From contig NC_043022.1 of assembly GCF_006345805.1 (NCBI RefSeq), positions 20,336,001 through 20,400,000 of the forward strand: DNA of 64,000 bases. Direction: 5' to 3'. A program made the position numbers and the translations under genes. The notes under the pieces are model-generated. The model was not told the origin of the DNA, did not search any database, and was given only the letters and a program-made list of their open reading frames with translations. The DNA comes from Octopus sinensis (Eukaryota). The first letter of the stretch is position 1. The number at the start of each line of letters is the position of its first letter. Positions 1 through 64,000 of the stretch are shown here, piece after piece.

Positions 1-378
1 AATAATAGAGAAATAAATAGAAGAGTGCCATACTTATCATGTGAAATTGGTTGAACGATATTTCAGCATCTAGCGTGCCTTCCACAGGTTAAAAAATTAT
101 ACGTCAGTCTACTTCATTTTTTTTTGTTTAGATTATATAGGACTGAGAAATAAATAGAAAAGAGTGCCATAGTTATCATGTGAAACTGGTTATTCCTCTA
201 TAACTTCTGGAGGAGTTACCTCAGTCCTATATAATCTTAACAAAAAAAAAAAAATGAAGAAGACTGATTTGTAATTTTTGAACCTGTGGAAGGCACGCTA
301 GAAGCCGAAATATCGTTCAAACAATTTCACATGATAACTATGGCACTCTTTGGCACACTTCTATTTATTTCTCTATAA
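1..378. repeat. Long inverted repeat (arms ~1-100 and ~271-378)
   Basis: Direct reverse-complement match; partial direct copy of the arm at ~145-190. Confidence 0.85.
278..320 (+). ncRNA. Variant hammerhead-like motif (A6 replaced by U)
   Basis: uugaac-CUGUGGA-a-ggc...gcc-GAAAU-AUC-guucaa; 6-bp stem I; inverted copy at 51-92. Confidence 0.4.
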
Positions 379-570
379 TGTTGGTAGATGTAGTTCATCA
401 CAATATGCAGCTGTAATGGAAGCAATCAACATTCCACCTTTGAACTTCTCTGCATTATGACTCTGAAATGCAACATCTTTTCTACCCTGATGATGGAGTC
501 TTATCTTATCCAATGTTGATTGCTTCCATTATGGTTGCATATTGTGATAAACTACATCTACTAACATTAT
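375..570. repeat. Second inverted repeat (59-bp arms)
   Basis: 375-433 is the reverse complement of 512-570. Confidence 0.85.
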
Positions 571-1122
571 GATGGATCTCTGAACCCCCAGAAACAGCTG
601 TTGGACTTACAACACCTTTCTTCGTCCCTTTTAATTTTCTCTGTCACTTAGACTCTGTGTAAGTTGGATCTCTTAGCCCTTTTGTTATCGTATATATTTT
701 GAGATGCTTTGTGTTTCTTTCACTTAATTTCAAATATAACAAAGAATTTAATAAAATAACTTAGTTATCATTAAGTTTGTGTTAGGAACGTAATTTGTGA
801 CTAAGGTTTGGTGGAATATTTTCATTCAGAACATATGAAAATAAGACATTTGTACTAAAGAGCCAGAGGCGGTTTTAGCCGGGTTGGTATTGAAAAGGTT
901 AATATAAATATCTATATATTAATGCTTAAATATTCATCATCTGAAAACCTTCACCTTTTGCATGGATACCTATATACATATTTTGTATTTCATACCAAAG
1001 CTGTTATATTTAATATATTCAATTTGTTTATCTACACAATTTCCAACATACATACCTATATTTATACATATGAATATACATACATACATACATCACACGC
1101 ATACACATATAATATGATGATA

Positions 1123-1524
1123 GGCGCAGGAGTGGCTGTGTGGTAAGTAGCTTGCTTACCAACCACATGGTTCCGGGTTCAGTACCACTGCATGGCACTT
1201 TGGGCAAGTGTCTTCTGCTATAGCTTCGGGCCGACCAAAGCCTTGTGAGTGGATTTGGTAGACGGAAACTGAAAGAAGCCTGTCGCATTATGTATATGTG
1301 TGTGTGTGTGTGTGTCTGTCTGCATTTGTCACCCCGAACATCATTTGACATGCGATGCTGGTGTGTTTACGTCCCCGTAACCCAGCAGTTCGACAAAAAG
1401 TGACTGATAGAATAAGTACTAGGCTTACAAAGAATAAGTTCCGGAGTCGATTTGCTTGACTAAAAAGGTGGCGCTCCAGCATGGCCGCAGTCAAATGACT
1501 GAAACAAGTAAAAGAATAAAAGAA
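1123..1524 (+). mobile_element. tRNA-derived SINE, family 1
   Basis: A box tggctgtgtgg, B box ggttcagt, central (TA/TG)n, tail gctccagcatggccgcagtcaaatgactgaaac. Confidence 0.8.
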
Positions 1525-1881
1525 TAGTAGTCTCTTGTAGTCCTAGGAAGCTGGTTCTGCAATTTCTTGTTGAACAAACCTTTGCATAAATGATTTGTTT
1601 ATACTGATCAAATGTATGTGTTGTACATTAGGGGACTCCCTCCATCAAATCGATATTGCTTAAACAGGTGCATGGTGTTCCATACATCAGGTGTTGTCAG
1701 AGTGATTGCAGAGCAACACAAGATGAAGAGTTTGGCTCAAGACCATAACACACCAACCAGTCCGTGAATTGAAACTGCAATCTCATGATCATGAGGGCAA
1801 CACACTAACCACTAGACCATGAACTCTAACATACAGATATATACACACAAACATTTCTCAAAGGAGACAATGATAATTTAC

Positions 1882-2019
1882 CTGTCAGGATCAAATTTTT
1901 CAGGATCAGGCCAATATTTCGGATTATGGTGCAGAGCATAGACTGGAATATTAATGCCGATTTTTGCAGGAATTGTCCAATTTTTTATGGTGATTTGCTT
2001 CTTACTTTTTCTCAGAATA
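1882..2019 (-). CDS. CYP3A-like copy A exon 12 (ILRKSKKQITIKNWTIPAKIGINIPVYALHHNPKYWPDPEKFDPDR)
   Basis: Meander/PERF-type motif WPDPEKFDPDR; AG/GTAAAT; 138 bp. Confidence 0.93.
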
Positions 2020-2407
2020 CTGCAAAATACAAAAAAGTTTTACATCTTACTTGTTTCAGGAATTAGACTTGAAGTTGAGGTGCCAACATGAATCAACTTC
2101 CACTTGATTCAATCAAATCAATTCCAGTATTTTTTTTCGCTTTAAGCCTGGTACTTATTTTATCTGTCTGCTTTTGATGAACTGCAAAGTTACTGGGACA
2201 TCAACACACTAACACTGATTGTCAAGTGGTGGCAGGGGACAACACAAGTGTTTATTACAAAAATAGGAAGCTACATTGCTGGAATGCAGTTAACGACATC
2301 AATGCTACATTGTGAACTTGAGAAAAATTTTGCATATTTTTACTGTTCCACTTACAGATTGTATTTGTAATGTGTGTGTGTGTGTTAGTTGGCTGATTTC
2401 TTTTTCT

Positions 2408-2454
<47 letters not shown>

Positions 2455-3078
2455 TATATATATATATATATATATAAATATAAATATAATAAATAAATAA
2501 AATATATGCATATATACATACATATATGTACATACTTACATCTACATGTATATATACATGCATATATATATATATGAGTTCAGGACACCCCAAACAAACG
2601 CAGAACACAATGAGAGAAGAAAACATAAAATCAAACAAGGAAACGGACTTTTTTTTAACAACGAAAAAACAAGGAAACGGACTTTTTTTAAACAACGAAA
2701 AAACAGAGTACAGGGCAAACAATACAAGGAAAATTCCCCTTCAGCTGCCCTGGTTCGACTCAATGCGTGTTATATATATATATATATATATTCTCAATTA
2801 ATGACTTGATTTGGTCATCATCTGTAGTGGATGGTCTGCCTGATCGCTCTTTATCAATAATGCTACAATCTCCAGCTCAGAACTTTGCAAACCACTTCCA
2901 TACAGTTCTTTTGGATAAAGAAACATCACTGTAAACTGCGCATATTTCTTTGGTTGCTTGTGAGACATTTTTCCCTTTACGGAAAAAGAAAAGCATCAAG
3001 TGCCGAAAATGAACTTTCTTATCTTCCATTGTAAAGGCATACAGAATTAACACAGGTTATAGGAACATAAAATAATAC

Positions 3079-3167
3079 CTGTTTGCTATGGGATATAATC
3101 TTAGTGTTTCTGAGACGCACTGACTGAGGTAAGCTAACTTTTGAACACCATCGTAATCAAGTGTTTT
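3079..3167 (-). CDS. CYP3A-like copy A exon 11 (KTLDYDGVQKLAYLSQCVSETLRLYPIAN)
   Basis: K-helix ExxR motif (ETLR); AG/GTATTA; 89 bp. Confidence 0.93.
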
Positions 3168-3229
3168 CTGCAAAATACATAAAGAGAAAAGAAGGAGTTC
3201 AACATCATCATCATTTATTATTATTATTA

Positions 3230-3282
<53 letters not shown>

Positions 3283-3514
3283 ATATACGTCACACAGTAC
3301 ACAATATTGTGAGGTTGTTGATTGAAGATATTGTGTCTACTGGGGGTTTGTACTGTTTGTCAAGTTTCAACAAGGAACTCAGACAGACAGGACTTTATGC
3401 AATATGAGTGCAGTACTGTCTGTCTGAAGCCCTTGCTGTGAGTTGACAAACTGTAAAAACCCCTGATAGACACACTATCTTTAATCAACAACCTCACAAT
3501 TAATATTATTATTA

Positions 3515-3545
<31 letters not shown>

Positions 3546-3728
3546 CATCATTATTAAGGCAGCAAGCTGATAGAATCGTTAGTGTTGGAAAAATTGCCTT
3601 GCAGTATTCTCTCTAGTTCTTTACATTCTGAGTTCAAATCCTGTTGACATCAGTTTTGCCTTTCGTCTTTCTGGGGTTGATAAAACAAAGGACCAGTCAA
3701 ATGCTGGAGTCAATGTAATTGTCTAACC

Positions 3729-3947
3729 CAGTGCTTTTCAAACATTTTGCTGGAGCGGAACCCCAAGGAAACATTCCGCTGGCTCGAGGAACCCCTGTGC
3801 AATAATTTAATAGTCTTATGCACACATATCTGCACAGGAGAATTAAAAATTACTGCCGATTTCAGCAGTTTTGTAACTTCTTGCAGAACCCCTGGACTGT
3901 ACTGGTGGAACCCTAAGGTTTCGCGGAACCCTGGTTGAAAACCACTG
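3729..3947. mobile_element. hAT (Charlie-like) MITE
   Basis: TIRs cagtgcttttcaa / ttgaaaaccactg; perfect 8-bp TSD GTCTAACC at 3721-3728 and 3948-3955. Confidence 0.85.
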
Positions 3948-4289
3948 GTCTAACCTCCTTGATAAAGTTCAAGCTGCAGAACTTGCAGAACTAGAAATCT
4001 GCTCATATTACACAATGCACTCCACCCTAAAAGTAATACCAACTGACACTACCTACCAAGAAAGGAAGATGGTGGATGATCACTAAATGTAGAAGATACC
4101 ATTAGTACCATGATACTGGGGCTGAAAAATTATGCAGTATGGAGTGAAGGAAGTGTAGACTCAGCAGATGGAGATGGTTTGTGCCAAAATTGCTGGACTT
4201 GTGCCAAAATTTAGAACAATCATTATAAGTATTAAATCTAAAACATGCTCTATTTGTTAGCAAGGATGTCTTGAGGGTTGATGACAACA

Positions 4290-4540
4290 AGCCTCCCTCA
4301 AATCCCAAGAATGTTTCTTAGGATTCTGCAGATTGACAATGCAAGTCTCAATTCGAATATCTTATGTAGCAGCTTCGATGTTGCACCAAGTGTACTGATA
4401 AGTGGAGGAATAATTATCATCATCTCCCACAAATTCTTCATCTCTGTGGCTAGGTCCTGACACTCAATTTTTTCAATTTCTTTGGTATCCACTCTATTAT
4501 GATATGGCATTGCAATGTCTATATTTGGTTCTTTTCTCAT
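4290..4540 (-). mobile_element. RLE-endonuclease LINE (R4/Dong/NeSL-like) C-terminal fragment
   Basis: IDIAMP..RVDTKEIEKI..QDL..E...LW....IP.....LGA pattern. Confidence 0.6.
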
Positions 4541-4699
4541 TTATAATCATAAAAGAGGTTAAATCAAGACAGTTACATGCCATTATAACCTTCATTTGAC
4601 AGCATCCATTGTGACAAAACGAAAGATCTTCTAGAAGAACTATTTCTTGCTATTACATTGTGACAAAACGAAAGATCCTTCCAGAAAAACTAGTTCTTA

Positions 4700-4935
4700 C
4701 TATTACAAAAACTTACAAGAAGACCAGAGCTTGTGTATTGTCATCTGATGGACAAATGGAATTCTTTCAAATTGTAGCTGAGGTGCTACAAGGAGACATG
4801 CTTGCACCTTAACTGTTTGCAATTATATTGAATTATGCGAAATGGCAAGCTATAGGCATCAGTGATGAAGACCAGCTAAAACTGCAGAGAGTACTAGCAG
4901 TAAACTGTTACAGACCTGGACTTTGCAAATGATGT
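4700..4935 (+). mobile_element. Degenerate LINE reverse transcriptase fragment
   Basis: VLQGDMLAP*LFAIILNY and TDLDFANDV-like motifs. Confidence 0.55.
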
Positions 4936-5281
4936 AATTCCTATGGAAATCCCATAAAATCCTAATTTTTTATTCTCTTTCATACCTTCTGGTGTGTGTT
5001 CATACCACTTTTCTGTTACATTGAATCCACACACTTGTTTAACATCCCTATGCTCTCTTTTACCAACAAAGTCATGATAATGTTTATACTCATTTTGTGC
5101 TAGCTTACTGCATTTGCTATCTGACTGAGTTAGAAATATTCTTACATAAAAATCAAAATGGATGTGCTAATTAAATACGAACATTTTAAAATGGAAGGTT
5201 TTGTGTTTTAAAATCAGCAGGCATCAAATGTTGGTACTAAAAACAGTTGAAAGATAAAAGGGGGCCGTAAGGGTTACTGAC

Positions 5282-5439
5282 CTTTCCAATGACTGATTGG
5301 ATTTCCTGATACACTTTATCTTGGATGTCTTCGTGTAAGGCTAAAAGGTGGGCCATAAAAGACAAAGTGGTTGCTGTTGTTTCATAGCCAGCCATAAAGA
5401 AAATGATGCTCTGGGCAATGATTTCTTCATCGGTTAATT
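5282..5439 (-). CDS. CYP3A-like copy A exon 10 (I helix, LTDEEIIAQSIIFFMAGYETTATTL)
   Basis: AGYETT oxygen-binding motif; AG/GTCAGT; 158 bp. Confidence 0.95.
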
Positions 5440-5837
5440 CTAACAAAAGAAAAAAACAATGAGAAAAGAAATTTTTTTAAAAATCAAATTTTGTAAAATA
5501 CATTTCAAGATTTTGATTATTTCCCAATCAGTAATTGTGAGCATGGAAAAGTGGATAGTGATGATGATGATGGTGATGGTGGTGGTGGTGATAATGATGA
5601 TGATGGTGAGGATGATGAAGGGGCAGGGGTGACAAACAGCACACAAACACAAAGACACTTAAAACCGGCACTGTGTCAGTTACGATGACGTGCATTCCAG
5701 TTGATCTGATTGATGGAACAGCCTGTTCATGAAATAAACATGCGAGTGGCTGAGCACTCCACAGACCTGTGTACCCTTAACAGTTCTCAAGGATATTCAG
5801 CATGACACAGATTTCAAAACAACAGAGTTATACTTAC

Positions 5838-6015
5838 TTCTCTTAACTAACTTTGTAGGTATCGGAACATCATCATTTGTTGCATCACCATTCACTGTAT
5901 TGCCATTATTTGCATCATCATTCTTCACGTCATCATTCTTTGCATTCTTTTCAGGTTGTTCTTCGGTAAAATCATTTTGTTGATCAATCATCAATTGCAG
6001 AAGATCTTTCCTGAA
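5838..6015 (-). CDS. CYP3A-like copy A exon 9 (FRKDLLQLMIDQQ plus Asn/Asp-rich loop)
   Basis: H-helix RxDLLQLMID motif; AG/GTAAGT; 178 bp. Confidence 0.9.
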
Positions 6016-6436
6016 CTATTAAATAGAAAATTTAAGAAGAGAAAAATGAAGACGGGAAAAATTATAATTCAATGTTGTACAGGCATAGATAGAATGGTAG
6101 GTAGATGGATATGCATAAGGAGTTCAAATACTGCCAAGATCAAATTCGCATGTCTCCGTTTCAGGGTCACAATATAAAATGTTAGTTCTTTACTGGAGTC
6201 ATTCATTCTCTTTCCGTCTGTCTTTTCTTTTTTTACAGCATCCAGCTGTAAAAATCCTGCCAAAACAGTCACAGAAGTCCGGTGCAGGCTTATGCTTGGC
6301 CGGTTCCTGTCAAATCATCTCACCCATGCAAGCTGGACGTTAATCAATGATGATGTTTCAGTTCTATATTTAAGAGATGAGGAATTATGTACATTATTAC
6401 ATTCGACAGATATTTGTCCTCAATTTGTTTGTTGTT

Positions 6437-6482
6437 AACACAACGTTTCGGCTGATATACCCTCCAGCCTTCTTCAGGTGTC
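6437..6482 (-). ncRNA. Minimal type I hammerhead ribozyme-like motif
   Basis: gacac-CUGAAGA-a-ggcug(loop)cagcc-GAAAC-GUU-guguu: stem I 5 bp, stem II 5 bp, palindromic AACGUU stem III; activity untested. Confidence 0.6.
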
Positions 6483-6672
6483 TTGGGGAAATTTCGAACT
6501 GGGTTCTCATTCATAAGGTATTTTTTGTTCGATGTTATTATTATTATTAATAATAATAATGCCCACGGGCAAATGGCGTAGTGGTTGAGAGCATGGGCTA
6601 CTAACCCCAAGATTCCAAATTCGATTCCGAGCAGTGACTTGAATAATAATAATAATATTAATAATAATAATG

Positions 6673-6717
<45 letters not shown>

Positions 6718-6806
6718 TTGATAATAATAATAATAATTATAATAATAAAAACAACAACATCGAAAAATACCTTAGGAATGAGAACCCAGGTTCGAAGTTT
6801 CCCCAA

Positions 6807-6852
6807 GACACCTGATGAAGGCTGGAGGGTATATCAGCCGAAATGTTGTGTT
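6807..6852 (+). ncRNA. Minimal type I hammerhead ribozyme-like motif (inverted partner)
   Basis: gacac-CUGAUGA-a-ggcug...cagcc-GAAAU-GUU-guguu. Confidence 0.55.
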
Positions 6853-7002
6853 AACAACAAACAAGATGAGGACAAATAGCCGTCAAATGTAAATAATGCA
6901 AATGATGATGTTTGCTCTGTGTGTGACTCTTCTCAAATAGGACAACTTATGGCATGAAGTAAAAAATGTTCAATTTATAAAAAACAAAACACTGAACTTT
7001 AC

Positions 7003-7124
7003 CTGGCCATTAGTTCGTTTCCGATCTGCCAAGATTTTCTTGCATAAATCATAAAAGAATTGTCTTGATCGAGTTGCAACCACTCGTGTGAATAACAGGA
7101 ACTTGAAAAACTTGCGTGAAATAA
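7003..7124 (-). CDS. CYP3A-like copy A exon 8 (FISRKFFKFLLFTRVVATRSRQFFYDLCKKILADRKRTNGQ)
   Basis: F/G helix region; AG/GTAAAG; 122 bp; phases match neighbours. Confidence 0.88.
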
Positions 7125-8114
7125 CTACAAAGATACAAAAGAACGACGTGTTTAACTGATAGTATATATGTGTGTGTATGTGTCTGTGTGAGTGTATGTG
7201 TGTATATGTGTGTGTGCATGTATGTGTATGTGGGTGTGTATATATGTGTGTTTATATATATGAGTGTGTTTGTGTATATGTGTGTGTGTATATATATACA
7301 TATATATATACACACACACAATAAAATTGGCTCATTACTTTTGACTGACAGATTTTAAAAAATTATTTTTTGTAACTAAACACTTTCAAACTTCGTATAT
7401 TTGTAGAATGTGTCACATAAAACATCTTTTACTCTTGGTGCTGTTGAGAAAATTCTGTATTTTGGAAGTTATTTCTTGTTAAAGTAGTCGTATTTTGGTA
7501 ATTTCAACCAATTGAAATTAACAATTAATTTTAATTTGATTATTAACAATTTTAAGGAACGCAATTTATCATGTCTTCATAAAATTGGGTATACTTTCTC
7601 CAGATATAAATAGTACTTATTATAAACTACCCTTTAAACTAAATACAACTAGTTATAATGAGCATTTTTACTTTAATATATATAGGAGTAGTAAAATTGT
7701 AATGGGGGGGTTGTGGAGTTTAGTGGGTGCTTTTTACGTGCCACCGGCACAGGTGCCAGATACACATATATATATACAACAGGTTTGTTTCAGTTTCTGT
7801 CTAGCAAATCCACTCATAAGGATTTGGTTGGACTGAGACTATAGTAGAAGACATTTATCCAAAGTGCCAAACATTGGGACTGAACCCAGAACCATGTTGT
7901 TGGGAAGCAAGCTGGTTACCACATAGCCATATATATATTATCATCATACATATACATCCACATATATATACATAGATATATATACATCGATACACATATA
8001 CACATATACACACATACTCACTTTGATATTATGTACATAAATTACATTAGATTAAAAAACAACAGTAAAATATAAAGGAAACATATAAAAAGACAAAAAA
8101 AAGGGTCAGCTAAC

Positions 8115-8263
8115 AAGAAATGACAAAGGTTGATTTGAATCGACTTCTGCGGACCAAGTAAGTGGCATTCTTGACAAATGGATTGTCTGGATTCTTCTGT
8201 GAGTTAACTTCTACACCAAAAGCTGTTGTAGCAATAACATCCATAGTATAGCAACCAAACAGA
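8115..8263 (-). CDS. CYP3A-like copy A exon 7 (LFGCYTMDVIATTAFGVEVNSQKNPDNPFVKNATYLVRRSRFKSTFVIS)
   Basis: E-helix FG.YTMDVI.T.AFG motif; 149 bp as in CYP3A4 exon 7; AG/GTTAGC. Confidence 0.92.
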
Positions 8264-8299
8264 CTGGAATGGAAATGAGAAAACATAAAATGTGTAATG

Positions 8300-8705
8300 T
8301 GGGTTGTCATCATCAGCATCATCATCATTATCATCATCATAACTATCATCATCTGTCATCATTACCATCAACATTGTCATCCTCGTCATCACCATCTTCA
8401 TCACCATAATGGTCATCATTATCATCATTATCAATATCATCATACTCATAGTTGTCATCATCTTTATCATCATTGTCACCATAGCTGTCATCATCATTGT
8501 CATCATCATCATCATCATCGTTGTGATCATCATCATCATCATCACCATCATCAACACTGTCATCACACCTGTCATCATCTTTAGCATCATGATCATCATC
8601 ATTCTCATCACCTTTATCCTCATCATCATCCTCATCATCTTTATTATCATCAACATCACCATAGCTGTCATCATCATTGTCACTGTCATCACCACCATTA
8701 CTACT
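8300..8705. repeat. Degenerate (CAT)n tract upstream of the exon 7 acceptor (paralog at 47180-47545)
   Basis: Direct reading; present in both gene copies. Confidence 0.85.
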
Positions 8706-8848
8706 TGTTTTTAATGAGTCATAATCACCCTTGCTAGTCATAGAGGACTTCATGCCATGTGCACAACATCACCAGTAAGAAAAATCATCAAATCAGCCTC
8801 TCCTCCTTCTCCTTCTCCTCCTCCTCCTCCTCCTCCTCCTCCTCCTCC

Positions 8849-8885
<37 letters not shown>

Positions 8886-8895
8886 TTTATACCTA

Positions 8896-9464
8896 CACGG
8901 TGTCCCAAAAGTCACTGATGGCTTTCACTAAATGCATGAAATTTTGATACAATATAAACGACATAATGGAAATTAAAATGCACAGGTCAAATTTTGAAAC
9001 ACCGCTACATCACATATGAAAAATTACATCGCTTAAAAGGCAGCCATTTTTGACTTTGCATGCCCGTGCTCTTTCCAAAACTTGCTCCATAACAACCTCA
9101 AGAGTTTCAGACCCCGCTTCTCTGATTTCTCTATTGATGTTCTCCTTCAGTTGCACCAGGGTCTGCAGTTTGTTGACATAAACCCTCTCTTTCAAGTATC
9201 CCCACAGAAAAAAATCTGGACTAGTCAAGTCTGGGGAATGTAAAACCCAGTTGACATTGCTGTAGCAGGAGATTATTCTCTCTTCAAAGCATTGCCATAG
9301 CAACTGCATTGTTTCTCTTGCAGTATGAGCAGTTGCCCCATCTTACTAGAACCATGTGTGAGGTCTATTTTGAATGGCCTTTCCATTATGTCCTTTATAT
9401 TTACTTTTAAAATTAAGGAAGTTATTAAAAACTGAAACCCATCAATGACTTTTGGGACACCCAG
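8896..9464 (-). mobile_element. Internally deleted Tc1/mariner element
   Basis: TIRs cacggtgtcccaaaagtca / tgacttttgggacaccc, TA at both ends, HSPDLTSPDFFLWGYLKERVY motif; truncated copy at ~47648-47795 in paralog B. Confidence 0.85.
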
Positions 9465-10419
9465 TACTTTCCATGCAAGCATGTCACAGTTTGAATCCAT
9501 CCAAGTCCGTTCTTATTTGGGGCTCCTGCATTGTTTACCCTTTTGATAGCAACCCACTGACCCTAGTCCTATGATACAGACTTCTTGATTTAAAAACTTC
9601 TCTAACTCAAAACCTTCCATCAAACTTTCCTGTGAACTTTATCATTGTGAATCTGGTATTTGGAATATAAATTATTTTACTTAATTCTTAACTATTTTCA
9701 AAATTAATTAAAGCAAAAACAGTGTAGTTCAACAGAAATATGTTAACGAAACGGTTAAACAGGTCAGAGGTGTTCATATCACTCTTGAACATTTTTTTGT
9801 ATTCTTTGTATGGTTTTTTTATGGCTGGATTCTCTTCTTTAACACCGACCATTTTACGGAATCTACTGTAGTGGTCTTGCAGAAAGCAAGATAGGGCAAG
9901 TAAGATAGCCTGGCCATCCACTGCAGCCACCTCCATTCCTAATTATTTTGACCTTGTCTTGCCACTGGATTGAAGATGGTCGATGAATAGAGAGAGAGAG
10001 AGAGAGGTTCATAGCATGCAACTCTTCTTCACTTTAAACTAAGTCAACATGCAAGTCATCAGTCATTATAAATGATGACTAGATGATCCTCAAGGCTCTG
10101 ACAGACAAGCATGGTAGCCCTACTGGGACATTACCAGTGGCATATGATGGTTGTTATATTGGCTGTGCTGCCACACCCAATGCCACCAAGTTTCAAGCAG
10201 GGGTGTAACAAAAGTTTTCCATTAAGATTTGTGATTAAATTAATGAGTAAGATTGATATTTATAATGAATTTGCCATTTTCAATGGGTGTGCAGCACACA
10301 CCCAGCATACCCGGAATATATACCATTGGAAATTACTGAGTTGAGCTGGAGGTAGGAAGCAGCAGTAAGAGCAACAACAACAACAAAAAGAAGGTAGGTC
10401 ACCAAATGACTGTACTCAC

Positions 10420-10508
10420 TGGCTCACATCCACGTCTTCCCCTGTTTTTGCAATATTGTCGCAGGCTTCTTCCAAATTATCAGCTGCTGTCTTTATGAGT
10501 GGTTGCAT
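10420..10508 (-). CDS. CYP3A-like copy A exon 6 (MQPLIKTAADNLEEACDNIAKTGEDVDVS)
   Basis: AG/GTGAGT; 89 bp, same size and phase as CYP3A4 exon 6. Confidence 0.88.
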
Positions 10509-10769
10509 CTTGATTTCACAAAGGAAGAGAAAGGAATGGAAAGAGAGAGAGAGAGAGAGGGAGATTACAATCAAATTCCATCACATTGAATGTAGTGCTA
10601 CATGTGTTCGTGTGTGTTGTTGTGTGGAAAATGCAAGCACGAGTCTGCCCTGCCTGGAGTAGCTGCACCAACAGAGGTGCCACTTCACATGAACAGAATA
10701 GGATCATAGGAATGCAAAGGAAACATGAGTTGTGCAAGTCTAGAATCAAAAGAGGTACATAAAATATAC

Positions 10770-10886
10770 CTCTTTTAGCTTTTTGGCTGAAAAATTCGGT
10801 GACAGAAGTGTCCTTAAGTATTTCCACTCTTCATTTTTGGCATTAAGGATCATTTTCTTGGCAATTCTGTCAAGCGGAACAACTTG
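10770..10886 (-). CDS. CYP3A-like copy A exon 5 (QVVPLDRIAKKMILNAKNEEWKYLRTLLSPNFSAKKLKE)
   Basis: C-helix WxxxR motif plus LSP.F...KLK; AG/GT; 117 bp. Confidence 0.92.
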
Positions 10887-11584
10887 CTGAAAGGAAATTT
10901 GAAAAAGTAAAAGAAAGAAAAAGAAAAAAAAAAGCATTATCGCAAATTAATAATTTCAAATTTTGGCACAAGGCCAGCAATTCTGAGACTTTTTTTTAGG
11001 AGCAAAAGTTATAAATCTTCCACATTATTGTAATTTTAGTAAACCATTACAATATAAGCTGCCCTACCAACTTTTGTGATTCCATATTGAAGGAGATGAT
11101 TATAACAACACTTTGAACACACCCCACAAAATACCAACCCACCAATGTTCAACTGGTACTTATTTTATCGATCCCAAAAGGATAAAAGATAAAGTTGAGC
11201 TTGGTGGAATTTGAACTCAGAATGTAAAGGTAGATAAAATGCTACTAAGTATTCTGTCCGGCATGATGATGATTCCGTCAGCTCATGGCCTACTATCTCA
11301 GATTATTAACAAATATTTTGACAAGCTGATAGAGACCTCCATACAGTGGTTTGAGATCTTGGTCCTTCCATAAACAGCCTTGCCCAGGCTTGTGCCTCGG
11401 AAGGGGTCTTTTTAGGTGCAATCTCATGGTCAATCATGACCTAAGGGGTGGTCCTTACCTTTACCCTACATACATATAATGGTATTAAGAGGGGAGGCTG
11501 GTATGCATGAATAAATATGCAATAAATTTGACAAAGAAATCTGACAGCTAAAGAGTTAATGTTTGAAATAATAAGCTGACTTAC

Positions 11585-11681
11585 ATAATGGTTTGTGAAG
11601 TTATGGAACTGTTTCACCATTATTTGTTCCAACATCTCTGGATCTCCAATCAGCAGTGCTGGCTGTCTTCCAAGATAAAAG
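11585..11681 (-). CDS. CYP3A-like copy A exon 4 (FYLGRQPALLIGDPEMLEQIMVKQFHNFTNHY)
   Basis: Clan-3 P..DP...K.F..FTN pattern; AG/GTAAGT; 97 bp, frame continuous. Confidence 0.92.
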
Positions 11682-12044
11682 CTAAAAACCGAAAATATAT
11701 ATAAATAAACAGTTTGGCAAAAGAGACTGACAAAATAAATGCCAAATGTTAAAAAAAGTACTAGAGTCAGTTTATTCAACAAAACCTTTCAAAGCATTGC
11801 CACAGCTTGGCCACAGATAAATGACTGAAACAACCAAAAGATAAATGGAGATACAATTTCTGTGTAAATAAATATGTGCTAAGAAGTTTACTTTCCAGCC
11901 ACAAGGTTCTGTGTTCAGTTCCACAATGCAGCACCTTGGACAAAAGTGTTCTATAGCCCTGGGCCACCCAAAGACTTGTGAGTGAATATGGTAAGTGGAA
12001 ACTAAAAGAGGTCCATTACACACACACGCGTGCACACACACACA

Positions 12045-12120
<76 letters not shown>

Positions 12121-13557
12121 TATATATATATATATATAGATACATATACAAATTATCTCCCAAATTAATTCATATTTAATACATTTAGATTTAAGTTCCC
12201 AAATATGTTTACTGAGGCCTAAATTTGTATGGCAAAATCTTATTGTATAGGGAGTAATTCTTGTTTATTGTGTAATAATGAATTTAAGGAAATATTATTT
12301 AATAATAATTATGTATCGGTCAATTTACTGATACATAAAATTAGCATAAAATTAGCTGCAAACATAAATTAATTTACCTACATAATAGATTTAGCTAATT
12401 TTCCGTATATATAAAACCCTATTTTATGTTACTTATTTATTGTAGATATAATTTAGTTGTATTAGTGTATAAATTAGCTTGTTATTATATGTTATATTAC
12501 TATATTTGAATAAGTTTAAACTTGGATATTTCTTAATAAATAAATGATTTTAAATTTATAGTAAATAGTCATTTATAGATTTGTTGTTCTCTTATTATTT
12601 GATTCTAGAAGCTTAAATATTTTTCGGCATTTTCATTAATAAATATATTTCGTCATCTTCATTAATAAATTTATTCTATCTTTTTACACAATGTCTTCAC
12701 GAGTTTAATTTCTTATAAACGCTAAGGCCTACGTTTTTACATTTAAAATTCAGTTATAAAATGTTCTTCAATAAGATAAGTAACGTATTTATATAACAAT
12801 ACTATTTAATTTTTGAATTGTATTGTGTTTGATTATTATTGTTAAAAATCATCATCGTCATTATCATCGTTTAACGTCCGTCTTCCACACCAGCATGGGT
12901 TGGATGGTTCGACCAGGGTCAGGGAGGCCAGGAGGCTGCACTAGGTTCCATTCTGATCTGGCAGTATTTCTACAGCTGGATGCCCTTCCTAACGCCAACC
13001 ACTCCGTGAATATAGTGGGTGCTTTTTACGTGCCACCGGCACAGGTGCATGTGCCGGTGGCATGTAAGTTAAGATTTATTTTCATATAAGTTATATAAGT
13101 TAAAATTTATTTTCATGGATATAATAAATATTTATACCTATTTATTCTAGTTTTATTTATACCAGAATATGTTTGTTAAGATATTTCGTGTTAGTATTTT
13201 ATGATATATTATTGTATTTTGTTTGATTTTTATTGTAAAATTACGTATTTTTATATTCATTTATATTTTCCTACAAGATTATATACGTATATTTATTTCT
13301 TTAATTCTTTTATTGTTTTTATCTTGGACCTGAAGAGTGACTGAATTTAAATTGAATTGATTTTACTGTTATCGATTTGAAAATATAGCCACGAAGCATG
13401 TGTAGTCTTTTTACCAATTATATACTTTTTATTTATTATTTTGTACTTAATTATTGGTATATGTTTTTATCATATATTTAATTTTTTTCTATATGGTATA
13501 ATTTAATTATATCATTGTAATTTCAATGTTGAATTAATAAAAGGTGGTTCTTTTCTA

Positions 13558-13608
<51 letters not shown>

Positions 13609-14030
13609 TGCATATATATAAATATATACACGCTCACACATATATATATACATATATATATACACACACACACATTCATACACACATATACACACACATA
13701 CATATATACATACATATACAAACATACACATACAAATATACATACATACGTATATCTATATATATATAAATATATAGGAGTATGTGTGTGTGTATTCATG
13801 TATGTATGTATTCAAATACCAAATCTTGAAGATGGGAAGCAGACTTACTGTAGTATTTTGATGTGTCCAGTTGCATACTCATGTCATTTTGCTTATAGAA
13901 CCTGTAAATTATGATTATTGCACAACCCTTGGCTTCCTGAAACAGCTGTCGAGTTAAGACATTACGTAATTTCCTTAGATTTTATTCTGTTTTTATTGTT
14001 CCATGTGAATACATATACATACATACATAC

Positions 14031-14062
<32 letters not shown>

Positions 14063-14139
14063 CTTTTGTCAAACAAGTAAAATATTTTTTTTTAAAAAGA
14101 GATAAAAGGTAAATGAATTTAAACCAAATGAATTCTTAC

Positions 14140-14192
14140 CCCACAACATCGCCATATTTATTCAACCATTCTGCATCAACCACAAATTTTCC
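14140..14192 (-). CDS. CYP3A-like copy A exon 3 (GKFVVDAEWLNKYGDVVG)
   Basis: 53 bp, KYG motif, AG/GTAAGA sites; same size as human CYP3A4 exon 3. Confidence 0.92.
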
Positions 14193-14401
14193 CTGAAAAA
14201 AAAAACAAAACAGAAAAAGAGAAATGTAATATATATGTGTGTATATGTGTAGTATACGTGTGTAACTATGCCATGGCAAGAATGCATTTGAAAATAGATC
14301 CCAAACACAGAAGACATGAGGCAAAACAAGCAGCAGCAGCAGCAACAACAACAACAACTGTATTGAAAGGCAATATTGACAGGATATGCAAATATACTGA
14401 C

Positions 14402-14498
14402 CTTGCGTTGAATTTCTTTCAAGCTGCCCCAAGGAAAGGAGGGTTTCGGTCCTGGATATCCAAACTGTTTTAGATAGTTATAGGGCCATTTTTTGAAT
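14402..14498 (-). CDS. CYP3A-like copy A exon 2 (FKKWPYNYLKQFGYPGPKPSFPWGSLKEIQRK)
   Basis: Proline-rich PGPKP hinge typical of microsomal P450s; AG/GTCAGT sites; 97 bp. Confidence 0.92.
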
Positions 14499-14929
14499 CT
14501 GGGAAAGAATTGTGATGGAGAGTTTAAAAGGTTAAAAGAAACACTTATTTATTATTGTCTTCTTTAACACAGCAACTTCACAACAGAACGTAACAACCAT
14601 GGGACTGAGGTAACCCTCTCCATTCAGACTTCAAGGACCCTGCAGGGGATTTATTCAATTTCAAGCAACATTGTGATGCTCTCTCTTCACATGTTCCCTT
14701 ATCTTTTTCAATCCTGTTTGTAAGCTTGATCCTTATAGTTCCCAAAGCTCAAACAACAACAGAGACAACATCAACCTTCTTCAATGCCCATAGTCTTTTT
14801 ATCTCTTAATTCAATCCATCTTGTCTAATTTGCTTCTCTTCTTCTCCTGATATACTGCAACAAAATAAGCCAAGGTCGGTTTGGAGGGGTGATGAAGTGG
14901 GGGTGTATAAAAACCAGGTAATCTTTCGT

Positions 14930-14939
14930 GTTTGTTCTT

Positions 14940-14995
<56 letters not shown>

Positions 14996-15011
14996 ATGTC
15001 CATGCTTGTTC

Positions 15012-15063
<52 letters not shown>

Positions 15064-15460
15064 ATGTCCATGCTTGTTCTTCTGTGTGTGTGTTGTGTGT
15101 GTGTGTGTTGTGTGTGTGTGTGTGTTGTGTGTGTGCATGTCCATGCTTGTTCTTCTGTGTGTGTGTGTGTGTGTGTGTGTGTTGTGTGGTGTGTGTGCAT
15201 GTCCATGCTTGTTCTTGTGTGTGTGTGTGTGGTGTGGTGTGTGTGTGCATGTCCATGCTTGTTCTTCTGTTGTGTGTGTGTGTGTGTGTTGTGGTGTGTG
15301 TGTGTGTGTGTGTGTGCATGTCCATGCTTGTTCTTCTCTGTGTGTGTGTGTGTGTGTGTGGTGTGTGTTGTGTGTGTGCATGTCCATGCTTGTTCTTCTG
15401 TGTGGTGTGTGTGTGTGTGTGTTGTGTGTGTGGTGTGTGTGTGCATGTCCATGCTTGTTC

Positions 15461-15510
<50 letters not shown>

Positions 15511-15541
15511 TGCATGTCCATGCTTGTTCTTCTGTGTGTGT

Positions 15542-15576
<35 letters not shown>

Positions 15577-15595
15577 ATGTCCATGCTTGTTCTTC

Positions 15596-15642
<47 letters not shown>

Positions 15643-15667
15643 TGTGTGTGCATGTCCATGCTTGTTC

Positions 15668-15711
<44 letters not shown>

Positions 15712-15727
15712 ATGTCCATGCTTGTTC

Positions 15728-15775
<48 letters not shown>

Positions 15776-16139
15776 ATGTCATGCTTGTTCTTCTGTGTGT
15801 GGTGTGTGTTGTGTGTGTGTGTGGTGTGTTGTGTGTGTGCATGTCCATGCTTGTTCTTCTGTGTGTGTGTGTGTGTTGTGTGTGTGTGTGTGTGTGTGGT
15901 GTGTGTGTGTGCATGTCCATGCTTGTTCTCTGTGTGTGTGTGTTGTGTGTGTGTGGTGTGTGTGTGTGTGTGTGGTGTGTGTGCATGTCCATGCTTGTTC
16001 TTCTGTGTGTGTGTTGTGTGTGTGTGTGTGTGGTGTGTGTGTGTGTGGTGTGTGTGTGCATGTCCATGCTTGTTCTTCTGTGTGTGTGTGTGTGTGTGTG
16101 TGTGGTGGTGTGTGTGTGTGCATGTCCATGCTTGTTCTT

Positions 16140-16187
<48 letters not shown>

Positions 16188-16203
16188 ATGTCCATGCTTG
16201 TTC

Positions 16204-16239
<36 letters not shown>

Positions 16240-16327
16240 ATGTCCATGCTTGTTCTTCTGTGTGTGTGGTGTGTGTGTGTGTGTGTGTGTGGTGTGTGTT
16301 GTGTGTGTGTGCATGTCCATGCTTGTT

Positions 16328-16365
<38 letters not shown>

Positions 16366-16566
16366 TGTGTGTGTGTGGTGTGTGTGTGTGCATGTCCATG
16401 CTTGTTCTTCTGTGTGTGTGCATGCGTGTTTGTTCCTCTGTGTGTATGTACGTGCTTGTTCTTGTTTGTGTGTGTGTGCGTGTGTGTATGCATGTGTGCT
16501 TGTTCTTGAGTGTGTGCATGTGTGCATGCTTGTTCCTCTGTGTGTGTGTGTGTTTGTGCTTGTTCT

Positions 16567-16598
<32 letters not shown>

Positions 16599-16600
16599 AG
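14930..16600. repeat. Compound (GT)n minisatellite with 22 copies of GCATGTCCATGCTTGTTC
   Basis: Copies counted directly between 14994 and 16410; degenerate copies at the right edge. Confidence 0.95.
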
Positions 16601-17615
16601 TGCCTGTTCTGTTTTTATGTGTTGTGGAATGAAGATATAACGAAATTATGCCAACATTGTCGCATTTTAAACTTGAAGGAAAAAAACACACACAACCCAT
16701 TAGCTTTCTCTTCCCATTTCGATACGACAAGTGACAGTTGACATGGCAACACGTACCGAGTTCTATGTTATGATTTTTCGAGTCAAGGCGAAAGATTGCC
16801 AAAAACCATATATTTACAAAAAATTAATTTTTTCTATACAAAACTGCCTCCAGAAAGACTTCTACCCCTCCCACCCCACCCATTTTCTCCCAAATTTGTT
16901 TATTTTGTAAATTTTTTTTCCAAAAATCCCCGATTTCGGATACGGATGTTCTGGAAAATTGCCAAAAATCCCCGTTTTGGATACAGAGGTTCCGGAAAAT
17001 TGCCAAAAATCAGCATTGTGAAATTCCCCCCTCCCTTTCCTCCCAAACTTCTTCAATTTTGACTTTTTTCCCAACACTAACCCTAAAACCCTAACCCTAA
17101 AACTGTAAACGTAAGTACAGAAATGTTTTGAAATTTTTGTCCGAATCATGATGTCCGTATTTTCCCTTATATTTAGAAACAAAAATTCTACCAAAAAAAT
17201 TTTACAAAGAATTTAGGAAATTTTTTTCAGAATCATAATCTCTGTATTTTTTCGCATATTTTGAAGAAAAAAAATTGTGAAAAAAGTTTAAAATGAAGGA
17301 AATGGTGGTGGTGGGGGTGGGGGTGGGTGTAATTCAGAAATGTCGATTTTTGCCAATTTTTTTTGCAGATTCGTATTCCCCGTAGCCGAAAAGGAGGGAT
17401 TGTGTCGAGAAAAAAAAAACGTTTTTTTTAAAGGGTGGTTTTTTTGTGGGGACGGGTGGAAGTCTTGCCCTGCTTCCATCCCCATCACTTCCATAGATTT
17501 GGTGGAAAAAAACAATGGGGAAAATCTACATGGAAACCAAGAAAATCCAATTTATGTGATCGTCCTGATCTGAACCTCTGCCAAGAAGAGAATGAAAAAT
17601 AATCTGTGTACTCAC

Positions 17616-17692
17616 GTATAAACGATCCCTAAAACTACGAGGGATATGAGGATATATATTGAGGATTCAGTGAACGACAGAAGGTCTATCAT
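17616..17692 (-). CDS. CYP3A-like P450 copy A, coding exon 1 (N-terminal membrane anchor MIDLLSFTESSIYILISLVVLGIVY)
   Basis: ATG at 17692, hydrophobic anchor, GTGAGT donor; 77 bp ends in phase 2 and joins exon 2 in frame (AC|A = Thr). Confidence 0.8.
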
Positions 17693-18329
17693 GACGAACT
17701 GGAAGTCTAGGTTTTCGCTTCGAGACAGAAAGAATTACGTTAAATACAGCAACAGCCGAACAGACTTGTCAACGTCTGTGACAAATGAGAATGCTGCTTG
17801 GCCGGTTTGTCTTCGGAAAGATATACAAATACAGAGCAAAAGAAGTGTAAGAGGAGGAGGAGGAACCGAAGATGAAGAGGATGGAGGGAGAAGATGAGGA
17901 GAAGAAGCGGAGGAGGAGGAGTAAGGTGAAAAAGTAGGGAGGGAAGGGAGAGGAAAAGAGAGTAAAGAGAAGCAGTAGAAGAAGGCGAGGACGTGGGAGA
18001 GAAGGAGTAAAGTGAGGAAGAAGAGGGAGAGGGACAGTTAAATGAAGAAGAAGCAGAGAAGGGGAGTAAAGTAAAGAAGAGAAGGGAGAAAGGGACAGTT
18101 AGAGGCAAAATTACAAAAGTAAAAAAAACAAAGGTGGCTTGAAAGTAGCAGTCATGTGTTCTTGTAACGAAAGATCACCAGAATTTATTATATCAAATAA
18201 ACGAAAAATAAAAAACACAGACATTTGAATAAAAAATCATAAAGTAAATTTATTGTCTTTTAATCTGCTAAATCCTATGAAAAAAACAATCTTTCAAAAT
18301 ATGCTATTGCAGTTTCCACTACCTTCAAA

Positions 18330-18860
18330 TACTGCACTCTCTAATGATCCAAAACAGTGCAGTGTTGATATTTTAATGCCATTTCCTTCCTGGTATCTTT
18401 TAGGAACTTTTCTTTGCTTGGCTTGCTCCAAAGGAGAAATATTGAGGTGGTAAATCATTTTTTCTGCTGTATTGAACAGCTCCTGAAATTTTTCTTCACT
18501 GCATAAATTTTTAGCTCCTCCTGCACCAGTTTGACACTATGTAACATGCCACCTAGATTGACGGTGGCACTTTGAAAAGATTTGTTCAATCCTTCAAGGA
18601 GTTGAAGTAGTGGAACTACAACATGCAATCCAAGAACACATTGACCCGTAGAGGGACACGTAAGAATACCATTGGCACTGGAGGCAATGTTGATGCCAAA
18701 CTCATTTGTTGCCTCTTGTAAAGAAATGAGGACATCTGAATAATTTTCAAGAAGGGCTTTGACTTCAGAAAGTTGTGTTAGCCATCAAGTAGGGCACACA
18801 GGTTTTAAGGACTGTGATGACGATACTTCATTTTCTTCATGTTGTGATAAACACGTCCGC
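18330..18860 (-). mobile_element. Degenerate hAT transposase fragment
   Basis: SLKPVCPT*WLTQLSEVKALLENY resembles the hAT LKxLCxTRW motif, with R changed to stop. Confidence 0.65.
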
Positions 18861-19254
18861 TCAGTGACGGCTCATGTATAGGCACTGTGGAACTGCAGCA
18901 TCCCCTATTTCCACTCGATATTATCAATAACATTCAATATAATGAGTCCTTTTCCCTTTAATTCCTTCTTTATACTTGTACATTACATAATCCTTAAGCT
19001 TAATGTCAGTAGCTATCCCCTACTTTATGAAAAAAATACAAAAATCATTATATAGAGCTGTGTGCTTCACAGTTCCAGTGACGTGGTGTTTGACCATTGT
19101 GCACATGCTCACACGTTCGAGATAGGAAGCTTCACGCTAGGGAGAGAGAGAGAGCACTGCGTGAACAACAGTGCCGACCCTGGTGTAAAAGGGAGAGAGA
19201 CAAATCAAGGTTCAAGAGTTGCTGAAGACAACTTGAAAATACTGGTCACAATAT

Positions 19255-19620
19255 AACTTGTGATAATTTTGTTTACAATTCTTGGATTGACTCGAAAGCT
19301 GCTTAACAAGAAACTACTTTAGCTGGAACAGTTAGAAAGAAAAGAGTTGAACTTCCAAGTGCTTTCACAAATGGAAAAGAAAGAGAAATCAACAGCAGAA
19401 TATTTGGATTTCAAAAGGATTCTATTATCCTATCTTATTGTTCCAAGAAAAATTATGTAGTGACACTTATGAGTACAATGCACTCTCAGCCTTCAATTGA
19501 TTCAAAAAGTGCTGAAAAGAAACCTGAAGTTATTACATGTTACAACAAAACAAAAGGAGGAGTAGATACCCTAAGATAAGACGGTGAGGACATACACTTG
19601 CAAAAGAATGACCGAGGTTC
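19255..19620 (+). mobile_element. Degenerate piggyBac transposase fragment
   Basis: GTVRKKRVELP, VTLMSTMH, KPEVITCYNKTKGGVDT motifs with frameshifts. Confidence 0.7.
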
Positions 19621-20403
19621 ATATGTTCTCAGAGTGTCTATATAAGATTTAGGGGGTCCCATGAAAACATTTTGCTTTAGATATACTTATTGCAAGAAAC
19701 AAATAGATTTCTCTCTCTAACATTTTTTGACATAGTTCAGCCTAAACATGTTAATACATGAAAAACAAAATAGGAATTTAGAAAGAAATAGCAATAAAAC
19801 TAGTTTTTAAACATTAAATGGCTATGGGAGTCCATCACAATAAAATAGTAATAAAAGAGTGTCTAACTGTTTAACATCCTGCCTAATTACCCAAGAGATC
19901 TGCAAAGTGTAGATGTGGAAGCATTCCAAAAGCACCTGAACAAATTTCTATCTGAAATCCCAGATGAGCCCACATCACACAGGAGGCGCAAAGAAGAGTA
20001 ATTTCATCCAACTTGCTTCTTCACCAAGAACAGTACTGAAAGGAGACCCAAAAACATTGAAAGGCGGTACTTCAGCATCCCCCCCCCCCCCAGCCTCTAG
20101 CTGAAACCAGTAAAAGAATAGATAAAAATCAAGAACCACTGCTATAATAGAAGATACTTGCCCAAGGTGTAACACAGTGAGACTGAACCCAGGACCATTT
20201 GGTTGGGAAGCAAACTTCTTACCACGAAGCCACACCGTTTTTTTACTTTCTTTTTTATGATAAAGACCCTATAACATAATGTGTCTGTTAATTATAAAAC
20301 TGGGTTAGTGAGGGCCAGGGATGTGGAAATGATTGACTGTTTTTCTGCTGGTTCAGGGCATGTCTAGAACTATACAGAAAAATAAATAAACAAATCCACC
20401 CAC

Positions 20404-20508
20404 CGATGCCATGCTATCAGTCCATTCTCCGTGACCTTTCTGATATTCTTTAACTTTACGAATATCTTCAATTATCTGGACTGAATCACCTATGGCAAAT
20501 AGTTGAAC
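20404..20508 (-). CDS. Isolated exon encoding a Mind bomb (MIB1/MIB2-type) SH3-like REP repeat segment, VQLFAIGDSVQIIEDIRKVKEYQKGHGEWTDSMAS
   Basis: F..GD.V....D...VK..Q.GHGEWTD.MA matches the MIB repeat; long polypyrimidine tract with AG, GTGGGT donor; 105 bp, phase 0-0, no stops. Confidence 0.75.
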
Positions 20509-20677
20509 CTGAAAGAGAGGGGAAAAAAATAAGCACAAGAAAAGGAAGGAGAGAAAGACAGAGAGAAGAGAGAGAGGTGAGAGAGAGAGAGAGAGAGAAA
20601 GAAAGGAAGAAAGAAAGAAAGAAAGAGAACTCTGCTGATTCTGTCACGTGCTGTCCTACTAACACAAAAGTAAATAA

Positions 20678-22281
20678 CACTGTGTAACAAAATTTTTATT
20701 ATTTTTTTTTTTGTCTTTGGTCAGTAAGTGTTATTTCTCATTTGCTTCTATCTAGAAACACTGGTCAACAGCCAATTTTCATCAGGGATATTATATGTTG
20801 GTTTATATGTAGCTTTGTCCGTGGATTTCGAAATTTTAATTGGTTTCCTTTGATCAGGCACAGTTTTTCTGATGAGGTATCGCTACACATAAACGACTTA
20901 TACAGGTAAATTCTGACTTTTGTTTTATAACTATTTGTATTCATTTTGGCCTCATGAAACAATTCATGAAGACACTTGCCAGGAAAAGCTCAAAAGGGTT
21001 TGAATATGTGAAGGCTAAATTTCCAAAAATCACCGAGGTAAAACTGAAGGAGGGAATATTCATAGGTCCACAGATAAAAGAACTCCTGAAGGACAACCAC
21101 TTCCTCACAGCATTGGATGAGATTGAGCTTAAAGCCTGGGAATCCTTCAAAGGGCTCTGTGAAAATTTCCTAGGCAACAAGAGATCTCTAGATTTTAGAA
21201 GTGGAGTGAAATATCTTCTAGAATCCTACGCTGCAATGACCTGCCGGATGTCACTAAAAGTCCATTTCCTTGATTCACATCTGGACTTTTTTGCAGAGAA
21301 TCTTGGAGCAGAGTCTGATGAGCAAGGCGAATGCTTTCATCAAGTTATTGCATCGATGGGACAACGATATCAAGGATTTTGGAATGCAGGAATGTTAGCT
21401 GACTACTGTTGGGTGTTATACAGGGATGAACCTGAGACAAAACACCATAGAAAGTTCAAATCCCCCAAATTTTAAGTTGTTATGCATTTGAGTGTATTCT
21501 AACTTATTTGTACACAATAATTTTAATTTTATACAATAAAAAGTCATGAAATTATCATATTTTGTATTCAATATCTATATCTATAAAACGCAGGACGAGT
21601 GTGTGTGTGTACGTGAATGTACTTTATGCACGTCCACAAATTAGCACGCATATCGCTCAAATTTTAGGAGTACATTGGTCACGACCATGGCTGTGCTTTT
21701 GTCAACTTATTTTTCCCGAGGTACCTCCGGACAGCGGTAATAATAACTTTTCAACCATAACTTTTACCAATTTTCACGTCGGTGACTTCCGTAAGTTTGC
21801 TAACATGAGTTAAGTCCCCTGTCTTATAGATTAATTCACCCTACTACAATACCTCTGGAAAAAAAAATTAGATTTGGACTATCTAAGCAATCTCAGCGTA
21901 GGAAAAGAGAAAGAGCTGAAGAGACTGACTATCAGCAGAACCATTAGTGAAATATTATAAATTTGTAGTCTGAAACCTGCCAATAAGAGCTTGCGGATAT
22001 TCCGCTACAAAACATTCAATAACATCGAAGCAGTAACTTTCGTAAATCTGGATTCAGAAAGACTCTTTCTGAACCCAGTCAACGACGGGTATTTCTGCTA
22101 GTACTTTATATAGACATGCTTTACGTATCCTATAAGTGAAAACAGCAGGTATCATTAAAATGAAAATGTGGCCTGAGAGAGGAAATTGGACTTCAGATTC
22201 GTAATCAGCATCAAAAATTAACCCAGAAAAGTCGTTCAGCAACTCTGATGATTAAAATAAGTTTCATTTTGTTGACCAGTG
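20678..22281 (+). mobile_element. Deleted CMC/Chapaev3-like DNA transposon
   Basis: Imperfect TIRs cactgtgtaacaaaat / attttgttgaccagtg, TAA on both flanks; ORF 20954-21475 with KEGIFIGPQI, HFLDSHLDFF, SDEQGECFHQ and MLADYCW transposase C-terminal motifs; family assignment from recall only. Confidence 0.65.
21572..21805 (+). mobile_element. Possible non-autonomous Helitron nested in the Chapaev3-like element
   Basis: tctatatctataaaa start followed by (GT)n; 3' end degenerate (ctaa rather than ctag). Confidence 0.35.
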
Positions 22282-22571
22282 TAATTGATAACACAAAGAA
22301 CGGAAGTGGAAGGGATATAACTTGGTGTTACACAATAGAATTGGAAATAATCTAAGTCTCCAAAAGCTGTTATCTTTATGGACGGGTTTGTTTTAAACAT
22401 AGAAGATTATGATTCTGCAGAATATTAAAAGGGTGTGTGATTTTATTCTTGCTTTTTTTAGTAACTTTACAGTTTTTACCTTTTTTCGAAAATGTTCAGA
22501 TTTAAATTTCAAATCTCAGAATATTTTTCTTAAAAATATACAAATATGCGTGACTTTTTAAAACATATTTA

Positions 22572-22734
22572 GGCGCAGGAGTGGCTGTTTGGTAAGTAGC
22601 TTGCTAACCAACCACATGGTTCCGGGTTCAGTCCCACTGCGTGGCATCTTGGGCAAATGTCTTCTGCTATAGCCCCGGGCCGACCAATGCCTTGTGAGTG
22701 GATTTGGTAGACGGAAACTGAAAGAAGCCTGTCG

Positions 22735-22772
<38 letters not shown>

Positions 22773-22978
22773 AATATGTTTGTTCCCCTAGCATTGCTTG
22801 ACAACCGATGCTGGTGTGTTTACGTCCCCGTAAATTAGCGGTTCGGCAAAAGAGACCGATAGAATAAGTACTGGGCTTACAAAGAATAAGTCCCGGGGTC
22901 GATTTGCTCGACTAAAGGCGGTGCTCCAGCATGGCCGCAGTCAAATGACTGAAACAAGTAAAAAGAGTAAAAAAAGAG
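22572..22978 (+). mobile_element. tRNA-derived SINE, family 1
   Basis: Full-length copy matching 1123-1524. Confidence 0.8.
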
Positions 22979-24426
22979 AGTATATTAGAAAAATTTTTCG
23001 AATAAGAGAAGTTACAAGAAAATTACGGAAAGGGAGGAAACAAAATACTGCCTTAGAATTTTCTTTCATTCTTTCTTTCTTTATTTCTATCTATCTTTCT
23101 TTTTTCTTTTATTTATTTTATTTATTTGCAAAATCGTTATATACACTACTCAAAACACACACGTTCGATTAAATTGGGCCATTTGACGCATAGCCTATTG
23201 GTTAGAGTGTTGCACTGACGATCACAAGATTGTGGTTTCAATTCCCGGACCGGGCGGTGCGTTGTGTGTGATGTGTCTTGCATGTGCAACCCTATGGAAT
23301 TGGAAAGACAAAGACACAAGCAACGCTTCATCCACCGCATGCAGTTCTCTGGCTACAAGCAAAGGGACAGGATTACTCAGTTTAATTGAATTTCGTCTTG
23401 TGGCTTATAGAAGTAAAACAGAGTTACATCCCTTTGAATTTTTTTTTGTACATTTTCCAAGTTTAACAAAATTTATTTTTTCGTTTTTGCATTTTATTTA
23501 CAATATCTTTTTATGTGAGCTCGTGTATTGAAATATATTTTGTTCCATCTTGGGAGGGTCATTACGCCGATAATAAACACACGCACTGGATGCAATTTCA
23601 CTTCGATGGGGTTGGAAACGGTGACAAAGGGTCTTTGACGAACGGTTCTCAACAATTTTTTGTCTATGGACCCCTTTGATTGGACCTTCATAGCCATTCA
23701 ATGTTTAAAAAATCGTATTATATTTTTATAATGAAATATTATTAGGAATTGTATAAGAAAATTGTTAAAACATTTTATGTACTGTAGAGATATCACCAAT
23801 TTGTAGCATCAATTTTTAACAAGAAAATGTTATATGGGCCCCCAAGGGCCATATGAACTCCATTTGAGAACCATTGAACTTTGACAAAAGACTGTTTGAC
23901 TGATTGATTAACCAACTGTGTAAGAAAGCAATCGATTTGTTATTTGGTTAAATAACTTAGCAATCAGTTAATGTTTAAAGTCTTCCTTTGTTTAGGAATG
24001 CTCTCATCATGAACAAATCAGTTTACATACAATTCTTCAACCATAAAGTATCTCTGGAGATAAATGAGTAATGTCATGAGTAATGAACATACAAGCTGGC
24101 AACAACGGTTGGCAACCAGCTGGGAATATCAGCTGGCGAGTATCAACTGCTGTCCAGCTTTTGCCGTTCTTTCTCTTAAATTTCCTATGGGGAAAAATAG
24201 TTTTGGCTTACAAACATTTTGGGTGATGATGTCCAACACATCCCTGCTTGAATTTGTCATGCTTTCTCTTGATTTCCTGTGGGGAAAATAGTTTGGGTTC
24301 CACTGTATCTCTTGTTGATAAGATTTTGACTTAAGGGCACAGAAACCATTGAAACAAAAGAATGTTTTGTGAGTGAGCAGCAAGGGTTTTGGAAAGTTGG
24401 TTCTCTCAGACCCTCTCAGAAACACA

Positions 24427-25419
24427 TGTAGCGTACGCTTAGTGAAATTCTCTCTCTCTCTCTGACATATATAACATAAATACGGACGTAGCAGTTAACA
24501 GCTAGTCCTCGGCCGTTTGGACCCCGTTGTGTCCACTACTCTGATTGGTTGGTATTGGCGTAATTTGTCTCTTGCTCTATTACACGCCAGTGTGCAAGCC
24601 AACCAATCGCAACCTTCTGATAAGGTCCCATGACACAGTCTTCTAAATCTCCGTTGGAGCCCCCTAGTCCCTATAAAAAGCTAGTTACAGCAACTATATT
24701 TCGTCTTTGGTTCTAGACCTTCTAAGTTCTAACTACTGACCACAGAGCACACAGCCAATTCCAGTGACAGACAACACCAGCAGCATTCAAGGCCTCCATC
24801 TCCGTCACCTTCATCTTAACATCGCCGACAACATTTCTACATACACCGCAACATCCACTCAGGGTCAACTCCTCACTATTTGTGAATTACTTCACCGTGG
24901 TTAACAGAAAGTACAACCTGTGAGATCTTCCTGTATCAAGTAACTGGCTCTGCATAGTAGCCACAACCGCTTACACGACTCGTGCTTCAACCGGCACTGC
25001 ATTATAGCAACAACTTCTTGTTACGGAACTTCAACTATTGTGTACTTTACTACGAACTGGTATTTATCTTTATTGTGCGAGAACATTCTTCTAACGTCCT
25101 GTTATAGACTCTTTCTATGCTCTGTATTTTATCTCACACACATACACCCTTGTTTGAACACACATACACATTATGTATGCATGACGGACTGTCTATTATT
25201 ATTATTATTATTATTATTATATGTACTTATGTCGCACACACAGACACACTCTGTTAACACATAAATAAAACCTTTCTCTTAACATTCTATGGTTGTGTCG
25301 TCTTTCTTTTCATTCTGGCACTCTTCCTCATTTATCCATTTCGCTTTTATTGTAGCGACCGTGCGGTGTATTAAAGGAGTCATTCGTTCGTCACTTCTCC
25401 TTCGCACGGTCATTCTACA
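24427..25419 (+). mobile_element. Probable solo LTR
   Basis: TGTAG...CTACA termini, TATA-like ctataaaa ~24671, aataaa ~25265, imperfect 4-bp TSD caca/taca. Confidence 0.5.
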
Positions 25420-25834
25420 TACATTTCAGTGATGACGTCCAGCTTTCAGTCAATGCACATCCCTGCTTGAATTTGCCGTGCTTTCTCTTAAATTTCCTAT
25501 GGGAAAAATAGTTTTGGTTTATGAGCATTTCAGGTGATGGATGTCCTTCAGGAACAGGCTGGGAATATCAGCTGGAGAATGTCAAGTGCTGTCCAGCTTT
25601 CGTTCAGTGCAAATCCCTGCTTGAACTTGCTGTACCTAGTTTTGAATTTCCATTGGGAAAAAATAGCTTTGATTCACGAACATTTGGGGTGACGAACAGC
25701 TTTCAGGAACAAATTTGAACATAAAACACGTAGAATATTGACCCTAGGTGGTAGGTGGCATAAAAATATGCTTTATCGCATGTATTTCGCAGAAATTTTT
25801 TAATCATGACCTGTAAACTGTGTTCCATTATCTG

Positions 25835-26225
25835 ATACTAACCATATCAGGCAAATAATTCATACAGGAACTTTATTATTGTCTTTGCAGTTGGTTTATT
25901 GCATCTGCATACCTCTGGCCACTTTGTACCGCTATCAACAATGATTAGATAGTATGCACCTTTCACCGGTCCAGCATAGTTGATATGTACCTTGGACCAC
26001 GGACTATCCATCTCAGGCCACGGTTAGTATTTCACTGGTGGTGCTTTGGCTGCTAGCGCACAACCTCTACATGATTTTACACAATTTTCAATGTCCCTGT
26101 CTATTGTTGGCCAATATACATAGCTCCTCATTAAGGCTTTCATTCTCAACATTCCCAAGTATCCACTGTGGAATTCCTGCAATACTTGTTTCTGTAGTGC
26201 AGTTGGTACTGCCACACTTTGGGCG
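25835..26225 (-). mobile_element. Gypsy-type LTR retrotransposon integrase fragment
   Basis: HSGYLGMLRMKALMRSYVYWP..CRGC zinc finger followed by PWSKVHINYAGP / IVDSGTKWPE core; stops present. Confidence 0.8.
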
Positions 26226-27235
26226 TACATTAAAACATTCGAATTTGTATTTCTATTTTGCTTATTTTGCAACATTTTTCACAACTTTTTGTGCCTTATG
26301 ATTTAACACACTCACAATAAAATTTCCACTTATTTCTTATTTTTATTTTCCTATAAGAAATAAGTGGAATTTTTACCGGTGAATGTGTTAAATTATAAGG
26401 CACAAAAAGAAAATGACTCTCCCAAGACACAACAGAATATATATATATATATATATATATACATATGAAGGGCTTTTTTCAATTTCTTTCTACCAAATCC
26501 ATCCACCCGCAGCAGTAGTAGAAGACCCTTGGCCAAAATATTATGCTATAGGACTGAACCCAAATCCATGTGGTTGGGAAGCAATATCCTTAAACATACA
26601 GCCATGCCTGTTCTTAAAAAAACAACAACAGCAACAAAAAACAAAAAAGTTGAATACAATAAAATATATAAATCTGTTTATTTCAGAAATTATTTTATTT
26701 CTGGAAAACAAGAAATCACAGAAATGACTTTTGCTTCCAGTGTTAATATTCACAACATTCATTTATATTACATATTATATCTGTTTTATATTAGGGTTAT
26801 ACAATTTATAATTTTGTAATTTAGTGTTTTCTGATATAAGGCACAAGATTACTGGAGGAAAGAAAAAGCTAGTCTGATTTTATTGATATGTTATATCTTT
26901 TAACCCTGGGTGAATAAAAAAGAAATTTGCCCTCAGTGAAATTTGAACACTGAATGTGAAATAAGATATTTAAATTTCCACAAGTTATTTTATCCCCTGA
27001 TGAACTACCAATTTGGCCATGCCAGCACCTTAATTCCTTTGTTGCCAACCCACTAGAGACTATCCCTACTCCTAGGATACAAATTCCGTTTTGAAGTTAT
27101 CTAAATTAAAACCTTCCTATAAAATTCCAAAGTTATTTCAATAAATTTTTTATTGTTTTCAAAATTAATTGAAATAAAGTCAGCGCACTCTAACAGAAAT
27201 TTGGTAACAAAAAGTTAATAATAATAATAATAATA

Positions 27236-27872
27236 ATCCTTTCTACTATAGGTGCAAGGCCTGAAATTTGGGGGAGGGGAATAATTGATTACATCAACCC
27301 CAGTGCTTTACTGGTACTTAATTTATCAAACCCAAAAGGATGAAAGGCAAAGTTGACCTCAGCAGAATTTGAACTCACAACGTTGTGACAGGTGAAATAC
27401 CTATTTCTTTACTACCCACAAGGGACTAAACACAGAGGGGACAAACAAGGATAGACAAACGGATTAAGTCGATTACATCAATCCCAGTGCGTAACTGGTA
27501 CTTAATTTATCGACCCTGAAATGATGAAAGGCAAAGTCGACCTCGGTGGAATTTGAACTCAGAACATAACGGCAGATGAAATACTGCTAAGCATTTCTTC
27601 CAGCATGCTAACGATTCTACCAGCTAACCACCTTAATAATGATGATGATGATGATGATAATTTCAAATTTTGGCACAAGGCCAGCAATTTCCGGGGAGTT
27701 GATTACATTGACCCCAGTAGTCAACTGGTACTTATTCTACCGACCTTGAAAGAGTGAAAGGCAAAGTCAACCTCAGCAGAATTTGAACTCGGAATTTAAA
27801 GAATTTAAAGGTAAAATGCTACTGTGCATTTTGTCAGGTATGTTCATGATTCTAAGAGCTCGCGACCTTAAT
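27236..27872 (-). mobile_element. Cluster of three tRNA-derived SINEs, family 3 (Meta-domain-like)
   Basis: Repeated gaaaggatgaaaggcaaagtcgacctc...gaatttgaactc; further copies at ~3560-3720, 10960-11290, 48915-49130, 51070-51300. Confidence 0.65.
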
Positions 27873-28347
27873 AACAACAACAACAATAATAATAATAACA
27901 ATAACAACAACAATAATTATAATAATAATTGTTAGCACTGACACAAGTCCTTGGTAGAATTTGAACCCAAACACTCGACTGATTCATTTGATTACAACAG
28001 TCTGATTTTTGTTAATTAGGTTTTTAATTAATTTCGCAAATTTATGGTTTTGCTAATTTCTTTATACATTTAAAAAAATAAAGTTTCTGGTGGTTTCATT
28101 TCTTGTTGTTTAGTCCAAATTCAGATCTGATTGAGGGAATCTGTGATCAAAGGCATTCCAGCCATGACCATCCCACCTTATATATTTCTCAGATATCAAA
28201 TATTGTTTCATTTTAGTTATTTTTAAAGCGAATCACTGGGTGTTAATTTCAAGGAAATTTGACTGCTATTTCTAGCATGTCTAGCAACCATGCACAAGCA
28301 CTCTATATTTCAGAGCAGTGGTGGTGGTCATGTTGGTGTTGGTGAAT

Positions 28348-28422
28348 TCAACGTCTCTCAAGTTTAAGCCAGATTCCATTCTTTGCAGAGAGAAGAGGCT
28401 GCTTGTTAAGGATAATTGGGTT
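28348..28422 (-). CDS. CYP3A-like copy B terminal exon 14 (NPIILNKQPLLSAKNGIWLKLERR*)
   Basis: Strong acceptor ttactttcag, phase 0, TGA at 28350-28348; clan-3-type C-terminus. Confidence 0.88.
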   Translation of the reverse strand, partial: NPIILNKQPLLSAKNGIWLKLERR

Positions 28423-28574
28423 CTGAAAGTAACAAAGAAAGAAACAGGGTAAAAGACAGTAGTAGCTGTAGTAGTAGTAGTAGTAGTGGTGGTGGTGGTG
28501 GTGGTAGTAGAAGCAGTAGTAGTAGTGGTGGTGGTGGTAGTAAAAGTAGTAGTAGTGGTGGTGGTGGTAGTAAA

Positions 28575-28620
<46 letters not shown>

Positions 28621-28830
28621 ATGATGGTAGTAGTAGTAGTAGTAGTGGTGGTGGTGGTATTAATAGCAGTTGTAGTAGTAATGGTGGTGGAGGTTATGGG
28701 GGTGGTGTTGGTAGTTGTGGTAGTGGTAATAGTAATAGTATTACTGGTGGGAGTGGTAGCAAACAGCAGTAGTAGCAACTGTAGCAGATTATTTAATTGA
28801 TTTAATCAATTAATTAATTATTTTAATTAC

Positions 28831-28993
28831 CTCAGTTTTCTCAGACGGCACAAATTTATATTTGGTGAGAATCTCGGTCATTGCAAATTTGACTTCCATC
28901 TGGGCCAACCTCATGCCAATGCAAATCCTGGGTCCAGCGCCAAAGGGCAAGTAAGCAAACTTGGTATGTGTCTTCTGGGCCTCCTCTGAAAAT
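28831..28993 (-). CDS. CYP3A-like copy B exon 13, heme-binding ([54 protein letters not shown])
   Basis: FxxGxRxCxG signature; 163 bp as in CYP3A4 exon 12; AG/GTAATT. Confidence 0.96.
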
Positions 28994-29090
28994 CTGTAAA
29001 AAAAAATTCAAGAGAGTGAAAGAAAAAAAAATCATACATATATATCATCATACACACAAACACTTATGTAAGGAGACAACGGTAATTTAC

Positions 29091-29228
29091 CTGTCAGGAT
29101 CAAATTTTTCAGGATTAGGCCAATATTTCGGATTATGGTGCAGAGCATGGATTGGAATGTTAATGCTGATATTTGCAGGAATTGTCCAATTTTTTATGGT
29201 GATTTGCTTCTTACTTTTTCTCAGAATA
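29091..29228 (-). CDS. CYP3A-like copy B exon 12 (…HALHHNPKYWPNPEKFDPDR)
   Basis: 138 bp; PERF-type motif; canonical splice sites. Confidence 0.93.
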
Positions 29229-30781
29229 CTGCAAAATACAAAAAAGTTTTACATCTTACTTGTTTCAGGAATTAGACTGTGGCAATGATGGGGCACTGCC
29301 TTGAAGTTGAGGTGCCAACATGAATCAACTTCCATTTGATTCAATCAAATCAATTCCAGTATTTTTTTTCGCTTTAAGCCTGGTACTTATTTTATCTGTC
29401 TGCTTTTGATGAACTGCAAAGTTACTGGGACATCAACACACTAACACTGATTGTCAAGTGGTGGCAGGGGACAACACAAGCGTTTTCTTTTTCTCTGTCC
29501 ATTTTCTTTTCTCTTATCCCTTTCTGTCAAAGAGCATAAGCCCAAAACATCAAAGACTTTGCCATTTTTCCCCAAGTGTCAAACTAATATACCTGCTTGT
29601 TCTTCCATCAACTTAGCAGGTCAGGGAAAGAGACCAATAGAATAAGTACCAGGCTTTAAAAAATAAGTACTGGGGTTGATTCACTCAACTGAAACCCTTC
29701 AAGGCAGTGCCCCAGCATGGCTGTAGTCCAATGACTGAAACAAGTAAAAGATAAGAGGTATGTATATTCTATTTATTCTTTGCATCCCCTTCGTTGGTTT
29801 TTGGATTTAAAATTCAAACTTTTACTTCAATTGTTTGATCTACAAAAGATTATCTCCCTTGCAATCTCTGATCACCAGGGTGTACCATGTGTTTGTAATA
29901 ATCTTTACCATAAAGCAAGTACAACAATCGACCTTCTGGAGCCTTTGGTTCCAAAGCCTATGCAGATTACTGAATTGCTGATTTTTATGAACTAGGGATG
30001 GTCACCTTGGTCAACACATTCTAAATCAAACAAATATCAAATTTATTTATCACTGAATGTGTAATGTCAGTGTGCATATATGACAAAGTACAAGTGATTC
30101 GAGAGGAAAACTGGGAATACAAGGCATCTGATGTATTATGCAAGAGAGAAGACTGTGCTGATATGGTCATGTTAGTATCATACATGTTTTCGTGATTAAC
30201 TTACTGAATGATCTTCATGTTAATAACATTAGTAATAATCTTTATCATAATATTTGTAATGAAATTTGTGATGATATTAGCTATAATCATCATCATCGTT
30301 TAAGTTCGCTTTCCATGCTAGCATGAGTTGGACGATTTGACTGAGGGCTGGCGAACCAGATGGCTGCACCAGGCTTCAATCTTGATCTACAATCAGTTTC
30401 TACAGCTGGATGCTCTTCCTCTCCGAAAGTGTAGTGGGTGCTTTTACGTGCCACCAACATGGGGGCCAGTCAGGCGGTACTGGCAACAACCTCGCTTGAA
30501 TTTTTTACACATGCCACTGGCACAGGTGCCAGTAAGGCAATGTTGGTAACGATCACACTCGAATGGTGTCTTTTATGTGCTACCAGCATGGAGGCAAGAT
30601 AGCTGCTCTGGCAATGATCACACTCAGGTTGGTGCTCTTAATACCCTACTAAATTCTATATTTTTATGCAACTGAGGATTACTCTACATTTTAAAATTGA
30701 TGTAATATTTGCATTGTTCAATTAAATGGTGTTGTATGAAATGATCGTACTGCATTACCTCTGGATATCCTTGTTGCTTAT

Positions 30782-30812
<31 letters not shown>

Positions 30813-30912
30813 ACGGAGAGAGAGAGAGAGAAAGAGACATGGAGAGAGAGATAAATAGACAGACATACAGACAGTATAAATACAATTATAATGTAGACAT
30901 ATTAAATAATAC

Positions 30913-31001
30913 CTGCTTGCTATGGGATATAATCTTAGTGTTTCTGAAAGGCACTGACTGAGGTAAGTTAACTTTTGAACACTATTGTAATCAGGTGCTT
31001 C
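30913..31001 (-). CDS. CYP3A-like copy B exon 11 (EAPDYNSVQKLTYLSQCLSETLRLYPIAS)
   Basis: ExxR motif; 89 bp; canonical splice sites. Confidence 0.93.
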
Positions 31002-31075
31002 CTGCAAAATACATAAGGAGAAAAGAAAGAGTTCAACATCATCATCATCATTTATTATTATTATTATTATTATTA

Positions 31076-31113
<38 letters not shown>

Positions 31114-31562
31114 CTCGCACAGTATACAATATCGTGAGGTTGTTGATTGAAGATATTGTGTCTGCAAAACCTGCAGAGAGTATCAGCAGTAAACTGTTAC
31201 AAACCTGGACTTTACAGATGATATAATTTCTATGGAAATCCCATAAAATCCTAATTTTTTATTCTCTTTCATACCTTCTGGTGTGTGTTCATACCACTTT
31301 TCTGTTACATTGAATCCACACACTTGTTTATGCTCTCTTTTACCAACAAAGTCATTATTATGTTTATACTCATTTTGTGCTAGCTTACTGCATTTGCTAT
31401 CTGACTGAGTTAGAAATATTCTTACATAAAAATCAAAATGGATGTGCTAATTAAATAAGAACATTTTAAAATGAAAGGTTTTGTGTTTTAAAATCAGCAG
31501 GCATCAAAGGGTTGGTACTAAAAACAGTTGAACGATAAAAGGGGGCTGGAAGGGTTACTGAC

Positions 31563-31720
31563 CTTTCCAATGACTGATTGGATTTCCTGATACACTTTAT
31601 CTTGGATGTCTTGGTGTAAGGCTAAAAGGTAGGCCATAAAAGACAAAGTGGTTGCTGTTGTTTCATAGCCAGCCAAAAAGAAAATGGTGCTCTGGGCAAT
31701 GATTTCTTCATCGGTTAATT
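31563..31720 (-). CDS. CYP3A-like copy B exon 10 (I helix, AGYETT)
   Basis: 158 bp; AG/GTCAGT. Confidence 0.95.
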
Positions 31721-31930
31721 CTAACAAAAGAAAATATAAAAATGAGAAAATAATTTTTTTTTTTAAATCAAAATTTGTAAAATACATTTCAAGATTTTGA
31801 TTATTTCCCAATCAGTAAGTTATAATTAAAAATAATTATCACCTTTGAAGGTTTTAAATTCCATGCTGGCCACTTGATAAAATCATTATTTAATTTAAAT
31901 TAACGATTTTATCCTTATTTATATAAATTT

Positions 31931-34900
31931 ATCATCATCATCATCATCATCATTTAGCGTCCGTTTTCCATGCTAGCATGGGTTGGACGGTTCAACTGGG
32001 GTCTGGGGAGCCCGAAGGCTGCACCAGGCCAGTCAGATCTGGCAGTGTTTCTACAGCTGGATGCCCTTCCTAACGCCAACCACTCCGAGAGTGTAGTGGG
32101 TGATTTTATGTGCCACCGACACAGGTGCCAGACGAGGCTGGCGAACGGCCACGCTCGGATGGTGTTTTTATGTGCCACCGACACAGGTGCCAGACGAGGC
32201 TGGCAGACGGCCACGCTCGGATGGTGTTTTTATGTGCCACCGACACAGGTGCCAGATGAGGCTGGCGGACGGCCACGATCGGATGGTGTTGTTACGTCCC
32301 CAAAGCACGGAGGCCAGTCTATGCGGTACTGGCTACGGCCACGTTCGGATGATTTTCTTGTGTGCCACCGCACTGGTACCACAAAGATACAAATTCCATT
32401 GATGTTCATCTATTTTGATTTGTTTTGATTTGATTTTCATTTGCCTCAACAGGTCTTCACAAGTGTCACAAGAAGGAAGGTATGCACAGGTGGACTGACT
32501 ACGTCGCAGGTAGGGGCCACGGGTTATGGCTGACTAGTCTTGCCGGGTCTTCGGATGGTGTTTTTATGTGCCACCGACACAGGTGCCAGATGAGGCTGGC
32601 GAACGGCCACGATCGGATGGTGTTTGTTACGTGCCCAAGCACGGAGGCCAGTCGATGCGGTACTGGCTACGGCCATGTTCGGATGGTTTTCTTGTGTGCC
32701 ACCGGCACTGGTACCACAAATACAAATTCCATTGATGTTCATCTATTTTGTTGATTTGATTGTGATTTGATTTTCACTTGCCTCAACAGGTCTTCACAAG
32801 TGTCACAGGAAGGAAGGAAGGTATGCACAGGTGGACTGACTACGCCCAAGTAGGGGCACGGGTTATGGCCTGACTAGTCTTGCCGGGTCTTCGGTTGGGT
32901 TTTTATGTGCCACCGACACAGGTGCCAGATGAGGCTGGCGAACGGCCACGATCGGATGGTGTTTGTTATGTGCCCACGTCACAGAGGCAGTCGATGCGGT
33001 ACTGGCTACGGCCACGTCGGATGGTTTACTTGTGTGCCAACGGTACTGGTACCACAAAGATACAAATTCCATTGATGTTCATCTATTTTGATTTGGTTTG
33101 ATTTGATTTGATTTGATTTTCACTTGCCTCAACAGGTCTACACAAGTGTCACACCACTTGCCTCAACAGGTCTTCACAAGTGTCATAAGTAGGTGTCACA
33201 CACTTGCCTCAACAGGTCTTCACAAGTGCATAAGTAGGAAGGTATGCACAGGTGGACTGACTACGTCGCCGGGTCTTCGGATGGTTGTTTTTATGTGTGC
33301 GGTACTGGCTACGGCCACGTTCGGATGGTTTTCTTGTGTGCCAACGGTACTGGTACCACAAAGATACAAATTCCATTGATGTCATCTATTTTGATTTGGT
33401 TTGATTTGATTTGATTTGATTTTCACTTGCCTCAACAGGTCTACACAAGTGTCACACACTTGCCTCAACAGGTCTTCACAAGTGTCATAAGTAGGTGTCA
33501 CACACTTGCCTCAACAGGTCTTCACAAGTGTCATAAGTAGGAGGTATGCACAGGTGGACTGACTACGTCGCCGGGTCTTCGGATGGTGTTTTTATGTGCC
33601 ACCGACACAGGTGCCAGATGAGGCTGGCGAACGGCCACGATCAGATGGTGTGTTTGTTGTGCCTACAGCACGGAGGAGCCAGTCGATGCGGTACTGGCTA
33701 CGGCCACGTTCGGATGGTTTTCTTGTGTGCCACCGGTACTGGAACCACAAAGATACAAATCCATTGATGTTCATCTATTTTGATTTGGTTTGATTTTCAC
33801 TTGCCTCACAGGTCTTCACAAGTGTCACACACTTGCCTCAACAGGTCTCCACAAGTGTCACACACTTGCCTCTGCCTCAACAGGTCTTCACAAGTGTCAC
33901 ACACTTGCCTCAACAGGTCTTCACAAGTGTCATAAGAGGGGAGGTATGCACAGGTGGACTGACTACGTCGCTGGGTCTTCGGATGGTGTCTTTATGTGCC
34001 ACCGACACAGGTGCCAGATGAGGCTGGCGAACGGCCACGATCGGATGGTGTTTGTTGTGCCCACAGCACGGAGGCAGTCGATGCGGTACTGGCTACGGCC
34101 ACGTTTGGGTGGTTTTTTTGTGTGCACCGGCACTGGTACCACAAAGAATACAATTCCACTGATGTTCATCTATTTTGATTTGTTTTGATTTGATTTTCAC
34201 TTGCCTCAACAGGTCTTCATAAGTGTCACAAGAAGGAAGGTATGCACAGGAGGACTGACTATGTCCCAGGTAGGGGCCACGGGTTATGGCCTGACTGTCT
34301 TGCCGGGTCTTCTCACGCACAGCATACTTCCATAGGTCTCGGTCTCTAGACATTTTCTTAGTGAGACCTAAAGTTCGAAGGTCGTGCTTCACCACCTTGT
34401 CCCAGGTTTTCCTGGTCTACTTTCCACAGGTTCCCTCACTGCTAGGGTGTAGCACTTTTGCACACAACTATCTTCAGCCATTCTCCATCACATGACCATA
34501 CCAGCGCAAACGTCTCTCTTGCACACCACAACTGACGCTTCTTAGGTTCAATTTTCTCTCAAGGAACTTACACTCTGACGGTTATGAACACTGACATTAC
34601 ACATCCATCGGCGCATACTGGCTTCATTTCTTGCGAGCTTACGCATATCCTCAGCAGTCACGGCCCATGTTTCACTACCATGTAGCATGGCTGTACGTAC
34701 ACATGCATCATACAGTCTGCCTTTTACTCTGAGCGAGAGGCCTTTTGTCACCAGCAGGGGTAAGAGCTCTCTAAACTTTGCCCAGGCTATTCTTACTCTA
34801 GCAGTTACACTTTCAGCACACCCACCCCCGCTACTGACTTGGTCTCCTAGGTAGCGGAAGCTATCAACTACTTCTAGTTTGTCTCCCTGGAACGTGTGGC

Positions 34901-37069
34901 AGAAGTTGGTCTCTGCACATTTCCAGTGTTTATTGCTCCTGAGCATTTGCCACAGACAAAAACTATTTTCCTAGTTAGCCTTCCTTTGACATTGCTGCAC
35001 CTCTTATGTGTCCATAGCTTACACTTGTGCATCTTATAGAGTTTCTACCTACACCTTTTTTACAGATCGAGCAGGCCATCTACCTGAAGGCGTATGTGAT
35101 TGATCTACCTTCCTACTTATTAGGACTTTGGTTTTGGCTAGGTTGATTCTAAGGCCCTTCGATTCTAATCCTTGTTTCCACACCTGAAACTTCTCCTCCA
35201 GTTCTGATAGTGACTCAGCAATTAGAGCAAGGTCATCAGCATAGAGGAGCTCCCAGGGGCATCCTGTCTTGAATTCCTCCGTTATTGCCTGGAGGACTAT
35301 ATAATAGGAGGGGACTGAGGACTGAACCTTGGTGGACCCCAACCTCTACCCGGAATTCTTCACTGTACTCGTTGCCAACCCTCACCTTACTAGCAGCGTC
35401 TCTGTACATGGCTTGCACAGCTCTCACCAACCATTCTTCTATCCCTAGTTTCCTCATTGACCACCAGATAAGGGATCGGGGGACCCTGTCAAAGGCTTTC
35501 TCCAAGTCAACAAAAGCCAGGTACAAGGGCTTATCTTTGGCTAGGTATTTCTCCTGCAGCTGTCTACCAGGAATATAGCATCAGTAGTACTTTTCCCTGG
35601 CACGACCCAAACTGCATATCATCTAAGCTAACTCTCTCTCTAATTAGTTGGGCTATAACCCTCTCCGTAACCTTCATTACCTGATCCAGCAGCTTGATGC
35701 CCCTGTAGTTATTTGTCTCTAGGGCGTCGCCTTTACCTTTGTAGCAGTTGACTATTATGCTGCCTACACCAGTCATTGGTATGCCCTCGTGTATCACCTG
35801 GTTAACTATACGGGTGACTAAGCTATAGCCGACACCACCAGATATTTTGAGCATCTCTGCAGTAATCCTGATGGGCCTGGGGCTTTCCTGTTTTCATGCT
35901 TCTAATTGCCTTATCTACTAAGGAACTGTTAACTCGGATTGCTGGTCCCTCTGTTGGGTCGACATTCGGAGACTCTCTTTATCCCATTCATTTTCTTCAT
36001 TCAGCAACCTATCATAGTGGCGTCTCCAAGCTTCTCTCTTTGCATCCTCATTAAGCGCAAGTGAACCGTCATCCTTGCGAACACATTTCTCTCCTACCAC
36101 GTCACGATTCTCTCTCACACACTGTCTTGCAACACGAAATACCTCAAGTCTTTCATCCTCACGACGCAGGACATTGGCAAATTTTTCCTTATCTGCCTCC
36201 CCTCTGGCTAGATAGACCTGTCTCCTGGCTTCCCTTCTGGCAGACTGATACACTTCCCTGCTACCACCGTTCTTCCAGGCCTTCCAAGCCTGTTTCTTTT
36301 GTCTAATAGCCCTGTCAACAATATTGTTCCACCACCACGTTATTTTGGGTCTTAAGGGGACTTTGCACCAGCCACAGATCTGGTCAGCGGCTTTCAGCAG
36401 GTTGTCCCTCAGAAGCGTCCAGTTGTCTTCTACCCCATGCGTAGTATACTCCCTTCCATTTCGTCTAAGGCTTCAAATAACATATCTCTAAATCTCTGTC
36501 CATTCGCAGGGTCTTTAAGCTTCCAGACCCTTCTTCTCCATGTTGGTCGTCTTCTAGTCGCCCTCTAGTCCTGATCCTAAAGTCACTACTACCAGTCTAT
36601 GTTGTGGGGTGCATTCTTCACCTGGGAAGGTTTTGGCATTTATAAGCAGCCATCTTTCCCTTTTCTGGCAAGGATGTAGTCGATTTGGCTAGTATGCCGG
36701 CCCGATCGGTAGGTGACCAGGTGGCTTGTCGGTTTCCTGAAGTTAGTGTTGCAAATCATAAGACTATTCGCATCGCAGAACTCCAGCAGCCTGGTTCCCT
36801 CCTCGTTGCGGGAACCATAACCGTAGCCTCCATGCACGCCATGGAAGCCCCCAGCACATCGTCCAACATGCCCATTGAAGTCACCAGCCACAAAGAGAAG
36901 GTCCCTGTCGTTCGTCAATGATGTGGTCTGCAGTAGGGTGTCATAGAAACAGTCTTTCTGTCCATCAGGTAGCCCTGGCTGAGGGGCATAGGCCGATATA
37001 ATAGTTGCTAAACTATGATGGAGCACTAATCTAATCTTAATTATTCTGTCACTTACTCTGACTATATAT
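31931..37069 (-). mobile_element. 5'-truncated RTE-clade LINE with tandemly amplified 3' end
   Basis: APE endonuclease (SAYAPQ, GDFNGHVG), RT (FVDLEKAFDRV, GVHQGSVLSP, YADDL), C-terminus ~34300 and (ATC/GAT)n tail at 31931-31952; several 1-bp frameshifts. Confidence 0.92.
32100..34311. repeat. Hierarchical tandem array (~50-bp subunits within ~300-400-bp units) derived from the RTE 3' end
   Basis: Recurring ccgggtcttc junction at ~32544, 32883, 33268, 33571, 33970 and 34303. Confidence 0.85.
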
Positions 37070-37642
37070 ATATATAATATATACATACATACACAAAAAC
37101 ACACATATACATATATATACACACACACATATAACATAAACATGCACAATGGGCTTCCACACAGTTTCCATCTCCCAAATCCACTCACAAAGTATATATA
37201 GGCCCAGAGCTATAGCAGAAGACATCTACGTATTGTAGTTTGAGGGAACTGTAATGTGAAGGACAAAATATATTTCACCTACCTCTTAGTGTCAGCTGTC
37301 CAGCTGTGTTGAATCCAAGACATGCCCTACCTGTCTCACCTATTGCTAGTAGCTACTGCTAAAGCCCTGCCTTGCTCTTGCATCCATTCACCACAACTGC
37401 CTCGAGGCCAAAGGGGACCATGCTGGTCCTACTTCCCTCCATTTGATGCTCCCTCTTTCTCTTCTAATGGGGCCCCTTGGCCATTGACATCACTACCCTT
37501 TCCTTCCAGTTCACCTTTATTTAAATAACCTCTACATAAATATACTCTATTTATACTGGGCTTCTTTTCTTCTCTACCATGTACCAACAACATATGGACT
37601 TCTGAAAACTTTTCTTTTTCAAAACAACAGAGTTATACTTAC

Positions 37643-37805
37643 TTCTCTTAACTAACTTTGTAGGTATCGGAACATCATCATTTGTTGCATCACCATTCAT
37701 TATATTGCCATTCTTCACGTCACCATTCTTTGCATTCTTTTCAGGTTGTTCTTCGGTAAAATCATTTTGTTGATCAATCATCATTTGCAGAAGATCTTTC
37801 CTGAA
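37643..37805 (-). CDS. CYP3A-like copy B exon 9 (FRKDLLQMMIDQQ plus Asn/Asp-rich loop)
   Basis: 163 bp, an in-frame 15 bp shorter than copy A; AG/GTAAGT. Confidence 0.9.
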
Positions 37806-38074
37806 CTATTAAACAGAAAATTTAATAAGAGAAAAATGAATAAGGGGAAAAATTATAATCCATATAATATAAAATGTTAGTCCTTTACTGGAGTCATTCA
37901 TTCTCTTTCCGTCTGTCTTTTCTTTTTTTACAGCATTCAGCTGTAAAAATCCTGCCAAAACAGTCACAGAAGTCTGGTGCAGGCTTATGCTTGGCTGGTT
38001 CCTGTCAAATCATCTCACCCATGCAAGCATGGAAGCTGGATGTTAATCAATGATGATGTTTCAGTTCTATATTT

Positions 38075-40677
38075 GTTCAAACCGGCCATATCCGGCCAGA
38101 ATTAATTCCCCTTTATTTGTTCAAACCGGCCAAATCCGGCCGTAAATGACCACTCTACGAAATGGCTAAAAAAATAAACAAATGACGTTATTAAATTCTC
38201 GTAGCTTTGAGATAATGCGAGATGAAGCCTTTCCCGCCTTTATTCAAGTATAAATACTGTGAAATTGTTTCGACCACATGGTTATTTCCACGTGTGAAGA
38301 GAACTATACGTTTGTTGTGAAAAAAATGGCGTCAGCAAGTAGCGATTCCGATTTTGAAGGCTTTACCATTGATGATGTTGAAGATATCAACGAAAACAAA
38401 AGTCTTTTGACTTGGAATGAGTCTGATATTGATATCAGCGATTATTCGTCGGACGAAGAAAATTTCGATGACGAAAGTGAAGAAAATGAAAGTGATGAAA
38501 ACGATAGTGTAAACAAGGCAACATGGTCGAAAATTACGACACCAGTAACAATTTCTGATTTTACAGAAAACACTGGTCCACAACATGATTTACCTCCTGA
38601 TGCTCAACCACTGGATTATCTATTTTTATTTTTGCCTCAAAGTTTTTTTGAAAATGTTGCGGAGCAAACGAACAAATATGCCCAACATTTAATTTCTGTT
38701 CGTGGAAGGAGCGATCCGCTATGGCTGCCAACAAATACTGCGGAAATAAGAGCATTTTTTACGATCAACATTATGTTTGGAGTCAGACAGCTTCCTCGAC
38801 TGTGGAACTATTGGAGTCCCGATGTAAGGTATGGCGATCCATATATTTCAAGCATCATGTCGAAGATGAGGTATTCGAAAATATCTCAGTATTTGCATTT
38901 GACTGATTCTTCCAATGCTCCCAACAAAAACGACCCAAACTACGATCCCCTGTACAAAGTACGTCCGGTAATCGATTTACTCGTACATAATTATAAAACT
39001 ATTTATTTACCTGGAAAAAATCTCAGTGTAGATGAAGCGATGATAGGATTTAAGGGCAGAGTACATTTTCGGCAGTACATGCCTGCCAAACCTACTAAAT
39101 GGGGGATCAAGGTATGGGAAGTTTGTGAATCGGAGACAGGATACTGTGTAAACTTCGATGTTTACACAGGTAAGAAATATAATGCGAAAAGACCACATGG
39201 ATTGGGACATGATGTTGTATGGTCTCTTACACAACCTTTTCACCATCAGCACCGACACCTCTATTTCGATCGTTTTTTTTCTTCAGTGGCTTTGGCAGAA
39301 AATCTTGCACGTGTAAGCACTTACATGTGCAGCACTGTTATGGGAAATCGTAAAGGTTTACCCCATGAAATAAAAGCAAAATTAAAAAAAAGAGGGGACA
39401 TTTTGCAAATGCAAAAACAAAATTTGTTAGTTACTGCATTTAAGACAAAAGGCAGATTTTATTTCTGTCTTCTAATGAACAAACTGGTGTTGGGGCTGAG
39501 GGGAAACCCCTCGTGAATATTGCTACAACAAATATATGGGTGGCGTAGACAAATCCGACCAATATCGGGCATATTAACCCAGTTGGTCGACCTGGGAAGA
39601 AATGGTGGAGGTACATTTTGTGGTTTTTAGTTAATTTAACTATAGTAAATGCCCACATTGTTTACGTAAAAAGCCACAAAGTACCTCCGCCACCGAAAGA
39701 CTACGACCACTTGAAATTTCGGGTTGACATTGCATCTCAGTTACGTGAGGGCTTTTCTTCTAGAAAGCACAGAGCTGGGAGAAAAGCAAAATTAACTGAG
39801 GTGGATGTCAACAGAGAAAATGTTGACTTCCATCAAATGGAAAAAATAGATGGAAGAAAAAAAGTGTGCAGACTGTGTTCGCAACAAAAAAAAAAACTGC
39901 GAAAGGGTACCAGATCGAAACATCCTACATGTGTTCGTTTTGCCAAGTGCCCTTGTGTAAAGGGTGCTTTGGACAGTTTCATGACAGAAATATGCCATAA
40001 ATGTATAATTTTACATATTCCTTTTAATTTTATAATATAATATGTGAAAGTGAGAACTACATATTAATTTTCAGTATGTTACACACCTGTATTCACCTTT
40101 GTCTCACCTGTTAATGAGATTTTTTTATTAGATGCATTCTGTTACGTGAATGAATTCATTAAATTGTATATGAGTGCATAGCCAATGGTATATTGACTAG
40201 TAAAAGAGTTTTTGTACTTTCTTTTCAATGATGACGTTTGAATGAAATATAGAAAAAGAGTAAAATCTTGTACTGATTACACCTGTATTTTAATTCATTC
40301 AAATTAATGTACCTCATCTTGAAAAATGTAAAATTGTTGGCCGTTGACATCTGGGATAATTTTAGCAGCAAATCAAACAGGTAAGATGTATTAAGAATAT
40401 GAATTTTAGTGTTTATTCATAATGTTATTGTTTTTACACCTGTTAATTAAATTTACCTGCCCATAAAAGTCAAATGTAGTGAGAAAGATCAGCTAAAATT
40501 ACGTAATTATAAACCACTGGCATTTAAGCACCCATTTACAAAGTTTCAAATCTGTATGTAGAAAATTAACAAAGTTACAAGTAAATATTGTGGACACCCC
40601 ACTTGAACCTGAATAAATCCAAATTAATCTGAACAGATAAGCATTACATTTGACAAGTTAATCTGAACACTAAAGGG
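38075..40677 (+). mobile_element. piggyBac DNA transposon (PGBD4-like transposase, frameshifted)
   Basis: ORF 38278-39516 with SVDEAM and YFDRFF catalytic motifs; YNKYMGGVD and Cys-rich C-terminus in shifted frames; right end ...ctaaaggg|TTAA (40678-40681); empty TTAA site at 6370-6373 in paralog A. Confidence 0.92.
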
Positions 40678-41208
40678 TTAAGAGATGAGGAATTATGTAC
40701 ATTATTAACATTCAACGGATATTTGTCCTCATCTTGTTTGTTGTTAACACACATTTCGGCTGTTATACCCTCCAGCCTTCTTCAGGTGTCTTGGGGAAAT
40801 TTCAAGCCTGGGTTCTCATTCCTAAAGTATTTTTTAATGTTATTATTAGTATCATTAGTAATAATGCCCACAGGTATATGGTGTAGAGGTTAAGTGTACG
40901 GGCTACTAACCCCAAGATTCTAAGTTCGATTCCAAGCAGTGACCTGAACAATAATAATAATAACAACATCGAAAAATACCTTAGGAATGAGAACCCAGGT
41001 TCGAAGTTTCCCCAAGACACCTGAAGAAGGCTGGAGGGTATAACAGCCGAAACATTGTGTTAACAACAAACAAGATGAGGACAAATATCCGTCGAATGTA
41101 AATAATGCAAATGATGATGTTTGCTGTGTGTGTGTCTTCTCAAATAAGACAACTTATGGCATGAAGTAAAAAATGTTCAATTTATAAAAACAAAACACTG
41201 AACTTTAC

Positions 41209-41330
41209 CTGGCCATTACCTTGTTTTCGATCTGCCAAGATTTTCTTGCATAAATCATAAAAGAATTTTCCTGATCGAGTTGCAAGCACTTTTGTGAATA
41301 ACAGGAACTTGAAAAACTTGCGTGAAAGAA
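41209..41330 (-). CDS. CYP3A-like copy B exon 8 (LSRKFFKFLLFTKVLATRSGKFFYDLCKKILADRKQGNGQ)
   Basis: 122 bp; canonical splice sites. Confidence 0.88.
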
Positions 41331-41527
41331 CTACAAAGATACAAAAGAATGAAGTGTTTAACTGACAGTGTGCATGTGTGTGCCTACGTGTGTATTTATA
41401 TGTGTGTGTGCATGTATATATAAGCATGTGTGTGTGTATGTGTGTGTGTGTGTATATATATATTGATAGAAATGGTAAGACAACAAAAGAATGAAAGAGA
41501 CCTCGATATTATGTAAATAGAGGAATT

Positions 41528-41785
41528 TATCTGTGAATGTAATATGTGACAATTATTCAGTAGCCATGATAAAACTCCGAGTTTCAGATGTCGTGGTGGA
41601 AATGCACGTCACCATCTCTTCAGTTATCCGGCCATCGGAAAAAATGCTATGAAAATGACGCCATAGCAATTTTTCCGATGGCCAAATAACTGAAGAGATG
41701 GTGGTGTGGATTTCCACCCTCACATCTAAAACTCAGAGTTTTATCATGGCTACCGAATAATTGTCACATATTACATTCACAGATA
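41528..41785. repeat. Near-perfect foldback (124-bp arms, 10-nt loop)
   Basis: 41528-41651 is the reverse complement of 41662-41785 with few mismatches. Confidence 0.9.
41568..41628 (-). ncRNA. Hammerhead ribozyme-like motif within a foldback
   Basis: gauaa-CUGAAGA-gaug...cauc-u-GAAAC-ucgga-GUU-uuauc; stem I 5 bp, near-palindromic stem III. Confidence 0.5.
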
Positions 41786-41818
41786 TATATATATATATAT
41801 AATATATATATATAGATA

Positions 41819-41876
<58 letters not shown>

Positions 41877-42759
41877 CAAAATGGGACAAGAATGCAAAAC
41901 ATCCAGATAGACGATACAAAGAAAACAAAGATGGATCATTCGGAGTTTTCTTTCCTCAGTCAAGTTCTAGATTATCTTTACAAAGTAAAATCTCATTGAC
42001 TCAGATGAGTCAAACATTTGCTTAACTCAAAGTGAATTAAAGACCCATCAATATAATAATAGTTTATAGTTACTCCCATTGTAAGAGAACTTGAGTCAAG
42101 TGGCCATCAGATGTTTTTGCTATTATAATTTAGTAATACTCTGTTATATACAAATTGTACAGTAATAAGGATGTATTTTCAAGAATAACAAAACGGAAGT
42201 TAGTAAACATACTTACTTCATATTTAGTGTTCAAGTGTATTTGAAAACACGAGTTGAAACACATGATATTTGTATGATTATGAGAGGATTACAATGTGTA
42301 GTAGTCGTATGTTTTGATAGTAAATTTCTTTCACAGTAGTACAACTCTTCATAGCATTACATTAAATTATAACAGTGTTATTATTTTGACTCCATTCCTA
42401 TAATTTACTTTGTTCGACTTACATTGAAATTTCAAGTTTCTTTCAGTCTATCTCTTCAAGCTTCTAGAATATATTCCGTTCTTTAGTTCATGAAACAACT
42501 TTTAAAAGTATTGCAATTTTGAGTTCAAACGTTTTGTGCCCAAAACTTTTACTGTAAAAACGTAAATTTTTAAAAGTAAAATTTTGTAAAATAAACTTCT
42601 CTTTAGTTTTAATCTATGCATATAAGAATGTTTATCATGATTGTTTTTATGGTTTTATACTTTTTGTGATCTAGTTATGTTTTATAAAAATATATTTTAT
42701 TTTTTATTTATGATTTGGTTTATGTCTATCATTGTTTGAATTGCATAAAAGTGTTTTTT

Positions 42760-42773
42760 CTCTAATTTATATA

Positions 42774-42810
<37 letters not shown>

Positions 42811-42976
42811 CACACACACACATAGATACATATATATATATACACACACACACACATAGATACATATAATATATATACACACACACACATAGATACATAC
42901 ATATATATACACACCACACACATAGATACATACATATATATATATATAATACACACACACACATAGATACTACATA

Positions 42977-43013
<37 letters not shown>

Positions 43014-43065
43014 TAGATACATACATATATATATTATATATATATATATATACACACACACATAG

Positions 43066-43111
<46 letters not shown>

Positions 43112-43271
43112 CACACACACAAATAGATACATACATATATATAGATATATATATATATAATATACACACACACACATAGATACATATATATATATCTATA
43201 TATACTAATACAATTGTTCGTTTGTTTTCCACCTGCCTTCGTCTTTTGTTTATTTTCATAAAGCTTCCCGT

Positions 43272-43314
<43 letters not shown>

Positions 43315-43470
43315 ACACACACCACACATAGATACATATATATATATACATATATATACACACATATATATACATATATATATATATATACATATACATA
43401 TAATATACACATTTATATACATATATATATATATACATTTATATACATATTATATATATATATATATACA
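42760..43470. repeat. Compound (TA)n/(CA)n microsatellite with recurring catagatacat motif
   Basis: Direct reading. Confidence 0.85.
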
Positions 43471-44645
43471 TGACTTTCTGAAGGATAGAAGTCAGGTGGT
43501 AGTAGCCAATGGGGCCACTTCCATTAACACACAAATAGTGAGCGGTGTTCCGCAGGGCACTGTTTTGGGATCACTACTGTTCATAATGGCCCTCTTAGAC
43601 ATGCCCTCAACCACGCAGAGAGCCACGATCACAAGTTACGCAGATGATACAAAAGTTTCACAGGCAATACAGAACCCTGAAGACACTAAGCACCTGCAAT
43701 GTGAGCTGGACAAAATATACAAGTGGGCTGAAAAGAATAGCATGCAGTTCAATGCTGAAAAGTTTCAAGCTTTACGCTATCAGCATGCAAAACTGAATGC
43801 AATACCCAATGAATACACTGGACCTGGAGGGATTGCAATCCCAGAGGCACAATCAGTGCGTGACCTGGGTATTCACATGAGTGATGACGCAACCTTTCAT
43901 GTACATGTTGCTAAACTGGCAATGAAATGTAGACGGCTGGCCGGATGGATTCTTAGAACCTTTAGAACAAGAGAACAAGAAACCATGATGGTCCTCAGGA
44001 AGACACTTGTCCTAAGCCACTTTGACTATTGCTCTCAGCTATGGTCACCATCCAGTGTCAAGTTGATCACAGAACTTGAGGCGATTCAATGAAGCTACAC
44101 GAAGAAGATAGCCTCTGTGCAGCATATAAGCTACTGGGAAAGACTCAAGAGATTAAAACTCTATTCCTTGGAGCGTAGGCAAGAAAGATATGCCATAATA
44201 TATATCTGGAAGATCCTGGAAGGACTTGTCCCAAACTTTGGCATCGAGAGTCACACAAATGCCAGAACCGGGCGCCACTGCGTGGTGCCAAGGACTCCAA
44301 ATTTGCCATCAAGATGTAGGACAAGATACTGTGATAGCCTGGGCTTCCGAGGCCCACAGCTCTTCAATATCCTCCTGAAGAACCTGAGGGACCTGCATGG
44401 TGTAGATGCGGATGTCTTTAAAGTAGGACTGGATCTCTTCCTGTCAGGTGTCCCGGATGAACCAACTTCATGGCAGGAGGTGCAGATGAGGGCAGCTGCA
44501 TTGAACTCTCTCATGCACCAAATGGCAGTTGCTAAAAAGCATTTGTGAGGTAAAATCATGTAGCAACACCAAATGGCGGTGCCCCAGCATGGCCACAGCT
44601 CATGAGCTGAAACTGGAAAAATCAAAAAATCAATCAAAATCAATC
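43470..44645 (+). mobile_element. 5'-truncated CR1-like LINE (RT C-terminal half and 3' tail)
   Basis: [24 protein letters not shown] motifs; one in-frame TGA at 44090-44092; simple-repeat tail. Confidence 0.85.
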
Positions 44646-44821
44646 ATACGCATTTATATACATATATATATATATTGATCCATTCTTGTTGCTTTTTTCC
44701 TATTTGTAATCACCCCACTTTGTCGTATGGTTAACACCATATAGATTTCCGGTGCATCCAAGTTAAGTACCATATTCATGTGAATTCATTAGAACTCACT
44801 TGAATCTCAATTGCTTAAACC

Positions 44822-44857
<36 letters not shown>

Positions 44858-44878
44858 TTATATACATATATATATACA

Positions 44879-45259
44879 CTAGCAGTATCGCCCGGCGTTG
44901 CTCGGGTTTGTAAGAGAAATAACTATAAAGCATTTTTAGAGAGTTATAGCCAAAAAATAGCAAAAAAATGGGAAAAAAAATTATGGTAAATTTTTTTTGA
45001 TAGTTAAAAAGGTCGAGTTGCGTCCCCTAGACCATCTGTGGTTTGTGTTTCTGATTGTCGACCCCATGTCGAATTTATCGATCTTTTTCAGAACTGGGGG
45101 AACTTTTCAAAACTTTCGCTGCGTTAGTTTTGAATTATGACATTGGGCTATGTGTGTGTCAAGTTTCATCAGAATCGGTTGAAAGCCGTGGTCAGGGTGA
45201 GGGTACAACCAAACAGACACACAGAAACACACACAGACAAACTGCCGTTTATATAGAGA
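44879..45259 (-). mobile_element. Non-autonomous Helitron
   Basis: 5' TC start, 3' CTAG preceded by GC-rich hairpin cccgagcaacgccggg, inserted between A and T. Confidence 0.7.
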
Positions 45260-46988
45260 TATATATATATATATATTGATCCATTCTTGTTGCTTTTTTC
45301 CTATTTGTAATCACCCCACTTGTCGTATGGTTAACACCATATAGATTTCCGGTGCATCCAAGTTAAGTACTATATTCATGTGAATTCATTAGAACTCACT
45401 TGAATCTCAATTGCTTAAACCGTATATATATATATATACACACATTTATATACATATATATATATACACATTTATATACATATATATATATACATATTTA
45501 TATACATATAAATGTGTATATATATATATATATCATCATCATCATTTAGCGTCCGTTTTCCATGCTAGCATGGGTTGGACGGGTCAACTGGGGTCTGTGA
45601 AGCTGGAAGGCTTCGTCAGGCCCAGTCAGATCTGGCAGTGTTTCTACGGCTGGATGCCCTTCCTAACGCCAACCACTCCGCGAGTGTAGTGGGTGTTTTT
45701 TACGTGCCACCTGCACAGGTGTCAGACAGAGCTGGCAAACATATATATATATATATATATATACATACATATACACACATATATATATATATACACACAC
45801 ACACATATATACAACAGGCTTCTTTCAGTTTCTGTCTACCGAATCCACTCACAAGGATTATGTCAGACTGAGACTATAGTAGAAGACATTTACCCAAAGT
45901 GGCAAACACTGGGACTGAACCCAGAACCATGTTGTTGGGAAGCAAGCTGGTTACCACACAGCCATATATATATTATCATCATCATACGTATACAACCACA
46001 TATATATGCATAGATATATATACATCCATAAACATACACACATACTCACTTTTATATTATATATATAAACTAACAGCAAAGCCTGGTTTCACCCGGTCTG
46101 TTTGGATGATGTGGCTGTGATTGTTTTCAGTTAGGCATAATCTATAACACCGTTTCTCGACCTTATCATTTTGGGTCCCCTGTTTTGACTGGAGCCTCCA
46201 GATGTATGAAAATTTCCTGACTCCCTGCTCCCTGTCAGAAAACAGCTTCAGGATTTGTGAAGAATGAATTTGTTATGTAATCTGTTTCTGAGAACTATTC
46301 TATTGGGCCTCTGTCTAATCATTAAAACATTGATTTAATTATGAACATAGAAAAGGTCATGTTATAAATTTTTTAGGATTGTTGATTTACGGAAAAAATT
46401 ATGTTAAATTTTTGAAATGCAAATATGTGAATGAAAATTAAGTTCAGACCTCTACATGGTAGTTAGACCTGGTAGAAATAGCTGCCAAATCCCTCTCAAA
46501 ACACCCTACTGTCTTAATCCAACAATTCTGCCTACTATGTAGTTCGCCTGAGAAACTGTAACTAAAGATTAAGATTATTAACCTTACAAAGAAGTGAAAG
46601 AAGAGAGACAGCATAGAGAAAGTTTTGGCTGACTGTCATCCTGTACTCCCCTTGTTGCTAGCGAAATGGTATATGCTGGCTGTGTGAGCAACTGGTTGTT
46701 TTAATGGTGAAACAAACAGGGAAATTCCATTAGAAAAAGTTTTAATCGGTTTTCTCGGTAAGTATGGGGGCTAGGAAAAAAATACAAACCGCATTCCAAT
46801 CTATGCACCCATCCCCACATGTGTGCCATTTTTCACACGAATCCACCCAGCCGTTTGGCTGTGAACCTCAAGACAAGAAAGAATACAACGATCGCCCATG
46901 TTCAATTTATATTATAGATTACATTGGATTAAAAAACAACTGTAAAATATAAAGGAAACGTAAAAAGACAAACAAAGGGTCAACTAAC

Positions 46989-47137
46989 AACCAATGACAA
47001 AGACCGATGCAAATCGATTTCTGCGGACCAAGTATGTGGCATTCTTGACAAATGGATTGTCTGGATTCTTCTGTGAGTTAACTTCTACACCAAAAGCTGT
47101 TGTAGCAATAACATCCATGGTAAAGCAACCAAACAGA
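46989..47137 (-). CDS. CYP3A-like copy B exon 7 (LFGCFTMDVIATTAFG...RNRFASVFVIG)
   Basis: 149 bp; AG/GTTAGT. Confidence 0.92.
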
Positions 47138-47906
47138 CTGGAATGGAAATGAGAAAAAATAAAATGTGTAATGTGGGTTGTCATCATCAGCATCATCATC
47201 ATAACTATCATTGTTTGTCATCATTACCATCAACATTGTCTTCCTCGTCATCACCATAATGGTCATCAACATCATCATTATCAATATCATCATACTCATA
47301 GTTGTCATCATCTTTAGTATCATCATCAATATCTTCATTATTATTCTTGTTATCATCATTATCATCATCGTTGTGATCATCATCATCATCACCATCATCA
47401 ACACTGTCATCACACCTGTCATCATCTTTAGCATCATGATCATCATCATCCTCATCATCTTTATCATCATCAACGTCACCACGGCTGTCATCATCAGCTT
47501 CATCATCTTCATCATTGTCACTGTCATCACCACCATTACTACTTGTTTTTAACGAGTCATAATCACCCTTGCCAGTCATAGAGGACTTCATGTCATGTGC
47601 ACAACATCACCAGTGAGAAAAATCATCATCATCATCCTTTTATACCTACAGGGTGTCCCAAAAGTCACTAATGGCTTTCACTAAATGCATGAAATTTTGA
47701 TACAATATAAACGACATAATGGAAATTAATATGCACATGTCAAATTTTGAAACACCACTACATCACATATGAAAAATTACATCGCTTAAATGGCAGTTGG
47801 ACATTAACCGAGTTGAGCTGGAGGCAGGAAGCAGCAGTAAGAGCAACAGTAATAACAACGACAACTACAACAAAAAGAAGATAGGTCACCAAATGCCAGT
47901 ACTCAC

Positions 47907-47995
47907 CGGTTCACATCCACGTCTTCCCCTGTTTTTGCAAAATTGTTGCAGGTTTTGTCCAAATTATCAGCTGCTGTCTGTACGAGTGGTTGCAT
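47907..47995 (-). CDS. CYP3A-like copy B exon 6 (MQPLVQTAADNLDKTCNNFAKTGEDVDVN)
   Basis: 89 bp; AG/GTGAGT. Confidence 0.88.
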
Positions 47996-48265
47996 CTTGA
48001 TTTCACAAAGGAAGAGAAAGGAATGGAAAGAGAGAGAGAGAGAGAGAGAGAGGGAGATTACAATCAAATTCCATCACATTGAATGTAGTGCTACATGTGT
48101 TTGTGTGGAAAATGCAAGCACGAGTCTGCCCTGCCTGGAGTAGCTACACCAACAGAGGTGCCACTTCATATGAACAGAATAGGATCACAGGAATGCAAAA
48201 GAAACATGAGTTGTGCAAGTCTAGAATCAAATCCTTGCCTTCATTCCCAACAGACTACTGGCACC

Positions 48266-48303
<38 letters not shown>

Positions 48304-48727
48304 GACACATACATATATATATATAAACATACATATCTATCTATCTATCTATCCATCTATCCATCTATCTATCTATATATATCTATATCTATATATTTAA
48401 TTCTAACCGTACTTTCAGCTCAGAGCAAGTAAAAAAGTAAAATAATACATATATATATGATGGGCTTCTTTTAGTTTCCATCTACCAAATTCACTCACAA
48501 GGCTTTAGTCAGCCCAAGGTGAGAATAGAAGATACTTGCTTAAGGCATCTATATTTTATCTTTTAAATACTAGGCAAAGAAAGAAAGTAGTAAAAATTCT
48601 TTGAGGTGGTGCTCCAGCATGGCTGCAGTCACATGACTGAAACAAGTAAAAAGTAAATAATAAAAAAAATGTCTGTGCATATGTATGGAAGCTGATCATG
48701 TACATAGATTATATACATAAAATATAC

Positions 48728-48844
48728 CTCTTTAAGCTTTTTGGCTGAAAAATTCGGTGACAGAAGTGTCCTTAAGTATTTCCAATGTTCATTTTTGGCA
48801 TTAAGGACCATTTTCGTGGAAAAACTATCCATAGGAACAAGTTT
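48728..48844 (-). CDS. CYP3A-like copy B exon 5 (KLVPMDSFSTKMVLNAKNEHWKYLRTLLSPNFSAKKLKE)
   Basis: 117 bp; WxxxR motif; canonical splice sites. Confidence 0.92.
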
Positions 48845-49912
48845 CTGAAAGGAAATTTGAAAACGTAAAAGAGAGAAAAGGCAAAAAAAAAAAGCATTAT
48901 CTCAAATTGTCAATTTCAAATTTTGGCACAAGGCCAGCAATTTTGGGGAGGGGTCAATTACATCGACCCACCCAATGTTCAACTGGTACTTATTTTATCG
49001 ATCCCAAAAGGATAAAAGATAAAATTGAGCTTGGTGGAATTTGAACTCAGAATGTAAAGATAGACAAAATGCTGCTAATGAAAAGATAGACAAAATGTCC
49101 GGTATGATGATGATTCCGTCAGCTCACTGCCTACTATCTCAGATTATTAACAAATATTTTGTCAAGCTGATAGAGACCTCCATACATTAGTTTGAGACTT
49201 TGTAAAAATAGCAGCCAAATATTCCTCAAAACATGTGTTGTAAGATTTTTGAAATGTAGTTCTAGGAATACTTTGGCTTCTGGTTACTCAACTCACTTGG
49301 CCTTTGTTGTTAAATGAGACCCAAACCCTCTTTTCTTGGATCTTCCACTACAGCTTTTGGGACTCAGCTTTTTTGTCATAAAACTGCTGTAAGTTTGTAT
49401 GTACACATTTGTTGTTTAATCGGGGTCTGTTTGATGAGGGTTTCACACTGGAATGTAATACAATAACCATCCATTTTTCTACCCACCCACTATTCCTAAG
49501 AACTTTGTGGGGATAGAGTCCTCAGGCACCTCCTCCTTAGGGTCCTGTCAGAAGCAGCTGCCATTAAACTTTCCTGATGGATTTCCAAGAATCACAAACT
49601 GGAACTATGGATTTTACCCAACCATCCCATTTTTTGGCCTCCCCTTTAGGTCTCCTGTCGGTTGGCTCAGCTGGGATTCTGACTTAAGATCAGCCAATGA
49701 AGTATTCTGGCAGACCATCCATCGACTTTGTAAGAAGAATCCTCTCCCACGGTTTCCTTTAAGAACTCAGTTGAAGGTTCTTCACTCTATAGAGGGGAGC
49801 ATCTTTGGTAAGTGGAGAAAATACTTTGCCGATCTCTCTAAATCCATTCAGAAATTTGACAAAGAAATCTGACAGCTAAAGAGTTAATGTTTGAAATGAT
49901 AAACTGACTTAC

Positions 49913-50009
49913 ATATCGGTTTGTGAAGTTATGGAACTGTTTCACCATTATTTGTTCCAACATCTCTGGATCTCCAATCAGCACTGCTGGCTGTCTTCCA
50001 AGATAAAAG
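49913..50009 (-). CDS. CYP3A-like copy B exon 4 (FYLGRQPAVLIGDPEMLEQIMVKQFHNFTNRY)
   Basis: 97 bp; canonical splice sites; frame continuous. Confidence 0.92.
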
Positions 50010-50389
50010 CTAAAAACCAAAAATATATATAAATAAGCAGTTTGGCAAAAGAGACTGACAAAATAAATGCCAAATGTTAAAAAAAGTACTAGAGTCAGTT
50101 TATTCAACAAAACCTTTCAAAGCATTGCCACAGCTTGGCCATGAATAAATGACTGAAACAACCAAAAGATAAATGGAGATACAATTTCTGTGTAAATAGA
50201 TGTGTGCTAAGAAGTTTACTTTCCAACCACAAGGTTCTGTGTTCAATCCCACAATGCAGCACCTTGGACAAATGTGTTCTATAGCCCTGGGCCACCCAAA
50301 CACTTGTGAGTGAATATGGTAAGTGGAAACTGAAAGAAGTCCATTACACACACACACATATATATATGTATATATACATACATACATAT

Positions 50390-50434
<45 letters not shown>

Positions 50435-51944
50435 ATATATATACAAACAAACACATACAAATATACATACATATATCTATATATATATAAATATATAGGT
50501 GTATGTGTGTGTGTATTCATGTATGTATGTATGTATTCAAATACCAAATCTTTCCTTGAAGACAGGAAGCAGACTTACTGTGGTATTTTGATGTGTCCTG
50601 TTGCATACTCATGTCATTTTGCTTATAGCACCTGTAAATTATGATTATTGCACAACTCTTGGCTTCCTGAAACAGCTGTCAAGTTAAGAGATTACATAAT
50701 TTCTTTAGATTTTATTGTTTTTGTTGTGTTCCATGTGAATATATATATATATATAAGTCAAACCTAACTGCATTTATCTGTATGCATGTGTGTATGTATG
50801 TGTGTTTATGCTTGTGTATTCTTGCCTTGACATCATGCGATGGTTGTAAACAAGTGCCCCTGTCATACAAGCAGTGTCATTGATTTCCAGTATTCTGTGA
50901 GAACATGTCTGGACTTGGATCAATATTTCCTGACTTGGAAGCAGGTGAGGTTTATTGACAGGAAGAGCATCTAGCTGCAGAAAATCTACCTCAGTAAACT
51001 CCATACGACAAATGCAAGCATGAAAAAGGGGACTTTAAAACGATGATGATGATGATGACAATGATGATACCTATTTCTTTACTACCCACAAGGGGCTAAA
51101 CAGAGAGAGGACAAACAAGGACAGGCAAACGGATTCAGTCGATTACATTGACTCCAGTGCGTAACTGGTACTTAATTCATCAACCCCGAAAGGATGAAAG
51201 GCAAAGTCGACCTCTGCGGAATTTGAACTCAGAACGTAATGGCAGATGAAATACGACTACGCATTTCGTCCAGCGTGCTAACGATTCTGCCAGCTCACCG
51301 CAATGATGATGATACCATCACCCCTTCTGCCCCACATACATACACTGTGGAGAATTTACACACACACATCTGTGTGCGTGTGCATGTGATTGAGTTTATT
51401 ATTCCTCTTTCACTTCAGTAAACATAAAAGAACTTCTCCAACCAACAGATATGTTATCTGGTTTTAAGTAAACAAAATGTGACCCATTTAGTCTATTCAC
51501 AGCTATTTGCTTTGTATACTTTACTCTTTGTCCATATATTTCTGCACAATCACCATCAGCAACATTAATATCAGCATCATCATCATCATCATGTTGTTTT
51601 GTCTGCTTTCCAGTGCAGTTCAGAGGAGAATTATATTGAGCCATTTAGATTTTAACACAATAAATATCAGACGTCATAAACACCACATTGAATCAGGAAT
51701 ACAAAAACCAGCTCTGTGGTGAGACACAACCTTTGTGAAACTAGTCCAGTAATAAGTCAAGGACCATGTTTTAGTACAATCCAAGTAATCCTGTGACTAA
51801 TTATACTACATCACTAATTAATTATTATACACTGTTTTAAACTCTAGTACTCATCTTCACAATATCATTTGTCAATGCTAACAAGATAGAATATTTTACT
51901 AATGTTGCAGAGAAGAAGAGCACTGCTAGAAGAGCAGGTAGAGA

Positions 51945-52345
51945 TTTAGGAATGGTAGAGGTGAAAGAATGGTAGAGGCATAGGAATGGTAGAAAAGTTG
52001 GAATGGTAGAGGCACAGGAATGGTAGAAAAGTTGGAATGGATGAATAGTAAGAATGGTAGAAGTGCAGGAATGGCAGGTGAACAGAAATGGTAGAAGAGT
52101 TGGAATGGTAGAGGAATAGGAATGTTAGAAAATTTGCAACGGTAGAAGCACAGGAATGGTAGAAACACAGGAGTGTTGAATAGCAAGGGTAGTAGAGTCA
52201 CAGGAATGGTAGAAGTGCAGGAATGGTAAACGTGCAAGAATGGTAGGTGAGCAGAAATGGTAGAAGAGTTGGAATGGTAGAAGAGTTGGAATGGTAGAAG
52301 TGCAGGAATGATAGAGGTGCGGGAATGGTAGAAGCCTAGGAATGG
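51945..52345. repeat. GGAATGGTAGA-core minisatellite (17-20 bp units)
   Basis: About 20 copies of ggaatggtagaa followed by a variable 5-8 nt. Confidence 0.85.
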
Positions 52346-52538
52346 TTGAGGAGCAGGCATGGCTGTGTGGTTATGAAGTTCATGTCCCAACCATGTGGTT
52401 TCAGATCCAAATCAAACCCAAGGCTTCTTTTTAACTCCAGCATTTCTTCTATCAATATTTTTTGCCAAACAAGTAAAAGATTTTTTTTTAAAAAAAGCAG
52501 ATAAAAGGTAAATGAATTTAAACCAAATGAATTCTTAC

Positions 52539-52591
52539 CCCACAACATCGCCATATTTATTCAACCATTCTGCATCAACCGCATATTTTCC
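52539..52591 (-). CDS. CYP3A-like copy B exon 3 (GKYAVDAEWLNKYGDVVG)
   Basis: 53 bp paralog of 14140-14192; canonical splice sites. Confidence 0.92.
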
Positions 52592-54339
52592 CTGAAAAAA
52601 AACAGAAAAAGAAAAATGTAATATATATGTGTGTGTATGTGTCGTGTACGTGAGTAAGTGTGTTTGCGTGTTTGTTGTATGTACAGAGTGAGCCAAATGT
52701 CACTCACCAAAACATATGACATTTTATTATATAATTACATTATTATTAATACTATTATTATCATTATTATTATTATTATTATTACACTGGTCAACAGCCA
52801 ATTTTCATCAGGGATATTCTTTAAGAAATATTGTTTAATTCTGTTTGATTATTTATTAAAATTATGTATCTATTTAACTATTATTGTTATTATTGTTGAC
52901 CTGAGGAGTGACTATACTTTTAAATTGAATTGTTTTGGGATCGATTAGATTTAAATTTAATTGTAATTTGAATTAAAGTTATAGCCTTGAAACGTACATA
53001 GTCTTTTTACTTATTATATACTGTTTATTTATTATTATGTACTTTTTGTGATCTACATAAATGTTTTATCATATATTTTATTTTTTCTATATGATATGTT
53101 TTATGTCTGTCATTGTTTGAATTACATAATAGTGGTTTTTCTCTAATTCATATGATTATATATTTATATTGTGAAATTTGATTTAATACTAAATAGAATT
53201 TTTCCTTGTATTTTTGGAGTCATACTCCCTAATATTATATATATATATATATATATATAGTGACTGGCATCTGTTGCTAGTGGAGCGCTAAGAGTACCAT
53301 ACGAGTGAGATTGTTGCTAGAGCAAGAAGCTGGCCTTCGTGCCAATGGCACGTTAAAAAACATCATTTGTGGCACGTGAAACATTCATGTGAGGTTGTCG
53401 CCAGTGCCGCTGGACTGGCTCCTGTGTAGGTGGCACATAAAAAGCACCATTTGGGCATGGCCGTTGCCAGTACCACCAAACTGGCCCTTGTGCCGGTGGC
53501 ACGTAAAAACACCCACTACACTCTCAGAGTGGTTGGCGTTAGGAAGGGTATCCAGCTGTAGAAACTCTGCCAGAACAGATTGGAGTCTGGTGCAAATCGT
53601 CCAACCCATGCTAGCATGGAAAGCAGATATTAAATGATGATGATGATGATGATGATGATATGCATGTATACCGTACTGTCTAAAAACCTTCCCCAACTAC
53701 ACACCATCACCACCACCACCATCACCATCAGATAACCTAGGTTTTGGGGGGTTTTTCTGTTAGTTTTTGTGACAGTCATAATAGATTATCTAATGAAAAC
53801 AGCTGATACTACCTGATAGGACTTTTACATTTATTGTTGTTGTTGATAAAGTGAACACAACAATTCCACTTGTACCAAGGCTCTCATTCAAATCTACACA
53901 CATTTTGCATTGTTTTTGTTCCTTATTTCATAATCGTTATCTTATGCTTGTGGTTCACAAAGTGACAAAGCACTTATTTCCACCAAGATCAAGAAATTTA
54001 ATGAAAACTATAGCAACACCTCCTACCTCCACTTCCTTCACAAGATGACAAGAATACTTTTTTTTTAGATTTTTGGATGGGATATTGTGCTTTCTTTACC
54101 TTTTAAGCCTACAGTCAAATTAAGCTTGAACACCCTGAATTTATATCCACTGACCTCTATTGGAAGTCTCCCATGAACATGTCTAAAGGCTTAACGCCAT
54201 TCCCACCCCTATTTAGGGTTTATCTCCTATGTAAGGTAGTGATCATGTAGCACATAAAAATGATGGTGTAGTGTATGCAGGTTGAAGGCTATTGTTTCTT
54301 TATGAATTCTGCTAAATGCGAGCTTTCTTTTCAGGTACA

Positions 54340-54640
54340 TGATGCTGCTGTCCTTCATCCCAGGGTCTCACAAGCCCACACCACCCACACCCTCAGGGTT
54401 GGCACACTCACTGTAGGCACACTGGAAGGTAGGTCTGGTGAGATTGCTGAGATGCTTGAACGGAGACGTGTAGATTTGTGCTGCATCCAAGAAGTGAGGT
54501 GGAGAAGAGATTCTGCTAGGTTCCTCACTGGCAAAGAACATAAGTATATGATTTTCTGGGTGCTGGGAACACTGACAGGGTCGAGGGGTGGGTATACTTC
54601 TTGCAGAGAAATGGGTGGATAAGGTAATCGAGGTAGTCAG
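54340..54640 (+). mobile_element. RTE LINE endonuclease N-terminal fragment
   Basis: LRVGTLTVGTL, DLCCIQEVRWR, GVGILLAEKW motifs. Confidence 0.75.
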
Positions 54641-54789
54641 AGTCTGCACTGTGGGACTGAACCTAGAACAATGTAGTTGGGAAGCAAACTCCTTACCACA
54701 CAGCCATGCCTATGCCATGGCAAGAATGCTTTTGATAATAGATCTCAAACATAGAAGACATGCGGCAAAACAATCAACAGCAACAACAG

Positions 54790-55160
54790 CATGCAATGGC
54801 CCAGTGGTTAGGGCAGCGGACTCACGGTCGGAGGATCGTGGTTTCGATTCCCAGACCGGGCGTTGTGTGTGTTTATTGAGTGAAAACACCTAAAGCTCCA
54901 CGAGGCTCCGGCAGGGGGTGGTGGCGATCCCTGTTGTACTCTTTCGCCCCAACTTTCTCTCACTCTTTCTTCCTGTTTCTTGTCCCTGACTTCCTATGCA
55001 ACCGCTGAGCCTGGATGCACATTCATCCATCCGTCAATGCTCTTGGTGTCGTGGGGTTGACCTGCTTTCTCTTCTGCGGGTCTTATGAATAGCAAAGGAC
55101 CACATTTCGAACTTCTCCCATCTTGCGAGCTCTGGGACGAATACCGTTCGCTCAACAGCA
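54790..55160 (+). mobile_element. tRNA-derived SINE, family 2
   Basis: Head tggcccagtggttagggcagcggact...ttcgattccc, (CAA)n tail; related reverse copy ~60400-60670; absent from the paralog A intron. Confidence 0.7.
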
Positions 55161-55223
55161 ACAGCAGCAACAACAACAACTGTATTGAAAGGCAATATTG
55201 ACAGGATATGCAAATATACTGAC

Positions 55224-55320
55224 CTTGCGTTGAACTTCTTTCAAGCTGCCCCAAGGAAAGGAGGGTTTCGGTCCTGGATATCCAAACTGTTTTAGATAGT
55301 TATAGGGCCATTTTTTGAAT
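55224..55320 (-). CDS. CYP3A-like P450 copy B exon 2
   Basis: Near-identical to 14402-14498 (one I/V change); AG/GTCAGT. Confidence 0.92.
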
Positions 55321-55758
55321 CTAGGAAAGAATTGTGATAGAGAGTTTAAAAGGTTAAAAGAAACACATTGCTTAATATAAGAGGCACACACACACACACA
55401 TATTTATTATTGTCTTCTTTAACACAGCAACTTCACAACAGGACGTAACAACCATGGGACTGGGATAACCCTCTTCATTCAGACTTCAAGGACCCTGCAG
55501 GGGATTTATTCAATTTCAAGCAACATTGTGTTCTATAGATGCTCTCTCTTCACATGTTCCATTATCTTTTTCAGTCCTATTTGTAAGCTTGGTCCTTATA
55601 ATTCCCAAAGCTCAAACAACAACAACAGAGACAACACCAACCCTTTTCAATGCCCATAGTCTTTTTATCTCTTAATTCAATCCATCCTGTCTAATTTGCT
55701 TCTCTTCTTCTTCTCCTGATATACTGCCATCATCAGGACATACACCATCTTTGATTAA

Positions 55759-55951
55759 CCCTTTGGCATTTGGACCAGTTTTGCCCAACTGAAATTATTC
55801 TAACTTGTTTCATGTTCAAACTGGCCAAATCTGGTTTCTCACAACAACCACATCATTGAAATCTTGAAGCTTTGACATAATGCTGGATTAATTCAAAACA
55901 ATGTAAATAAATACGCATTACATTTGACAGAAGAATCTGAATGCTAAAGGG
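55759..55951. mobile_element. Non-autonomous piggyBac MITE
   Basis: TTAA|ccctttggcatt ... aatgctaaaggg|TTGA; right end resembles that of the 38075-40677 element. Confidence 0.7.
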
Positions 55952-55971
55952 TTGACTCCTTGCAGAAAGGA

Positions 55972-56140
55972 AGCAGGAGTGGCTGTGTGGTAAGTAGCTT
56001 GCTAACCAACCACATGGTTCCGGGTTCAGTCCCACTGCGTGGCATCTTGGGCAAGTGTCTTCTGCTATAGCCCCGGGCCGACCAATGCCTTGTGAGTGGA
56101 TTTGGTAGACGGAAACTGAAAGAAGCCCGTCGTATATATG

Positions 56141-56175
<35 letters not shown>

Positions 56176-56386
56176 TTGCGTGTCTGTGTTTGTCCCCCTA
56201 GCATTGCTTGACAACCGATGCTGGTGTGTTTACGTCCCCGTCACTTAGCGGTTCGCCAAAAAGAGACCGATAGAATAAGTACTGGGCTTACAAATAATAA
56301 GTCCCGGGGTCGATTTGCTCGACTAAAGGCGGTGCTCCAGCATGGCCGCAGTCAAATGACTGAAACAAGTAAAAGGGTAAAGAGAG
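55972..56386 (+). mobile_element. tRNA-derived SINE, family 1
   Basis: Full-length copy. Confidence 0.8.
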
Positions 56387-57709
56387 TACTAACGGCATTG
56401 AATCACTATGTATGTGAGCAGTGCAATGCCTTGCTCTGTGCAGCACCATATTTTCAAATATGCCACATTAAGAAGAATCTGAAAATACACTGTAAAATTC
56501 CTTGTCTGAAAAATTATCTAGTTACTGAATGGCCAAATACCAGGACACACCACAGACTGTCAGTACCAAATCCGTTCGCAAGAGAGTAAACAATATTTTT
56601 TTCCTCTTTATTCACAACCATATCTGGATTTATCCACAAATTTTCAGTTAGAGGGCTCACACTTTCTATGGTCATTCAAAACCGTCCAAGGGTGGTCGTG
56701 CACATCTTTACATTTCCCTAGTCACCCTGCAAAGCCATTAAAAAATCAACAGAAGTGACTTTTTGGCGAATTTTCTATCCAAAACCCGAAACTTGATATG
56801 CCAATTGAAAGCTTGCTAGCTGTATGTGATTAGTCGGAGATTTGGACAGTACTCGTGTATATGTGCGCATGCACGCAGCTGTAGTAGTAGTAGTAGTAGT
56901 AGTAGTTATTGTAGTGGTAGTAGTAGACTGCTGGTTTGTATTGAATAATTTTATTTCTTGTTTGTACAGGAAAACTAATGCATGTGTGTGTGTGTGAGTG
57001 CGTGAGAGAGAGAGAGTGTGTGTGTGTTTATGTGTGAATGTATGCATGTGTATGTATGTGTGTCTGTGCATGTGTGTGTTTGTGTGTGCTGGGGTGTTAT
57101 GTGTTGGCAATAAGTTATATTTAGAAGCCATGGAAACCACAACTCACAGTCTCTTTCATCTCAAGTGACCCAGACGTGCTTTTGCATTTGTGAAACTAGT
57201 AATAATGCAGACCTCAAAAAGAATCCACAAAACACATACACACAGACACACACATATATAGTCAGCTTAAACATGCATATACATACATTATATAGTGTAC
57301 CTAATATATTTTATCTCTTCAAAAATAATGGAGTATATATTTCAAGTGTGGTTTGACTGGTATTTTTCACAGGTCAAGGTGTAAAATTCAGAGACCTCAT
57401 TTTTTGGGTCATAACTTGTGTTTTGTTACAAAATTTGCATATCACTCCCACCAAGCCCCGCCCACACATCTCTCTCCCTCCTGCTACTTCCTTCTTTCAT
57501 TCTTTCTCTCTCTCTCCTTCCAATCCTCTGTACGAACCTCTGTGGCAATGCAAAACAATGACAATGCAATTTGTTTTGATGGAACTGAAAAGGTTAGTGA
57601 ATTCAATTAACCCAACTCAGACGGTATTTTATTTATATCATACATAGATAAGCTGTAATGACATTGCAAAAATTTTCCAGAGATACATTCTGCATAGAAA
57701 ATATACATA

Positions 57710-58128
57710 GGCGCAGGAGTGGCTGTGTGGTAAGTAGCTTGCTAACCAACTACATGGTTCCGGGTTCAGTCCCACTGCGTGGCATCTTGGGCAAGTGTCT
57801 TCTGCTATAGCCCCAGGCCAACCAATGCCTTGTGAGTGGATTTGGTAGACGGAAACTGAAAGAAGCCTGTCGTATATATGTATATATATGTATATGTATG
57901 TGTGTGTTTGTGTGTCTGTGTTTGTCCCCCTAGCATTGCTTGACAACCGATGCTGGTGTGTTTACGTCCCCCGTCACTTAGCGGTTCAGCAAAAGAGACC
58001 GATAGAATAAGTACTGGGCTTACAAAGGATAAGTCCCGGGGTCGATTTGCTCGACTAAAGGCGGTGCTCCAGCATGGCCGCAGTCAAAGTGACTGAAACA
58101 AGTAAAAGAGTAAAAAGAGTAAAAGAGA
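57710..58128 (+). mobile_element. tRNA-derived SINE, family 1
   Basis: Full-length copy. Confidence 0.8.
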
Positions 58129-58408
58129 GTTAAGCACAGGCTAGCATCTGTAACCCAATAGCATCTAGACCACTCTGTCGAATGTAATGCATATTTATTC
58201 ACATTGTTTTGAATTAATCATGCATTATATAAGTAACTATGAGATTTCAATGATGTAGCAGTTTATCATTAAAATGACATTATAGGGCAGGCGTGAGAGG
58301 TCTGATCTGGTCACTTTGAACGTAAAACAAGTAAAATGCTTTGAGATGGATATGGCTGGGTTCACCTTTTAGCATTCTGATTATTCTGTCAAATGTAATA
58401 TTCATCAT

Positions 58409-58880
58409 TGTTTTGAATTAATGATATTAATTGAATTAATTGTTTTGAATTATGATATTAATTGAATTAATTGTTTTGAATTAATGATATTAATTGAATT
58501 AATTGTTTTGAATTAATGATATTAATTGAATTAATTATTTTGAATTAATGATATTAATTGAATTAATTGTTTTGAATTAATGATATTAATTGAATTAATT
58601 GTTTTGAATTAATGATATTAATTGAATTAATTGTTTTGAATTAATGATATTAATTGAATTAATTGTTTTGAATTAATGATATTAATTGAATTAATTGTTT
58701 TGAATTAATGATATTAATTGAATTAATTGTTTTGAATTAATGATATTAATTAAATTAATTGTTTTGAATTAATGATACTAATTGAATTAATTGTTTTGAA
58801 TTAATGATATTAATTGAATTAACTGTTTTGAATTAATGATATTAATTGAATTAATTGTTTTGAATTAATGATATTAATTG
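58409..58880. repeat. 32-bp AT-rich tandem array (~15 copies)
   Basis: Unit tgttttgaattaatgatattaattgaattaat, highly homogeneous. Confidence 0.95.
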
Positions 58881-60678
58881 ATACGAGTGAGATCGTTGCC
58901 AGAGCAACAAGCTGGCCTTTGTGCCGATGGCACGTTAAACACACCATTCGAGCATGATCGTTACCGTGTCGCCTTACTAGCACTTGTGCTGGTGGCATGT
59001 GAAAGATTAATTTTGAGGATCTGATCAAAGATTTTGCAATTCAAAAAAGTAGGAGGAAACTTTTCAAATACAAATAAAGTGGAAGTATACAAAAATAAAC
59101 ATTATTTTCCCGTCTTACTGTTTTGATTCATTTTTAAAAATAAAATTTTATTTTATGGTTTGAATTACATAATCTTTTATGGGGGCACCAAAATCTTTTA
59201 AGTGCTTAGGGCCTCAATGGGTCTTAATCTGGCCATGACTGCATGGCAACCTTACTGGTGCTGGTGGTAAGAAGAAAAAGCACACAGTACACACTGTAAA
59301 TTGAAGGCACATGGCCTAATGGTTAGGTTGTTGTAATTACAATTGAAAGATTGTGGTTTCAAATCCCAGAGTGGGCAATGTGTTTTATTCTTCAGCAAAA
59401 CATATCTTTCCACATTGCTGTAAATGAGTAACCTTCAGATGAACCATAATCCCATTTAAGGGCATTGTAAGGGGCCTCAGTCACTAATGAACCCAAGGAA
59501 ACCAGCTAACTGGCCTGCTGAGTCTGAAGACTCAAAGCACAATTCACTTAACAAGCAGTAAAGTGGTTGGTTTAGGAAGGCCATCCAGCTGTAGAAACCA
59601 TTCCAAAGCAGACAGTGAATCTCAAGCAGTCTTTGAGTGGACCCATCACATCCTATGTTCCATGCCAGCATTAGACATTAAATGATGATGATGATGATGA
59701 GGAGGAGGAGGAGAAGGAAGAAGGCAAGCTGGTTAAGTTAGCAAGAATGAAACAAGATCTGAGGGTAACTTCTATGTGGTCCTTGACCTACAAAAAGTAA
59801 CAGTTAAATCCCTTTCAAATCAAATCATGATGATGATGCTTGTCCATCCTGTTAGCAAAGGACAAAGCGAATGTTCCACCTTGGGATCAAGTCCTACTTT
59901 GTCACCGTTTCACCTCACTCAAGTCACTAATTCATTTCAGCGATAATGTATCCATGGCGCCATCATTGTCAGTGTCATCGTAGTCATGGTGGGAGGAAGG
60001 GACATACCGTTTTCTCTTGTTCTTTTTATCCCACTCCACCCCCACTCACCTTCTTATCGTATCTGCTATCTATAACAGCTAACCCCACAACCTCACTCTC
60101 CACAAGCTGATAAACATTTCAAACAACTAGTCTCTCTTTATCATACACTAATGCTAATGCTATGATGGACCTCCGTAATGCTATAATGGACCGTGAAGTC
60201 TGGCGTAGCATGGTAAATTCCATTGTCTCGACCACGGTCGAACAATGATGATTATCATACACTCACACATCTTATATATATTATATCACATTATGTATAT
60301 ATATATATATATATATATATAAAGATATATCTTTCATCACCAAACCAGTATGTGTGTGTATATATATATCACGATCACGAGACCGACCAGAGCATCAGAT
60401 GTTGTTACACATCGCTGGTCACAATGCGTTCGCATTGTTTTAGCCTTCGAATGACGCCACCCCGCTGGGTAAGTGAGCAGGCCAACAGAGGGAAGAGTGG
60501 GAGAAAGAGTGGTGAAAGAGTACAACAGGGATCACCACCCCATGCCAGAGCCTCGTGGAGCTTTTTAGGTGTTTTCGCTCAGTAAACACTCACAACGCCC
60601 AGTCTGGGAATTGAAACCGCGATCCTATGACCGTGAGTCCGCAGCCCTAATCATTGGGCCATTGCGCCTCCACGTGTG

Positions 60679-60721
<43 letters not shown>

Positions 60722-60726
60722 GTGTG

Positions 60727-60757
<31 letters not shown>

Positions 60758-62944
60758 GTGTGTATATATATATACACACATCTTTGGTGATAAAAACATG
60801 AAAAGTAGAACTTAAAACATGAAGATAGGTACATTTCTTAATCAATATGTTAACATAAGATTTCGCCAAGGTCGACTTTGCCTTTCATCCTTTCAGGGTC
60901 AATAAATTAAGTACCAGATGCATACTGGGGTAAATCTAATCAACTGGCCCCCACCTCAAAAAAAATTTTTGGCCTTGTGCCTAGAGTAGGAAAGAATATT
61001 TTAGCAGAAGCAGCAGTGTGACTCAAGGGCCAAGAGTTTCATGTATTGACACTTACCAATGCACAAAACTCTCTGCCTTTCAGCTGCTCTGCTGTTTCCA
61101 TGAAAGATTTATAAAATATTTATTCTTTCATTCTTTTACTTGTTTCAGTCATTTGACTGGAGCCAAGCTGGAGCACCACCTTGCAGGATTTTAGTCGAAC
61201 AAATTGACCCCAGGACTTATTTATTAAGCCTAGCACTTATTTTATCAGTATGTTTTTGCTGAACCACTAAGTTACAAGGGCATAAACACATCAACATCAG
61301 TTGCCAAGCACTGACGGTGGAACAAACAGACACAAAAACACACACATATATACGACGGGCTTCTTTCAGTTTCTGTCAACCAAATCCACTCACAAGACTT
61401 TGGTTGGACTAAAGCTATAGTAGAAGACATTTGCTGAAGGTGCCATGGGATTGAACCCAGAACTATGTGGTTGGGAAGCAAGCTTCTTACCATGCAATGG
61501 TGATGCCCCAGCCAGGTCAAGTGTTTCGGGTTAATGACTCAAACATGTAAAAGATATATATAAACACACATGCATGCATATATATATATATATATATATA
61601 TCGTCCAGACTGCTCATTCTTTCTTTTTGGGTCTGACCGTGGTCCGTGCAACGTTGATATTCTTCCATGTTTGTGAAATTTTTGTATCTCTGCTGTAAGG
61701 TTTCATTTCCACATGCACCAGCTTAATTCAATTCGTCCTGTTTTTGTATACATTCGCTGCTTTCTTCCAAGAAATCTAATGCTCTTAGCTTAGTTTTTCC
61801 TTGGGGGCTGGCCAGATTGGGGCAACCTCAAAAATAATCAGCCGAAATTGTGAGGATAATCTGGTTCTTGATTGAAGATAGAAAACTTTGAATGACCCGT
61901 CCTTGTTTTTTTTTGGGTCAACCTTGTCATGCTGAATCTCCATGAGAACCATGTTAAGTGTATGTGTGTCTGTGGAATACTCAGCCAGCCATTTGGACCT
62001 TAATTTCACAAGCAAGATGTTCGATTGATCAGATCAACTGGAACACCTGTCATCGTAATTGACAGTAACAGCATGCACATAAAATGTGAAATCGTAAAGT
62101 GCAAGAATGCAGGTGTGTATGTCTGTGCATTTGTACAAATATTCACAATAGGACTGTACTAGACTGGGCTTAACTCTGTCATGGCCCCATGACTCATAAG
62201 GCAAGTGCTTAACTAGGTTTCCTTGGCGTGTACGTGATTGATTTGACTTAATTCTCAATCCCTTTGAAGGGGACACCGGTCCATCATAGAGTGAACTTCC
62301 CAGATATTACTGGAACTCATTAACAGTTGAGTGGAGTGGAGCAACGTGATATGAAGCTTTTTTTCTCAAAAACACAACTCACCACTCAGTCTGGGGATTG
62401 AAACCGTGATATTACGATCATGAATGCAACACCCATAGCCACTAGGCCACGCCTTCATACAGTACAGAAATAGGCACAATATATACATAAATGAACCACT
62501 GAGATCAACTTTGCCTTTCATCCTTTTGGAGTCTTAACCTAGAGCACTGGTGGTGATGGTGGGGGGGGCAGTAGAGCGGTGGTGGTGGGGGCAGTAGAGC
62601 GGTGGTGGGGGGGGCAGTATAGCACTGGTGGTGGGGGGGGCAGTAGAACACTGGTGGTGGTGGTGGGGTAATGTAATCAATTTACCCACTCCCTGAAAAG
62701 GTTGGCTTTCTGTCAGATTTTGTAACCAATATGTACATAAATGTTGTTTTGCATTTTCATGAACACTTGGGATGCAAACATACTTCTAGATATAAATAGG
62801 TCGACACATACAGTTAGGCTGACACACAAGTGTCTGTGCATATCTTCAATTTCTTATGTATTTATATGTGCATATCTGTGCATTAATGGCCAACATTGAT
62901 ACATAATACACTGTGTAACACAGTTATTGTCCTTTGGTACGAAT

Positions 62945-63171
62945 TACTCTTTACTCTTTTACTTGTTTCAGTCATTTGACTGTGGCCATGCTGGAGCACC
63001 GCCTTTTAGTCGAGCAAATCGACCCCGGGACTTATTCTTTGTAAGCCCAGTACTTATTCTATCGGTCTCTTTTGCCGAACCGCTAAGTAACGGGGACATA
63101 AACATACCAGCATCGGTTGTCAAGCGATGTTGGGGGGGACAAACACAGATACACAAACACACGCACCACAC

Positions 63172-63222
<51 letters not shown>

Positions 63223-63383
63223 ACAGGCTTCTTTCAGTTTCCATCTACCAAATCCACTCACAAGGCTTTGGTCGGCCCGAGGCTATAGTAGAAGACACTT
63301 GCCCAAGGTGCCACGCAGTGGGTCTGAACCTGGAACCGTGTGGTTGGTAAGCAAGCTACTTACCACACAGCCACTCCTATGCC
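62945..63383 (-). mobile_element. tRNA-derived SINE, family 1
   Basis: Full-length reverse copy; a more diverged copy lies at ~61125-61495. Confidence 0.8.
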
Positions 63384-64000
63384 TATTTGTTATTTTCTAT
63401 TTGAAAAATAGCTAATATTTCCTTCAAACTTTGCTTTTGTTACATTTATTCAAACCCCAAGGAATCCCTTTCAACACATGGCTATTATGCTCCCCACCTA
63501 CTCTTGCTCATGATCAGAGATGCACATATTGACAGTCACTAAGGGACATGCTCAAAGATCAAGCAACTGACAAGCAAATCTGTAGTATTGTGCAGAATAT
63601 TTGCTATAATGATATTTCTGCTTCAGTAACTCAGCACTGAATCTTTCTGAAATGTAACAGAAAATTAGTCAGTTTCAAAACATTGACGTCCAGGTCACAG
63701 AAGCAAAGTTTGAAGGGAGTAATAGTTATTTCCTTTGATTTCTAGACAAGAGTAAATAGGAAATAGCACTTAGTAGAAAAAGACAAAAAAAATTTTTTAA
63801 TTGAAAGTTTGTTACACAGTGTTATATGACATATCGGGTACAATATATATGCATACATACATATATACACACCTACATACATACACAGTAGAAGTTAACC
63901 CATGAGTAAGACCATTTCCTTAAAACTAGAAAGTCTGTGCAGATGTTCTGAGAATCCAAGAAATTCCTTGGTGTGAGTTTCTTTTGAGTGAATAAAGTGT

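What the first reader, a model, noticed from the sequence alone, without database searches (positions are those of the whole stretch)
14990..16410. 22-copy intron-1 array whose constant unit is a near-consensus p53-family response element
The invariant motif between variable (GT)n spacers reads GTGCATGTCC-ATGCTTGTTC. That is two adjacent RRRCWWGYYY half-sites with zero spacer, both CWWG cores intact, and one mismatch each (18/20). It also contains the dyad GCATG-tc-CATGC. The array is in intron 1 of a detoxification P450, about 1.2 kb from exon 1, and was not found at the corresponding position of copy B (homology stops at 14857/55727). Established: full-site, zero-spacer elements bind p53/p63/p73 best and are often intronic. 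Inference: a minisatellite expansion may have created a stress-responsive homotypic enhancer specific to copy A. The (GT)n spacers are also Z-DNA-prone.
Basis: partly seen in the sequence, partly recalled or inferred. Interest (0 to 1): 0.7.

Follow-up and report, generated by a model that had tools for sequence, protein, structure and literature searches.

The report
Young minisatellite in octopus CYP3A intron
A 1.7-kb tandem array in the first intron of one of two duplicated octopus CYP3A-like detoxification genes grew from a five-unit AC microsatellite that the sister gene copy still carries; its repeat unit resembles a middle-strength p53 binding site, but nothing found here shows that it works as one.

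Summary
There are 21 exact copies and one 1-bp-deleted copy of GTGCATGTCCATGCTTGTTC at 14992-16407, separated by variable (GT)n. Each matches the p53 consensus at 18/20 with zero spacer and intact cores.

The window is Octopus sinensis chromosome DNA. It carries two tandem CYP3A-like genes on the minus strand. The array lies in intron 1 of copy A, 1.2 kb from exon 1 (17692-17616).

Copy B has the empty site, but outside the window, about 0.7 kb downstream of its own exon 1. There both array flanks are contiguous around ...GAACAG(AC)5AGAAGAACAAACACGAAA.... So the array grew in place from a microsatellite plus its flank. Six degenerate older units sit at one edge. The 22 main units show no substitutions among themselves.

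The p53-like 20-mer exists only in the young unit. The proto-unit and the edge units have broken cores. Published transactivation rules grade the unit 2-3 out of 5. Sites of this quality occur about once per 60 kb in octopus DNA.

In O. vulgaris, which split 2.5 My ago, a 3-kb deletion removes the whole region.

Verdict: an ordinary lineage-specific minisatellite. The enhancer idea is untested and has no positive support beyond the motif match.

The parts
14947..16411 (+). Homogenised core of the array. It holds 22 units of (GT)n + GCATGTCCATGCTTGTTCTTCT as read on the + strand. In the pre-mRNA sense the unit is AGAAGAACAAGCAUGGACAUGC(AC)n.
   Evidence: There are 21 exact 20-mers plus one with a 1-bp deletion at 15774. 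The constant parts show no substitutions among units, only small indels in the TTCT tail.
16412..16612 (+). Six older, degenerate units on the exon-1 side. They have short (GT)n spacers. Their shared old core is GTGCTTGTTCTT.
   Evidence: Direct reading. All score 16/20 or less against the p53 consensus, with broken cores.
14927..14946 (+). Terminal ancestral unit, TTTCGTGTTTGTTCTTCTCT. In gene sense it reads AGAGAAGAACAAACACGAAA.
   Evidence: It aligns to AGAAGAACAAACACGAAA at the empty site of copy B.
14852..14926 (-). Unique flank on the exon-2 side of the array. It is shared with copy B.
   Evidence: Window 14974-14852 matches L003 10751-10873 at 87.2%.
16613..16848 (-). Unique flank on the exon-1 side of the array. 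It is shared with copy B and with O. bimaculoides.
   Evidence: Window 16848-16595 matches L003 10515-10782 at 86.6%. Window 16851-16676 and 16644-16604 match L002.
17616..17692 (-). Exon 1 of CYP3A-like copy A. It encodes MIDLLSFTESSIYILISLVVLGIVY plus 2 nt, with donor TAC|GTGAGT.
   Evidence: The peptide is 22/25 identical to the N-termini of P0001 and P0002.
14402..14498 (-). Exon 2 of copy A. It encodes FKKWPYNYLKQFGYPGPKPSFPWGSLKEIQRK. The acceptor follows a phase-2 intron.
14499..17615 (-). Intron 1 of copy A, 3,117 bp. The array (14927-16612) makes up 54% of it.
   Evidence: Gene model. Homology to annotated copy B and O. bimaculoides proteins.
14857..14858 (.). The junction where copy A lacks about 10.5 kb of intron 1 that copy B has (L003 10873-21339, equivalent to window 66193-55727).
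   Evidence: O. bimaculoides shares the copy-B structure on the exon-2 side.

Best explanation
The feature is a young, lineage-specific compound minisatellite. It grew in place from a short (AC)n microsatellite and its immediate flank, in intron 1 of the downstream copy (A) of a tandemly duplicated CYP3A-like gene of Octopus sinensis.

Shown:
- The paralogue keeps the unexpanded site GAACAG(AC)5AGAAGAACAAACACGAAA.
- In copy A the same two flanks are 1.7 kb apart. Between them lie six diverged short-spacer units, then 22 sequence-identical units, then one terminal unit that still has the ancestral sequence.

Inferred:
- Slipped-strand mispairing and unequal exchange between neighbouring (AC)n tracts duplicated the segment '(AC)n + flank'.
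- One variant unit acquired GCATGGACATGC. It then spread or was homogenised recently, while slippage lengthened the (AC)n tracts.
- The resemblance of that derived unit to a p53-family response element is most likely a by-product of this history, not the reason for it.
- The array has no selected regulatory role. Any effect on copy A would be a side effect of 22 long (GT/AC) tracts in intron 1.
For: - Array anatomy.
- Empty site in copy B, with both flanks contiguous: and the alignment.
- The unit is absent from the rest of the window, from the 58.7-kb copy-B locus, from the O. vulgaris locus and from the assembled part of the O. bimaculoides locus.
- The flanks are single-copy sequence, not a transposon.
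- The flanks differ by about 13% between copies A and B, yet the 22 constant parts show no substitution. So the homogenised core is much younger than the duplication.
- The p53-like 20-mer is confined to the young unit.
- The unit grades 2-3 of 5 by published rules.
- Background is 3 sites of 18/20 or better in 183 kb of octopus DNA, and shuffles expect 1.6 per 64 kb.
- The O. vulgaris orthologue has a 188-bp intron 1, and the whole region is deleted.
- The window holds several other compound dinucleotide-derived arrays (7167-7297, 13576-13755, 42780-43204).
- No Rfam family matches in or near the array.
Against: - For one pre-specified motif the match is not trivial. Only 1-2 of 20,000 shuffled or random anchors placed in (GT)n flanks reached 18/20. 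The GT-rich context does not explain it.
- Twenty-one zero-spacer sites in 1.4 kb would give high avidity if an octopus p53/p63/p73 protein binds them.
- Human CYP3A genes are reported to have p53 response elements (PMC6581675).
- A p53-bound microsatellite is known (PIG3; PMC5622345).
- Absence of conservation does not exclude a species-specific gain.
- No expression, chromatin or population data were available.
Confidence: 0.72

Rival explanations
1. The expansion created a cluster of 21-22 p53/p63/p73 response elements. This cluster makes copy A, and not copy B, inducible by DNA damage or stress.
For: - The unit matches 18/20, with zero spacer and both CWWG cores intact.
- Nominal chance per random unit is about 1e-4.
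- The unit would grade 2-3 of 5, the range of many human target sites.
- The array is specific to copy A.
- Molluscs, including squids, have p53/p63/p73 genes with all four domains (PMC5543598).
- Precedents exist: the PIG3 repeat and p53 elements reported in CYP3A promoters.
Against: - It is a single mutational event amplified, and the motif was picked after the fact.
- One mismatch lies in an internal quarter-site, and the second core is CTTG.
- The proto-unit and older units are not p53-like.
- No other site of this quality lies near either promoter.
- The region is deleted in O. vulgaris, while exons 1 and 2 stay intact.
- The RefSeq model of copy A starts only at exon 5 (P0003). So transcript support for the 5' exons is not evident.
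- There are no binding or expression data.
Confidence: 0.08
2. The array acts through its dinucleotide tracts rather than through p53. As DNA, 22 long (GT/AC) tracts are Z-DNA-prone and disfavour nucleosomes, which could modulate transcription through intron 1. As RNA, 22 (AC)n tracts plus 22 GCAUG pentamers could bind hnRNP L-like and RBFOX-like proteins and alter intron 1 splicing.
For: - The gene is on the minus strand, so the pre-mRNA carries (AC)n and AAGCAUGG.
- The array ends 450 nt upstream of the exon 2 acceptor.
- Precedents exist: the EGFR intron 1 CA repeat, the eNOS intron 13 CA repeat with hnRNP L, and Z-DNA-forming AC repeats (PMC5622345).
Against: - The evidence is analogy only.
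- The site in copy B has only (AC)5.
- O. vulgaris does without the region.
- The GCAUG is preceded by A, not by the preferred U (direct reading; the RBFOX preference is from memory).
- There are no splicing data.
Confidence: 0.12
3. The array, or its size and internal detail, is an artefact of a noisy long-read assembly.
For: - The O. sinensis assembly is PacBio plus Hi-C (citation).
- All variation among constant parts is by indel.
- The spacers hold 36 phase-breaking GG/TT interruptions against 1 substitution.
Against: - The flanks and the terminal unit have clear homologues in copy B.
- Spacer lengths differ from unit to unit, which a collapse or duplication artefact would not produce.
- Neighbouring units share the same order of interruptions, for example 15911 and 15983 with TT-GG-GG.
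- The rate of phase breaks is the same outside the array and in the O. vulgaris assembly, 3.6-3.8 per 100 nt.
Confidence: 0.04

Closest known systems
Minisatellites (VNTRs) born from a microsatellite plus flank, by slippage and unequal exchange
   Same: - Head-to-tail units of 50-79 bp.
- A dinucleotide tract inside each unit.
- Degenerate edge units around a homogenised core.
- An unexpanded seed, (AC)5, at the homologous site of the paralogue.
   Different: Nothing essential differs. Copy-number polymorphism, the usual hallmark, could not be checked.
PIG3 (TP53I3) (TGYCC)n microsatellite bound by p53 (Contente et al. 2002, as reviewed in PMC5622345)
   Same: A tandem repeat inside the gene whose units resemble p53 sites. 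Its copy number could scale the response.
   Different: - PIG3 is a 5-bp repeat of quarter-site-like units, and it has been shown experimentally to bind p53.
- Here each unit is a full 20-bp site separated by (GT)n, and there is no experimental evidence.
Canonical p53 response elements of target genes, including those reported in human CYP3A promoters (Goldstein et al. 2013, cited in PMC6581675)
   Same: Two RRRCWWGYYY decamers with zero spacer, beside a CYP3A-family gene.
   Different: - There are two non-core mismatches in different halves and one CTTG core, giving grade 2-3 of 5.
- The element is intronic, 21-fold repeated, and not conserved in the paralogue or the sister species.
Functional intronic CA/GT repeats (EGFR intron 1; eNOS intron 13 with hnRNP L)
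   Same: Long CA/GT tracts in an intron near the 5' end of a gene.
   Different: Those are single pure microsatellites with measured effects. This is a compound array with no functional data.

Membership tests
p53-family response element | Two decamers RRRCWWGYYY, with few mismatches and intact CWWG cores | tested here: met
   The match is 18/20, with mismatches at positions 2 and 12. The cores are CATG and CTTG.
p53-family response element | Spacer of 0-2 bp between the half-sites | tested here: met
   The spacer is zero.
p53-family response element | High predicted transactivation potential by rules derived from experiment | tested here: inconclusive
   The p53retriever class is 'DD, different half', with 0 spacer. 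This gives grade 3 with 'AT' and grade 2 without, on a 1-5 scale. Only one core is CATG. These are human p53 rules.
p53-family response element | Occurs more often than chance allows, once the amplification is discounted | tested here: inconclusive
   It is one independent event. The nominal chance is about 1e-4 per random unit. But background sites occur about once per 60 kb, and the motif was chosen after the fact.
p53-family response element | Conserved in orthologues or paralogues | tested here: not met
   Copy B has only a non-p53-like proto-unit. The region is deleted in O. vulgaris. O. bimaculoides is uninformative because of an assembly gap.
p53-family response element | Bound by a p53/p63/p73 protein, and confers p53-dependent induction | not testable with these tools
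   This needs EMSA, ChIP, reporter and expression experiments.
Microsatellite-derived minisatellite (VNTR) | Tandem head-to-tail units of about 10-100 bp | tested here: met
   There are 22 main units and 7 degenerate or ancestral ones, with a period of 50-79 bp.
Microsatellite-derived minisatellite (VNTR) | A homologous empty site that carries the seed sequence | tested here: met
   Copy B at L003 10760-10800 reads GAACAG(AC)5AGAAGAACAAACACGAAA, with both flanks contiguous.
Microsatellite-derived minisatellite (VNTR) | Copy-number polymorphism among individuals | not testable with these tools
   Only one O. sinensis assembly is available.
Transposon-borne or dispersed satellite | The unit or its flanks are repeated at other loci, or terminal repeats or target-site duplications are present | tested here: not met
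   There are no other copies in the window or in about 183 kb of further octopus sequence. The flanks match only the homologous sites. A scan of metagenome contigs found nothing. The whole genome could not be scanned.
CYP3 clan cytochrome P450 (host gene) | Sequence similarity to CYP3A and the CYP3A-type positions of the first introns | tested here: met
   PDB best hits are CYP3A7/3A4/3A5, E 4e-81 to 2e-72. RefSeq names are 'cytochrome P450 3A14(-like)'. The match of exon 1-4 boundaries and of the phase-2 intron 1 to the human CYP3A4 layout rests on the model compared with my memory of CYP3A4.
Known structured RNA family | A match to an Rfam covariance model | tested here: not met
   Nothing matched in 14000-18500 apart from two sub-threshold miRNA-like hits in an AT repeat at 14003-14063.

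The most novel reading that the evidence does not exclude
A five-unit AC microsatellite in one paralogue of an octopus CYP3A-like gene expanded within the last few million years into a cluster of 21 full, zero-spacer p53-family sites. This gave that paralogue alone a new DNA-damage-inducible enhancer. It would be a directly traceable case of a regulatory element born from a microsatellite, with the empty site preserved in the sister copy and a natural deletion in the sister species.
Probability: 0.07. Interest if true: 0.6.

Novelty: new member of a known kind. Interest (0 to 1): 0.22.

Why it matters
As it stands, this is an ordinary lineage-specific minisatellite, of the kind that is plentiful in the repeat-rich octopus genome.

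Its modest value is as a clean worked example. The seed, the older degenerate units, the homogenised core and the empty paralogous site are all visible in one locus.

If the p53 reading were true, it would show how repeat expansion can wire a duplicated detoxification gene into a stress pathway. Copy B and the O. vulgaris deletion would serve as natural controls. That would interest people who study how regulation evolves and people who study p53 networks outside vertebrates.

Tried and rejected
- A protein search with only exons 2-5 (119 aa) found nothing. The full 455-aa spliced model was needed to identify the species and the paralogues.
- An exact look-up of a 173-aa ORF to identify the genome failed. 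A paper search for the SINE sequence also failed.
- A metagenome scan for the 22-nt unit gave 0 hits. This is uninformative for an octopus.
- I expected the GT-rich context to inflate chance matches to the p53 consensus. Shuffles and a TG-rich Markov model showed that it does not, so I dropped that argument.
- I first suspected that the imperfect TG tract at 56983-57104 in copy B was the array's counterpart (74% over 50 nt, E 0.009). The true counterpart turned out to be L003 10760-10800, outside the window.
- Assembly error as the source of the GG/TT interruptions is inconclusive. The rate inside the array equals that elsewhere and in another species' assembly.
- A hairpin or cruciform role for the GCATG-TC-CATGC dyad was not pursued. 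It has 5-bp arms and a 2-nt loop, and its axis does not coincide with either p53 half-site.
- Transposon origin was rejected, because the flanks are single-copy.
- A known RNA family was rejected.

Full report
**1. What is in the sequence**

Reading 14700-16700 shows a long GT-rich block. TRF reports it only as a period-2 array at 14943-16602. Within it, the 20-mer GTGCATGTCCATGCTTGTTC occurs 21 times without a mismatch, from 14992 to 16407. It occurs nowhere else in the 64 kb.

A 22nd unit at 15774 lacks one C. The full constant part is GCATGTCCATGCTTGTTCTTCT. Units differ only by small indels in the TTCT tail, never by a substitution.

The spacers are (GT)n of 32-61 nt, counting the TTCT tail, so the period is 50-79 bp. 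The spacers carry 36 single-base phase breaks (GG or TT) and one substitution.

- six diverged units with short spacers at 16412-16612;
- one terminal unit at 14927-14946.

The old core shared by these units is GTGCTTGTTCTT.

**2. The p53 match**

The consensus RRRCWWGYYYRRRCWWGYYY with up to two mismatches hits all 21 exact units. The mismatches are at positions 2 and 12, and the cores CATG and CTTG are intact.

Two other sites of the same quality lie elsewhere in the window, at 11376 and 50901. Dinucleotide-preserving shuffles expect 1.6 per 64 kb.

I expected the GT context to favour the match, but it does not. Only 1-2 of 20,000 shuffled or random anchors embedded in (GT)n reached 18/20. 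A TG-rich Markov sequence gave one hit in 2 Mb. So for one pre-specified motif and one unit the nominal chance is about 1e-4. However, the motif was chosen after seeing the unit, among about a hundred tandem arrays in this window alone. The 21 matches are also one event amplified.

By the published transactivation rules of p53retriever (PMC4470028, Additional file 1), mismatches at R2 and R5 are class 'DD, different half'. With zero spacer this gives grade 3 if the 'AT' core bonus applies and grade 2 if not, on a scale of 1 to 5. Only one of the two cores is CATG. That is a middle-strength site, not a near-optimal one. The authors describe grade 2 sites as poorly responsive on their own.

**3. 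The gene and the species**

The P450 exons are on the minus strand. A splice-aware reconstruction gives 12 exons in the window, all of them open. The best solved relatives are human CYP3A7, CYP3A4 and CYP3A5, with E 4e-81 to 2e-72.

A search with the 455-aa model identified the source as Octopus sinensis:
- P0003, 'cytochrome P450 3A14-like [Octopus sinensis]', is 100% identical over 74% of the query. This is copy A.
- P0001, 'cytochrome P450 3A14', is 86% identical and lies on the same 25.5-Mb chromosome record. This is copy B.
- Orthologues exist in O. vulgaris, O. bimaculoides and Argonauta.

The ab initio exon 1 candidate is at 17692-17616. It encodes MIDLLSFTESSIYILISLVVLGIVY, with donor GTGAGT and a phase-2 intron. 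It is 22/25 identical to the annotated N-termini of copy B and of the O. bimaculoides protein. So the array is indeed in intron 1 (3,117 bp), 1.2 kb from exon 1 and 450 bp from exon 2. It makes up 54% of the intron.

The heme-binding exon of copy A lies beyond the window start, but it is present in P0003.

**4. Where the array came from**

The unit is absent, allowing up to 3 mismatches, from three fetched loci:
- the 58.7-kb O. sinensis copy-B locus (L003);
- the O. vulgaris locus (L001);
- the assembled part of the O. bimaculoides locus (L002).

As a control, the fetched copy-A locus (L004) shows all 22.

The decisive result is a BLAST of intron 1 of copy A against L003. The exon-1-side flank (window 16848-16595) aligns to L003 10515-10782 at 86.6%. 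The exon-2-side flank (window 14974-14852) aligns to L003 10751-10873 at 87.2%. The two flanks are therefore contiguous in copy B.

The sequence there reads ...aaaaacagaacag ACACACACAC agaagaacaaacacgaaa tattgtctg.... This is an empty site with (AC)5 and a single proto-unit. It lies about 0.7 kb downstream of B's exon 1, at a position equivalent to window coordinate about 66,290, outside the window.

In copy A, in gene sense, the same flanks enclose:
- GAACAG-GCACTC(AC)n;
- five more degenerate units;
- the 22 identical units AGAAGAACAAGCATGGACATGC(AC)n;
- the terminal AGAGAAGAACAAACACGAAA, which still has the ancestral sequence.

This is the expected footprint of a minisatellite born from a microsatellite plus its flank by slippage and unequal exchange. 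That mechanism is my inference. The anatomy is shown.

The flanks differ by about 13% between the copies, yet the 22 constant parts (about 480 nt) carry no substitution. So the homogenised core is far younger than the duplication.

The proto-unit and all six edge units score at most 16/20 with broken cores. The p53-like 20-mer is thus a late, derived feature of the unit that happened to spread.

**5. Why homology 'stops' at 14857/55727**

Copy B has 10,466 bp (L003 10873-21339) between the array-flank homologue and the sequence that matches window 14858 downward. O. bimaculoides shares B's structure on the exon-2 side. So copy A lost this segment, or B and the ancestor gained it earlier.

But position 55727 is not its counterpart.

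**6. Related species**

In O. vulgaris, which diverged about 2.5 My ago (bioRxiv 10.1101/2023.05.16.540928), the flanks are 98-99% identical. However, the alignment jumps from window 17539 to 14567. Intron 1 of the orthologue is only 188 bp, with exons 1 and 2 intact. The entire array region is missing there.

This does not date the array. It does show that the region is dispensable for the exon structure and is not conserved.

In O. bimaculoides, homology runs up to ...gaacag. Then come a SINE and an 18.5-kb run of N, which is uninformative.

**7. Function**

Nothing positive supports an enhancer beyond the motif match. The points that keep the idea alive are:
- The nominal rarity of the match.
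- The avidity that 21 sites would give.
- p53/p63/p73 genes with all domains exist in molluscs, including squids (PMC5543598).
- A p53-bound microsatellite exists in PIG3 (PMC5622345).
- p53 response elements are reported in human CYP3A promoters (PMC6581675).

The points against it are:
- the site is middle-grade;
- its ancestry is not p53-like;
- there is no other site near either promoter;
- the region is lost in the sister species;
- the RefSeq model of copy A begins only at exon 5, so use of exon 1 is not documented.

A second possibility is an effect through the dinucleotide tracts themselves. Because the gene is on the minus strand, the pre-mRNA carries 22 (AC)n tracts and 22 GCAUG pentamers. 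CA repeats in introns are known hnRNP L targets, and GT/AC tracts are Z-DNA-prone. This rests on analogy only.

No Rfam family matches the region.

An assembly artefact is unlikely:
- the flanks and the terminal unit have homologues;
- spacer lengths differ from unit to unit;
- some neighbouring units share the same order of interruptions;
- phase breaks are as frequent elsewhere and in the O. vulgaris assembly.

**8. Verdict**

The feature is best described as a young minisatellite, specific to copy A, that expanded in place from an (AC)5 seed. It is a new member of a well-known kind.

I put the p53-enhancer reading at under 10%. It needs binding, reporter and expression tests. Copy B and the O. 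vulgaris deletion provide convenient natural controls.

Noticed in passing
window 10853 downward; L004 10001-21949; exons 1-4 at 17692-11585: The RefSeq protein for copy A (P0003, 414 aa) starts at MILNAKNEEW in exon 5. Yet intact homologues of exons 1-4 are present upstream with good splice sites. The annotation looks truncated at the 5' end, or the 5' exons lack transcript support.
   Followed up: partly
L001 15895-16082 (O. vulgaris OX597839.1): The O. vulgaris copy-A orthologue has a 188-bp intron 1, because about 3 kb (window 17539-14567) is missing. Its annotated protein (P0004) uses a different first exon (MYKKKFKGI) and skips exons 6-8.
   Followed up: partly
window 1120-1521, 22560-22973, 55973-56388, 57694-58123, 61108-61492, 62943-63400: There are at least six copies of a SINE-like element of about 400 bp, 76-94% identical to one another. 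Further copies occur in the O. bimaculoides and O. vulgaris loci. ARAGORN calls no tRNA in them.
   Followed up: partly
window 55757-55962: A short element of about 200 bp with inverted ends (AACCCTTTGGCATT ... AATGCTAAAGGGTT) sits just beyond the A/B homology break in copy B. It looks like a MITE.
   Followed up: no
window 58407-58881: A very regular 32-bp tandem array (14.9 copies, 97% matches; ATTGTTTTGAATTAATGATATTAATTGAATTA) lies in intron 1 of copy B.
   Followed up: no
window 32099-34230: A nested higher-order tandem repeat with periods of 62, 302, 334 and 400 bp (89-97% matches) lies inside copy B.
   Followed up: no
window 16851-17479, including 16920-17011 and 17073-17103: A stretch of about 630 bp in copy A's intron 1 has no counterpart in O. 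bimaculoides. It contains a 41-bp tandem repeat and a short telomere-like (CCCTAA) run.
   Followed up: no
window 26027-26275 (-), 25850-26011 (-): This is a retroelement remnant in the B-A intergenic region. The ORF matches the Pfam integrase zinc-binding domain (PF17921, E 1e-15).
   Followed up: partly
window 20954-21475 (+) and 9013-9342 (-): Two ORFs, of 173 aa and 110 aa, have no Pfam match. They look like transposase remnants to me, from memory only. Window 20315-18623 is also duplicated in inverted orientation in O. vulgaris (L001 25782-24090).
   Followed up: partly
window 11376-11395 and 50901-50920; L002 39629: These are three isolated 18-19/20 matches to the p53 consensus with intact cores, in introns of copy A, copy B and the O. 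bimaculoides gene. They serve as the background rate.
   Followed up: yes
window 7167-7297, 13576-13755, 42780-43204, 45423-45533, 60691-60774: There are several other compound arrays built from (TA)n/(CA)n tracts plus a short anchor, with periods of 26-53 bp. This shows that microsatellite-derived minisatellites are common in this region.
   Followed up: no
proteins P0001, P0002, and copy A completed with the C-terminus of P0003: Copy A is the faster-evolving paralogue. Identities are A-B 86.7%, B-O. bimaculoides 87.1% and A-O. bimaculoides 82.2%. Only one gene of this type was seen in the 74.7-kb O. bimaculoides locus.
   Followed up: partly
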